Shown in pieces: positions 1 through 64,000 of a DNA stretch of 64,000 bases; positions within the stretch are counted from its first letter, which is position 1, and each line of letters starts with the position of its first letter. The position numbers and the translations under genes were made by a program. Below the pieces are notes generated by a model. That model searched no databases, was not told the DNA's origin, and saw only the letters and a program-made list of their open reading frames with translations. Source of the stretch: Mobula hypostoma (lineage: Eukaryota); assembly GCF_963921235.1 (NCBI RefSeq), contig NC_086097.1, positions 59,832,001-59,896,000 of the forward strand, read 5' to 3'.

Positions 1-998
1 GGGTCAGAAAACTGGGTGACTGTCAGGAGAGGGAAGGAAAATGCCCGAATAGTGGAGAGCACACCTGTGGCTGTCCCCCTCATCAACAAATATCTTGTTC
101 TGGATGCTGTTGAGGGTGATGACCTGACAGGGGACGGCCACGGTGACCGGGTCTCTGGCACTGAGCCTGGCGCTATGGTGCAGGAGGGAAGGAGGGAGAA
201 GAGGAATGCGGTAGTCATAGGGGATTCCATAGTCAGGGGAACGGACAGGAGATTCTGTGAGCCTGATAGAGATATCCGCATGGTGTGTTGCCTCACAGGA
301 ACCAGGGCACGGGATGTTTTGGATCGGGTCCAGAATATTCTGAAGGGAGAGGGCAAACAGCCAGCTGTCTTGGTATATGTTGGTACCAATGACATAGATA
401 GGAAAAGGGAGGGGGTCCTGAAGAGAGATTTCCGGGAGTTAGGAAGGAAGCTGAGAAGCAGGACCTCCAGGGTAGTAACCTCGTGATTGCTACCTGTGCC
501 ACGTGCTAGCAAGGGCAAGAATAGAAGGATTAGGCAGATGAATGCGTGGCTGAGAGACTGGTGCAGGGGGCAGGCCTTCAGATTCTTGGATCACTGAGAT
601 CTCTTCTGGGGGAAGTATGACCCGTTCAAAAAGGACAGGTTACACCTGAACCCGACGGGGACCAATATCCTGGCGAGAAGGTTTAATAAAGCTGTTAGGG
701 AGGGTTTAAACTAATTTGGCAGGGGAATGGGAACCGGAATTATAGAGCAGAGGAGGGGAAAACAGAAATAATTCTAAGATAGTGAGCAGTAAAGATGTCA
801 GGAAGGATAGGCAGATGATGGGGCAAATTTGCAGCCATTGGGATGAATTGCAGTGCAATAAAGTTGCAGTGCAATCAATGCAAAAAGTACCAAATACTGG
901 ACTTAAGGTGTTATACTTAAATGCACCCAGCATAAGGAATAACGTGGATAATATTTGTTGTACAGTTACAAATTGGTAGGTATGATATTGTGGCCGTA

Positions 999-1565
999 TG
1001 GGGGTATATGGGGTGTCAGGGAGGGGTAGCACCTCTGGTGGGGGAACATGTCGTGTCCTTTTCAGGGCGGATAGTCCACCTTTGGTCCCCACCTGGCACT
1101 CAGCTGTCACCCGTGGCTCCCCGTAGCTGTTTGCATGCGACAGTGGCCACACTCCGGGCAATGGCTTCGACAAGCTGGCTAAACCAGGTGAGGGTAGCCG
1201 ACGGGTCTCAAACCCTCGGTGAGATAGGGACTTGTCTATACCAGCATGTGAAGACAGACTCCGGCGGATTGAGCGGACGAGACCAATGGAAGGTCCAACG
1301 GTCAAGAAGGCGGTCTCCGCAAGCGTCGTGGAACGTGTAGAGCAAGACAAGACACAGAAGATGTCCTGGTCACCCACTGCGCCTAGTCCCATCTCCAGCC
1401 GTCTAGACTCTGTCTTGCCACTGGATCCAGACGGGAATTGGGAAGAGAGAGTGAGGCTGACGCTGCGCAACTCTCCCTCACTTAAATCCAAATCACGTGC
1501 TAGTCTCGACACCATCATTATGGTGTCGAGGTCCTCATCGACATCAATGATGGACAAACAACAAC
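999..1565 (+). mobile_element. Non-autonomous RTE-like short retroelement inserted in the CR1 endonuclease
   Basis: Interrupts codons YDIVA/IETWL; TSD attgtggcc(g/a)ta at 987-998 and 1566-1577; (CAA)n tail; no recognisable coding remnant; RTE assignment is from recalled 5'UTR resemblance. Confidence 0.8.
1010..1191 (+). ncRNA. Putative HDV-like self-cleaving ribozyme with a hairpin inserted in L3
   Basis: P1 GGGGTGT 1010-1016/ACACTCC 1149-1155; P3 GGC 1115-1117/GCC 1146-1148; L3 starts TCC; P1.1 GG 1156-1157; P4 GGCTT/AAGCT; J4/2 GCTAA 1178-1182; imperfect P2 1107-1114/1183-1191. Confidence 0.6.
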
Positions 1566-3560
1566 ATTGTGGCCATAATTGAGACGTGGCTAAAGGATGC
1601 ATGTCTCTGGGAGCTGAACGTCCAAGGATACACAGTGTATCGGAAGGATAGGCAGGTAGGCAGAGAGGGTGGCATGGCTTTATTGGTAAGAAATGATATT
1701 AAATCTTTAGAAAGAGGTAACATAGGATCGGAAGGTGCAGAATCTTTATGGGTTGAGCTAAGAAATCGCAGGGGTAAAAGGACCCGGATGGCAGTTTTAT
1801 ACAGGCCTCCAAACAGCTGCAGTGATGTGGACTACCAACTACAAAAGCAAATAGAAAAGGCTTGTCAGAAGGGCAGTGTTATGATAATTGTGGGGGATTT
1901 TAACATGTGAGTGGATTGGAAAAATCAGGTCGGCACTGGATCTCAAGAGAGAGAATTTGTAGAACGTCTGCGAGATGGCTTTTTAGAACAGCTTATTGTA
2001 GAGCCCACTAGGGGTAGGCTGTACTAGATTGGGTATTGTGTAATGAACCAGAGGTGATTAGAGAGATTGAGGTGAAGGAACCCTTAGGAGACAGTGATCA
2101 TAATATGATTGAGTTCACTGTGAAATTTGAGAAAGAGAAGCTGAAATCTGATGTGTTGTTACTTCAGTGGAGTAAAGGAAATTACAGTGGCATGAGAGAG
2201 GAACTGGCCAAAGTTGACTGGAAAGGGACACTGGCGGAAAAGAGACGGCAGAGCAGCAGTGGCTGGAGTTTATGCCAGAAGTGAGGAAGGTGCAAGACAG
2301 GCATATTCCAAAAAAGAGGAAATTTTTGAATGGTAAAAGGGTGCAGCCGTGGTTGACAAGAGAAATCAAAGCCAAAGTTAAACCAAAGGAGAGGGCATAC
2401 AAGGAAGCAAAAATTAGTGGGAAGACAGAGGATTGGGAAGTTTTTAAAAGCTTACAAAAGGAAATTAAGAAGGAAACTGAAGAGGGAAAAGATGAACTAT
2501 GAAAGGAAGCTAGCAAATAATATCAAATAGGATGCTGAAAGCTTTTTCAAGTATATAAAGAGTAAAAGACAGGTGAGAGTAGATATAAGACGGATAGAAA
2601 ATGATGCTGGAGAAATTGTAATGGGAGATAAGGAGATGGCAAAGGAACTGAACGTATACCGGATACTCAAGTGTGTCAGGGAAGAGAAGTGTGCACAGTG
2701 ACAATTAATACAGAGAAAGTACTCAGGAAGCTAAATAGTCTAAGGATCGATAAATCTCCTGGACCAGGTGGAATGCACCCTGGTGCTCTAAAGGAAGTAG
2801 CTGTGGAGATTGCGGAGGCATTAGCAATGGTCTTTCAAAAGTCAATAGATTTTGGCATGGTTCTGGAGGACTGGAAGATTGCAAATGTCACTCCGCTATT
2901 TAAAAAGGGAGCAAGGAAGCAAAAAGGAAATTACAGACCTGTTAGCTTGACATCGGTGGTTGGGAAGTTGTTGGAGTCGATTGTCAAGAATGAGGTTATG
3001 GATTATGGATTACCTGGAGGCATATGACAAGATAGGCAGAACTCAACATGGTTTCCTTAAAGGAAAATCCTGCCTGTCAAACCTATTGAAATGTTTTGAG
3101 GAAATTACAAGTAGGCAAGACAAGGGAGATGCAGTGGATGTTGTATATTTGGATTCTCAGAAGGCCTTTGACAAGGTGCCACACATGAGGCTGCTTTAAC
3201 AAGATAAGAGCCTATGGAATTATGTGAAAGTTACATATGTGGATAGAGCATTGGGTGATTGGCAGGAAACAGAGATTGAGAATAAAGGGATCCTATTCTG
3301 TTTGGCTGCCAGTTACCAGTGGTGTTCCACAGGGGACCGTGTTGGGGCCACTTCTTTTTATGTTGTACATCAACAATTTGGATTATGGAATAGATAGCTT
3401 TGTGGCTAAGTTTGCTGATGATACAAAGATAGGTGGAGGGGCCGGTAGTGCTGAGGAAACAGGGAGCCTGCAGAGAGAGAGATTTGTTCGTAGATTGGAA
3501 GAATGGGCAAGGAAGTGGCAAATGAAATACGATGTTGGAAAGTGTATGGTTATGCACTTT

Positions 3561-6500
3561 CCAACATAGTTGTTCATTTGCCACTTATACCAGTCTCAAT
3601 CTATCCAAGTATCTCTGCAGGCTCCCTGTTTCCCTCAGCACTACCGGCCCCTGCAGCTTATCTTTGTATCATCAGCAAACTTAGCCACAAAGCTTATCTA
3701 TTCCATAATCCAAATTGTTGATGTACAACATAAAAACAAAAGTGGCCCCAAAACAGGCTCCCTGTGGAACACCACTGGTAACTGGCAGCCAAACAGAATA
3801 GGATCCCTTTATTCTCAATCTCTGTTTCCTGCCAATCAGCCCAATGCTCTATCCACATATGTAACTTTCACATCATTCCATAGGCTCTTATCTTGTTAAG
3901 CAGCCTCATGTGTGGCACCTTGTCAAAGGCCTTCTCAATCCAAATATACAACATCCACTGCATCTCCCTTGTCTTGCCTACTTGTAATTTCCCTCAAAAC
4001 ATTTCAATAGGTTTGACAGGCAGGATTTTCCTTTAAGGAAACTCATGTTGAGTTCTGCCTATCTTGTCATATGCCTGCCAGGTGATCCATAATCCATTAA
4101 CCTGACATTCTTGACAATCAACTCCAACAACTCCCCAACCACCGATGTCAAGCTAACAGTACTATAATTGCCTTTTTGCTTGCTTGCTCCCTTCTTAAAT
4201 AGCAAATCATATTTGCCAATCTTTCCAGTCCTCCAGAACCATGCCAAAATCTATTGACTTTTGAAAGACCATTGTGACATGCCTCCGCAATCTCCACAGC
4301 TACTTCCCTTTAGAGCACCAGGGTGCATTCCACCTGGTCCAGGAGATTTATCGATACCTTAGACTTATTTAGCTTCCTCAGTACTTTCTCTGTATTAATT
4401 GTCACTGTGCACACTTCTCTTCCCTGAGACACTAGAGTATGCCATTATACTCATCAGGTCTTTTCATGCTCCTTATCTCCCATTACAATTTCTCCAGCAT
4501 CATTTTCTATCCGTCTTATATCTACTCTCACCTGTCTTTTACTCTTTATATACTTGAAAAAGCTTTTCGCATCCTATTTGATATTATTTGCTAGCTTCCT
4601 TTCATAGTTCATCTTTTCCCTCTTAAGTTTGACCTTCTTAATTTCCTTTGTAAGCTTTTGAAAAACTTCCCCAATCCTCTGTCTTCCCACTAATTTTTGC
4701 TTCCTTGTATGCCCTCTCCTTTGGTTTAACTTTGGCTTTGATTTCTCTTGTCAACCACGGCTGCACCCTTTTACCATTCAAAAATTTCCTCTTTTTTGGA
4801 ATATGCCTGTCTTGCACCTATTTTCACTTCTCACATAAACTCCAGCCACTGCTGCTCTGCCGTCCTTTCCGCCAGTCTCCCCTTTCCAGTCAACTTTGGC
4901 CAGTTCCTCTCTCATGCCACTGTAATTTCCTTTACTCCACTGAAGTAACAACACATCAGATTTCAGCTTCTCTTTCTCAAATTTCACAGTGAACTCAATC
5001 ATATTATGATCACTGTCTCCTAAGGACTGCTTCACCTCAATCTCTCTAATCACCTCTGGTTCATTACACAATACCCAATCTAGTACAGCCTACCCCTAGT
5101 GGGCTCTACAATAAGGCCTCTAAAAAGCCATCTCGCAGACGTTCTACAAATTCTCTCTCTTGAGATCCAGTGCCGACCTGATTTTTCCAATCCACTCACA
5201 TGTTAGAAAATCCCCCACAATTATCATAACACTGCCCTTCTGACAAGCCTTTTCTATTTGCTTTTGTAGTTGGTAGTCCACATCACTGCAAGCTGTTTGG
5301 AGGCCTGTATAGAACTTCCCATCCAGGGTCCTTTTTACCCCTGCGATTTCTTAGCTCAACCCAATTCATTCTGCACCTTCCCGATCCTATGTTACCTCTT
5401 TTCTAAAGATTTAATATCATTTCTTACCAATAAAGCCATGCCACCCTCTCTGCCTACCTGCCTACTCCTTCCGAAACACTGTGTATCCTTGGACGTTCAG
5501 CTCCCCCAGACATGCATCCTTTAGCCACGTCTCAATTATGGCCACAATGTTGTTGTTTGTCCATCATTGAGATCTGAATAAGGACCTCGACACCATAATA
5601 ATCTGTCGAGGCTTAGCACGTGATTTGGATTTAAGTGAGGGAGAGTTACGCAGCGTAAGCCTCACTCTCTCTTCCCAATTCCCGTCTGGATCCAGTGGCA
5701 AGACAGAGTCTAGACGGCTGGAGATCAGGACTAGGCGCAGTGGGTGACCAGGACATCTTCTGTGTCTTGTCTTGCTCTACACGTTCCACGACGCTTGCGG
5801 AGACCGCCTTCTTGAGCACATTTCAGCTCTCCCATTGGTCTCGTCCGCTCAAATCCGCCGGAGTCTGTCTTCACATGCTGGTATAGACAAGTCCCTATCT
5901 CACCGAGGGTTTGAGACCCGTCAACTACAGCCTCACCTGGTTTAGCCAGCTTGTCGAAGCCATTGCCCGGATTGTGGCCGCTGTTTCGCAGTGCAAACAG
6001 CTACGGGGAGCCACGGGTGACAGCTGAGTGCCAGGTGGGGACCAAAGGTGGACTATCCGCCCTGAAAAGGACACGACATGTTCCCCCACCAGAGGTGCTA
6101 CCCCTCCCTGACACCCCATATACCCCCATACGGCCACAATATCATACCTACCAATTTGTAACTGTACAACAAATATTATCCACGTTATTCCTTATGCTGG
6201 GTGCATTTAAGTATAACACCTTAAGTCCAGTATTTGGTACTTTTTGCATTGATTGCACTGCAACTTTATTGCACTGCAATTCATCCCAATGGCTGCAAAT
6301 TTGCCCCATCATCTGCCTATCCTTCCTCAGCATCTTTACTGCTCACTATCTTAGAATTATTTCTGTTTTCCCCTCCTCTGCTCTATAATTCCGGTTCCCA
6401 TTCCCCTGCTAGAATTAGTTTAAACCCTCCCTAACAGCTTTATTAAACCTTCTCGCCAGGATATTGGTCCCCGTCGGGTTCAGGTGTAACCTGTCCCTTT

Positions 6501-7720
6501 GAACGGGTCATACTTCCCCCAGAAGAGATCTCAGTGATCCAAGAATCTGAAGGCCTGCCCCCTCCTTGCACCAGTCTCTCAGCCACGCATTCAGTATCCT
6601 GAATCCTTCTATTCTTGCCCATTTTGCTAGCACGTGGCACAGGTAGCAATCACGAGGTTACTACCCTGGGAGGTCCTGCTTCTCAGCTTCTTCCCTAACT
6701 CCCGGAAATCTCTCTTACAGGACCCCCTCCCTTTTCCTATCTATGTCATTGGTACCCAACATATACCAAGACAGCTGGCTGTTTGCCCTCTCCCCTTAGG
6801 AATCTTCTGGACCCAATCCCAAAACATCCCGTGCCCTGGTTCCTGTGAGGCGACGCACCATGCGGATATCTCTATCAGGCTCACAGAATCTCCTGTCCGT
6901 TCCCCTGACTATGTGAATCCCCTATGACTACCGCATTCCTCTTCTCCCTCCTTCCCTCCTGCCGCATAGCGCCAGGCTCAGTGCCAGAGACCCGGTCCAC
7001 CGTGGCCGTCCCCTGTCAGGTCATCACCCTCAACAGCATCCAGAACAAGATATTTGTTGATAGAGGGGGACAGCCACAGGTGTGCTCTCCACTATTCGGG
7101 CATTTTCCTTCCCCTCTCCTGACAGTCACCCAGTTTTCTGACCCCTGTAGCCTAGGGATGACTACCTCCCTGTAGCTCCTGTCTATCACCTCTTCACTTT
7201 TCCTAATAAGCTGTAGGTTATTAAGCTGCAGCTCCAGATCCCTAAAACAGTCTCTGAGGAGCTGCATCTCATTGCACCTGGCACAGATGTGGCACATGAG
7301 GGAAGCTGGAGGTCTCCCAGGATTCCCACATCTGACATCCTGAACAAAGCACTAATCCTGCCGACATGTCACCCTAATTCCGTAGGAATGAAACAATGAA
7401 AAATAAGTCCACTCACCCACTTTTGTTGCCAAACACGAACTTTTTTTAAACCGTTCGCTCATACCGTTAGCTGTGTGCTGGCTCCCCTACTGTTCCCTGT
7501 CTGTCCGGACCAACTCGCGAAGGAGAAAAAAAGAGTTGGTGCTTCGCTTACACCTCTTCCCGTTACCGCCTAAGCCTGTTGAGCCAAAGCCCTACACTCT
7601 GCTGCCACTCACTCCGCTGCCCGCTTGTATAGGGTGGTCTTCTTTTTAAACTCTCTGCGCTGTCCTGTCTGCATCATACGCCTACGCAGTCTTCTCCTTC
7701 TTGTACTCAAAGAAGTTTTA
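3561..7720 (-). mobile_element. Mirror copy of the CR1, extending into the ORF1 zinc-finger/coiled region and 5'UTR
   Basis: Reverse complement of the left arm, plus ORF 7016..7297 HICARCNEMQLLRD..LELQL; includes the mirrored RTE-like insert at about 5551-6128. Confidence 0.9.
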
Positions 7721-7725
7721 AAAAA

Positions 7726-8040
7726 AATTAATAAGAGAATACTCCAGTAAACTAAATGCAGCTTCCCAAGATCGAGATGCAAAAACTAGACAAAGCAAAT
7801 AGAAAGAAGAAGAAAGATGGTTACCACCATCAGAACGACTTCCTGCACTCTCAGAGTCAGCTCCTTCAAGCACCACAGAGAAGGACCCAGAGCCTGAGAT
7901 TGTTTTCATAGTCACTTCTTACCAGTCAAGCAGAGTGATCTCCCTTGTCAGGAAAGATGTTATGCCACTAGAATAAGAACTGTGTTGAAGTTTATAGCAA
8001 TGCAGGGAGGAGTGCTGTGTGTTTAATATTTGAGTAATCT

Positions 8041-8071
<31 letters not shown>

Positions 8072-8265
8072 GTTGATTAAGCATTCTTGTTTATTTAAAT
8101 AACTCATTATGGGTTATATGTATAAATACATGAATTGCATACATCATCACACTATCATGGGATATATATACACCTCACTTCAAGTAAACATGAAGTTAGA
8201 GCCACATTTCAGACCCCTGTGTCTTCTTTTGAATCAGTTTAATATTTTGAAGTTATAAAAGATAA
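7726..8265 (+). mobile_element. 3' internal end, PPT and 3' LTR of an old Gypsy-like element
   Basis: Purine tract gcagggaggag followed by TG at about 8012; LTR sequence (aatatttgagtaatcttg...cattatgggttatatgta...gtttaatattttgaa) matches the minus-strand LTR at 31102-32221; (TA)n inside. Confidence 0.65.
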
Positions 8266-9241
8266 TCCCCTCAACCTCACACAAACACCAGACGAGGCAG
8301 AAGCTGATGGCGAGTCTACATATAGCACAGCTCTGATCATAGAAAGGTCCCGTGAGTGGAGGGTGCCTCAAATCAGGCGAATGGATGGCATCACCAATAC
8401 AGCTTACTTGACTAAGGCTGATCCTGAGCTATTAGAAGATTCCCCCACTATTCCTACAGAGTGAGAATATCACAGCTCAGCAACTGGCCCTTGGAGAACT
8501 GCAAACAATCAGGCCTGTCTGGGATGAGCCAAAGTATTTGGATGTCTATATTAAAGGTATAGCCAACAAAGACTGGACAGTTATTTTAGATTTTGTTTTT
8601 ACTTTTGCTTTTCCTTTTTTTCCAATAAAGAATGTAGCATATGGGAAATATATATTAGGTAAAAGCACTCCTAAGATTTTTTTTTTACTGTGTGACTAAC
8701 AACATCAGATGTATATATAGCTATGTTGTTTAGGATTGACCAGTTCATAAAGTCTCAGTATGCCTTTATGAGAGCAAGCATACATTTGGGAAATGTAAAT
8801 CCTTATTTAATAAAGCTCTTTGTCAGCACTTACAACTGACTATCTTTTTACATCATAGTGAGTGATTGAGAGAAAGATAAAGCTTTAATGGGCATGTTTA
8901 GTTGCATTACAATGTTCAGTCTATTATGTTTAAAGTGAGATATGCCTCATTATATTTTACATATTATATGAAACTTTAATTCAGAGTGATCTATTAAATC
9001 ATCTCTAAATAGCCCGTATATTCTAAGCACATTTTATGTTTTTTTTCTTTCTGGTAGGTTTTGTGGATTTATCACTTTAACTGTGATCTAAGATTTCACT
9101 CTAGCTTCTGTGAAAACAGGATTAAGTTAAAAATGAAAGTGCAGACAGAAATATCCAACAGTCACCTACCTGCCCAGTTCTCTTTCTAGTGAGATTTCAG
9201 TGAACATCATATGGGTCTTTTAGCACCAAAAGTTGACTCAC

Positions 9242-9376
9242 AGCTTAGTAATGATATTGGTGCCATATTGCTGCCCGAAAATTGGCACATGTTGATTTGT
9301 ATGTCATTGCGGATGCACATGTTCACAGCTGGCTGATCACCAGGTAGTGGCACAGAAATAAGACTTTTACAGTTTA
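9242..9376 (-). CDS. Candidate host exon (135 nt, phase 1-1), VNCKSLISVPLPGDQPAVNMCIRNDIQINMCQFSGSNMAPISLLS
   Basis: Minus-strand acceptor ttatttcAG and donor GTGAGT; open frame in non-repeat DNA; no homology recognised. Confidence 0.3.
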
Positions 9377-9490
9377 CTGAAATAAATCCAGTATGGTGGA
9401 GAAACTCAGGAGGCCAGGCAGCACTTGTGATGATAAAAAACAGATAATATTTCAGGTTGGAACGAAGACCATTCAGCAAAGCCCTGCTTT

Positions 9491-12400
9491 AAACCATAGA
9501 AACCATAGAAACCATAGAAACTACAGCACAGAAACAGGCCTTTTGACCCTTCTTGGCTGTGTCGAAGTACCTAGTCCCACTGACCTGCACACGGACCATA
9601 TCCCTCCATACACCTCCCATCCATGTATCTGTCCTATTTATTCTTAAATGTTAAAAAAGAACCCACATTTACCACTTCATCTGGCAGCTCATTCCATACT
9701 CCCACCACTCTCTGTGTGAAGAAGCCCCCCCTAATGTTCCCTTTAAACTCTTCCCCCTCACCCTTAACTCATGTCCTCTGGTTTTTTTCTCCCCTTGCCT
9801 CAGTGGAAAAAGCCTGCTTGCATTCATTCTATCTATACCCATCATTATTTTATATACCTCAATCAAATCTCCCCTCATTCTTCTACGCTCCAGGGAATAA
9901 AGTCCTAACCTATTCAACCTTTCTCTATAACTGAGTTTTCTTCAGAGTCCCAGCAACATCCTTGTAAACCTTCTCTGCACTCTTTCAACCTTATTTATAT
10001 CCTTCCTGTAATTTGGTGACCAAAACTGATCACAATACTCCAGATTCGGCCTCACCAATGCCTTATAAAACCTCATCATAACATTCCAGCTCTTATACTC
10101 AATACTTCGATTAATAAAGGCCAATGTACCAAAAGCTCTCTTTACAACCCTATCTACCTGTGACACCACTTTTAGGGAATTTTGTATCTGTATTTCCAGA
10201 TCCCTCTGTTCTACTGCACTCTTCAGTGCCTTACCATTAACCCTGTATTTTCTACCTTGATTTGTCCTTCCAACGTGCAATACCTCACACTTGTCTGTAT
10301 TAAAATCCATCTGCCATTTTTCAGCCCATTTTTCTAGTTGGTCCAAGTCCCTCTGCAGGCTCTGAAAGCCTTCCTCACTGTCTACTACACCTCCAATCTT
10401 TGTATCATCAGCAAATTTGCTGATCCAATTTACCACATTATCATCCAGATCATTGATATAGATGACAAATAACAAAGGACCCAGCACTGATCCCTATGGC
10501 ACACCACTAGTCACTAGACCACTTTGGATTATCCTTCACTTTGACTGCCAAGGCCTCCACTCAGACAAGCAATTCTCTACCACCACTCTTTGGCTTCTTC
10601 CATTAAGCCAATGTCTAATCCAATTTACCACCTCTCCCATGTATACCTCACGACTGAATTTTCCTAACTAACCTCCCATCCAGGACCTTGTCAAAGGCTT
10701 TACTGAAATCCATGTTGACAATATCCACTGACTTCCCTTCATCCACTTTCCTGGTAATCTCCTCGAAAAACTCCAATAGATTGGTCAAACATGACCTACC
10801 ACACACAAAGGCATGTTGACTCTCCTTAATAAGTCCCTGTCTATCCAAATACTTGTAGATTCTGTCTCTTAGTACTCCCTCCAATAACTTACCTACTACC
10901 GACGTAAAACTCACCAGCCTATAATTTACGGGATTACTTTTCGATCCTTTTTTAAACAACGGAACAACATGAGCCACTCTCCAATCCTCCGGCACCTCAC
11001 CCGTAGACAGCGACATTTTAAATATTTCTGCCAGGGCCCCGCAATTTCAACACTGGTCTCCTTCAAGGTCCGAGGGAGCACTCTGTCAGGTCCCAGGGAT
11101 TTATCCACTTTAATTTTCCTCAAGGCAGCAAGCACCACCTCCTCCTTTTCAATCTGTACAGTTTCCATGATCTCACTACTTGATTCCCTCAATTCCATAG
11201 ACTTCATGCCAGTTCCCTTAGTAAATACAGATGCAAAAAACCTATTTAAGATCTCCCCAATTTTCTTTGGTTCCGCACATAGCCGACCACTCTGATCTTC
11301 AAGAGGACCAATTTTATCCCTTACAATCCTTTTGCTCTTAATATACCTGTAAAAGCTCTTTGGATTATCCTTTCACTTTGACTGCCAAGTCAACCTCATG
11401 TCTTCTTTTAGCCCTCCTGATTACTTTCTTAAGTATTTTCTTGCACTTCTTATACTCCTCAAGCACCTGATTTACTCCCTGTTTCCTATACATTTCATAT
11501 AACTCCCTCTTCTTCTTTATCAGAGTTGCAATACTCCTTGAGAACCAAAGTTCCTTATTCCTATTCAATTTGTCTTTAATCCTGACAGGAACATACAAAC
11601 TCTGTACTCTCAAAATTTCCCCTTTGAAGGCTTCCCACCTACCAATCACATCTTTGCCAGAGAACAACCTGTCCCAATCCACACTTTTTAGATCCTTTCT
11701 TATTTCTTAAAATTTGGTCTTCTTCCAGTTCAGAACCTAGACCCTTAGGACCAGATCTATCCTTGTCCATGATCAAATTGAAACTAATGGTGTTATGATC
11801 ACTGGAACCAAAGTGCCCTTACCCTACATAGACTTCCGTCACTTGTCCTAACTCGTTTCCTAACAGGAGATCCAATATTGCATCCCCTCTAGTTGGTCCC
11901 TCTATATATTGATTTAGAAAACTTTCCTGAACACATTTTACAAACTCTAAACCATCTAGACCCCTAACAGTATGGGAGTCCCAATCAATGTATGGAAAAT
12001 TAAAATCCCCTACCACCACAACTTTATGTTTCCTGCAGTTGTCATAATTCCACGTGTCAATCCATGCCCTCAACTCATCCGCCTTCCCCGCAATACTCCT
12101 AGCATTGAAATATATACACCTCAGAAGATTTTTACCACCACTCACAACCTTTCTATTAGCGGATTTGCTTGAACTTTTAACATCATTTATTTTCACCCCA
12201 GCCACACTGTCAGCTCTGGCACTCTGGTTCCCATCCCCCTGCAAATCTAGTTTAAAGCCTCCCCAATAGCACTAACAAACCTCCCTGAAAGGATATTGGT
12301 CCCCTTGTAGTTCAAGTGTAACCCCTCTCTCTTGTACAGGTCCCACCTGCCCCAGAAGAGGTCCCAATGATCCTGAAATCTGAAACCCTGCCCCCTACAC

Positions 12401-13400
12401 CAGTTCCTCAGCCACCTGTTCATCCTCCAGAGCATCCTATTCCTACCCTCACTGGCATGTAGCACACGTAGCAATCCTGAGATTACCACCCTTGAGGTCC
12501 TGCTTTTCAACTTCCTACCAAGCTCCCTATACTCACTGTCCAGGACCTCTTCACTCTTCCTTGCTATGTCATTGGTACCAATGTGCACCACGACATCTGG
12601 CTGGTCACCCTCCCACTTCAGAATATCATGCAATCGATCAGAGACATCCTTGACCCTGGCACCCGGGAGGCAACAAACCATCCTGGATTCTCTGTCACGA
12701 CCACAGAACCTCCTATCTGTACCTCTAACTATCGAGTCCCCTATCACTACCGCTCTCCTCTTTTTCCACCCTCCCTTCTGCACTGCAGAACTAGACTCAG
12801 TGCCAGAGATCCGGCTACTGCACCTAGTCCCAGGTAAGTCATCCCCCCCCAATAGTATCCAATGCGGTATACTTGTTGTTGAGGGGAATGGCCACAGGGG
12901 AACCCTGCTCTGCCTGCCCTTTCCCCTTCCCTCGCCTGACAGTGACCCAATTTCCTGTCCTCTGCTCCTTTGGTGTAACTACCTCCCTGTAGCTACGATC
13001 TATAATCTCCTCATTCTCCCGAATGATCCGGAGGTCATCCAGCTCCTGCTCCAGTTCCCTAACACGGTTTGTTAGGAGCTGCAGCTGGATGCACTTCTTG
13101 CAGGTGTCGTTGTCAGGGACACCAGAGGGCTCCCTGACTTCCCACATCCTGCAAGGGGAGCATTCCAACACCCTGCCTGGCATTCTCTCTACGCTAGACA
13201 ATCTGAATAAAAAACTTACCGGAACCTACCCTGACCTCTGCCTGTTCTTGCCGAAGCCTGTTGAGCCAAAGCCGTCCCACTCTGACTCAGTCCACTCCGA
13301 CGATGGCCGCTGTATATGGCGGTCTGTTTTTAAACCTTGGCGCGCTACGTCACGCGCCTGCGCAGTGCAGACCCTTCTCCCCGAGCAGTGTTTAAAAAAA
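9491..13400 (-). mobile_element. Near full-length CR1 LINE (different subfamily), degenerate, with deletion in the endonuclease
   Basis: ORF1 12839..13201 and 12247..12852 (CSPC..CKKC, GDSIVRG); ORF2 pieces 11819..12244, 10648..11016, 9942..10487 (KFADDTK), 9669..9917; (TTCTATGGT)n tail at 9491-9520; endonuclease jumps from WNYD to CRKHKVVVVGDFN. Confidence 0.93.
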
Positions 13401-14349
13401 AAATGACTTTTTCTACCCGATTTCTTCCACTGCCTTCTTCAGCTGCTTGCTTCGACTGAAACACTACTGGAGACCTTAAGTAACTTAACAATTATCTGAA
13501 ATATTACTAAGGCATCTTAAACCCTTCTCTAGTTATCTCAGAGCTCTCAGTATTTATAGAAGTTTAATCCAACAGTCACCTTCATTGCCAGGAAATAATG
13601 TGTGAGTTCATCACTCCTGATCTATGATATGCTTTGTGCTTATTAACCTTTACAGAGTGCAGATATAAATGATCAATACACTCCAACTTGGAGTCCGTTG
13701 TACTTTATGATCCTAAGGAATAAATCATTTCACTACTTTTGTGCGTGCACTATCAATAACTTGGGATCCATTTTGAAACAAAATTGTTGACCCACAATTT
13801 TCTCACTGCTGAATGTAAACCGTGACAGTATCATAATAATTGATTAAAAATTAGGGCAGGAAGCTACAAAGATAAAGCCGAAAACTTTATTAGAACATCT
13901 TTTGCTCAAGAAAATTGAGCTAGTGCCACTATTAAATGCCATCAAGTAGAACAAATATATTCTTGTAAGCAGCTGATGTCCTTTAACATGTAATGACACA
14001 AGTTTACAAACACTGCAAGTTTGTGTGTAAGCATATGGATACACCAACAATAAATGTATTCTCAGTGGTATTAATAATTCTTGTTGAGCTTTGTGACAAA
14101 CTTGCCCTTCACAAGAATTGAGATGTTGCGGAAATATTTTTAATCAAATTATGTTAATAACTGCAAATGAATTTGCTATTAATGGGAATAATAGGCTTAT
14201 TGTCTACAAATGACAATGTCTCCATGTGCTTAAGTAAGTGAGAATATTCCCTTTAAAAGCTATTAAACCTTTAAACATAAAATAATAAATATTAACAAAA
14301 TTTATGTCATAGTACAATTTCTTTTGAACTTCAGATGGAACTTAAACTG

Positions 14350-16010
14350 CAAATAACATGCACAACACGCTGGAGGAACTCAGCAGGTCGGGCAGCATCC
14401 GTGGAAACGAACAGTCAATGTTTTGGGACAAAACCCTAGTCAGGATTGAAGAGGGAGGGGGGAGGGGGCAGGGGCCCTATAAAGAAGATGAGGGGAGGGT
14501 TGGAAGGAGAAGGCTGGTAGGTTCCAGGTGAAAAACCAGTAAGGGGAAGGATCGGGGTGGCGGGAAGCAGGGAGGGGATAGGCAGGAAGGGTGAAGAAGG
14601 AATAGGGGAAAGCACAATGGGTAGTAGAAGGAGGGGGAACCAAGAGGGAGGTGATAGGCAGCTGGAGGAGGGGGCAGAATGAAACTAGGATAGGGGAAGG
14701 GAGGGGAAGAGAGGGGAAGGGATTTACCGGAAGTTGGAGAATACAATGTTCATGCCAGGAGGCTGGAGACTACCCAGACGGTATATGAGGCGTTGCTCCT
14801 CCAACCTGAGTTTGGCCTCATCGTGGCAGTAGAGGAGGCCATGTATGGACATATCCGAATGGGAATGTGAAGCAGAGTTGAAGTGGGTGACAACCAAGGG
14901 ATCCTGTCTGTTGTGGCAGACGGAGCAGGAGGTGCTCAACAAAGTGGTCCCCCAATCTGCGTGGGAGGATTTCTCCAATGTAGAGGAGGCCGTACCGTGA
15001 GCACCAGATGCAATAGATGATCCCAACAGGCTCACAAGTGAAGTGTTACCTCACCTGGAAGGAGTGTTTGGGGCCCTGAATAGTGGTGAGAGAGGAGGTG
15101 TAGGGACAGGTGTAGCACTTACGCTTGCAGGGAAAAGTGCCGGGTAGGAAATCTGTGGGGAGGCACGTGTGGACCAGGGATTCATGGAGGGATCGATCCC
15201 TGCGAAAAGCAGAGAGGGGTAGAGAGGGAAAGATGTGCTTAGTGGTGGGGTCCTGTTGAAGGTGGCGGAAGTTGCGGTGGATAATGTGCTGGATCCGGAG
15301 GCTGGTGGGGTGGTAGGTGAGGACAAGGGGAACCTTGTCCCTGTTGTGGTGACAGGAGGATGGGGTGAGGGCCGAAGTGCGGGAAATGGAGGAGATGCGG
15401 GTGAGGGCATCATTGATGACAGCAGAAGGGAAACCACGATCCTTAAAGAAAGAGGACATTTGAGATGTCCTCAAAATGGAAAGCCTCATCCTGGGAGCAG
15501 AAGCGGCAGAGACACGAGGAGACTGAGAATAGGGAACGGCATTTTTGCATGCGGTGGGGTGGGAAGAGGTATAGTTGAGGTAGTTATGAGAGTCAGTGGG
15601 CTTATAGAAGATGTCAGTGGACAGTCTGTCTCCAGGGATGGAGACCGAGAGAGATCGAGAAAGGAAAGAGAAGTGTCCAAGATGGACCAAGTGAATTTGA
15701 GGGCTGGGTGGAAGCAAAGTCGATGAAATTGACGAGCTCAGCTTGGCTGCAGGAAGCAGCACCAATGTCATCGTCAATGTAGCGAAGGAAAAGTTGGGGA
15801 GCAGTACCAGTATAGGTTTGGAGCACAGACTGTTCCACAAAACCAACGAAAAGGCAGGCATAGCTGGGGCCAATCCGAGAGCCCATAGCTACACCCTTGG
15901 TCTGAAGAAAGTGGGAAGAGCCAAAAGAGAAGTTATTACATGTGAGTACCAGTTCCACCCACCGGAGGAGGGTAGTGGCGGTGGGGAACTGGTGAGGTTT
16001 ATTGTCCAAA
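14350..16010 (-). mobile_element. Penelope-like element, 5'-truncated (RT, GIY-YIG remnant, 3' repeat with decayed hammerhead)
   Basis: ORF 15614..16009 QTKGVAMGS..PSYACLF..FLRYIDD; TDIFYKPTDSHNYL; LEEQRLIYRLGSLQPPGMN; decayed CTGA..ggg..ccc.AAAC motif at about 14412-14448. Confidence 0.9.
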
Positions 16011-16312
16011 AATAGCTAGTCTTGAAGTATTTAGCAAATCAATAACTGTTATAGCTAAAGCACGAAAAAAATCACTGCATATAAAATAGTGACATGATCC
16101 ATATTCAGTTTTTCATGACTATCCAACAATTTACTCCTCCAATCCTGGCAATTGACTTGCAAATGTTTCGTCACCATATTAGGAGACATAATCAGTGCCT
16201 TGTTAATTGTGGTGTGTCCTTGGAATGCTTGGCCCTTTATATATAGGCATCCGTTTGTCTTGTGAGACCATTGATACACCGGTGTCGTCGCAGAGCAATA
16301 TGTGGTTAAGTG

Positions 16313-16512
16313 NNNNNNNNNNNNNNNNNNNNNNNNNNNNNNNNNNNNNNNNNNNNNNNNNNNNNNNNNNNNNNNNNNNNNNNNNNNNNNNNNNNNNNNN
16401 NNNNNNNNNNNNNNNNNNNNNNNNNNNNNNNNNNNNNNNNNNNNNNNNNNNNNNNNNNNNNNNNNNNNNNNNNNNNNNNNNNNNNNNNNNNNNNNNNNNN
16501 NNNNNNNNNNNN
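16313..16512. other. Assembly gap (200 N)
   Basis: Run of exactly 200 N, typical of a fixed-size scaffolding gap. Confidence 0.99.
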
Positions 16513-17320
16513 GGAAAGTGTATGGTTATGCACTTTGGAAGAAGAAATAAACGGGCAGACTATTACTTAAATGGGGAAAGAATTCAAAGTTCTGAGAGGC
16601 AACGGGACTTGGGAGTCCTCGTACAGGATACCCTTAAGGTTAACCTCCACATTGAGTTGGTGGTGAAGAAGGCGATTGCAATGTTGGCATTCATTTCTAG
16701 AGGAATAGAGTATAGGAGCAGAGATGTGTTGTTGAGGCTCTATCAGGCGCTGGTAAGACCTCACTTGGAGTACTGTGGGCAGTTTTGGGCTCCTTATTTA
16801 AGAAAGGATGTGCTGACTTTCAAGAGGGTTCAGAGAAGATTCACTAGAATGATTCCAGGAATCAGAAGGTTAACATATGAGGAATGTTTATCCACTCTTG
16901 GACTGTATTCCTTGGAGTTTAGAAGAATGAGGGGGGGACCTCATAGAAACATTTCGAATGTTGAAAGGCATGATCAGAGTGGATGTGGCAAAATTATTTC
17001 CCATGGTGGAGAGTCTAGTACGAGAGGGCATGACTTAACGATTGAAGGGCGCCCATTCAGAACAAGGATGCAAAGAAATTTTTTTAGCCAGAGGGTGGTG
17101 AATCTATGGAATTTTTTGCCACGGGTGGCAGTGGAGGCCAAGTCATTGGGTGCATTTAAGGCAGAGATTGATAGGTATCTGAGTAGCCAGGGCATCAAGT
17201 GTCATGGTGAAAGGGCAGGGGAGTGGGACTAAATGGGAGAATGGATCAGCTCATGATAAAATGGCGGAGCAGACTCGATGGGCCGAATGGCTGACTTCTG
17301 CTCATTTGTCTTATGGTCTT
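16513..17320 (+). mobile_element. 3' part of the CR1 LINE (ORF2 C-terminus and 3'UTR)
   Basis: GKCMVMHFGRRNK..RDLGVLV..LVRPHLEYC..RVQRRFTRMI..FFSQRVVNLWN; ends ttatggtctt; first 24 nt identical to 3537-3560. Confidence 0.93.
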
Positions 17321-18495
17321 AATCCTTCTATTGCCCCTCTTACTACCTGATCTCTCCTTTTGATTTCCTCATTCATCTCATCTGAGGAATCCACTGTTTT
17401 TGTATCTCTATTGACTCCTTTCTTTTTGGCCTTCCATTCATCCAGCTGGGCTTTGGACTTTGCATCTACTTTTACAAGCAGCTTTTTCACTCCCTTTTGA
17501 AAATCACGCAATAACCTTAGTGCACGCAGAGTAGATTCTGGTTCTTTACACTCTCAAATGCTGAATGCATGCAACTTTCCTGAAGCTCCTTGAATTCTTT
17601 TCCAGCTTGAAACCAAGCCATATTTCACATGTAATTCTCGATTAACGTATCAGAAGCTTTCTCAGATATATTGCCTACAAAAATTGTTGAGGTTGAACCA
17701 CTGTTTTCATCACTTTAGCGATTCCTCTAAGTAGCATGTTCCTTCCTTAGTCCAGTATGTCCAGAGGCACAGAGGTTATCACCAACACCTGTTTGTCCTC
17801 TATTGGCCAACGGTTCATGCTGTACAATATGGAGACAGTGGTGGCATCATCCAGTATCTTTCGGTTGGCTGCATTGCACAGGCTGTAGCATGTAATTTGT
17901 GGATGGATCTCCAATCAAGTTGCAGTTGTCTCAGCCAATCACAGCTCCACAATTCTGGTCCTCCTGCTTTTACCACCTACAAGCTCAATGTGGCTTGTTG
18001 GTTGCTGTTTTTCACTGTTACGAATGTCATTTCCACAGAAGTTATCTTTTCTTCAGTATAAGTTCTTAGTTCAATATCTGCAGGCTTCAGTTCAGTATCT
18101 TTGAACTACCATTCAAACCCATTTTATGGAATGACTGAAACAGTCAAAACCAGAGCAGTTCCATTTTAATTAATCTGCGGTTCACCTCTGGTGTCGGCCA
18201 TATTGCTTGTGTATTGCTAATTTTCACACTGTAGATCTAAAAGCTACATAATCTGGTGTCACTCTCACCATTATCAGATTCTTTATCAGCAGCATGCAGA
18301 ATAGTACTCTTTTTGAAATAGCAACTTCACTTTTATCTTTTTCTCTTCCCTGTGTTGTCCATTTATTTTTGTCTGCCTGGCATGCTCTTTATATGTGCCC
18401 TTCTTCATTGCATTTTATGCAAGTTTCGCCCTTAGATCTGCATTAGTCTTGTGTATGCAAGCCCCTGCCCCAACAGGAGCACAATATGTTCATCA
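17321..18495 (-). mobile_element. Fragment of the old Gypsy-like element (gag zinc knuckle, protease region)
   Basis: Minus strand CRSKGETCIKCNEEGHI.RAC, then protease-region remnants (LRTYTEEKI, PELWSCDWL); heavily decayed. Confidence 0.65.
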
Positions 18496-18496
18496 G

Positions 18497-19500
18497 ACAA
18501 TATCTTGTCTGGCAAAACAACCTTTTAACTCCTACTGAACAGACCAGAAAGAAGCTAGCCCTAATATTTCTGAAATGACGACAAGAATGCTCCAACCACA
18601 CAGAATAATGGTAGCACACAAAACCAGCACAACAATGAGAACGCTCATCTCAAGACCCAAAGATCCAACAGGTCACGTGGAGAGAACAAATGTAAAAAGC
18701 AAATCCAATGTAGAAACTGCCCCAAGCACTATGTAGGACAGATGGGGAGAAAACTATCCATGAGACTACATGAACATCAGCTAGCTGTAAGAAGACATGA
18801 TGACCTGTTAGATCTTTAGGTCCTGAGGTGAGCATTCCCTTGGTTGTGCTGGTTTTGTGTGCTACTATTAATCCCTTGTGGTTGGAGCATTCTTGCCATC
18901 ATTTCAGAAATATTCCTGATGTATGGTGGGTTAGCTGCTTTCTTGTCTGTTCAGTGGGAATTAATAAGTTGTTTCTCCAGATGAGATACCTTCTATCACT
19001 CATCTCAGTACATGAAGACCAAGGACACAGGTTCACCTGCGAAACTACAAAAATCCTGGCAGAATCACAAAACAAGAAATCAAGAGAATTCTTCAAAGTT
19101 TAGTTCTCAATGGAAGATTCCATTAACAAGCATATTGAACTGGATGTAATATATGAACCTGTGCATCTGCAGGATTGGGACCAAGGGATGAGCCACAGAC
19201 ACCTGAGGAACCAACACTCACAACGACCAATAACTAGAGATATGGGCTAGCGGAGACCTCTCAGCTATCCGGTTGGCCAGGACCCAGCCGAAACCAGAGG
19301 CCAGGTTGGCAGCCAACCAATCAGAACACCGGGTCAGAGCAATATGAACACAAGCGCTCAGCAGAAACAACACTGAGTTGTGCACAGATGATATCACCTC
19401 AACTGAAGATGAAATATTTTTGACTTAACCTTTAGGCTTGGTGAACAACCCTACAAATAAGCAGCCCATCTGAGTTACCAATCTTCTCTTTCATTTCAAA
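18497..19500 (+). mobile_element. Penelope-like 3' fragment (GIY-YIG) containing an inverted segment
   Basis: IQCRNCPKHYVGQMGRKLSMRLHEHQLAVRRHD at about 18700-18800; SINKHIELD; decayed hammerhead-like motif at about 19383-19418; flanking near-duplicate caa(t/a)tgttcatc. Confidence 0.75.
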
Positions 19501-19642
19501 CAATTTGTTCATCCAGGCTTCCATCTAGCCTTTCTCAAACTTGCTGCTCTGGAGGAACCCTTGAAATAATTACCAGGGCTCAGGGAACCCCTGCATAAAG
19601 ATTATCTGCAGCTCACAGTATGTTAGCGTGATCAGCAGGTTG

Positions 19643-20078
19643 TGTCATGGTCCCGACCGTTAATTCCCCATATTCTCCTAATTCCCTTTGATTGCAGCAC
19701 ACATGATTCTCATCTAGACCTGCAGCATAAATATCCTGGCTTTGCATCCACTCATCGCCAGATCGCTGTTTCTGCCAGTGTGGTGATTCATGTTCCCGAC
19801 CACTTAGGATTGTGTATTCTAAGTTTTACTTCAGTACCAAAGTTTACCTGTGTAACTCTGTCTCTCCGTGTCAAGATAAGTATTGCCTGCTGCCTGTCTC
19901 CTGTTTGCCATTCAGCTCCAGCAACGCCCTGTGTCAAGAAAAGTTTTGCCTGCCTCCTGCTCTTCTGTTCACCCTCCTGTTTGCCGTTGAACTCCCGCCA
20001 CGCTCACGCCCTCGTCTGCATCCTAACTCTATCTCAGTGCCAGTGTCCTGCGTTTAGCTTTGCCCGTTCTTTGCAACA
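19643..20078 (+). repeat. 5' LTR (436 bp)
   Basis: tgtcatgg...ttgcaaca; direct repeat of 24391-24874. Confidence 0.95.
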
Positions 20079-23000
20079 GAATGATTTGGCCACCATGGAC
20101 CCAGCGGACACAAACACCCTCCAACAAGCCCTCGCCAGCCAGAGTACCCTACTGGGACAGCACGACCAACAACTCTGGGAGGTCATGGACAACCTCCGTT
20201 CCCTGTCTGCTCATGTCACATAGACTGGTAACCAGGTGGACCGTGTCTCCACTCATGTCACTCAACCCACACCTGGAACCCAGCCTAGCCAGCCTAGCCA
20301 GCCTGTAGTGGCAACCCCCACGTGTCACCAACACCCCCGCGCAGAGAGCCTCATGTGCCAGAGCTGGAGCTGGGGATTTGAGGAAGTGTCGGGACTTCCT
20401 CCTTCAGTGCCCCCTGGTGTTCGAACAGCAGTCATCGACTTACTCCACAGACAAGTCAAAGATTGCTCATGTCATGGGGGTTGTTGCGGGGAAGCGCATT
20501 CCCTGGGCCACAGCAGTTTGGGACAACAACCAGATATTTGCTTTTCTTTCGCCACTTTTATTGCGGAGATGAGAAAGATATTTCACCACCCGGTCTGTGG
20601 TAAAGAAGCCGCCAAGCGTCTACTCATTCTCCGCCAGGGCTGGCCGACTCGGGGTGGAACGATGAGTCACTCCAGTGGGGGTTTCAGAATGGACTCAGTG
20701 ACCTGGTAAAGGATGAGTTGGCAGCGAGGGACGACACCAACAGCCTGGATTCCTTGACCTCTTTAGCCATCAGGTTGGACAATTGCTCCGAGAACGCCAG
20801 AGAGAAAGAACTGGCCGTACACCACTCCTCGGCACTCATTACCGCCTCCCACCAGAACAAGCCTCTCTCCCCCTACTGCACCGCGAGTAGCTCCCAGCTG
20901 GGCCATTTCCACCGCCCCGGGAGAGGAGCCCATGCAGTTGGGATGAGACTGCCTTCCTCCCGCTGAACGACTCTGGAGAATGAGAGAAGGCGAGTGTCTG
21001 TATTGCGGACAATCCGACCACTTCCTTGCCAGCTGCCCTCTTTGGCCAAAGGGGGAGGGCTCACCAGTAGCAGGGGTACCCTGGTGAGCTAGACCACATT
21101 CCCTTTCGACCCCTGACCCTGGATGCAGCTTCAAGCCACTCTGTGTCACAACCAGCGGTCCTTGCTTCTGTTAGCACTAGTGGACTCCGGCGCAGCGGGA
21201 AACTTCATGGATGAAAACTTAGCCTTCCAAGCTGGAATTCCTCGTGAGCCTTTGCGTACCCCCTTGGATGCCTGGGCACTGGATGGTAGACTCCTGGCCT
21301 GACTCACACACTGCACGGAACCCCTGCTTCTCCTTCTCTCCGGAAACCTTCGGGAACAGATACGGTTCAATCTAATTTCCTCTCCTCAGGCCCCTATAGT
21401 TCTCGGCCACCCGTAGCTAGGCCGTCATAACCCCCACATCGACTGGCCCACCAGGAAGATAGTCAGCTGGAGCTCATTCTGCCATTCCTCTTGCCTGCAA
21501 TCAGCCCTTCCCCCAGTGGCGGTCACTGCTACCTCGTCCGCCTCTGAGCCTCCTGACTTGTCCACCGTTCCCGTAGAATATCACAAACTGGGAGAAGTGC
21601 TTAACAAGCAACGGGCCATTTCTCTGCCTCACATCGCCCTTACAATTGTGCGATTGACCTTCTCCCCGGAGCCTCATTACCCACCAGTCGGCTGTATAGC
21701 CTGTCCTGTCCAGAAAGAGAAGCTATGGAGATGTATGTAAATGACTCCCTCACGGCTGGCATTTATCCAAGCCTCATCCTCCCCTATAGGCGTGGGTTTC
21801 TTCTTTATGGGGAAGAAAGACAGCTCACTACATCCATGCATCGACTACTGTGGTCTGAACAACATTACCATAAAGAATAAATATCCCCTGCCCCTTATCA
21901 AATCTGCATTCGAGCCCCTTCACGGAGTCACAGTTTTCTCTAAATTGGACTTGCAGAATGCCTGTCACCTGCTCAGGATAAGGGAAAGAAATGAATGGAA
22001 GACAGCTTTTAACACCCCCCTCGGACATTTTGAATACCTGGTGATGCCTTTCATCCTGACCAACGCTCTCGCGGTGTTCCAGGCTCTGGTCAACGACGTC
22101 CTTAGGGACTTTATTAACCAATTTGTTTTCGTTTATCTGGACGATATCCTAATCTTCTCCCATAATCTTCAGGAGCACACCCACCATGTCCGCCAGGTTC
22201 TTCAGAGGCTTTTGGAGAAAAAGCTATTTGTTAAGGCAGAGAAGTGTGAGTTCCATGTCCATTCCATCAGTTTCCTGGGGTACATCATTGAGAGCAGGCA
22301 GGTGAGGGCGGATCCCAAAAAGATCCAGGTGGTGGCAGTGGCCCAAACCCACAACGCTTAAATAATTTCAGCGATTTCTGAGTTCTGCCAATTTCTACCA
22401 TCGCTTCATCAGGGACTACAGCCAGGTGGCAGCACCCCTTACTCAGCTCACCTCTCCTGCGACCCCTTCCACTGGACCCTGAAGCAGACTCAGCCTTCTC
22501 GGAGCTGAAGAAACGTTTCACCTCCGCTCCCATCCTGGTCCAACCCGACCCATCTCGCCAGTTCATTGTGGAAGTCGATGCCTCGGACTCTTGGGTGGGA
22601 GCAGTCCTCTCCCAATGCTCCGTCCCAGACTAAAAGCTCCATCCCCGCGCCTTCTTTTCTCGCCGTCTATCTCCCGCCGAATGGAACTACGACATTGGGA
22701 ACCAGGAGTTGCTGGCTGTTAAACTCGCCTTGAGGGAGTGGAGGCACTGGCTGGAGGGAGCAGAACACCCATTCATCATCTGGACAGACCATAAGCACCT
22801 GGCATACATCCAGACAACTAAACACCTTAGCTCCCGCCAAGCCCGTTGGGCACTGTTTTTTGGCTGCTTCAATTTCACCCTCACCTACCATCCTGATTCC
22901 AGGAACATGAAGCCAGATGCTCTCTCTTGCCAGTATATCCCCGAGAAGGACCCCTCCAATCCTGATACCATCCTTCCACCATCCAGTGTTGTGGCTTCAC

Positions 23001-23407
23001 TCACCTGGAAGATCGAGTCCGTAGTTAAAGAGGCCCAACGGACTCAGCCTGACCCAGGCGATGGCCCCCTCAATCGTCCCTTCTTGCCTGATTCTGTCCG
23101 TTCTCAGGTTTTCCGCTGGAGTCATACTTCCTGGTTCGCCTGTCATCCTGGAATCGGTCAAACTCTGTCCCTTTTGAAGCAACATTTCTGGTGGCCCACC
23201 ATATAGATGCTGATACTCGCTCCTTAATCTCTGCCTGTACTGTGTGTGCCCGCAGAAAAGCCTCCCATCGGCCACCTGCTGGGCTGCTTCATCCCAGCCT
23301 GTCCCTAGCCACCCTTGGTCCCACATAGCTCTTGATTTCGTCACTGGACTACCCCCTTCACATGGGAACACTGCTGTACTCACCGTGGTGGACCGTTTTC
23401 CAAAGCC

Positions 23408-24382
23408 ATGCACTTCATAGCCCTTCCGAAACTCCCTACAGTCCGTGAAACAGCCGACCTCCTTGTCCAACATGTCTTCCGCCTTCATGGAATTCCCTCT
23501 GACATTGTTTCTGACTGGGGCGCCCAATTCATCTCCCAAGTCTGGAAATCCTTCTGTCAAGCACTCAGAACTTCTGGTTTCCATCCACAGACTAACGGTC
23601 AAATGGAGCGAGCAAATTGGGACTTGGAAGCAGTACTGCGCTGCATTTCCGCCAGTAACCCGTCATCCTGGAGCACACATCTCCCTAGGGTTGAGTATGC
23701 CCACAACTCCCTGGTCAGCGCCCCCACCGGTATGTCTCCTTTCGAATGCTCCCTAGGTGATCAACCCCCTTTGTTTCCTGCCAACAAAGATGACATTGCT
23801 GTGCCTTCAGTTCAGGCCCATCTCTGCCAGTGCCGCAAGGTCTGGAAGGGTGCACGCTCAGCCCTGCTCCTCTCCGCTGACCACAACCGGAGTATCGCCG
23901 ATCGCCACTGGATTCCAGCACCCAACTATCAGCGTGGTCAGAAGGTTTGGCTCTCTTCAGCAGACATCTCCCTCAAAACTGAGTCCAAGAAACTCACCCC
24001 TCGTTACATTGGACCATTCGAGATCGAGAGCATTATCAACTTCTCGGTAGTCAAACTCAAACTGCCCAGACCCATGCATATTCATCCCACGTTCCACGTC
24101 TTCCAGCTGAAACCTGTGTCTGTTAGCCCTTTGTGCCCTCCTGCTGAACCTCCTCCACCCGGCCGGGTCATCGACGATTACCCAGCTTACACCGTCCGGC
24201 GAATACTGGATGTGCGCCGCCGAGGTAGGTGTTACCAGTACCTCTTCAATTGGGAGGGATACAGTCCTGAGGAGCACACCTGGATTCCCTGCTGCTTCAT
24301 TTTAGACCCCTCCCTCATCCGAGACTTCCATCGCGACAATCCGGGCAAGCCTGGTAGTTCGCCTGGAGGGGGGAGGGGGTGA
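23408..24382 (+). pseudogene. Integrase core/C-terminus plus chromodomain
   Basis: [62 protein letters not shown]. Confidence 0.92.
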
Positions 24383-24390
24383 GTGGTTAT

Positions 24391-24874
24391 TGTCATGGCC
24401 CCGACCGTTAATTCCCCATTTTCTCCTAATTCCCTTTGATTGTGGCACACCTGATTCTCATCTAGACCTGCAGCATAAATATCCCAGCTTTGCATCCACT
24501 CATCGCCAGATCGTTGTTTCTGCCAGTGTGGTGATTCATGTTCCCGACCACTTAGGATTGTGTATTCTAAGTTTTACTTCAGTACCAAAGTTTACCTGTG
24601 TAACTCTGTCTCTCCGTGTCAAGATAAGTATTGCCTGCCATTTGTCTTTCCATTTGCCGCTCCGTGTCAGGATAAGTATTGCCTGCTGCCTGTCTCCTGT
24701 TCACCGTTCAGCTCCAGCAATGCCTTGTGTCAAGAAAAGTTTTGCCTGCCTCCTGCTCTTCCATTCACTCTCCTGTTTGCAGTTCAGCTCCCGCCACGCT
24801 CATGCCCTTGTCTGCATCCTAACTCTATCTCCGTGCCAGTGTCCTGTATTTGGGTTCGCCCGTTCTTTGCAACA
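24391..24874 (+). repeat. 3' LTR (484 bp)
   Basis: Matches the 5' LTR with scattered substitutions and an extra 48-bp internal repeat unit. Confidence 0.95.
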
Positions 24875-26369
24875 AGTTGTAGATAAAATAATCCAAAAAT
24901 AATTGTCAATTTTTTTTTTGAGTAGAGAATGAATTTCTAGCCAACCTTTCTTGGAAAAAAAAGATAGTTAAGCTTCGCTTACCTTTCTTGAAATGTATCT
25001 TTTTCTTTCCCTTTCATACATTTTAAAAACTTACGAGACAAACATAATAAATGTCTGTTTTCAATAAGACTCAAGACTTTCTGATATCCTTCCTCACTCT
25101 CTAGCCCAAGCAGCAGTGGAAACATTTCAAGATTTCCTTTTGCAACATGATTTTTTCAAAGATTCAGCGTCCTTTTTAAACCCAAAAATCTGGTCACTTG
25201 AAGTCAAAACATTTTCTTCAGGACCTTGCAGAGACTTGTTCAACTGGTTCATATGATGAAAAGTGTCTGCTTCGACGGCTAGTTTCTGCAGCCATTCTTT
25301 GTCTTCAAAGCACTGTGCAAAATCTGGCCTGCTATTTCTTAAGGGTGCCCCTGCAATTCACCTTTCAGCTTAAACACCCTGTAGAGAACTGTCCTTTGTT
25401 AATCCACTGGATTTTTTTATGTCGTAGGAGATTGGTGTGCTCTTTGTCCAGGTTTTCACACAGTTTTTCAAAACATTTTTGAGTGACCTGGTGTTTGTTT
25501 AATAAAGTTAACCATTTTTCTAGCATCATTCAGAACTTCTTCATTTAATCTCCAAGAGTTTTTGACATCAGCACCTCTCTATGAAGAAAGCTGTGTGTTG
25601 TGACTACGTCAGGATTTTCCTTCTTTTACAAGAGAAACAAAACCTCTCACAGAACCAATCATTAATGGGGCACCATCAGTATAGGTGCTAAGACAGTTCC
25701 TCCAAGACAGACCTTTTGTTTCCAGATATGAAGACAAAACATTAAATATATCTTGGCTTTTGTTTGTTTCAGGGAGCTCTTCTCAACTTAAGAAGGTTTC
25801 TTGAATTTCACCATCATTTACAAATCTTACAAATGTTTCAACATGGCATTTCTTGATGAAATCTGTTGACTCATCAACCTGGATAGAGAAGCTGTTGTTT
25901 TTCAGTTTATCACTCAAATCCTCTTCGGCATCATGTGACATGTCATTAATAAGTGGACTTATCGCACTGTTTGAGAATGAAACCTGTTCAATTTCTCGTA
26001 CTGCATCTTGCCTTAACACATGGGTAAATAAAATATAAAAAAGAATGACATAATAAATAACTAAACGTGAAAAACACAAAAATAAAAAAATTTACAAAGC
26101 AATTTACCTCCAACCTACACAATTCACCTTTTGCAACATTTACAACAGCAAAGCAGCCGAGCAGCAGCTGAGTCGCAGCGTGTAAAAATTCTTTCTTTAG
26201 AATTAAAAATTTCACACAATTTTCTACTACACTGTAAGCTTGTTTGCTCCTGTAAATCAGTCAGCGGCGTGTAAGGGGAAGTTGGGGGAGGTAATTCGGG
26301 AGGGAGAGGCTTACGTCACAGTCCAAGTTGGGTGAGTCCATTCAATACTTAAAAACTGTACTTCACGCT

Positions 26370-28090
26370 CCTCATCAGCATACTGTCCTTCCCTCTGTGC
26401 AATACAGCACTCACCATCAGCCTACTGTCCTCCCCTCCATACAATACACACCTCACCAATTATCAGCCTACCGTCCTCCCCTCTGTGCAATACAGCTCTA
26501 TGATCAGCCTACTGTCCTCCCCTCCATATAATACAAACCTCACCAATTATCAGCCTACCGCCCTCCCCTCTGTGCAATACAGCACTACGATCAGCCTACT
26601 GTCCTCCCCTCCATATAATACAAACCTCACCAATTATCAGCCTACCGTCCTCCCCGCTATGCAATACAGCCCTCACCATCAGCCTACTGTCCTCCCCTCC
26701 ATACTATACACACCTCACCAATCATCAGCCTACCGTACTCCCCTCTGTGCAATACAGCCCTCACCATCAGCCTACTGTCCTCCCCTCCGTACAATACACA
26801 CCTCACCAATCATCAGCCTACCGCCCTCCCCTCCACACAATATAGCACTCACCATCAGCCTACCATCCTCCCCTCCACACAATACAAACCTCACCAATCA
26901 TCAGCCTACCACCCTCCCCTCTGTGCAATACAGCCCTCACCATCAGCCTACTGTCCTCCCCTCCATACAATACACACCTCACCAATTATCAGCCTACCGT
27001 CCTCCCCTCTGTGCAATACAGCACTACGATCAGCCTACTGTCCTCCCCTCCATATAATACAAACCTCACCAATTATCAGCCTACCGTCCTCCCCGCTATG
27101 CAATACAGCCCTCACCATCAGCCTACTGTCCTCCCCTCCATACAATACACACCTCACCAATCATCAGCCTACTGTACTCCCCTCTGTGCAATACAGCCCT
27201 CACCATCAGCCTACTGTCCTCCCCTCCGTACAATACACACCTCACCAATCATCAGCCTACCGCCCTCCCCTCCACACAATATAGCACTCACCATCAGCCT
27301 ACCATCCTCCCCTCCACACAATACAAACCTCACCAATCATCAGCCTACCACCCTCCCCTCTGTGCAATACAGCCCTCACCATCAGCCTACTGTCCTCCCC
27401 TCCAAACAATACACACCTCACCAATTATCAGCCTACCGTCCTCCCCTCTGTGCAATACAGCACTACCATCAGCCTACTGTCCTCCCCTCCATATAATACA
27501 AACCTCACCAATTATCAGCCTACCGTCCTCCCCGCTATGCAATACAGCCCTCACCATCAGCCTACTGTCCTCCCCTCCATACAATACACACCTCACCAAT
27601 CATCAGCCTACCGCCCTCCCCTCCACACAATATAGCACTCACCATCAGCCTACCATCCTCCCCTCCACACAATACAAACCTCACCAATCATCAGCCTACC
27701 ACCCTCCCCTCTGTGCAATACAGCCCTCACCATCAGCCTACTGTCCTCCCCTCCATACAGTAGAAACCTCACCAATTATCAGCCTACCGCCCTCCCCTCT
27801 GTGCAATACAGCACTACCATCAGCCTACTGTCCGCCCCTCCATACAATACACACCTCACCAATCATCAGCCTACCACCCTCCCCTCTGTGCAATACAGCC
27901 CTCACCATCAGCCTACTGTCCTCCCCTCCATACAATACACACCTCACCAATCATCAGCCTACCATCCTCCCCTCCACACAATACAAACCTCACCAATCAT
28001 CAGCCTACCATCCTCCCCTCTGTGCAATACAGCCCTCACCATCAGCCTACTGTCCTCCCCTCCATACAATACAAACCTCACCAATTATCA
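26370..28090. repeat. Minisatellite of alternating 46-bp and 41/42-bp units (87-88-bp dimer) with higher-order periodicity of about 439 bp
   Basis: Core tcagcctacYgtcctcccct; variants (cccgctatgc, ccgtacaatac, ccacacaatatagc) recur 439 bp apart. Confidence 0.95.
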
Positions 28091-28322
28091 ATGGCCTCCC
28101 CTATCTCACGTCAAATATTGAGAATGAATTCAATGAAATAAACATAGCCTACTGCCCTATTGGGCTGAGAGCTCTAAGGAGACTGCTACTGGGGCTGCTC
28201 GGTCACTGCCTACTACTGCGAGCACTAGCATCACTCATTGCCAAAGAACGATGTTTATTTTTTTTAAGTCATGATCTCTCAGAGAACCCTAAGGTTCTGC
28301 AGAATCTGGTTGAAAAACCTTG

Positions 28323-28610
28323 GTCTAGATGCTGCAGTTTTGTTCACACTCACTTTCATTCCTGACTGCATTATTGTTTGCAGTTTCCATTGAATCGGCA
28401 ACTTCAGCTGCTCTTTTAAATCTAAGTTGTGTTCCAGTCATGAGCCATTTTTGAATGCTTTCTTGTAAGATTCCATAAACTAAACAATCTCTCGGTGCAT
28501 CATTAAGCCCATCACTAAACTGTCAATGCTCAGGCAATTTCTTCAATGAGCCACATACACAGAAATGGACTCCGCTTCTTTTTGATTCTGCTTATGAAAT
28601 CTAAACCGTT
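28323..28610 (-). mobile_element. gag fragment of the old Gypsy-like element
   Basis: Minus strand RFRFHKQNQKEAESISVYVA..GLNDA.RD.LV.GILQESIQK. Confidence 0.65.
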
Positions 28611-30722
28611 TGACGCGACATTCGGTAATGGCCAAGTGCAGAGGAAGAGACACTGAAGTAGGTCGATTGTTCACAGACTTTAACGCGAATGGAATTTTAA
28701 GGGAAAGGAAAACAATAAATGCTAGGCCAAGCAGGACCATTAACTAAAACTCTCAAATTGAAAAACTAGTTACCAACACTACAGCTGAAAGGAATATTTA
28801 AATATAAAATGAATACCACTGGTCTCCAGCATCAGTCAGCTCGATAGTCCATTTTCTCAGGCAAGGACAAATGCAAGCAGGCAGCCTCACGTTGCCGTGC
28901 TTTGCTCAAGTCTCGACAAGCGCTACAATGAAAAGAAGGGAGTTAAATACTGCCATAATGAAACTGTAATTAGCTGACACATGCATATTCACGAGCACAA
29001 TTGCCTGCATGAGCATGTAGACCCTGTAACGGAATCTGTGGTTGTGGCAGGGACCCCTCCTGAGACGCCACAGACCTGTGCCCACTGAAAGTCTAAAATG
29101 AGCGACTTGTCCAAGATGTCCTCTCCTGGGATCCAAGAATGTTCTTCAGGACCATATCTTTCCTAATCCACAAGGTACTGGACCCTACCACGTACCCAGC
29201 GAGATGCCAGGAGGCGCCACACAGTATAGACCAGCAAACCCTCCAGTAAGCGGAGAGGAGGGGGAGATGTGGTGACTGGATCTAGAGGGAAGGTAATAAC
29301 TGACTTGAGCTGGGAAACATGGAACACTGGGTGTATCTTCATTGATGCTGGTAGACGCAATCGATTCAAGATCTTGTTGATCACTACAAGTGATCCCACA
29401 TAGTACGAGGCTAATTTCTGGTTCTCGACTTTCAGGGGAAGATCCTTTGATGCCAATCAGTGCTCTTCTCCTGGCTTGAAAGGCCAGACCTGACAGTGGA
29501 ACCAATCAGCCTGCCAGACATGTTGTTTCTGGGGGCATAGCAGAGAAGCCCTGGTTCGTCTCTAAGTGCACTTGTAGCACTGGATCTGCTGTTTAGTGGC
29601 AAGAACTCCTACATCAATCTCCTGGTCAGGGAAGAGCAGTGGCTGGAATCCCTCCTGGCATTCAAAGGGGGCCATACCATTGGCAGACAACTGGAAGTTA
29701 TTGTGGGCGATCTCTGCCCAAACCAATTGGGAGCTCCAGGATGTGGGGTTGGAAGGGGCAAGGCAGTGCAGGGTTGTCTCCAACTCTTGATTCATTAGAT
29801 TGGCCATTAGATTGGGGATAGAAACCAGATGAGAGGGTGGCCGTGATGCCTGCAAGAGAGCAGAAAGCTTTTCAAAATCCGAAATTGAACTGCGGTCCAC
29901 AATCAGACACTATGACTTGAGGGAAGATGTAGAGGCTGAACACATGTTGAACTATGAGAGTAGCAGTCTCACAAGCTGACAGGAGCTTTGGGAGGGCAAT
30001 GAAGTGGACAGCCTTTGAGAATCAATCTACAACAACCAAAATATAGTAGTGTCTCTATTAGATGGGGGCAGCCCAATGATAAAACCTACTGAGAGGTGGG
30101 ACCAGGGGTGGTGGGGCACAGGCCACAGACATAGCAGACCCACAGGATGGTGGTGTGATGTCCTGAGGGAGGTGGGACAGGCAGATACACAGCCATGAAC
30201 ATCCTGGGACATAAGTGGCCACCAACGTTGTCTCTTTATAAACTCCTGGGTCCGTTGAATTCCCGGATGGCCAGCCAGATGGAAGGAGTGACCCCATTCC
30301 AACACTTTGGAGTGCATCGTAGCAGGTACAAACAGCTGGTTGGGAGGTCCTCCACGTGGGCCTGGTTCTGACTGTTGAGCAGTTTTTGCCTCTGCCTCTG
30401 CTCCCCAGATCACTGGAACAGCAATGTACAAGTGCAGGAGTATAGGCTCTGGGTTGGCATTGTTCTCAGATCTATTGAACTGCTGGGAGAGAACATCAAC
30501 CTTGGTACTCTTGCTGCTGGGACAATAGGTGAAGATGAAATTAAAGTGGGTGAATAAGGAAAAGGAAAACAATTGAAACTAGGCCGAACAGGGCCATTAA
30601 CTAAACCCTCAAACAGAAAAATCTAGATGCCAACACCATAGCTGAAAGGAATATCTAAATGTAAAACAAATACCATTAGTCTCCAGCTTTAAGCAACTTG
30701 ATAGTCCATTTTCTCAGCCAAG
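28611..30722 (-). mobile_element. Second chromoviral Gypsy, internally deleted (integrase-chromodomain remnant between LTR sequences)
   Basis: ORFs 30027..30572 (HLAGHPG, PWSHLS), 29562..29900, 29163..29456 (IHPVFHVSQLK, VQYLVD); diverged direct repeat 28708-28866 / 30565-30722; purine tract near 29050. Confidence 0.8.
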
Positions 30723-32221
30723 GCTGAATGAAAACTGTGTGGTTTTTAATGCAATGCACTCAGCAAAATTGATACTTGTTCCTCATTGGCTATTTTAATT
30801 TGCTTCAAAGCTCTGTTCAATTTGCTTAGTATATAAAATCCAGTTATCTGTGGTGTAATTAAACACATAGATTGTTCTGATGTAGGCAGCCATTTCTGCC
30901 TTTTTAATAGTTATTATCACCTGGTACTTATTCTTTACGAACCCACAAATTCTTCTGTTTGCTGCCTTTTTTAACTTGACAGTCTCTGCACGTACTCAGC
31001 TGTGTTTTTTACTCACCATTCTCACAGATTTCTTTCGTTACTTCAAACATCTTGCTGCACTTCAACAGGTTGTATCGGATTCATTTTAAAAATACCCCGT
31101 CATCAAAGTTATGTTTTCTAATTTCAAAATATTAAACTGATTGAAAGGAAAATGTGGGAGTCATGTTTACTTTAAGATAGGCGTGCACATATCACATGAA
31201 AACATAATGATGTATGCAATTCATGTAATAATACATATAACCCATAATGCATTATTTAAATGAATAATGCTTAATCTGCCAATACAGGTGTCCCCCACTT
31301 TTTGAACGTTCCCTTTACGAAACCTCGCTGTTACGAAAGACTTACATTAGTTACCTGTTTTCGCTAACAGAAGGTGTTTTCACTGTTACGAAAAAAGGCA
31401 GTGTGCGATAAAAGCCAGCGCGCAAAAAAAGCAGCGCACGCCCCGAGCAGCCAAGCTCCTCCCCCGGAACTGCATTCTAGTCGGCATTGCTTAAACACAT
31501 GCCTATGAGCAGCCGCTCTGATCTGGGCTGACAGTTACAGGCCAGGCGGCACCTAATTAATTAGCTTGTTTATTTGTTTATTTCGGCTTTTTTCTTAAAG
31601 GTGTGCTGGATACACCCCGGCTACCGCTGTATTCTTCACGGATTGGTATTGGTCAGCAGCCCGGAGGTTAGGGACCACTGCACCACCCCAACCTCCGACG
31701 ACTCAGCCTAGCACACCATCATCAGTATGCTTGGCACTGTCTTCCCAATTCCAGTCAGTGATACTACACTGTACATACATTATTTCTACTTTATATCGGC
31801 TGTGTATTTTTATGTGTTATTTGGTATGATTTGGCAGCTTCATAGCTTAAAGGTTACTGGAGAGAGTGTTTCTGCCGAGAGCGCTTGCGTGAGATTTTTG
31901 CTACAGAGAACAGTGCAGCAATGATTGTGGAAAAGTATTTCTACTTTATATAGGCTGTGTATTTATCATATCATTCCTGCTTTTACTATATGTTACTGTT
32001 ATTTTAGGTTTTATGTGTTATTTGGCATGATTTGGTAGGTTTTTCTGGGTCTGTGAACGCTCACAAATTTTTCCCATATAAATAAATGGTAATTGCTTCT
32101 TCACTTTATGACATTCCGGCTTACGAACCATTTCAGAGGAATGATCTACCTTCGGATGGCGGGGGAAACCTGTATGTATACAAGATTACTCAAATATTAC
32201 CGAAGTACAAAATTCACAACA
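30723..32221 (-). mobile_element. 5' LTR (about 31102-32221, interrupted), PBS-like site and gag start of the old Gypsy-like element
   Basis: LTR similar to 8012-8265; decayed PBS-like tgatgacggggtat; gaaatggctgcctacatc gag-like start near 30894. Confidence 0.65.
31285..32172. mobile_element. Non-autonomous pogo/Tigger-like DNA transposon
   Basis: TA|caggtgtccccc ... gggggaaacctg|TA; inserted in the TA-rich part of the LTR; no ORF. Confidence 0.75.
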
Positions 32222-33252
32222 TCCTCACTGGGATTCTATTTCTATTGTACCGAGTCTGTGTTCTTCTGGCCACCTCCTGTTATCTCCCCACACTTTCTTA
32301 CACTCTGCTCGGAGAGGAGCTCTAGTTCAACTGCTCATAAGTCTCTGCATAGGGTAGCTCATCATCCCGAAAATGGGTATTTTACAAAGCAAATTCTTTG
32401 TGACAGAAGAGAAATGAGGTTTGGTTTCAGTATTCTATCATCCATGGTACCCAAGGGTTAGTACACAACAGGATGGACCTTACACAAGAAGCCCACACAA
32501 AGGCCTCTTCTCCAACTGTCTCCAACTGAGTAGTGGGAATTGGGGGAGATGAGATCAGTGCAATACTGGGAGACGGAGCAGAAGCCCTGGGTAAAGATTG
32601 AGGGATAGGGAGGGAAAATCAAGGCCTCAAAATTGGAATGGAATCCAAAGATCATGAGTGGCAATTCACAGATTGAAAGTAGATTGCTGGGGGCAGAATT
32701 AGAATTGGACAATGGTGATGATTCTGAAAGGAGTACTTTAGCATATTTGATGCTGGAAAGACTGGTGTAGAGTGGGGGTCAATGTAGGGCTGATTGGGAG
32801 GCTAATATTTATTTAACGATACAGTACAGGGTAGGGTCGGTCTTTCTGGCCCTTCGAGCCATGCCGTCTCAGACAAACCTGATGACAAAATTATGTGACA
32901 AAAATGAGACAAATAAAAACACGAACTGCTGGAGGAACGTAGTGGATCAGGCAATACTATGGCCTACTTGACTGTCGCTGTGGCTGCCCAGCGGCCTACT
33001 GTACTCACTTGACATATATGCATAGTCTGTGGTGACAATTTTTGTCCAACTGCAATTCTGTGGAAGCAACAAAGCTTTTGGTCATGTGACACTTAAAGAA
33101 AATACCTTGCAAACAAATTTCAAAGCCAGTATGGGATGTAATTTTTTTTTTTAACAACTTTTGGGAAAGAGTTTTTGGGAGAATTTTATAGGCTTATCTT
33201 GTCTTATGACAAGTATCAAACTTCAATATGAATATTGAATTTTAAATGCATA

Positions 33253-35136
33253 CTAGACAACCCGGTGACCTGTTGGGGCACCCTTTGAGAGAAAGGTAGT
33301 GCAGTCTGATGTGGTGTGCTTTGGAAATTAAAGAAGAAAAACTCAGTTTACTAAAGAAGAAAGACGCATAGCAAGACAAATATAGCTCCTCCTCGTTTAA
33401 CGAAGGACACTTTTGATGACAAAATTTCTGGTTGATCTGCCACCCTTCAAGAATACTCTAACGTTTTTTTCCCCCTGGCTTAAAGCCACATACAGCTGAC
33501 CATGCTGGAATACCGGTTTCTCCAAATAAATCACCACATTCTCCATGATTTGGCCTCGCGCCTTACGTATAGTCATAACAAAGCGTGACTGTATCGGGAA
33601 CTGGCTCCACTGAAGAGGGACGTCTTCCCCTTCCGATAAATTGAGAGTAATTCTTGGGATCATGACAATATCACTTTTGAACACACCAATGTTTATCTTG
33701 GCTATGATGAGATTGTCGTACAGTTTTTCCACCACCATTCGCGTTCCATTGCAAAGCCTTGGTGGATCCAAGTTCCTCATTGAAATGATGGGAGATCCCC
33801 TCTTCAATTCCAGTTTATGTGGTGGCAATCCAGAGAGTTCAACTGAATCAAGGAATTCTGTTGGAAAATGAGTGACATCAGTTCCTTCACTTGTGGCACT
33901 GAAGGGACATTATTCTTTCATCATTTCAGGGAAGCATCTAATGCATGTGAAGTTTATTTTTTGCATCATTTCATTGAGAGGAACAAAGATAGGATTCCTC
34001 AAGAACAGTTCTGCAGGATTGTCGAATGTTGGGTGGATGAAATCAATGTATTCTTCCATAGTTTTTGCTGGCAGAATCATATCTACAGGTAATTTGATTT
34101 CATCGTTTTCATTTTTTTCAATCTTGTCTTCTCCAACATCCAGTAAGAACTCAGAATATCGTCCTTCTTCCTCACTCAATCGCATGTTTCTCTTCAATTG
34201 AAACTTGATGAAGCTTCTCCATAAGTAGGATATTTTTATGCATGATTTCTCCACATCAGCATCATTTCCGCATTTCACAACTGCTAGAAGCTGACGGAAA
34301 TTGCCACAGCAAATGGTTGAAATACACCCAAAGGCCTCATTCTTGTCACATACATCATGAAGAGTTCGGTCCACAGCTTTGAAGCTCTCCCTCCTAATCA
34401 TGGGGCTCTCAGCCCAGACAATAAGCCTCACATTTTGGAGTAAATTTGCAGTATTGGTGTTTTTATCAATGTTACAAAGAGCATCTTCATTGACTTTGAG
34501 GGGTATTTTGTATCTTGAATGCGCTGTTCTACCACCAGGCATCAATGTTGCAGCAATACCTGATGATGCTACAGCAATAGCAACGCCTCCGTCTCCCCTA
34601 ACTTTAGCGAGGATCAAGTTGATGATAAATGTCTTGCCCGTTCCTCCTGGTGCATCAATGAAAATCATTGAAGAGAGATTCCTTTCCAAGCAGTCGCACA
34701 CATCTATAGACTACTAAAATGCTCATGCTCTGTTTGTTGGTTTGTCTGTGTGTGACCTCCAATTAGCCCAAAAAGCGCATTACAGCGGCACTTTTTTTGA
34801 CTAAATCTGGTGTCGCGTTGCGGTTTCCATGAAAGGTGGAATCGGCTCTGTGAGCATCGTGAGGCGCTGCTGAGGCCGGCCATGCGCGTGCGTCGTGTTG
34901 TTACGTCGCGATTTCCATTAAAGCTGGAATCGGCTCGGGTTGTGGAAAGCGGGGCCTGTTGATTGACGAGTGAGCAATTTTATACGAATATATAACCCTG
35001 AACTTTGCATGCATTCTGTAAGTTAGCGCATTTTAAGTCGACTTAGTCAAAAAAAGTCCTGCTGTAATGCACCGTTTGGGCTAAGTGGAGGTCACGAACA
35101 GACAAACAGAGCATGAGAATTTTAGTAGTCTATAGA
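33253..35136 (-). mobile_element. Helitron, internally deleted (no Rep/HUH domain)
   Basis: Minus strand A|TCTATAGACTACTAAAA...CTAG|T; decayed hairpin 33261-33277 just before CTAG; Pif1 helicase inside. Confidence 0.88.
33397..34701 (-). pseudogene. Helitron Pif1-family (SF1B) helicase, frameshifted
   Basis: DAPGGTGKT, AVASSGIAATL..GGRTAHS, GNFRQL, NMRL, PPHKLELK, RLCNGTR, FQHGQLYVALS; Walker B reads WAE instead of WDE. Confidence 0.93.
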
Positions 35137-36454
35137 TTATCAGAACACTGGGATGCTCACTGAATGTCCATGTGTTTCCTGAGGTTCAAGGAATCCATTG
35201 CTGAAGTGGTGTCGGGAGAGAATGAATTTTCTTAACACGACTGAAGACAGTGATAATGGCAGCCGGGGTATTTCATCAATTCGGTTGTGAACATTTACAC
35301 TTTAACATGAGAGGAGGCTGTAGCATTGCTCTACCTGATACTGTCACATTTTAATCCCTTTACACTTTCCAGATCCCCCAGTTATAATGCAGCCCCATAG
35401 TCCTGACTTGAAACACTTGCCCCTATAGATGCTGCTCCACCCACTGTGTCCTTGCAGCAGTTTGCTGTCTGCTTCAGATTTCACTCTCTACGCTCCCTGT
35501 GACCCCTTGTCACTTCACAAGGTTAAAATGAACAAGTTGTAACACAATTTGCATCCTTCTCTAAATTGTAAACCATTGCAATGCTTTGATGAGAGAGTAC
35601 TTTGGCAGGAATGGTGCTAAACCTCATTCAAATACTTTGTAAATCTTTGATAATTCATTTGTTACACTAAACCAAAATATACAGTTTTATCTTTTGGAAA
35701 TTGCATGTTTTGGAAATTTCATACTCAGCTATGAATCAGTCAAATATAACATAATAAAATACGTCACTCTGTGTGTCACCTGGAAGCTTTCAAAGATAAA
35801 ATATCAGTGAAGAGCCAGAGGAAAGGATCTGTTGACATGCTGAAGATTTAAAATACATTTAGCAAACTATGGAGGGGAGGTGAAGTGTGAGATTCAAAAG
35901 TTATTTTTGCCAGTCATGACAGGAATAACTTAGCAAGCAAAAAAGCCTATTTGCAGCGGGACCATTGTGGGTTATGCAGTATAATTGATTTTTACTCAAC
36001 CATCTGATGCTGGGTTAGTAAGGAAAATATAAAAGGATATGTTATAAATAAGACTAGCCACTTTTGCAATGCTGTATATAGCTGAAACCTCCACCTACAT
36101 CCGCCATTAAAATGGCTTTATGATATGAATAATTGTGATAGTTGTGCTTTCCATGCAAAAGACAAAAGCTAAAAGGAAGACTCGGAGAATCCGTTCTGAG
36201 AACCACTTACAGACCATTGATTATGAAAGGTGACAGCAGGTTTATATACAGGATGCATTTGGCAATAGATGGTCTGTATATCTTGGCATTCAGAGACACT
36301 GGTAAAGATCCAGTATAATGTGAAATTGATCAAAGTCAATATCATTTGTGGAGCCACCAGTATTTACCTTAGAGTACTGTAGATATGTCATTAAAGCAGT
36401 CTTTCTCCCCCTAAGTTTGGTGTTCTGTTTAGTGATTGATCTACCTGATTAAGA

Positions 36455-36745
36455 TTGAAGATCTGCAGATTAGCTTTATTTGTCACATATACATCAACAC
36501 ATAGTGAAATATGTCCTTTACATCGACAACAAACACAGTGCTTGAATCGTCCTGCAGGTGTCACCAGGCTTCCGACACTAACATAGCATGCCCACAATTT
36601 ACTAACCTTAACCTGTACATCTTTAGAATGTGGAGGGAAACCATAGCACCCTGAAGAAACCCACACAGTCACAGGGAGAAACTACAGACAGCAGTGGGAG
36701 TTGAACTTCAAGCAGTGATTGTGGCGTTATGAGGCATTCAGCTAA
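36455..36745 (-). mobile_element. tRNA-headed SINE (V-SINE/HE1-like), decayed
   Basis: Minus strand B-box-like gttcaactccc followed by ctccctgtgactgtgtgggtttcttcagggtgctatggtttccctccacattc; related copy on + at about 52600-52815. Confidence 0.6.
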
Positions 36746-36749
36746 CAAG

Positions 36750-37442
36750 GGAGGGGAGGAGATGATGGCGACGCGATGCAGCGTGTGCAGCCACTCCGAA
36801 TTGATATTGTATTTGTGAAGTAGGATGCTGTGCACAATCCGGATTTGATGGAGACAGCTGTGAGAAACATGGAGGAACATCTGGATAAACTTCTGAAATA
36901 CCTGCTTCGCTACCACTGCTACTGTGTGATCGAGAATCTCCGGAGGGGAAGGCCCCAAATCCTTGGCTTTTCCTATTGCCTATTGCCGGGACCGGGGTTG
37001 AAGCGCTCGGCAGAGATGGTGTTCGGTGCTTGGTGTCAGAGAGCTGGTCAGAGGCTCAAAGTTTTCGGACGGACTCGGAGTCGGACCGTGGTCGGGTGCT
37101 TCCAGGGTGCTGCATCGGCAAGTTTGTGGCGCTGGAAGCTCATGGCAGGAAGAGTTTTCTTCCTTCAACCATCTGCGTGAGATGATGGGACTTTCGAGAG
37201 ACCTTGAGATTTTTTTTACCATGCCCATGGTCTGTTCTTCTATCAAATTACAGTATTGCTTGCACTGTTGTAACTATATGTTATAAATATGTGGTTTTTG
37301 TCAGTTTTTTTAGTCTTGGTTTGTCTTGTGTTTCTGCGATATCATTCTGGAGGAACAAATTGTATCATTTCTTAACGTATGCATTACTAAATGACAATAA
37401 AAGAGGACTGCGTGTCCTCATAATCTAATCTAATCTAATCTA
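36750..37442 (+). mobile_element. SINE-like non-autonomous element, copy A
   Basis: About 690 bp, starts ggaggagatgatggcg, ends aaatgacaataaa...(TAATC)n; three copies in the window. Confidence 0.75.
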
Positions 37443-37980
37443 ACTGTTAAGTGATCGTGCCGCACAAGGTTATCAGCTGGAGTTCTGTTAGATTGATCCT
37501 GAGCCATGAATTGAAATGCATGATAGCTACAAATTTTGAATTCAAGCAATTGAACATATCTAGGATTTCATTTTATAGTATTTTTCTCAGTAATTTTGGC
37601 CTTGCAAATTGCACTAGGTTGTTGCAAGAATGTATCTGGTTCACTGTGGATAGGACTGAGTACACCAGGGTATTGACAAGGAGGAGAACAGTTCTGAGCA
37701 CATACATTAAAAATTTGCTCAATCAGTCCATGTACTCTCCCAAAGCATTCTCATCAGCTTCTCAACTGATTTCTCTGCGACCTTTTTATCTGTGCTCCTT
37801 GAATCCGCCCAGCTCTCCAATTGCACACCTACACCAGGGACAAATTAAAAGTATTCAATTATCATCTCAATTAATATTTATTTAGAATGTGGGAGGAATT
37901 TAGAGCCCCTAAGGATTTTTACGAAGTTATGCAATTCCACTGCGATGGTAGGGTTTAGGATTGAAATGGTTTAGATGAGT

Positions 37981-39580
37981 AGTCATAGTCATAGTCATAG
38001 TCATACTTTATTGATCCCGGGGGAAATTGGTTTTCATTACAGTTGCACTATAAGTAATAAATAGTAATAGAACCATAAGTAGTTAAATAGTAATATGTAA
38101 ATTATGCCAGTAAATTATGAAATAAGTCCAGGACCAGCCTATCGGCTCAGGGTGTCTGACCCTCCAAGGGAGGAGTTGTAAAGTTTGATGGCCACAGGCA
38201 GGAATGACTTCCTATGACGCTCTGTGCTGCATCTCGGTGAAATGAGTCTCTGGCTGAATGTACTCCTGTGCCCACCCAGTACATTATGTAGTCGATGGGA
38301 GACATTGACCAAGATGGCATGCAACTTAGACAGCATCCTCTTTTCAGACACCACCGTCAGAGAATCCAGTTCCATCCCCACAACATCACTGGCCTTACGA
38401 ATGAGTTTGTTGATTCTGTTCGTGTCTGCTACCCTCAGCCTGCTGCCCCAGCACACAACAGCAAACATGATAGCACTGGCCACCACAGGCTCGTAGAACA
38501 TCCTCAGCATTGTCGGGCGGATGTTAAAGGACCTCAGTCTCCTCAGGAAATAGAGATGGCTCTGACCCTTCTTGTAGACAGCCTCAGTGTTCTTAGACCA
38601 GTCCAGTTTATTGTCAATTTGCATCCCCAGGTATTTGTAATCCTCCACCATGTCCACACTGACCCCCTAGATGGAAACAGGGGTCACCGGTACCTTAGCT
38701 CTCCTCAGGTCTACCACCAGCTCCTTAGTCTTTTTCACATTAAGCTGCAGATATTTCTGCTCACACCATGTGACAAAGTTTCCTACCGTAGCCCTGTACT
38801 TAGCCTCATCTCCCTTGCTGATGTATCCAACTATGGCAGAGTCATCAGAAAACTTCTGAAGATGATAAGACTCTGTGCAGTAGTTGAAGTCTGAGGTGTA
38901 AATGGTGAAGAGAAAGGGAGACAAGACAGTCCCCTGTGGAGCCCCAGTGCTGCTGATCACTCTGTCAGACACACAGTGTTGCAAGCACATGTACTGTGGT
39001 CTGCCAGTCAGGTAATCAAGAATTCATGATACCAGGGAAGCATCCACCTGCATCGCTGTCAGCTTCTCCCCCAGCAGAGCAGGGCAGATGGTGTTGAACG
39101 CACTGGAGAAGCCAAAAAACATGACCCTCACAGTGCTCGCTGGCTTGTCCAGGTGGGCGTAGACACGGTTCAGCAGATAGACGATGGCATCCTCAACTCC
39201 TAGTCGGGGCTGGTAGGCGAACTGGAGGGGATCTAAGTGTGGTCTGGCCATAGGCTGGAGCAGCTCCAGAACAAGTCTTTCCAGGGTCTTCATGATGAGG
39301 GAGGTCAATGCCACCGGTCTGTAGTCATTGAGGCCACTGGAGCGTGGTGTCTTCGGCACAGGGATAAGGCACGACGTCTTCCACAGTACAGGAACCCTCC
39401 GGAGCCTCAGGCTCATGTTGAATACATGGTGAAGTTCTCCACATAGCTGAGGGGTACAGGCTTTGAGCACCCTGGTACTGACACCATCCAGTCCTGCAGC
39501 CTTGCTTGGGTTGAGATGTTTCAGCTGTCTTCTCACCTGTTCAGCCGTGAAGCCCACCGTGGTGGTTTTGTGTGGAGGAG
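37981..39580 (-). mobile_element. Rex1/Babar LINE, 5'-truncated RT
   Basis: DYRPVALTS, DPLQFAYQ, FSSAFNTI, TGAPQGTVLSPFLF, KFSDD, YKYLG; (ATGACT)n tail; possible TSD gatgagta. Confidence 0.9.
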
Positions 39581-41469
39581 TAAGGGGATGAGTAAGGGGA
39601 TGGATTGCTCTGTAAGCTGGAATCATTAGTCTAATTGGCTGCCTTTTAAGTCTCAAGGACATGTAGCAATGTGAACTCTTCACTGCTAGCTGCAGTTGAT
39701 ATCTCTGAAAGTTTCAAAGGTTCAAAGGTTCATTTATCAAAGTATGCATGTACAATACAACTCTGCTATTTGTCTTCTCCAGATGGCCATGAAATATAGA
39801 AAAACCGTGGTGATTGATGAAAGAAAAGGCATAACCCCCCCACATGAAAAAGAGAAAGAAAAGGAAACAAAACTCGCAAACCCAAACCCCACACCTTGAA
39901 CAAAAAAATAACAGATTGCCCACACAGGAAACGGCAGCTAGAACATCAAAAACATGAAACCTCCAACCCCCCCACCCTCACACAAAAGGTAATAGACTGC
40001 CCACACAGAAAAACGCCAATAAGAACATCCAATCCCAAATCCCCATCCCCTCTCTCACAAGAAGTAACATATTGCCAACCTGGCAAATCAGCAATAATGT
40101 AAAAAACACACAGAAAAATGAAGGAGACCATTATAAACTACAGTCCAATAATCACATTAATCTCAGAATTTTGTAAGCATTCATTAGCATTGAGGGGAGC
40201 AGCTACATGAACTCATTCCTTCGGTGAAGAGTGACTGCCACCTCCTCCTCATTCACCTTGAAGCTTCAGTCGATCTTGACACTCTGAAATAGAGTCAATC
40301 ATGGCCACGATCCCTGACTCTGGTCTTCTCCATAAGGCAGCTCCTACTCTCGGTCATCTCAGCGTACAGCGGAGTGCTAGATCATTCCATTGAATTCCAA
40401 ACTGCGCATCACAGTTTGCAACCATTTCCAAAACACAATCAAGACAAAATTAATAAGCAGAAGATGGAGAGAAAGTGAATTAATTGAAGAGATTGTCTAC
40501 CTGGAATATGTTGCCTCAGGAATGATTGTTCACTAGCGCTATCTTGGCCAATATTCATGCCATGTATGAATATTCAGAAGGGCCATTTTCATCATGATAC
40601 CCCTCCATATATTAAACGATTTGTCTAAGTTAACTCAGAATCTGAAATAACATACGCTGAGAGGTAAAGAGAGAATTTAAAAAATAATCTGGAGGTCTGA
40701 GACGCAGAATGTAACAGTGTCTGGAAATTGAAGACAAAAAGAACTCTAGATATATCTAGCAGACTTGATAGCATCTGTGCAGAGAGAGAAAGAAAAACTG
40801 ATCGAATGTTATTTGTGCATGACCTAACATCAATACTGACTAGTTGTGATGCAAATACAAAAGCCTGATTATTTGTAATTATTGATTTCAATATTGAGAC
40901 CTAAAGGCTTCCTTGTGGCCAAAGGGAAGATAATCAAATGTTTCTTGAGCTTACATTAGGTTTCATTGCAATCATGTTTGGGACAAAAGACAGAGAGTTC
41001 AAAATAGGATCTGGATGGAGAATTAAATTCATCGGCTCTGGGTTAACCCTGCTGATTGAATGGAGGTGTTTTGCAAATTAATCTTTGGTAACAACATGCA
41101 TCTCCATATCACTAAAGCACTACACTAAGTGCAAGTGTACTGATAATTCAACTAGACAAGTGGCTTGAATCCTTGAGGTAATCCCTAACAAGGGGCAGTG
41201 AGGTAAAAGGTCAGGTATGGTAATTCATGTGGTTGCATGAGAAACTGCTCTAAGAAACAGAGTGAAAGTTGGTAAAGGAGCAATATCAAAACAAGGAGGA
41301 ACCGAGGAAGCAGTTTGTTTGAAAGGGAAGAAGAAGAAGGTAAGTCCATTGATCAAATCTCATTGAATCTACAAAGTAAGGGCTGATATTAGTTAAATGT
41401 GTCAATATTGACACAGTTGGGAAAGCAGAGACCACAAGTTCTAGGGAAGAGCTTGATTCTAATTTTCTT

Positions 41470-41917
41470 AAGCACGAGGAATTCTGCAGATGCTGGAAAT
41501 TCAAGTAACACACATCAAAGTTGCTGGTGAATGCAGCAGGCCAGGCAGCATCTCTAGGAAGAGGTACAGTCGACGTTTTGGGCCGAGACCCTTTGTCAGG
41601 ACTAACCGAAGGAAGAGCTAGTAAGAGATTTAAAAGTGGCGGGGGAGGGGGAGATCCAAAATGATAGGAGAAGACAGGAGGGGGAGGGATGGAACCAAGA
41701 GCTGGACAGATGATTGACAAAAGGGATATGAGAGGATCATGGGACAGGAGGCCCAGGGAGAAGGAAAAGTGGGGGGGGGCCCAGAGGATGGGCAAGGGGT
41801 AGTCAGATATACACACATTCTTTCTCTCTCTCTCCTTTTTCTCCCTCTGTCCCTCTGACTACCCCTTGCCCATCCTCTGGGTTTTTTCAAAAACTTCAAA
41901 AACTTTGATGTGTGTTG
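41470..41917 (-). mobile_element. Penelope-derived terminal-repeat fragment with decayed hammerhead and short inversions (duplicated at about 46667-47115)
   Basis: Minus strand tagtcCTGACAAagggtctcggcccAAAACGTCgactg at 41567-41604; TSD ttctaa(t/c)tttctt; 28-bp inverted repeat 41780-41807/41854-41881. Confidence 0.75.
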
Positions 41918-41940
41918 TTCTAACTTTCTTGTTATTTATA

Positions 41941-42627
41941 AGGAGGGAGGAGAAGATGGTGACACAACGCAGCGCCCACAGCCTCTCCGGTGAAATGAAC
42001 TAGTATTTGTTAAATAGGGGCCATGCACAATCCTGATTTGATGGAGACAGACGTGAAAAGCATGAAGAAACATCTGGAGAAACTTCTGAAATGCCCGGTT
42101 CGCTGCCGCTGCTACTGTGCGATCGAGAATCTCCGGAGGGAAAGCCCCAAATCCTCGGCTTAGTCTGTTGCTGGCGGCCGGGGCTGGGGTCAAAGCGCTC
42201 GGCAGAGATGGTGCTCGGTGTCGAAGGGCTGGTTGGAGGCTCGAAGTTTTCAGACGGACTGAGAGTCGGACTGTGGTCGGGTGCTTCCAGGATGCTGCAT
42301 CGGCAAGTTTGCGGCGCGGGAAGCTCATGGCAGGGAGAGTTTTCTTCCTTCAACCATCTGCGTGAGATGATGGGACTTTCGAGAGACCTTGAGATTTTTT
42401 TTACCATGCCCATGGTCTGTTCTTCTATCAAATTACAGTATTGCTTGCACTGTTGTAACTATATGTTATAAATATGTGGTTTTTGTCAGTTTTTTTAGTC
42501 TTGGTTTGTCTTGTGTTTCTGCGATATCATTCTGGAGGAACAAATTGTATCATTTCTTAACGTATGCATTACTAAATGACAATAAAAGAGGACTGCGTGT
42601 CCTCATAATCTAATCTAATCTAATCTA
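41941..42627 (+). mobile_element. SINE-like element, chimeric copy B
   Basis: 5' part identical to copy C, 3' part identical to copy A. Confidence 0.85.
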
Positions 42628-43165
42628 ACTGTTAAGTGATCGTGCCGCACAAGGTTATCAGCTGGAGTTCTGTTAGATTGATCCTGAGCCATGAATTGAA
42701 ATGCATGATAGCTACAAATTTTGAATTCAAGCAATTGAACATATCTAGGATTTCATTTTATAGTATTTTTCTCAGTAATTTTGGCCTTGCAAATTGCACT
42801 AGGTTGTTGCAAGAATGTATCTGGTTCACTGTGGATAGGACTGAGTACACCAGGGTATTGACAAGGAGGAGAACAGTTCTGAGCACATACATTAAAAATT
42901 TGCTCAATCAGTCCATGTACTCTCCCAAAGCATTCTCATCAGCTTCTCAACTGATTTCTCTGCGACCTTTTTATCTGTGCTCCTTGAATCCGCCCAGCTC
43001 TCCAATTGCACACCTACACCAGGGACAAATTAAAAGTATTCAATTATCATCTCAATTAATATTTATTTAGAATGTGGGAGGAATTTAGAGCCCCTAAGGA
43101 TTTTTACGAAGTTATGCAATTCCACTGCGATGGTAGGGTTTAGGATTGAAATGGTTTAGATGAGT

Positions 43166-44765
43166 AGTCATAGTCATAGTCATAGTCATACTTTATTGAT
43201 CCCGGGGGAAATTGGTTTTCATTACAGTTGCACTATAAGTAATAAATAGTAATAGAACCATAAGTAGTTAAATAGTAATATGTAAATTATGCCAGTAAAT
43301 TATGAAATAAGTCCAGGACCAGCCTATCGGCTCAGGGTGTCTGACCCTCCAAGGGAGGAGTTGTAAAGTTTGATGGCCACAGGCAGGAATGACTTCCTAT
43401 GACGCTCTGTGCTGCATCTCGGTGAAATGAGTCTCTGGCTGAATGTACTCCTGTGCCCACCCAGTACATTATGTAGTCGATGGGAGACATTGACCAAGAT
43501 GGCATGCAACTTAGACAGCATCCTCTTTTCAGACACCACCGTCAGAGAATCCAGTTCCATCCCCACAACATCACTGGCCTTACGAATGAGTTTGTTGATT
43601 CTGTTCGTGTCTGCTACCCTCAGCCTGCTGCCCCAGCACACAACAGCAAACATGATAGCACTGGCCACCACAGGCTCGTAGAACATCCTCAGCATTGTCG
43701 GGCGGATGTTAAAGGACCTCAGTCTCCTCAGGAAATAGAGATGGCTCTGACCCTTCTTGTAGACAGCCTCAGTGTTCTTAGACCAGTCCAGTTTATTGTC
43801 AATTTGCATCCCCAGGTATTTGTAATCCTCCACCATGTCCACACTGACCCCCTAGATGGAAACAGGGGTCACCGGTACCTTAGCTCTCCTCAGGTCTACC
43901 ACCAGCTCCTTAGTCTTTTTCACATTAAGCTGCAGATATTTCTGCTCACACCATGTGACAAAGTTTCCTACCGTAGCCCTGTACTTAGCCTCATCTCCCT
44001 TGCTGATGTATCCAACTATGGCAGAGTCATCAGAAAACTTCTGAAGATGATAAGACTCTGTGCAGTAGTTGAAGTCTGAGGTGTAAATGGTGAAGAGAAA
44101 GGGAGACAAGACAGTCCCCTGTGGAGCCCCAGTGCTGCTGATCACTCTGTCAGACACACAGTGTTGCAAGCACATGTACTGTGGTCTGCCAGTCAGGTAA
44201 TCAAGAATTCATGATACCAGGGAAGCATCCACCTGCATCGCTGTCAGCTTCTCCCCCAGCAGAGCAGGGCAGATGGTGTTGAACGCACTGGAGAAGCCAA
44301 AAAACATGACCCTCACAGTGCTCGCTGGCTTGTCCAGGTGGGCGTAGACACGGTTCAGCAGATAGACGATGGCATCCTCAACTCCTAGTCGGGGCTGGTA
44401 GGCGAACTGGAGGGGATCTAAGTGTGGTCTGGCCATAGGCTGGAGCAGCTCCAGAACAAGTCTTTCCAGGGTCTTCATGATGAGGGAGGTCAATGCCACC
44501 GGTCTGTAGTCATTGAGGCCACTGGAGCGTGGTGTCTTCGGCACAGGGATGAGGCACGACGTCTTCCACAGTACAGGAACCCTCCGGAGCCTCAGGCTCA
44601 TGTTGAATACATGGTGAAGTTCTCCACATAGCTGAGGGGTACAGGCTTTGAGCACCCTGGTACTGACACCATCCAGTCCTGCAGCCTTGCTTGGGTTGAG
44701 ATGTTTCAGCTGTCTTCTCACCTGTTCAGCCGTGAAGCCCACCGTGGTGGTTTTGTGTGGAGGAG
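43166..44765 (-). mobile_element. Rex1/Babar LINE, duplicate copy
   Basis: Same ORFs as 37981-39580, shifted by 5185. Confidence 0.9.
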
Positions 44766-47138
44766 TAAGGGGATGAGTAAGGGGATGGATTGCTCTGTAA
44801 GCTGGAATCATTAGTCTAATTGGCTGCCTTTTAAGTCTCAAGGACATGTAGCAATGTGAACTCTTCACTGCTAGCTGCAGTTGATATCTCTGAAAGTTTC
44901 AAAGGTTCAAAGGTTCATTTATCAAAGTATGCATGTACAATACAACTCTGCTATTTGTCTTCTCCAGATGGCCATGAAATATAGAAAAACCGTGGTGATT
45001 GATGAAAGAAAAGGCATAACCCCCCCACATGAAAAAGAGAAAGAAAAGGAAACAAAACTCGCAAACCCAAACCCCACACCTTGAACAAAAAAATAACAGA
45101 TTGCCCACACAGGAAACGGCAGCTAGAACATCAAAAACATGAAACCTCCAACCCCCCCACCCTCACACAAAAGGTAATAGACTGCCCACACAGAAAAACG
45201 CCAATAAGAACATCCAATCCCAAATCCCCATCCCCTCTCTCACAAGAAGTAACATATTGCCAACCTGGCAAATCAGCAATAATGTAAAAAACACACAGAA
45301 AAATGAAGGAGACCATTATAAACTACAGTCCAATAATCACATTAATCTCAGAATTTTGTAAGCATTCATTAGCATTGAGGGGAGCAGCTACATGAACTCA
45401 TTCCTTCGGTGAAGAGTGACTGCCACCTCCTCCTCATTCACCTTGAAGCTTCAGTCGATCTTGACACTCTGAAATAGAGTCAATCATGGCCACGATCCCT
45501 GACTCTGGTCTTCTCCATAAGGCAGCTCCTACTCTCGGTCATCTCAGCGTACAGCGGAGTGCTAGATCATTCCATTGAATTCCAAACTGCGCATCACAGT
45601 TTGCAACCATTTCCAAAACACAATCAAGACAAAATTAATAAGCAGAAGATGGAGAGAAAGTGAATTAATTGAAGAGATTGTCTACCTGGAATATGTTGCC
45701 TCAGGAATGATTGTTCACTAGCGCTATCTTGGCCAATATTCATGCCATGTATGAATATTCAGAAGGGCCATTTTCATCATGATACCCCTCCATATATTAA
45801 ACGATTTGTCTAAGTTAACTCAGAATCTGAAATAACATACGCTGAGAGGTAAAGAGAGAATTTAAAAAATAATCAGACAAACGTTCTGGAGGTCTGAGAC
45901 GCAGAATGTAACAGTGTCTGGAAATTGAAGACAAAAAGAACTCTAGATATATCTAGCAGACTTGATAGCATCTGTGCAGAGAGAGAAAGAAAAACTGATC
46001 GAATGTTATTTGTGCATGACCTAACATCAATACTGACTAGTTGTGATGCAAATACAAAAGCCTGATTATTTGTAATTATTGATTTCAATATTGAGACCTA
46101 AAGGCTTCCTTGTGGCCAAAGGGAAGATAATCAAATGTTTCTTGAGCTTACATTAGGTTTCATTGCAATCATGTTTGGGACAAAAGACAGAGAGTTCAAA
46201 ATAGGATCTGGATGGAGAATTAAATTCATCGGCTCTGGGTTAACCCTGCTGATTGAATGGAGGTGTTTTGCAAATTAATCTTTGGTAACAACATGCATCT
46301 CCATATCACTAAAGCACTACACTAAGTGCAAGTGTACTGATAATTCAACTAGACAAGTGGCTTGAATCCTTGAGGTAATCCCTAACAAGGGGCAGTGAGG
46401 TAAAAGGTCAGGTATGGTAATTCATGTGGTTGCATGAGAAACTGCTCTAAGAAACAGAGTGAAAGTTGGTAAAGGAGCAATATCAAAACAAGGAGGAACC
46501 GAGGAAGCAGTTTGTTTGAAAGGGAAGAAGAAGAAGGTAAGTCCATTGATCAAATCTCATTGAATCTACAAAGTAAGGGCTGATATTAGTTAAATGTGTC
46601 AATATTGACACAGTTGGGAAAGCAGAGACCACAAGTTCTAGGGAAGAGCTTGATTCTAATTTTCTTAAGCACGAGGAATTCTGCAGATGCTGGAAATTCA
46701 AGTAACACACATCAAAGTTGCTGGTGAATGCAGCAGGCCAGGCAGCATCTCTAGGAAGAGGTACAGTCGACGTTTTGGGCCGAGACCCTTTGTCAGGACT
46801 AACCGAAGGAAGAGCTAGTAAGAGATTTAAAAGTGGCGGGGGAGGGGGAGATCCAAAATGATAGGAGAAGACAGGAGGGGGAGGGATGGAACCAAGAGCT
46901 GGACAGATGATTGACAAAAGGGATATGAGAGGATCATGGGACAGGAGGCCCAGGGAGAAGGAAAAGTGGGGGGGGGGCCCAGAGGATGGGCAAGGGGTAG
47001 TCAGATATACACACATTCTTTCTCTCTCTCTCCTTTTTCTCCCTCTGTCCCTCTGACTACCCCTTGCCCATCCTCTGGGTTTTTTCAAAAACTTCAAAAA
47101 CTTTGATGTGTGTTGTTCTAACTTTCTTGTTATTTATA

Positions 47139-47820
47139 AGGAGGGAGGAGAAGATGGTGACACAACGCAGCGCCCACAGCCTCTCCGGTGAAATGAACTA
47201 GTATTTGTTAAATAGGGGCCATGCACAATCCTGATTTGATGGAGACAGACGTGAAAAGCATGAAGAAACATCTGGAGAAACTTCTGAAATGCCCGGTTCG
47301 CTGCCGCTGCTACTGTGCGATCGAGAATCTCCGGAGGGAAAGCCCCAAATCCTCGGCTTAGTCTGTTGCTGGCGGCCGGGGCTGGGGTCAAAGCGCTCGG
47401 CAGAGATGGTGCTCGGTGTCGAAGGGCTGGTTGGAGGCTCGAAGTTTTCAGACGGACTGAGAGTCGGACTGTGGTCGGGTGCTTCCAGGATGCTGCATCG
47501 GCAAGTTTGCGGCGCGGGAAGCTCATGGCAGGGAGAGTTTTCTTCCTTCTACCGTCTGAGTGAGATGTTAGGACTTTCGAGAGACTTTGAGACTTTTTTT
47601 TACCATGCCCATGGTCTGTTCTTCTATCAAATTACAGTATTGCTTGCACTGCTGTAACTATATGTTATAATTATGTGTTTTTTGTCAGTTTTTCAGTCTT
47701 GGTCTGTCTTGTGTTTCTGTGATATCACACTGGAGGAACATTGTATCATTTCTTGATGCATGCATTACTAAATGACAATGAAAGAGGACTGCGTGTCCTC
47801 ATAATCTAATCTAATCTAAT
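47139..47820 (+). mobile_element. SINE-like element, copy C
   Basis: Same family, (TAATC)n tail. Confidence 0.75.
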
Positions 47821-48319
47821 TTATAGAAAACCTTGTATGGACTAAGTCAAATGAAGATTTAGTTCAATTCCTGAACAAAATGTAAAATCCATGGCAAAAT
47901 GGTGTCTGGCCTAAAGTTCTGAAGATCTTCTGAGGCTGACCCAGTAATATCTGGCCAACATAACACTAACATACAGGAGGATAAATACAGACTGTGAACA
48001 ATCATGTCAGTGTGGGAAGTCTTGTTGACAATCCAACAGCGAAGATCAGAGGAGATGTCTTTGAAACTCCAAAAGTAATTGCATGCAAGAAGAAAGATTT
48101 GGCATCTACAGAGAGTTAAAACAGGATGCAGGATGCGAAGCTGGGGGAATACTTCAGAGAGGTGAAATGTAACTTGCAATTAAGAGTTCATTTTTCTACA
48201 ATTCTTTATGACTTAGGAAGTGAGTACTTAATGCATTCAGTTAACATCAGCTTAGACAGTAATCCCATTCCCCCACTAGTTTTCACTATAACCTGTACGT
48301 CACTGTACTTGTGCATTTG

Positions 48320-50035
48320 GCTTTCCTTGAAGTACATAGTTCTTTGAAAGTGGCGACATAGATAGACAGGATGTGAAGAAGGTGTCTGGCCTGCGTGCCA
48401 TCATCAGTCAGGGCTATGGGTACAAGAGCTGTGACACCAAATAACAGCTGTATAAGATACTGGTGTGACTGCACGAGGAATACTATGTGAAATTCTGGTC
48501 ATACAGCTATAGAAACAATGTCATTAATCAGGAAAGGGTTTTGAAAACTTTGAAAGTACATTTATTATTAAAGAATTATAAATTATGCAACCTTGAGATT
48601 TGTTTGCTTACAGGTAGCCACAAAGCAAGAAACCTGAAAGATCTCAAATTAAAGGGAAAAAAATAAAAGACCAACACCCAAAGCACAAGAGAAAGATTTA
48701 AAAAAACACAAAATCATGCAAACAGTTGAAGCAAACAACAACATTCTGAACAAAACTGAGTTCTCAGATCTGAACCCTGGAGCAACCTAAAGTCGGGCTT
48801 GCTTATCAACTTACCATAATAGCGGCACAGAGCACCATAGCCAAAGCAGTCTTCGTAGCCTCAGCGCCACGGAGAGAGGCGTGACCATAACGGAGAGCAG
48901 GAGAAATTGGCTCTTGCCTCAGATCCCAACATCCTGTCTTTTCAGGCTATCTGGACCAAACAACAGAGCAGGAAAATGCTCTGGAGCCCTGGGGAGAGGA
49001 GTGAACATTGCAAAGAGCGAACGAAAGTGGCTCTCACCTCCGATCTGGCCCGATGTTTAAAATGTCTCAGCGGCAGATCATTCCTTGTACTAAGACCCAG
49101 AAGCTATGAAAGGCTTGGGGCCTAGACCACGCTACCCAGCGACTCACCCCAGGCCCAGATTTTGCCAAGCAGCCCAAAGTAGCTCTTGAGCTCTTCAAAT
49201 CAACTTGGCACCCAGAACGATCCAACCTTGCAACCGGGCAAGTTGCATGGACATCAAACCTCTGCCCCGACTTCTCTCAGCGCCTAGAGTAATCCAACCT
49301 CACATCCAGGCTAGATGTATGAGCATTGGAACTTCACTGCCTAGACTTCTCCTTTCCAACTGGCTCACTCCACTCTGCATCGATTATGCAAACACCATCC
49401 CGGCTCATCCCCCGAACTCATCTCGCCATCGCTCGCCACCTCACTGTTTGCAGCAATAATTTAACACAATTTACCTCACAAAAGGTGTTTTTAGTGAAGT
49501 TTTTAGTCTGATTTCCTAATTTTTTAACTACCTGTGAGCTGTTGCACACGTGTTTGGAAGCTGGAAATTTACCCTAAGATGCACAATGATGTTACCAGGA
49601 CTGGAGGACATGAGTTATAAGCAGAGATGGTTAGTTAGGGGGCTTATTTAACCGAAGCATAGGAGGCTGAGTGGTGACCTACGAGAGATGTTAAAAGTCA
49701 CAAAGGTACAAATAAGGTGAAAAGTCAGTCTTTTTTCCAAGAATAGAGAAGGCTAAAACCAAAGGACCTAGGTTTAAGGTGAGTGGGAAGTAATTTGCAA
49801 GCCAGCTTTGTGTACAGAATGTTGTGATTGTGTGGAATGAGCTGCCAGAGAAAGTTGTAAAGATTGGTACAATTACACTGGTTAAATGCCATTTGGACAG
49901 GTGCATGGATAGGAAAAATTCAGAGAGATATTGGCAAAAACAGGCAAATGAGACTAGCCCAGCTAGTCATCTTGTTTGGCATGGACAAGTTGGGCTGAAG
50001 AGACTGTTTCAATTTTGTATAACCCAGTGACTCTG
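48320..50035 (+). mobile_element. Old CR1 3' fragment split by a minus-strand non-autonomous insertion (about 48540-49550)
   Basis: Decayed CR1 motifs (ctgtataagatactggtg, ttctggtca, gtgtggaatgagctgccagag); insert begins aaagtacatttattattaaag like those at 39710 and 54530. Confidence 0.55.
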
Positions 50036-50936
50036 TGATTCTAAATCGAGCAGCCACCTTCATAAAGAACAATGTACAGAGGCCAGTTCACCTCCAATCC
50101 TGTACATTTTTGAAAAAATACAAGAAAACTAGAGCACACAGAGGAAACCCATCCAGCCACATGAAGAAAGTCCATCTCCATACTCACATTACCGTAAGAT
50201 GCACAAGTCACTGGAATGAACCCAATTCACTGGAGGTAAGAGGCAGAAGCCGTACTAGATGCATCACTAAGATAAAAGGGAGCTTAGACGAAGTAGATTC
50301 AAAATTGCTTTAATTCATAACTATATATCAATGTACTTATTTGATTGTATAACTTCATATTTGTAAAGAGAATGATGACTTGTTTGGTTTTATTACTTTT
50401 ATAAAGACTCACACAAGTGTATTGATGCGTTGGGTAATTTAAGAATCGGTTGATAGCACATGGTATTACTTGATATATAGTTTTGCCAACACCTTGCAGT
50501 TTTAGCTGAGTTACTGACTTCAATAAAGGATGTTCTATTTATATCTCTACCACTTTATTTACATATGAAAATAGCATCACAAAGAAACCTGCAGGCATTG
50601 CATTATGAACCAGTTTATTGACCTAAAAGCATGATTATAATTCATAATAATTCCAACACCACATGAAAATGTAGCTATGCAGAAAAAGTCTTTAAGTGTT
50701 AGGCATTAACAAGATAAAAAAGGAAGGTAGGATGAGAGATTTAATAGATACAATATAAATAAAACTTTTGCAATATCTGGTCTCCTGAGTAGCTAAAAGG
50801 AAAACTGCTGGTGGAGGTGATTATATACATTTTAGAAAAATAATAAAATAATCAGGAATGGCAAGCAGATGGGAATATTTTCATTACCTTCACACAGCTG
50901 TAGCTGAAAATTTACTGATAAAAATCTCTTATATAG

Positions 50937-51136
50937 GCATCAATGTTCCAAGTATGCCAGTACAATTCTACAGAAGTGAGAATGTTTTTAGACTACCTGC
51001 AACAAAATTGTGGCAACAGTGTTTGCACTGTAGTTCCGCCAATGCCGTACAGAAGCATGAGTGCTGTGGCCATGGCAGCTTTATTTGTCATCCAGCTAAG
51101 CATTCACTCAAACGCTGCCAATGATCTTTATCACAA
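50937..51136 (+). CDS. Putative host exon 1 of 4 (200 nt, phase 0-2)
   Basis: ctcttatatAG|GCA TCA ATG..CAC AA|GTgatc; ASMFQVCQYNSTEVRMFLDYLQQNCG..AANDLYH; donor is weak. Confidence 0.6.
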
Positions 51137-53066
51137 GTGATCTTGGATCATTGAATCTAGTAAAGTAATACATTTCCCAAAGGTTTCATTCATTATACCA
51201 AGCGATTCAAATGACTGAACATTAGTTATTCGTAACACATTCACCAGTGTTTTCATCAGAATCTGTCAGAATCCTCTGCATGTTTTCTGTAGCAACGAAT
51301 GTCATGGGATTTATTTCCCAGTTTAATTTATCAATCATTTCTAATGTCTTGTATGTTAGGAGAAATATTAAAATTAAATCATTGCTTTCATAAGACAAAG
51401 CCTTCGGCTTAAAATTCCAGCATGTAGCTTAAAGTTTTTGTCTGCTACACTAAAAATTTGATGTCTAGATTTGATTTGTTTCTTAGAGCACTGGTACTGC
51501 ACACTGAGATGTTAGTCTGCTCCAAGGATGACAGACAAACACAGAGCACCCAAAGTGCATCCACAGTGATGATAAACATTTCTTACAATTTTGTACCATG
51601 TAAGGCTGTGAAAAGCATGGGCCTTACAGGCCAAAGCTGGTCTTATCCAGAGAAGGAGTCACTCACTACAGGATACCGAGGCACTGTATTTATGTGGTCA
51701 GTCCAGTTGAACTTTTGATCAATGGTGACCCCTGCAAGGTGGTTTCTGTGGATAACCTGCAGTGGGATGATAACACTGACAATAATGGAGGTTCCAATGG
51801 ACACTTGGAGATAATCATTGCCTGGTATTTGTGTGATGCAACTACTAATTGTGATTTACCAGCCCCATACTTGAGGTCATACTGCATGAGGGCGAAGACT
51901 GCTTCATTTGATGAGGGGTTGATGATGGAATTAAACATCACGTAATCATCAGTAAACTCTCCTACTTCATAGACCTTATGATCAAAGAAAAGTAACTATA
52001 AATCCACTGGGTACAGCTGGGATTAGCACCTGCCCTGAGGAAATTCTTTGGCTCTGACAACCTCAGCCATCTTTCATTTAACAAAATGTGAAGTTGACCA
52101 CTTTAATGCTCATCAACAATTTTAATGATTAAGTGTAGACTAATCAAGCAATAATTCACCTCAATGGATTTATCCTGACTTTTGCCTATATGATAAATAT
52201 CTGGACAATTGAGAAATAAATACTATTGTTGTGTCTGTAACAACTTGGGTAGAGCCAGAGCTAATTCTGGAACACAGGCCTTCAGCCCTTCAGAGTAGTG
52301 TCTGGTTCCTTAGTTCTTGTTGTATCCACTGTTTTGGGTGTTCTAAATGTAACAAATATAACTCAGTGTGAGTAAAATTGTTTGGAGAATGGTTTCTGTG
52401 AGAGCTGTGATCTCAGAAGGTACACTACAGCAGAACATAGTTGTGTATGCTTTTTTTTCTCTAGCCATATGCTCTTCCCCAGCATCACCAGGTTGGGAAT
52501 GCTCAGGGAGCCTGCTCCACCTGCAGATAGTTGAATTGTTCAGCATGTTCACAGCCAGATGTGGAGGCACTGTTAGGTTCTGACTTGATCTGTAATATCA
52601 ACTACAGTGCCAGTGACCTGGGTTCAATTCCAACTGCTGTCTGTAAGGAGTTTGTATATTCTCCCCACGACCACGGGGCTGTCCTCCAGGAGTTCTGGTT
52701 TCCTCCCAAATTTAAAGATGTACAGTACTGGTCAGTAGGTTAATTGGTCACATGGTGTAACTGGTCAGCATGGACTCATTGGCTTAGATAGGCCTATGAC
52801 AGTGCTGAATCTCTATCCTTAACTGATTTCCAGCCAAGTCAACTGTACGAGGTCCATTTGTAATACAGATATAAAATTGTTGATAAAACTTAGGCTAAAA
52901 TAACTATTCCTTTTATTAAAAGAATAATAATTGAAATGGTAGATAATTAATTTGTTTACAGTTGTCATTTTATATTGGGTGTGCTGCATGTTTCTTTGGG
53001 AGCAATATGTCCTCTTTGCTTAAGTTTAAGGGGAAAGTCATCCAAAGATTAATGAATTTTTCATAG

Positions 53067-53118
53067 CCTGTTTTGTAAACAAAATAAACTGTTGTTTCTG
53101 AGAAATGGAATTTCCCAG
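53067..53118 (+). CDS. Putative host exon 2 of 4 (52 nt, phase 2-0)
   Basis: tttttcatAG|C CTG..TCC CAG|GTaaca; (N)LFCKQNKLLFLRNGISQ. Confidence 0.6.
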
Positions 53119-54914
53119 GTAACAGATTTGATCAATAGACTGAATAAATCATGCTGTAGACATTTTAAGTCACCTAATATCTAGTGTACTGGTGTACTTT
53201 AAATATTGTTAGAGAGATGGTACCATCAATTATTTCAAGTAATATGAGTTTGCAGATTTTATTGTCTGGGGAAATTTAATTCTGCATAACTTTGAACATT
53301 GGAGAAATGTTATTATTTAAAGTGAAGCCCCGAAAGGAGTCATGTTCATATAAATAAGAGACTCCTTGTTTAATTTACTGTCTGTCTTACTGACACAAGT
53401 TCTTATGAAGAATAACATTTAATCAACTGCTAAGCACAGGTAAAAGACATTCTATCGAGAAAGACCTCATGAATTGAATATTAAATAAAAGCATCTAGTT
53501 ATGTTACTTTGGAAATAGGAATGTAGGGCCGAACTGCAAAATGCCAGAATATTATTTATTGACTGTATATCAAGAGCGATTAGAGACATTTGGGGAATGA
53601 ACTAAAATTGTCCATCATCCAAATATAGATAAGGAAAGAAGAAATGAGTAAGAAATTTTAGAAAAATCCATATAAACATTCACTTGCAGTAAATTTTGTT
53701 GGAATTAACAGAACAAATTATAAATATTCCAGAGAAATTAATCATTTAATGACAGAAATAGAAATTGTAGATGCAGATAGCTAATTGAGTGCAATCTGGA
53801 AAGGGCAACCAAATGCATTTTTCTGAAATCTCCTTTAAATACTTTAAGTAATAAAATAATGAAGATTAATTATTTTATTTGTACCATCTGTTTGCAAGCA
53901 AATGTAAAGGTCTGAATACTTCCTATGCTATTAATAATCCTTCCATTAAATTGTTTTCAGTTAATGAATAAATACATTTGTAAAAGTAACAAAAATAGAT
54001 TTTTGAAGCAATTAGATATTGCCAACGTGATTGCTATCTCAAATACTTGTTCTTAAATAACTACCTGTAATTCTAAAGGTAATGTCTGATTACTGCCACA
54101 ATTAGCAGAGCACATTTCTGCCTTCCTAGACTGGAATTGAGACCTTATAATGGAACACCATAGGAGAGGCGCAAACTGAAGAAGTAGCCTGTGGTATGGT
54201 TGAACAGAAAATGGTGGATGTAATATACCTACATTTCCAGAAAGCATCCCACAAGGCACCACATCAAAGGTTAATGCAAAAAAATAGAAATAAAACTTAG
54301 TGGGTGGGATATAACATATTAGAAGACTGGCTGGCAGTCAAGGGAAAGAGATTAAGCATAAATCTGGTTAATAAGTTGTAACAAAGCATGTGTTGAGATC
54401 TCACCATTTTACTCTTTATGTAAAGAACCAGTTGAAAGCATTAAAGTTAAGTTTACCAGGTTTTCTGGTGTCAAAAGTAGGTAAGAACGTATAATATGAG
54501 GAGGACGGAAGGAGGCTACTGAGGAGATTCAAAGATTCAAAGTACATTCATTGCCAAAGTAATATGCAATATTCAACTGTGAGATTCATCTTCAACACAG
54601 ACAGCCGGAAAACAAAGAATGGAACCCATTCATGAAAAAAAGGATTAAACCCCCCTCGCACGAAGGAAGTTAAATCACACAAATGGTAGCAAAAAAAAAT
54701 GAGCAAAAACACAGAACATAAAAGACAAAATGAAAAGGTATATTCAGTTCAGCTCAACGTTCATTATCTGCAGGCCATCCCGATTCAAAATACACCCAAA
54801 CTAGCAACACAGATAGGAGTAACCAGATAAACTAGAAGCACCTCATATTTAAATCAGAATCCACAACCCACAAATCGCGTTGATTAAACCTGACTCCGGC
54901 ACCATCCTCTGACA

Positions 54915-54951
<37 letters not shown>

Positions 54952-55366
54952 ATTTGAATGCAAGGAGCTTCCCTCAGGAGCAGCGAGTGACAGGGAGAGA
55001 GACGTTGACACGTTCAGACACCATCCTCTGAAAGCAGCAAGCAAGAGGTTGGTTGACAGGTCTAATTGCACTTGCTCGCCCTCTGCACCTGCCCTGATGA
55101 TTTCAATCTTCCTTGGCACTTTAATCAGTGAAATTAGAGGAAGATGGAGTCAATCATGAGCTCCTGGCCTCCTGGCCTCGAGGTCACACCCTTTGCTCGA
55201 AGCCTCATGGAAGCCTCTCAGAGACAATAAAACAACAGATTGCCTGATTGGCCCAAAAACGCATTGCCAGAATGTAAATAACCTGCTGCAACAGTAGCAG
55301 CACAGCATCTGAAATAAAAATAGAAGATGTAAAAAAAGTGAAGGGAGTGAAAGAGCTGAAAGGATA

Positions 55367-55888
55367 CTCAGTGGCCACTTTATTAGGTGCAAGAGTGGAG
55401 CCCAGTGTGCCCTTCTGCCGATGTAGCCCATTGACTTCAAGGTTTGATGTATTGTGCGTTCAGAGGTGCTTTTTTGGACACCGCTGATGTAGCATGTGTG
55501 AGTTACTGCCGCATTCCTGTCAGCCTGAACCAGTCTGGCCATTTTTCCCTGATCTTTCTCATTAAAAGGCACTTTTGTCCACAGGACTAACCACTTAATG
55601 AATGTCCTTTTGTTTTTTGCATCATTCCCTATAAACTCCAGCGACTGTTCTGTGTGAAAATCCCAGGAGATCAGTAGTTTCTGAGATACTCAAACCACCC
55701 TGTCAGGCAATCAACAGTCAAAGTCACTTAGCTCACATTTCTTCCCCATTCTGATGTTTGCTCTAAACTGAAACTCTTGACCACGTCTACATGTTTTCAT
55801 GCATTGAGTTGCTGCTAATTGATTGGCTGGTTAGATATTTGCATTAACAAGAATGTGTACACATGTACCTAATAAAGTGGGCACAGTG
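55367..55888 (-). mobile_element. Tc1-like non-autonomous transposon
   Basis: TIRs cagtggccactttattaggtgca / tgtacctaataaagtgggcacagtg; remnant MARLVQADR..SERTIHQTLKSMGY of the Tc1 DNA-binding region. Confidence 0.8.
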
Positions 55889-56094
55889 CAGATATTGATA
55901 AAGATCTGGTAATGGAATACAATGAGGGAAATATGAAAATATGCATTTTGGTGGGAAGAATAATCGCTAAAAAATAAATGGTGAAATATTTCAGAGCTCT
56001 GAGATGCAAGAGGATCTGAATATCTTAGTGCATGATTCACAGAAGATGAATGCACAGAGGTAATAAGTATTTAGGAAAACCAATATTTCACTTA

Positions 56095-56306
56095 ACATCA
56101 AAGTTGCTGGTGAACGCAGCAGGCCAAGCAGCGTCTGTAGGAAGAGGTGCAGTCGACGTTTCAGGCCGAGACACTTCGTCAGGGTCTCGGCCTGAAACGT
56201 CGACTGCACCTCTTCCTACAGATGCTGCTTGGCCTGCTGCATTCACCAGCAACTTTGATGTGTGTTGCTTGAATTTCCAGCATCTGCAGAATTCCTGTTG
56301 TTTAAG
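56095..56306. mobile_element. Inverted pair of Penelope terminal-repeat ends meeting at the hammerhead motif
   Basis: About 78-bp arms 56095-56172 / 56184-56261; perfect 12-bp TSD atatttcactta at 56083-56094 and 56307-56318. Confidence 0.85.
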
Positions 56307-56449
56307 ATATTTCACTTAGAGTGGAGACATTACACCAATTACATGAAGAAAAGATGAGGCCACATCTTACCGCACTGGAAAGAGCTGAGATAACATTTAC
56401 TAGACTATGAATGGGAGGGTTGTCTCATGAGGAATAATTAGATAGAACT

Positions 56450-58395
56450 TACTGTATATGTACAGACTTTATTTGGAAATGCACGGAGGACTGCGTGTCT
56501 TGCAAGACAATCCGGGTATTCCCTAACCGGAAACCTTGGATGAATTATGAGGTTAAGTCCCTTTTAAAGGCTAGAGCTACGGCTTTTAGGTCCGGAGATA
56601 CCAGTCGCTGCATGGAATCCAGGCATGAACTCCGGAAAGCCATTAATGGTGACAAGAGGCAATATCAAACCAAGTTGGAAGCCCAGGTTAACCAGAGGGA
56701 TGCCAGTAGACTATGGCAGGGTCTAAATGAGATCACTGGGTGCAAAGGAAAGGCTGGGAACATCAATAACTGTGGTACTTCTCTTCCTGATGAATTTAAC
56801 GTATTCTACGCAAGATTCAAACGGAAGAGGAGCGTCCTGCTCCCTCCAGATGAACCGGACCTGGTGGCATTGAGATTCATCATCACCAAGGAGGACATTA
56901 GAAGGACCTTCCCGAAGATAAATCCAAGGAAGGCAACGGGCCCAGATGGCATCCTAGGATGGGTTCTCCAGGCCTGTACAAGCAAGCTAGCTGGAGTGTT
57001 TGCTGACATCTTCAACTGCTCCTTGCTTCAGTCTAAGATCCCCTCATGTTTTAAGAAGGCAACGATAATCCCAGTGCTGAAGAAGAGCAAGGTGGCATGC
57101 CAGATTGACTATCGACCTATGGCTCTGACGTCAATTGCTATGATGTGCTTCGAGAGATTGGTTATGGCACACATCAACCACAGCCTACCGGTTGACCTCG
57201 ACGCTTTGCAATTCACCTACCGGAGCAACGAGTCAACGGCAGATGCCATCTCTCTGGCCCTACGTTCCTCCTCAGAACACCTGGAGAATAAAGATGCATA
57301 CGTAAGGCTCCTTTTCATTGACTACAGCTCTGCCTTTAATACCATCATTCCAAATAAACTGATTCCTAAGCTCCGGAACCTGGGCCTTAGCACTCAGATC
57401 TGCAGCTGGATCTTCAACTTCCTCACAGAGAGCACCCAGGCTGTAAAAATAAGCTCTCCTCTACAATCACTCTGAGCACCGGTGCCCCACAAGGCTGTGT
57501 ACTCAGCCCCCTGCTGGACTCACTGTACACCCATCATTGTGTAGCCAAGTTTCCATCAAACTCAATATGTAAGTTTGCTGATGACACAAAAATTGCAGGC
57601 CGTTTCTCGGGTAATGATGAGTTTGAGTACAGAATGGAAATTAAGAACCTGGTGTCATGGTGCGAAGACAATAACCTATTCCTCAACATCAGCAAGACAA
57701 AGGAATTGGTTGTTGACTTCAGAAGGAGTAGTGGACCGCACGAGTGCGCAAGTGGAACAGATCAAAAGCTTTAAGTTCCTCAGTGTCAATATCAAAAATG
57801 ACCTGACTTAGTCCTACCAAGCAGAGTTCACTGCCAAGAAGGCCCACCAGTACCTTTACTTCCTAAGAAAACTAAAGAAATTTGGCCTGTCCCCTAAAAC
57901 CCTCACTAATTTTTATAGATGCACCATAGAAAGCATTCTTCTCGGGTGCATCAGAACCTGGTATGGAAGTTGTCCTGTCCAAGACGGAAAGAAGCTGCAG
58001 AAGATTGCGAACATGGCACAGCACATCACACAAACCAATCTTCCGTCCTTGGACTCCCACCTGGAGAAGGCTCAGGAGCTTGAAGACTTGTATGGCCAGA
58101 TTTGGGAACAGTTTCTTTCCAACTGTGATAATACTGCTGAACGGATCCTGACCTGGATCTGGGCCATACCTTCCAAATATCCGGACCTACCTCTCAGTTT
58201 TCTTGCACTACCTTACTTTCCATTCTTCTATTTTTTATTTTTGATTTATAATTTAAATTTTTATATTTATGAATTTTATCTATTTTTAATATTTAATATT
58301 TGTAATCCAGGTAGTGGGAAGCGCAGAATCAGATATCGCTGTGATGATTGTACGTTCTAGTATCAATTGTTTGTTGACAATAAAGTATAAAGTCT
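56450..58395 (+). mobile_element. Rex1/Babar LINE, 5'-truncated, degenerate
   Basis: ORF 56495..57475 (NRKPWMN, KATGPDG, DYRPMALTS, FIDYSSAFNTI), then GAPQGCVLSP and KFADDT in shifted frames; ends gacaataaagtataaagt. Confidence 0.9.
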
Positions 58396-58399
58396 ATGT

Positions 58400-58571
58400 G
58401 GGGTGTCGGGGTCTCTGGATAGAGGTTGTACCTTTGATGTCTGGCAGTTGCACTTTACTTCATAGGGTAGACAGGCATCGCTGGTGCTCATCCATCTCCT
58501 AAATCTCTCATATCTGCCTCCAAGTGGCACACCCCGGCACACCACTTCAGCTCGTGGGCTAAGTAATGTGA
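58400..58571 (+). ncRNA. Putative HDV-like self-cleaving ribozyme at the head of a short element (about 58398-58772)
   Basis: P1 GGGGTGT 58400-58406/ACACCCC 58529-58535; P3 GCC 58516-58518/GGC 58526-58528; L3 TCCAAGT; P1.1 GG 58536-58537; P4 CCAC/GTGG; J4/2 GCTAA with C58559; P2 TCATAT 58508-58513/ATGTGA 58566-58571. Confidence 0.72.
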
Positions 58572-59624
58572 AGGGGTGGTGTTAACATGGAATCACTGGG
58601 TGATGGACCTCAACGAAGTTATCGGCCGTGGTGGATGGTTTCCCAGAAGAACTACACTGGCCATGTGCTTGAGACCAGGGTGAGCTGTCAAGTTGGAAGA
58701 CATCGACTGTGGTCTGGCCTGGAGAGGGATGGCCTCACTATCTCAAGACACGTGAAGGCACCCCTATGACCTGTGAAAAGAGCTGCAGGATCTAAACTGA
58801 ACTATGTGTTGGTGTTTCTGAAGGGCCTTGATAGAGTGGAAATGGAATGGCTGCTTCTTTTTGTGGGAAAATGTGGAATCAAGTTAAAATGAGCATCACC
58901 AACATAAGTCAGGGAAGAAGTGCATTCTTTTGCTCTTAAGTCAAAAATCCATCTATGATCAATGATTCACTGATGCTCAGTTTTTGACATATTAAAAGAT
59001 TAAACAGGTTTTACCAAGCTTTTCTGATGGCGGAATATGTCTATCCAGGGTAAGGTTGTGCAAAAATCACCTGGGAATATTTGATATGTATAAAATCAAT
59101 TGTTGCTGGTTAATAATTTTGATCTGTTTTTGTTTTCGTTTTTCCAGCTCTGGTCATGGGTCCCTGACCTAAAACATTTTCTTTTTTTCTATATTCACAA
59201 ATGCTGTTTGATCTTTTGAGTACTCACGGTGCTTTCTGTATGATAGTTTAGACAACTTTATCTGATGGTATTTTTGGAGGTTTCAGAACATCACAACTTC
59301 CCAACATCCCCCACCATCTATAATGACTTTATAACTACTACGATTATAGTTATGGAAACTTTTATGTAGAGACAAGTGACATTGTTCAGGTCCTAAATGG
59401 ATATTTGTCTATCGGTCTTCCAAATTAATAGTGAGAGAGAAAATCGTTGAGTTGCTCAAATTATATAGACTATTGAATTAGGGGAGTTATGCTAAGTTTA
59501 TTTTCATGGGGTGGTTAATAGTTTTGGAACTCTCTATTATATAGATAAAAATTAGAAAACTTTGTACATTTGTTCAAAGTAGAAGCCTTCCAGTCTTCAT
59601 TTATCATTACAACTGGTCATTTAG

Positions 59625-59820
59625 GCCTTTATCCTCAAAAAGGCAGAATCTCACTTGGTAAAAATATTAATGGTCAGTGTTCAAAATTATTTCCTGGAAT
59701 CAGCAAGGAAAAAATTTTCAGCACAGCCAGATTCTGGGGAAAAGGTCCTAGCTACTGTTGATCTACAGTTACCAGGTTCTGTGTGGTCAATGTGCACCAC
59801 TGAAGAGAAAGATGCAAAAG
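59625..59820 (+). CDS. Putative host exon 3 of 4 (196 nt, phase 0-1)
   Basis: ggtcatttAG|GCC TTT..GCA AAA G|GTattt; AFILKKAESHLVKILMVSVQNYFLESARKK..TEEKDAK. Confidence 0.65.
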
Positions 59821-61139
59821 GTATTTGATGCCTTTCAAAAGGGGAAAATTCTGTTCGTAAACAAAATGATATTATCATCATTTATTATATTGCACTACCA
59901 TCATATTAAAAAATTGCAAACATTTTTGCAGTCAACATTCCTTATATGAAGAATGCATTTTGTTGTTATAATGGTCACAGTTGATTTAATATGAACTCAT
60001 GCTTAAGACAAACAAGTGCTGAAGTAGGAACTGTTTGGAAGATTATGCACCAAAACTGTATGAAGATGGATTTGTACAGATCTCCCACAGGGATCTGTTC
60101 CGACACTTGGATTTTTCTATATTTAGTACTGATCTAGAAATAGTTGATCCACAATTTTGCAAATGACACCAGGATCTGTGTGAGGGGCAAGGATATAGAT
60201 GATGCTCAATTACTTCTGGTAGGGTTAGATGCCTTGGGAGGCTGACTGTGAATGGCAAATGATAGATCATTTAGAAAATACAATGTTACACACATGGGCA
60301 GGGTAAATGTAGACAATGCATGCACCTTCCAGTGTAAAGCTTTAAATTTGATAGGGAATTAAAGAGATCTGTCTATTAAAATAAGTAGATTCAAGTCCTA
60401 TCCAAACTTGTGTTTCTCTATAGTCCATTACCATCCTGTTTTAATTTTTCTGTCACCCCCCCCCCCACCATTGTCCTTTAATGTTAACTGCCTTCCACCC
60501 TGTCACAGACATGCATTTGTTCTCCTCTTCCACTGCAACCTTAAATTCAGGTTTATTCTAATTTTCCCTGTTCTTATGAAAGACCATTTACCTGAAGCAT
60601 GTCTGCTAAATCTGTCATTCTCTATCCATGCTGCCCGACCTGCAATATATATTTTCAACAATAGCATGATTTCAAGTGTATAGGGATGCATTTATACAAC
60701 AAATAATTAAAAGGCAAGTACACTGGACTAGAAATTTGATTGTGGAGTGCTACATATTTCAGTGTAATGTGGTTAAAAATGCTTTCTTCCAGCAGTGATA
60801 TATGATAATGACTGTTTCTGGGTCATTTGCCTCCCATTAGAGATTTGACTACACACTTCTCTCCATGAGATGTGCTTGCATATAATTTCCATATCACACA
60901 TACATCACTGACACAATTGAAACTTTGCATAAAGTCAAAACAGAAAACTCCCTATGAGATGCATCAACACAAAAGTTAGACAGGATTCTTCTGAGCGACG
61001 ATCATGTTCACTTCTGAAGCAGCCGTGCTTTCTGCTGAACTGGACAGGGCCCACACTAAGGCAAGTTTCATTGGTTACCTTTGGGCCTTCCTCCCCAGTG
61101 GTTCTGACATTCCCCAACATCCTTCTGGAAAGGTTTAAT

Positions 61140-61830
61140 CTGGAAAAGCACAAATAGATGCACTTTGGAAGATCAAACTTGAAGTCGTAGCTCACGGTTG
61201 CCACCCAGGTTGGTAGAGTGATTATAAATGCCTGTGGTGTGTTGGCCTTCATAAATTGGGGGACTGAGTTCTAGTGCCACAAGGTAGTATTGCAGCTCTG
61301 GTTAGACTACACTTATGAGTATTAAGTTAAGATCTATTTGTCTCATTATAGGAGGGACACTGAAGGTTTAAAGAGAGTGCAGAGGAGATTTGCCACAATG
61401 CTGCCTGGATTAAAGAAAATTCTTGCGAGGAAAAGTTGAGCAAGCTAGAGCTGTTCTCTTTGGAGTGACAGAGGATGAGGGGCAGCTTGATAGAGATGTC
61501 TAAGATTGCAAGAGGCTTAGACAGAATAGACAGCCGGCACTTGTTTTTTCTGGGCATTAGTGGCTGGTATCAGATGACGTCCATTTAAAGTGAGTGGAGG
61601 AAAGTTTAGAGGAGATGCTAGAGGTAAGTTTCATGACACAGAAAGTGGTGGGTGTTTTGGATGTACTGCCAAGTGTGATGGTAGAAGTTCATACAATAGA
61701 GGCATTTAACAGACTTTTAGATAGGCACTTGGATGTAAGAAAAATGGAAGTTTGATGGGTTTTGTAGGAGGGGAGGATGGAGTAGTGTTAAATGGGTCAG
61801 TACAATGTCCTAGGCTATACTGTTTTGTAC
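61140..61830 (+). mobile_element. Old CR1 3' fragment
   Basis: atgcactttggaagatcaaac, agagagtgcagaggagatt, ttctctttggag..gaggatgagggg motifs of the ORF2 end. Confidence 0.7.
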
Positions 61831-62084
61831 TATTCTATTTTCTATATTCTACGGTTTATGTTCTATCTACCCATACCCTGACTCTCTGCTCCCAAAATCC
61901 TATTTGCCTTTTCCTTCTAGCTCTTAATTCCTCATCACCTGAAACTATGTCTTGTTGATCCTAAATTTCTCAATCCATGATACCCCAGAATGACAGTCAC
62001 AGATCCTCACACTGTTGACGAAGTAGCTGTCAAATTCCTGAACACACATCCAGCACAAAATAGCCCCTCACATCCTACTCAGAA

Positions 62085-62690
62085 ACACAAGATGCCAGAA
62101 ATCCAGAGCACATACACAAGACATTGTAAGAACTCAGCAGGTCAGGCAGCGTCTATGGAAGTAAATACACAGTCGATGTTTCGGGCTGAGTCCCTTCATC
62201 AGGGCTGGAAAGGAAGGAGAAAGATGCCCGAACAAGAAGGTGAGGGAGGAGGACAAGCTAGAAGGTGATAGGTGATGTCATGTGGGTGGGGGGAACGAAG
62301 TAAAAGTTGGGAGGTGATAAGTGGAAAAGCTAAAGAGCTGGAGAAAAAGCATTCTGATCGGAGAGGAGAATGGATCATGGGAGAAGGGAAAGAAGAAGAG
62401 GAAACAGGTGGACGTGATAGGTGAGCAGAAGAGGTAAGAGGCCAGAATGAAGAATTGAAGAAGAGGGAAGGGGGAGCGTGTAAAAAATTACCAGAAATTG
62501 GAGAGGTCGGTGTTCATGTCATCAGGTTGGAGGCTACCTGGATGAAATATGATGTGTTGCTCCTCCAAACTAAGAGAGGCCTTATTGTGACAGAAGAGGA
62601 GACCATCATGTCCAAATAGGAATAGGGATAGGAATTAAAATAGTTGGCCATCAGTGAATCTCATTTTTTGTGGCTGGAATAATGTGATTC
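62085..62690 (-). mobile_element. Penelope 3' fragment with a near-intact minimal hammerhead (62170-62207)
   Basis: Similar to 14350-14900; minus strand cagccCTGATGAagggactcagcccGAAACATCgactg. Confidence 0.75.
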
Positions 62691-62974
62691 CTCAGCTATA
62701 AATCACATGAGAATATCTTAGAGTGAAAAATATAACTGCTGTTTCACCCTGGAAGACAAAGTTTATGTATGTAGATAGCATTGTTTAAATACTACAAAGA
62801 ACCGAGCTGTCTTTTTTTGAAACATCCTTTCATAGCCAAGAGAGAAGTAAGCATTTTATTCAGCTGGTCAAGTCTGGCTTTGAACAGAGGTATCAGAGAT
62901 TTAAAAATTTGCTCTATTATATATTTTACTGTCGAATCATACATAATGATGAACCTTTCCCTTCTGTGAAACAG

Positions 62975-63046
62975 CAGTCTCAGGATCTGACAGAAGAACA
63001 GATCAAAATTGTGATAGAATTCACGTACTCAATTACAAGGTCTTAA
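62975..63046 (+). CDS. Putative host exon 4 of 4 (72 nt, phase 1-1), NAGNAG acceptor
   Basis: tttcccttctgtgaaacAG|CAG..GTC TTA A|GTacgt; (A)VSGSDRRTDQNCDRIHVLNYKVL. Confidence 0.6.
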   Translation, partial: QSQDLTEEQIKIVIEFTYSITRS

Positions 63047-63870
63047 GTACGTGGAAAGTCATTGTGTTTTATTCTAATTTTGCACATGTTCAATAAATCA
63101 CACATTATTAAGTCAGTACCTATGAAGGTTTATTACTGTCACATGTACCAAGATATAGCCAAAAGCTGGATTCAGTGACATTATTGGAATATTGTTTAAA
63201 AACATGCAAGTAATAACTTGGGAAGATTTTGTAACAATACAAAGCATGATGTTAAACAGGTAATCCAGTGATCATAAACAAGTACAGTAAAAATGCAACC
63301 TCTCTCATGGGTTTTGATAAATCATCAGGAGAAATGATTTGAACTGTAGACCTGCCTGAACAAGTCTAGAATTAAATTGATTTTACTACAGAGAATCTGA
63401 ATAAGCATATTGGATGAATCCATTCTTCCTGGAGAAAAGAATGAGAACATTTTAGTACTTTATTCCTCAATTATTCTGAAAGCTGAAAGACAAATGACTT
63501 GCATAGTGTTCAATAGGTAATTAGATTTAAATTAATTTTGTATTGGGAAGCTGAAATTTTATGAGGTTGTTTATGACTGGAAGAACTTCAATAAAATGAC
63601 TTGCTTTTACAGTAAATAAAAAAATAACATTAATTTGAATAATATTAGACCATAAGACCATAAGATGTTGGAGCAGAAATAGGGCACTTGGCCCATCAAG
63701 TCTGATTCACTATTCCATCATGGCTGATTTATTATCCCTCTCAACCCCATTCTCCAGCCTTGCCCTGTAATCTTTGACACCCTGGTGCTGATATTTAGAT
63801 ACTTTTATGTTGACAGAAGATAGTTATATTAAATGGATATTTCTTCAGTCTACAATGGAAATGCACAACA

Positions 63871-64000
63871 TCTGTGTACTACTAAAACTCTCATGTTCTG
63901 CTTGTCTGTTTGTGATCTCCAATTAGCGCAAACTGTGCATTACAAGGGCACTATTTTTGGCTAAATTGACTTAAAATGCGCTAACTTACAGAATGCAGGC
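63871..64000 (+). mobile_element. 5' end of another Helitron of the same family (runs off the window)
   Basis: A|TCTGTGTACTACTAAAACTCTCATG..gacttaaaatgcgctaacttacagaatgca, matching the minus strand of 35010-35136. Confidence 0.8.

Follow-up and report, generated by a model that had tools for sequence, protein, structure and literature searches.

Positions 58400–58801 of the window (the whole 64,000-nucleotide stretch of Mobula hypostoma DNA that was analysed) are very probably a decayed derivative of a 3.4-kb RTE-type LINE, whose ribozyme head likely cut the ancestral RNA at G58400 and is likely poor or inactive in this copy. The comparison of relatives also points to an apparently new feature, a covarying H-type pseudoknot before the RTE start codon.

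A bipartite element derived from an RTE-type LINE

Copies of the element are dispersed through the genome (3.48 Gb). A first look gave 328 candidates, of which 40 were scored, and the 39 other scored copies are 74–83% identical to 58400–58801. Homology begins sharply at G58400 across copies. The end proposed in the original prediction, 58772, is wrong, and the element runs to 58801 (Table 1). Among 26 full-length copies, 15 have a T immediately ahead of G1, and wherever a target-site duplication is visible this base comes from the target.

Table 1 Features of the 58400 element and neighbouring elements in the window
Feature	Position	Strand	Remarks
999–1565 family copy	999–1565	+	Ribozyme core homologous; L3 carries an inserted hairpin
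Unrelated LINE fragment	56441–58393	+	RVT_1 and PF09004 matches; tail 58381–58393
5' target-site duplication CTATGT	58394–58399	+	7 nt with G58400 included
Bipartite non-autonomous RTE-type element, full-length decayed copy	58400–58801	+	10.9% non-CpG divergence from family majority
P1 5' strand GGGGUGU	58400–58406	+	Predicted cleavage leaves G58400 as first base; also the family 5' boundary
J1/2, 98 nt, predicted multi-stem domain	58407–58504	+	−42.1 kcal/mol in family majority, −30.5 in this copy
P2 5' strand	58505–58515	+	Decayed
P3, L3 (U58519, C58520–C58521, G58524), P3', P1', GG of P1.1	58516–58537	+	All intact
P1' ACACCCC	58529–58535	+	
GG of P1.1	58536–58537	+	
P4 hairpin, 4 bp	58542–58557	+	
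J4/2 GCUAA	58558–58562	+	Predicted catalytic C58559
P2 3' strand	58563–58574	+	Two C-A mismatches; 58573–58578 can pair with P1' instead
Pre-AUG pseudoknot remnant	58716–58745	+	S2 5' strand and part of S1 3' lost in an 11-nt deletion after 58730
Internal-deletion junction	58755–58757	+	ACA microhomology (LINE start-codon region / LINE 3' end)
Last ~36 nt of parent LINE and decayed (AACCG)n tail	58758–58801	+	
3' target-site duplication CTATGT	58802–58807	+	Repeat of 58394–58399

The short form consists of the first ~355 nt of a single-ORF LINE of ~3.4 kb, recovered from longer stretches around copies, joined to its last ~36 nt. Both parts come from this one autonomous LINE with the ORF deleted, the arrangement of a bipartite element; the endonuclease ORF continues past ~58755 in 6 of the first 30 loci examined. 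The majority of 20 parent-LINE copies has one 1017-aa ORF, 82% identical to the full-length protein P0002, and single copies match Exo_endo_phos and RVT_1 in Pfam. A single ORF with APE and RT domains, a size of ~3.3 kb and a microsatellite tail are typical of the RTE clade. The parent, at ~3.4 kb, shows all of these, and an RTE-type assignment, made by architecture rather than by an RT tree with named references, fits it.

A junction pattern had 61 matches genome-wide and none in the control. The junction lies inside an ACA that the LINE's start-codon region shares with its 3' end, and it reads ACA in one copy and AAA in most. A diagnostic T is present in 23 of 34 short copies versus 1 of 21 LINE-type copies, and the tail unit is (AACCG)n in the short form versus (TAACCG)n in the LINE. 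Direct repeats of at least 7 nt flank 11 of 31 short copies, a set that does not contain the 58400–58801 copy, compared with 1.2 when the ends are shuffled. The common junction, target-site duplications and tail that spread after the deletion would leave are thus found, and on the strength of the shared junction, diagnostic T, own tail unit and direct repeats we conclude that, once the deletion had arisen, retrotransposition multiplied the short form independently. An identity as a Pol III SINE was rejected, with no tRNA, 5S or 7SL head, no Rfam match and a 5' end that is the LINE's own 5' UTR.

Some other copies differ in build. Locus L026 carries another, longer internal deletion that retains the start-codon region and more of the 3' end, and in three LINE copies (L047, L053 and L054) the 5' part is inverted, presumably as in twin priming, which is best known for L1. 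At the 3' end a variable loop flanked by CGACCC and GGGTTG was seen by eye, whereas the minimum-energy fold differs. A helix joining the 5' and 3' ends was rejected as a general feature: the best helix of the parent LINE is equalled by 69 of 200 shuffles (4, 24 and 184 of 200 for the LINE loci L086, L098 and L107), and the deletion junction is the ACA microhomology.

The ribozyme head and its relatives

P1, P3 GCC/GGC closing UCCAAGU, the GG, a short P4 and GCUAA all lie where the original prediction had placed them, and J1/2, put at about 100 nt, measures 98 nt. The predicted P2 is likewise present, but its 6 bp are what is left of a bulged P2 of 11 bp. The parts form the nested double pseudoknot (P1, P1.1, P2, P3, P4) of HDV-like ribozymes, with P2 degraded here and perfect in the family majority. 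G1, the U and G of L3, the CC/GG pairs and the C and AA of J4/2 are all in place in the 58400 copy, in line with the roles that such residues have in HDV-like ribozymes (given in part in the accessible text of PMC3774820). A canonical-loop HDV descriptor has its sole match in the window at 58400, against 0.18 matches per window in 150 dinucleotide shuffles (both strands), and an all-Watson–Crick P1 occurs in 1 of the 150. This single-copy case is suggestive only, and the family evidence decides. Rfam returned no ribozyme match to 58400 at the gathering level or at E 10, curated HDV-type models included, which the long J1/2 may account for.

In the family majorities the helices pair fully, with 7 bp in P1 and 3 bp in P3; P2 has 10 bp, a further U-A pair that closes it, and a single bulged base. 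Among the best 30 junction-selected loci, 24 start no more than 10 nt from G1 and 6 are 5'-truncated; family 5' ends at G1 are the expectation for an RNA whose first base is set by cleavage.

The original prediction took the 58400 element to be unrelated to the one at 999–1565. Their bodies indeed do not align (the blastn match is 17 nt only), but their ribozyme cores are colinear with compensatory changes and are homologous: P3 and two P2 pairs are changed, and one P4 pair by eye. Both are deletion derivatives of RTE-type LINEs, from different lineages. The common tat(a/g)t start was read correctly, but not its meaning. Because these bases are target-site DNA at 58400 but part of the element in the 999–1565 family, the likeness of the upstream tatgt is coincidental. 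The 999–1565 family (4863 first-look candidates, the best 39 at 95–96%) opens with GGGGTAT, ~9 nt upstream of its perfect P1 (window 1003–1018, L056–L084), a sequence identical to the P1 5' strand of a third family. In body the 999–1565 family corresponds, by eye, to the lineage of WALLSI / RTE-3_AMi / RTE-1_PSi given in the supplement of Kojima 2018 as far as accessible. A second copy of the 999–1565 element lies at 5544–6137, within a large inverted duplication (94%) at window 1–7144.

The third family comprises a sister LINE with a ~82% identical 5' UTR (L210, L214, L219 and L221) and its own bipartite derivative (L207, L209, L211, L212 and L218), whose junction is different and whose short form has a 5-bp junction hairpin. 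Compared with the 58400 family, P1, P2 and P3 each carry one compensatory change (G-C to A-U in P1, C-G to G-C in P3 and C-G to G-C in one P2 pair). At least two ribozyme-headed non-autonomous families had been proposed, and there are three. They provide natural compensatory pairs for vertebrate RTE ribozymes missed by Rfam.

More distant relatives came from metagenomes. Alignment and inspection by eye reveal this core, altered at additional positions and in part mispaired, in the RTE loci L086, L120 and L098, of which L086 and L120 are single decayed copies with P1 mismatches. A strict HDV descriptor found no canonical match in 80 metagenome loci, and a search of viral contigs found no relatives; four loci from prokaryote genome contigs were left out of the analysis. 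In the six-row ribozyme alignment 83% of cells pair, compared with 37–52% when the rows are slid, and the helices covary as in HDV-like ribozymes, with double changes in P1, P2 and P3 (P4 by eye).

State of the 58400 copy and its surroundings

The 56 distinct copies with a 5' end have a mean non-CpG divergence of 9.5%. Across them the ribozyme core decays at the same pace as its flanks (p 0.48 and 0.95), and no selection on the core after insertion was detected. The P2 duplex of the 58400 copy has −4.6 kcal/mol compared with −16.7 in the majority, ranking 48 of 56, and this drop is why its cleavage is probably weak. ViennaRNA folds, in which the pseudoknotted state is outside the scoring, give P1 a probability of 0 in the nested fold of 58400–58579, because P1' pairs downstream with 58573–58578; within the first 138 nt the probability of P1 and P3 is near 1. 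We put the chance of meaningful ribozyme activity of this copy at about one in four.

The copy had been placed in an intron, where an active copy would cut the host pre-mRNA; this scenario is not supported, as the searches turned up no host gene and the P2 of this copy ranks with the weakest. In Pfam only retroelement domains pass among 14 and 7 candidate ORFs of the window. Homologue searches of 62792–63043 and 33931–34086 found none, phmmer gave no match to the candidate exons, and Atlas returned nothing above 0.78 for 50855–51121. Two splice-site scans of the window demonstrated no host exon, although blank results in all these searches do not prove that a gene is absent. The region 59600–60400 is, by eye, an old reverse-transcriptase remnant. 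The copy is very probably without function for the host.

Two readings of the ribozyme differ from ours. That the 58400 copy is an active ribozyme cutting a host pre-mRNA in an intron and altering expression is very unlikely. Every core pair and catalytic residue (P1, P3, P1.1) is intact only here among the 56 copies, and P1 and P3 fold first, leaving co-transcriptional cleavage possible. Against this, neutral decay would by itself leave about one copy intact (0.78 expected), P2 is weak at −4.6 kcal/mol, and the exon candidates have no Pfam, homologue or phmmer match; the intact core is probably why this copy was noticed. That the pairings of a G/C-rich repeat end arose by chance and no ribozyme ever existed is hardly credible: a loose descriptor does match 24 of 150 shuffled windows and an Rfam match is absent, but UCC...G, GG and GCUAA are conserved, P1, P2, P3 and P4 show double compensatory changes between families, and family 5' ends fall at G1. 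The preferred reading remains a genuine ancestral ribozyme in a decayed copy.

P1 does follow shortly after the tail of the upstream LINE fragment, which we take to be Rex1. The flank with this tail is common to no other copy of the element, and the tail is a chance neighbour. Elsewhere the window holds a 5.9-kb tandem duplication (98%) at 36754–47823 and a tandem array of ~88 nt at 26372–28090. On the minus strand, Helitron-like Pif1-type helicase fragments (33397–34710) and integrase/chromodomain fragments of an LTR retroelement (28325–30578) were labelled by eye.

A pseudoknot before the start codon

In the RTE LINEs examined, an H-type pseudoknot lies ~11 nt before the start codon (7–19 nt across these LINEs), in the order S1 (5–8 bp), a 7-nt purine-rich loop, S2 (5–7 bp), CCA/CCG, S1', a spacer, S2' and ATG. 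In a ten-row alignment, from whose related rows the structure was itself read, 84.9% of cells pair compared with 27–56% when slid; in these same rows 5 of 12 pairs change on both sides and none of 500 shuffles reaches the paired fraction. Of 10 metagenome RTE loci, 5 have a match to a generic descriptor close to the start, compared with 0.042 matches per 150-nt window elsewhere; four of these five shaped the reading of the motif, and L127 (35% identity to the search query) is independent. Within the ORF, too, the descriptor has three matches.

A genome search for the motif gave 442 matches. The 20 that were fetched divide into 4 copies of the sister LINE, 5 of its bipartite form and 11 of a tRNA-headed composite SINE (L204–L206, L208, L213, L215–L217, L220, L222 and L223). 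In this SINE, which has a relaxed ARAGORN match in 10 of 11 and no ribozyme, the RTE part starts exactly at S1, after poly(A). A BovB-like motif has 14,119 genome matches, a bipartite family (L224–L243) whose pseudoknot has the same architecture. With S2' and most of S1 lying outside the search pattern, 11 of the 20 fetched have a 7-bp S2 and 15 an S1 of at least 4 bp. The first bases at the 5' end of this family form a 7-bp pairing, and the descriptor found no HDV core there. L229 is a BovB-like LINE, 29% identical to the parent LINE, with the ATG directly after the motif. The pseudoknot is thus kept by four ORF-less derivatives in this genome. It is broken in the 58400–58801 copy, and a similar deletion occurs in L015/L016.

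As far as the Kojima supplement is accessible, the same two stems with different sequences were seen by eye in the RTE 5' piece of CoeSINE4/5, HaSE2_DP, SINE2-1_PXu, MAR1, SINE2-2_ACar, SINE-1_Pmo, AFROSINE3 and SINE2_Gav. WALLSI and the 999–1565 lineage have a different knot and HaSE1/3 a weak one, again by eye. A search of this genome for the CoeSINE-type motif found none. At the end of the 5' part of the 999–1565 element (window 1450–1505) there is a possible other pseudoknot with a 7-bp stem and an interrupted second stem. In a metagenome RTE-type LINE (L107:165–350), by eye, a tRNA-like sequence upstream of the pseudoknot replaces the ribozyme.

Proposed mechanism and role of the pseudoknot

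Deletion of the ORF from the 3.4-kb RTE-type LINE would have produced the bipartite non-autonomous element. A host transcript would read through a copy, the ribozyme would cleave 5' of G1, freeing the element RNA from the read-through transcript, and the endonuclease/reverse transcriptase of the parent would bind the 3' tail and, as we propose, the pre-AUG pseudoknot. A new copy would then be inserted in trans by target-primed reverse transcription.

For the pseudoknot we favour a cis role in template recognition, with a probability that we judge to be about even, over a role in translation only or in RNA stability. It is favoured because elements without an ORF, and even without a ribozyme, retain the pseudoknot, and because a reverse transcriptase stalling there would break templates at the 3' edge of the pseudoknot and lose it. 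It is possible, but doubtful, that the sole role of the pseudoknot is to help start translation of LINE RNA that the ribozyme has cut and that bears no cap, and that it is a passenger in the non-coding derivatives. Its end close before the ATG agrees with this, the tRNA-SINE joins the pseudoknot at an A-rich microhomology, and part of it is missing in two independent insertions (58400–58801 and L015/L016). Yet four ORF-less derivatives keep it, one of them without a ribozyme and with an RTE piece that starts at S1, and by eye it is also kept in butterfly, coelacanth, lizard, python, marsupial and afrotherian SINEs in the accessible published sequences. A function in RNA stability or some other role is unlikely.

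Given a cis role in template recognition, the RTE protein may, as we tentatively suggest, need the conserved pseudoknot in its template; it could then be the 5' piece that all RTE-dependent SINEs keep, and the reason why the parasites are bipartite. With the same reserve, this reading might cover Bov-A, MAR1, AfroSINE, CoeSINE, HaSE2 and the SINEs found here, the pseudoknot and not the ribozyme being what is kept. The ~45-nt pseudoknot with its defined pairs is a direct target for mutagenesis. If the reading is true, the pseudoknot would delimit the minimal element that a template needs in gene-insertion systems based on RTEs, where UTRs are under empirical optimisation according to the accessible part of PMC13708176.

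Comparison with known systems

A ribozyme like the one at 58400 is to be expected in an RTE element, and the copy itself is a fossil. The arrangement is already known, since RTE 5' ribozymes and bipartite derivatives are published (PMC5786205, PMC6765202 and PMC7245038, as far as accessible). HDV-like ribozymes at RTE 5' ends are reported by Ruminski et al. 2011, as cited in the accessible text of PMC5786205 and PMC6765202, and share with ours the topology and the position at the first base of the element. In the 58400 family a conserved bulged nucleotide follows the first P2 pair, and J1/2 is structured and 98 nt long.

Bipartite RTE LINEs lacking an ORF are described in the available text of Kojima 2018 (PMC5786205), namely RTE-N1_Lch, RTE-N2_Lch, RTESINE1/2, MAR4_MD and Bov-A. 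Like our element they join the 5' UTR and 3' end of a single-ORF LINE by internal deletion and bear a microsatellite tail; according to the same text, such elements usually retain the LINE 5' end, which is linked to the ribozyme. None of four diagnostic motifs of the 58400 family occurs in its supplement text. In the text available, no structure is modelled and the word pseudoknot is absent. No published description of an RTE pre-AUG pseudoknot was found in a search whose scope lay outside Repbase, Dfam, patents and key subscription papers.

In Drosophila, R2 SIDEs, for which cleavage has been shown (Eickbush and Eickbush 2012; accessible part of PMC3414825), likewise combine a ribozyme with a LINE 3' end and are mobilised in trans, as would be the case at 58400. 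They belong to the R2 clade and are rDNA-specific, whereas the 58400 family is dispersed and APE-type with a predicted ribozyme. According to the accessible text of PMC6765202, the R2 5' pseudoknot is bound by the R2 protein and acts in integration apart from self-cleavage, much as the pre-AUG pseudoknot might in RTE elements, although it differs from the latter in clade and fold.
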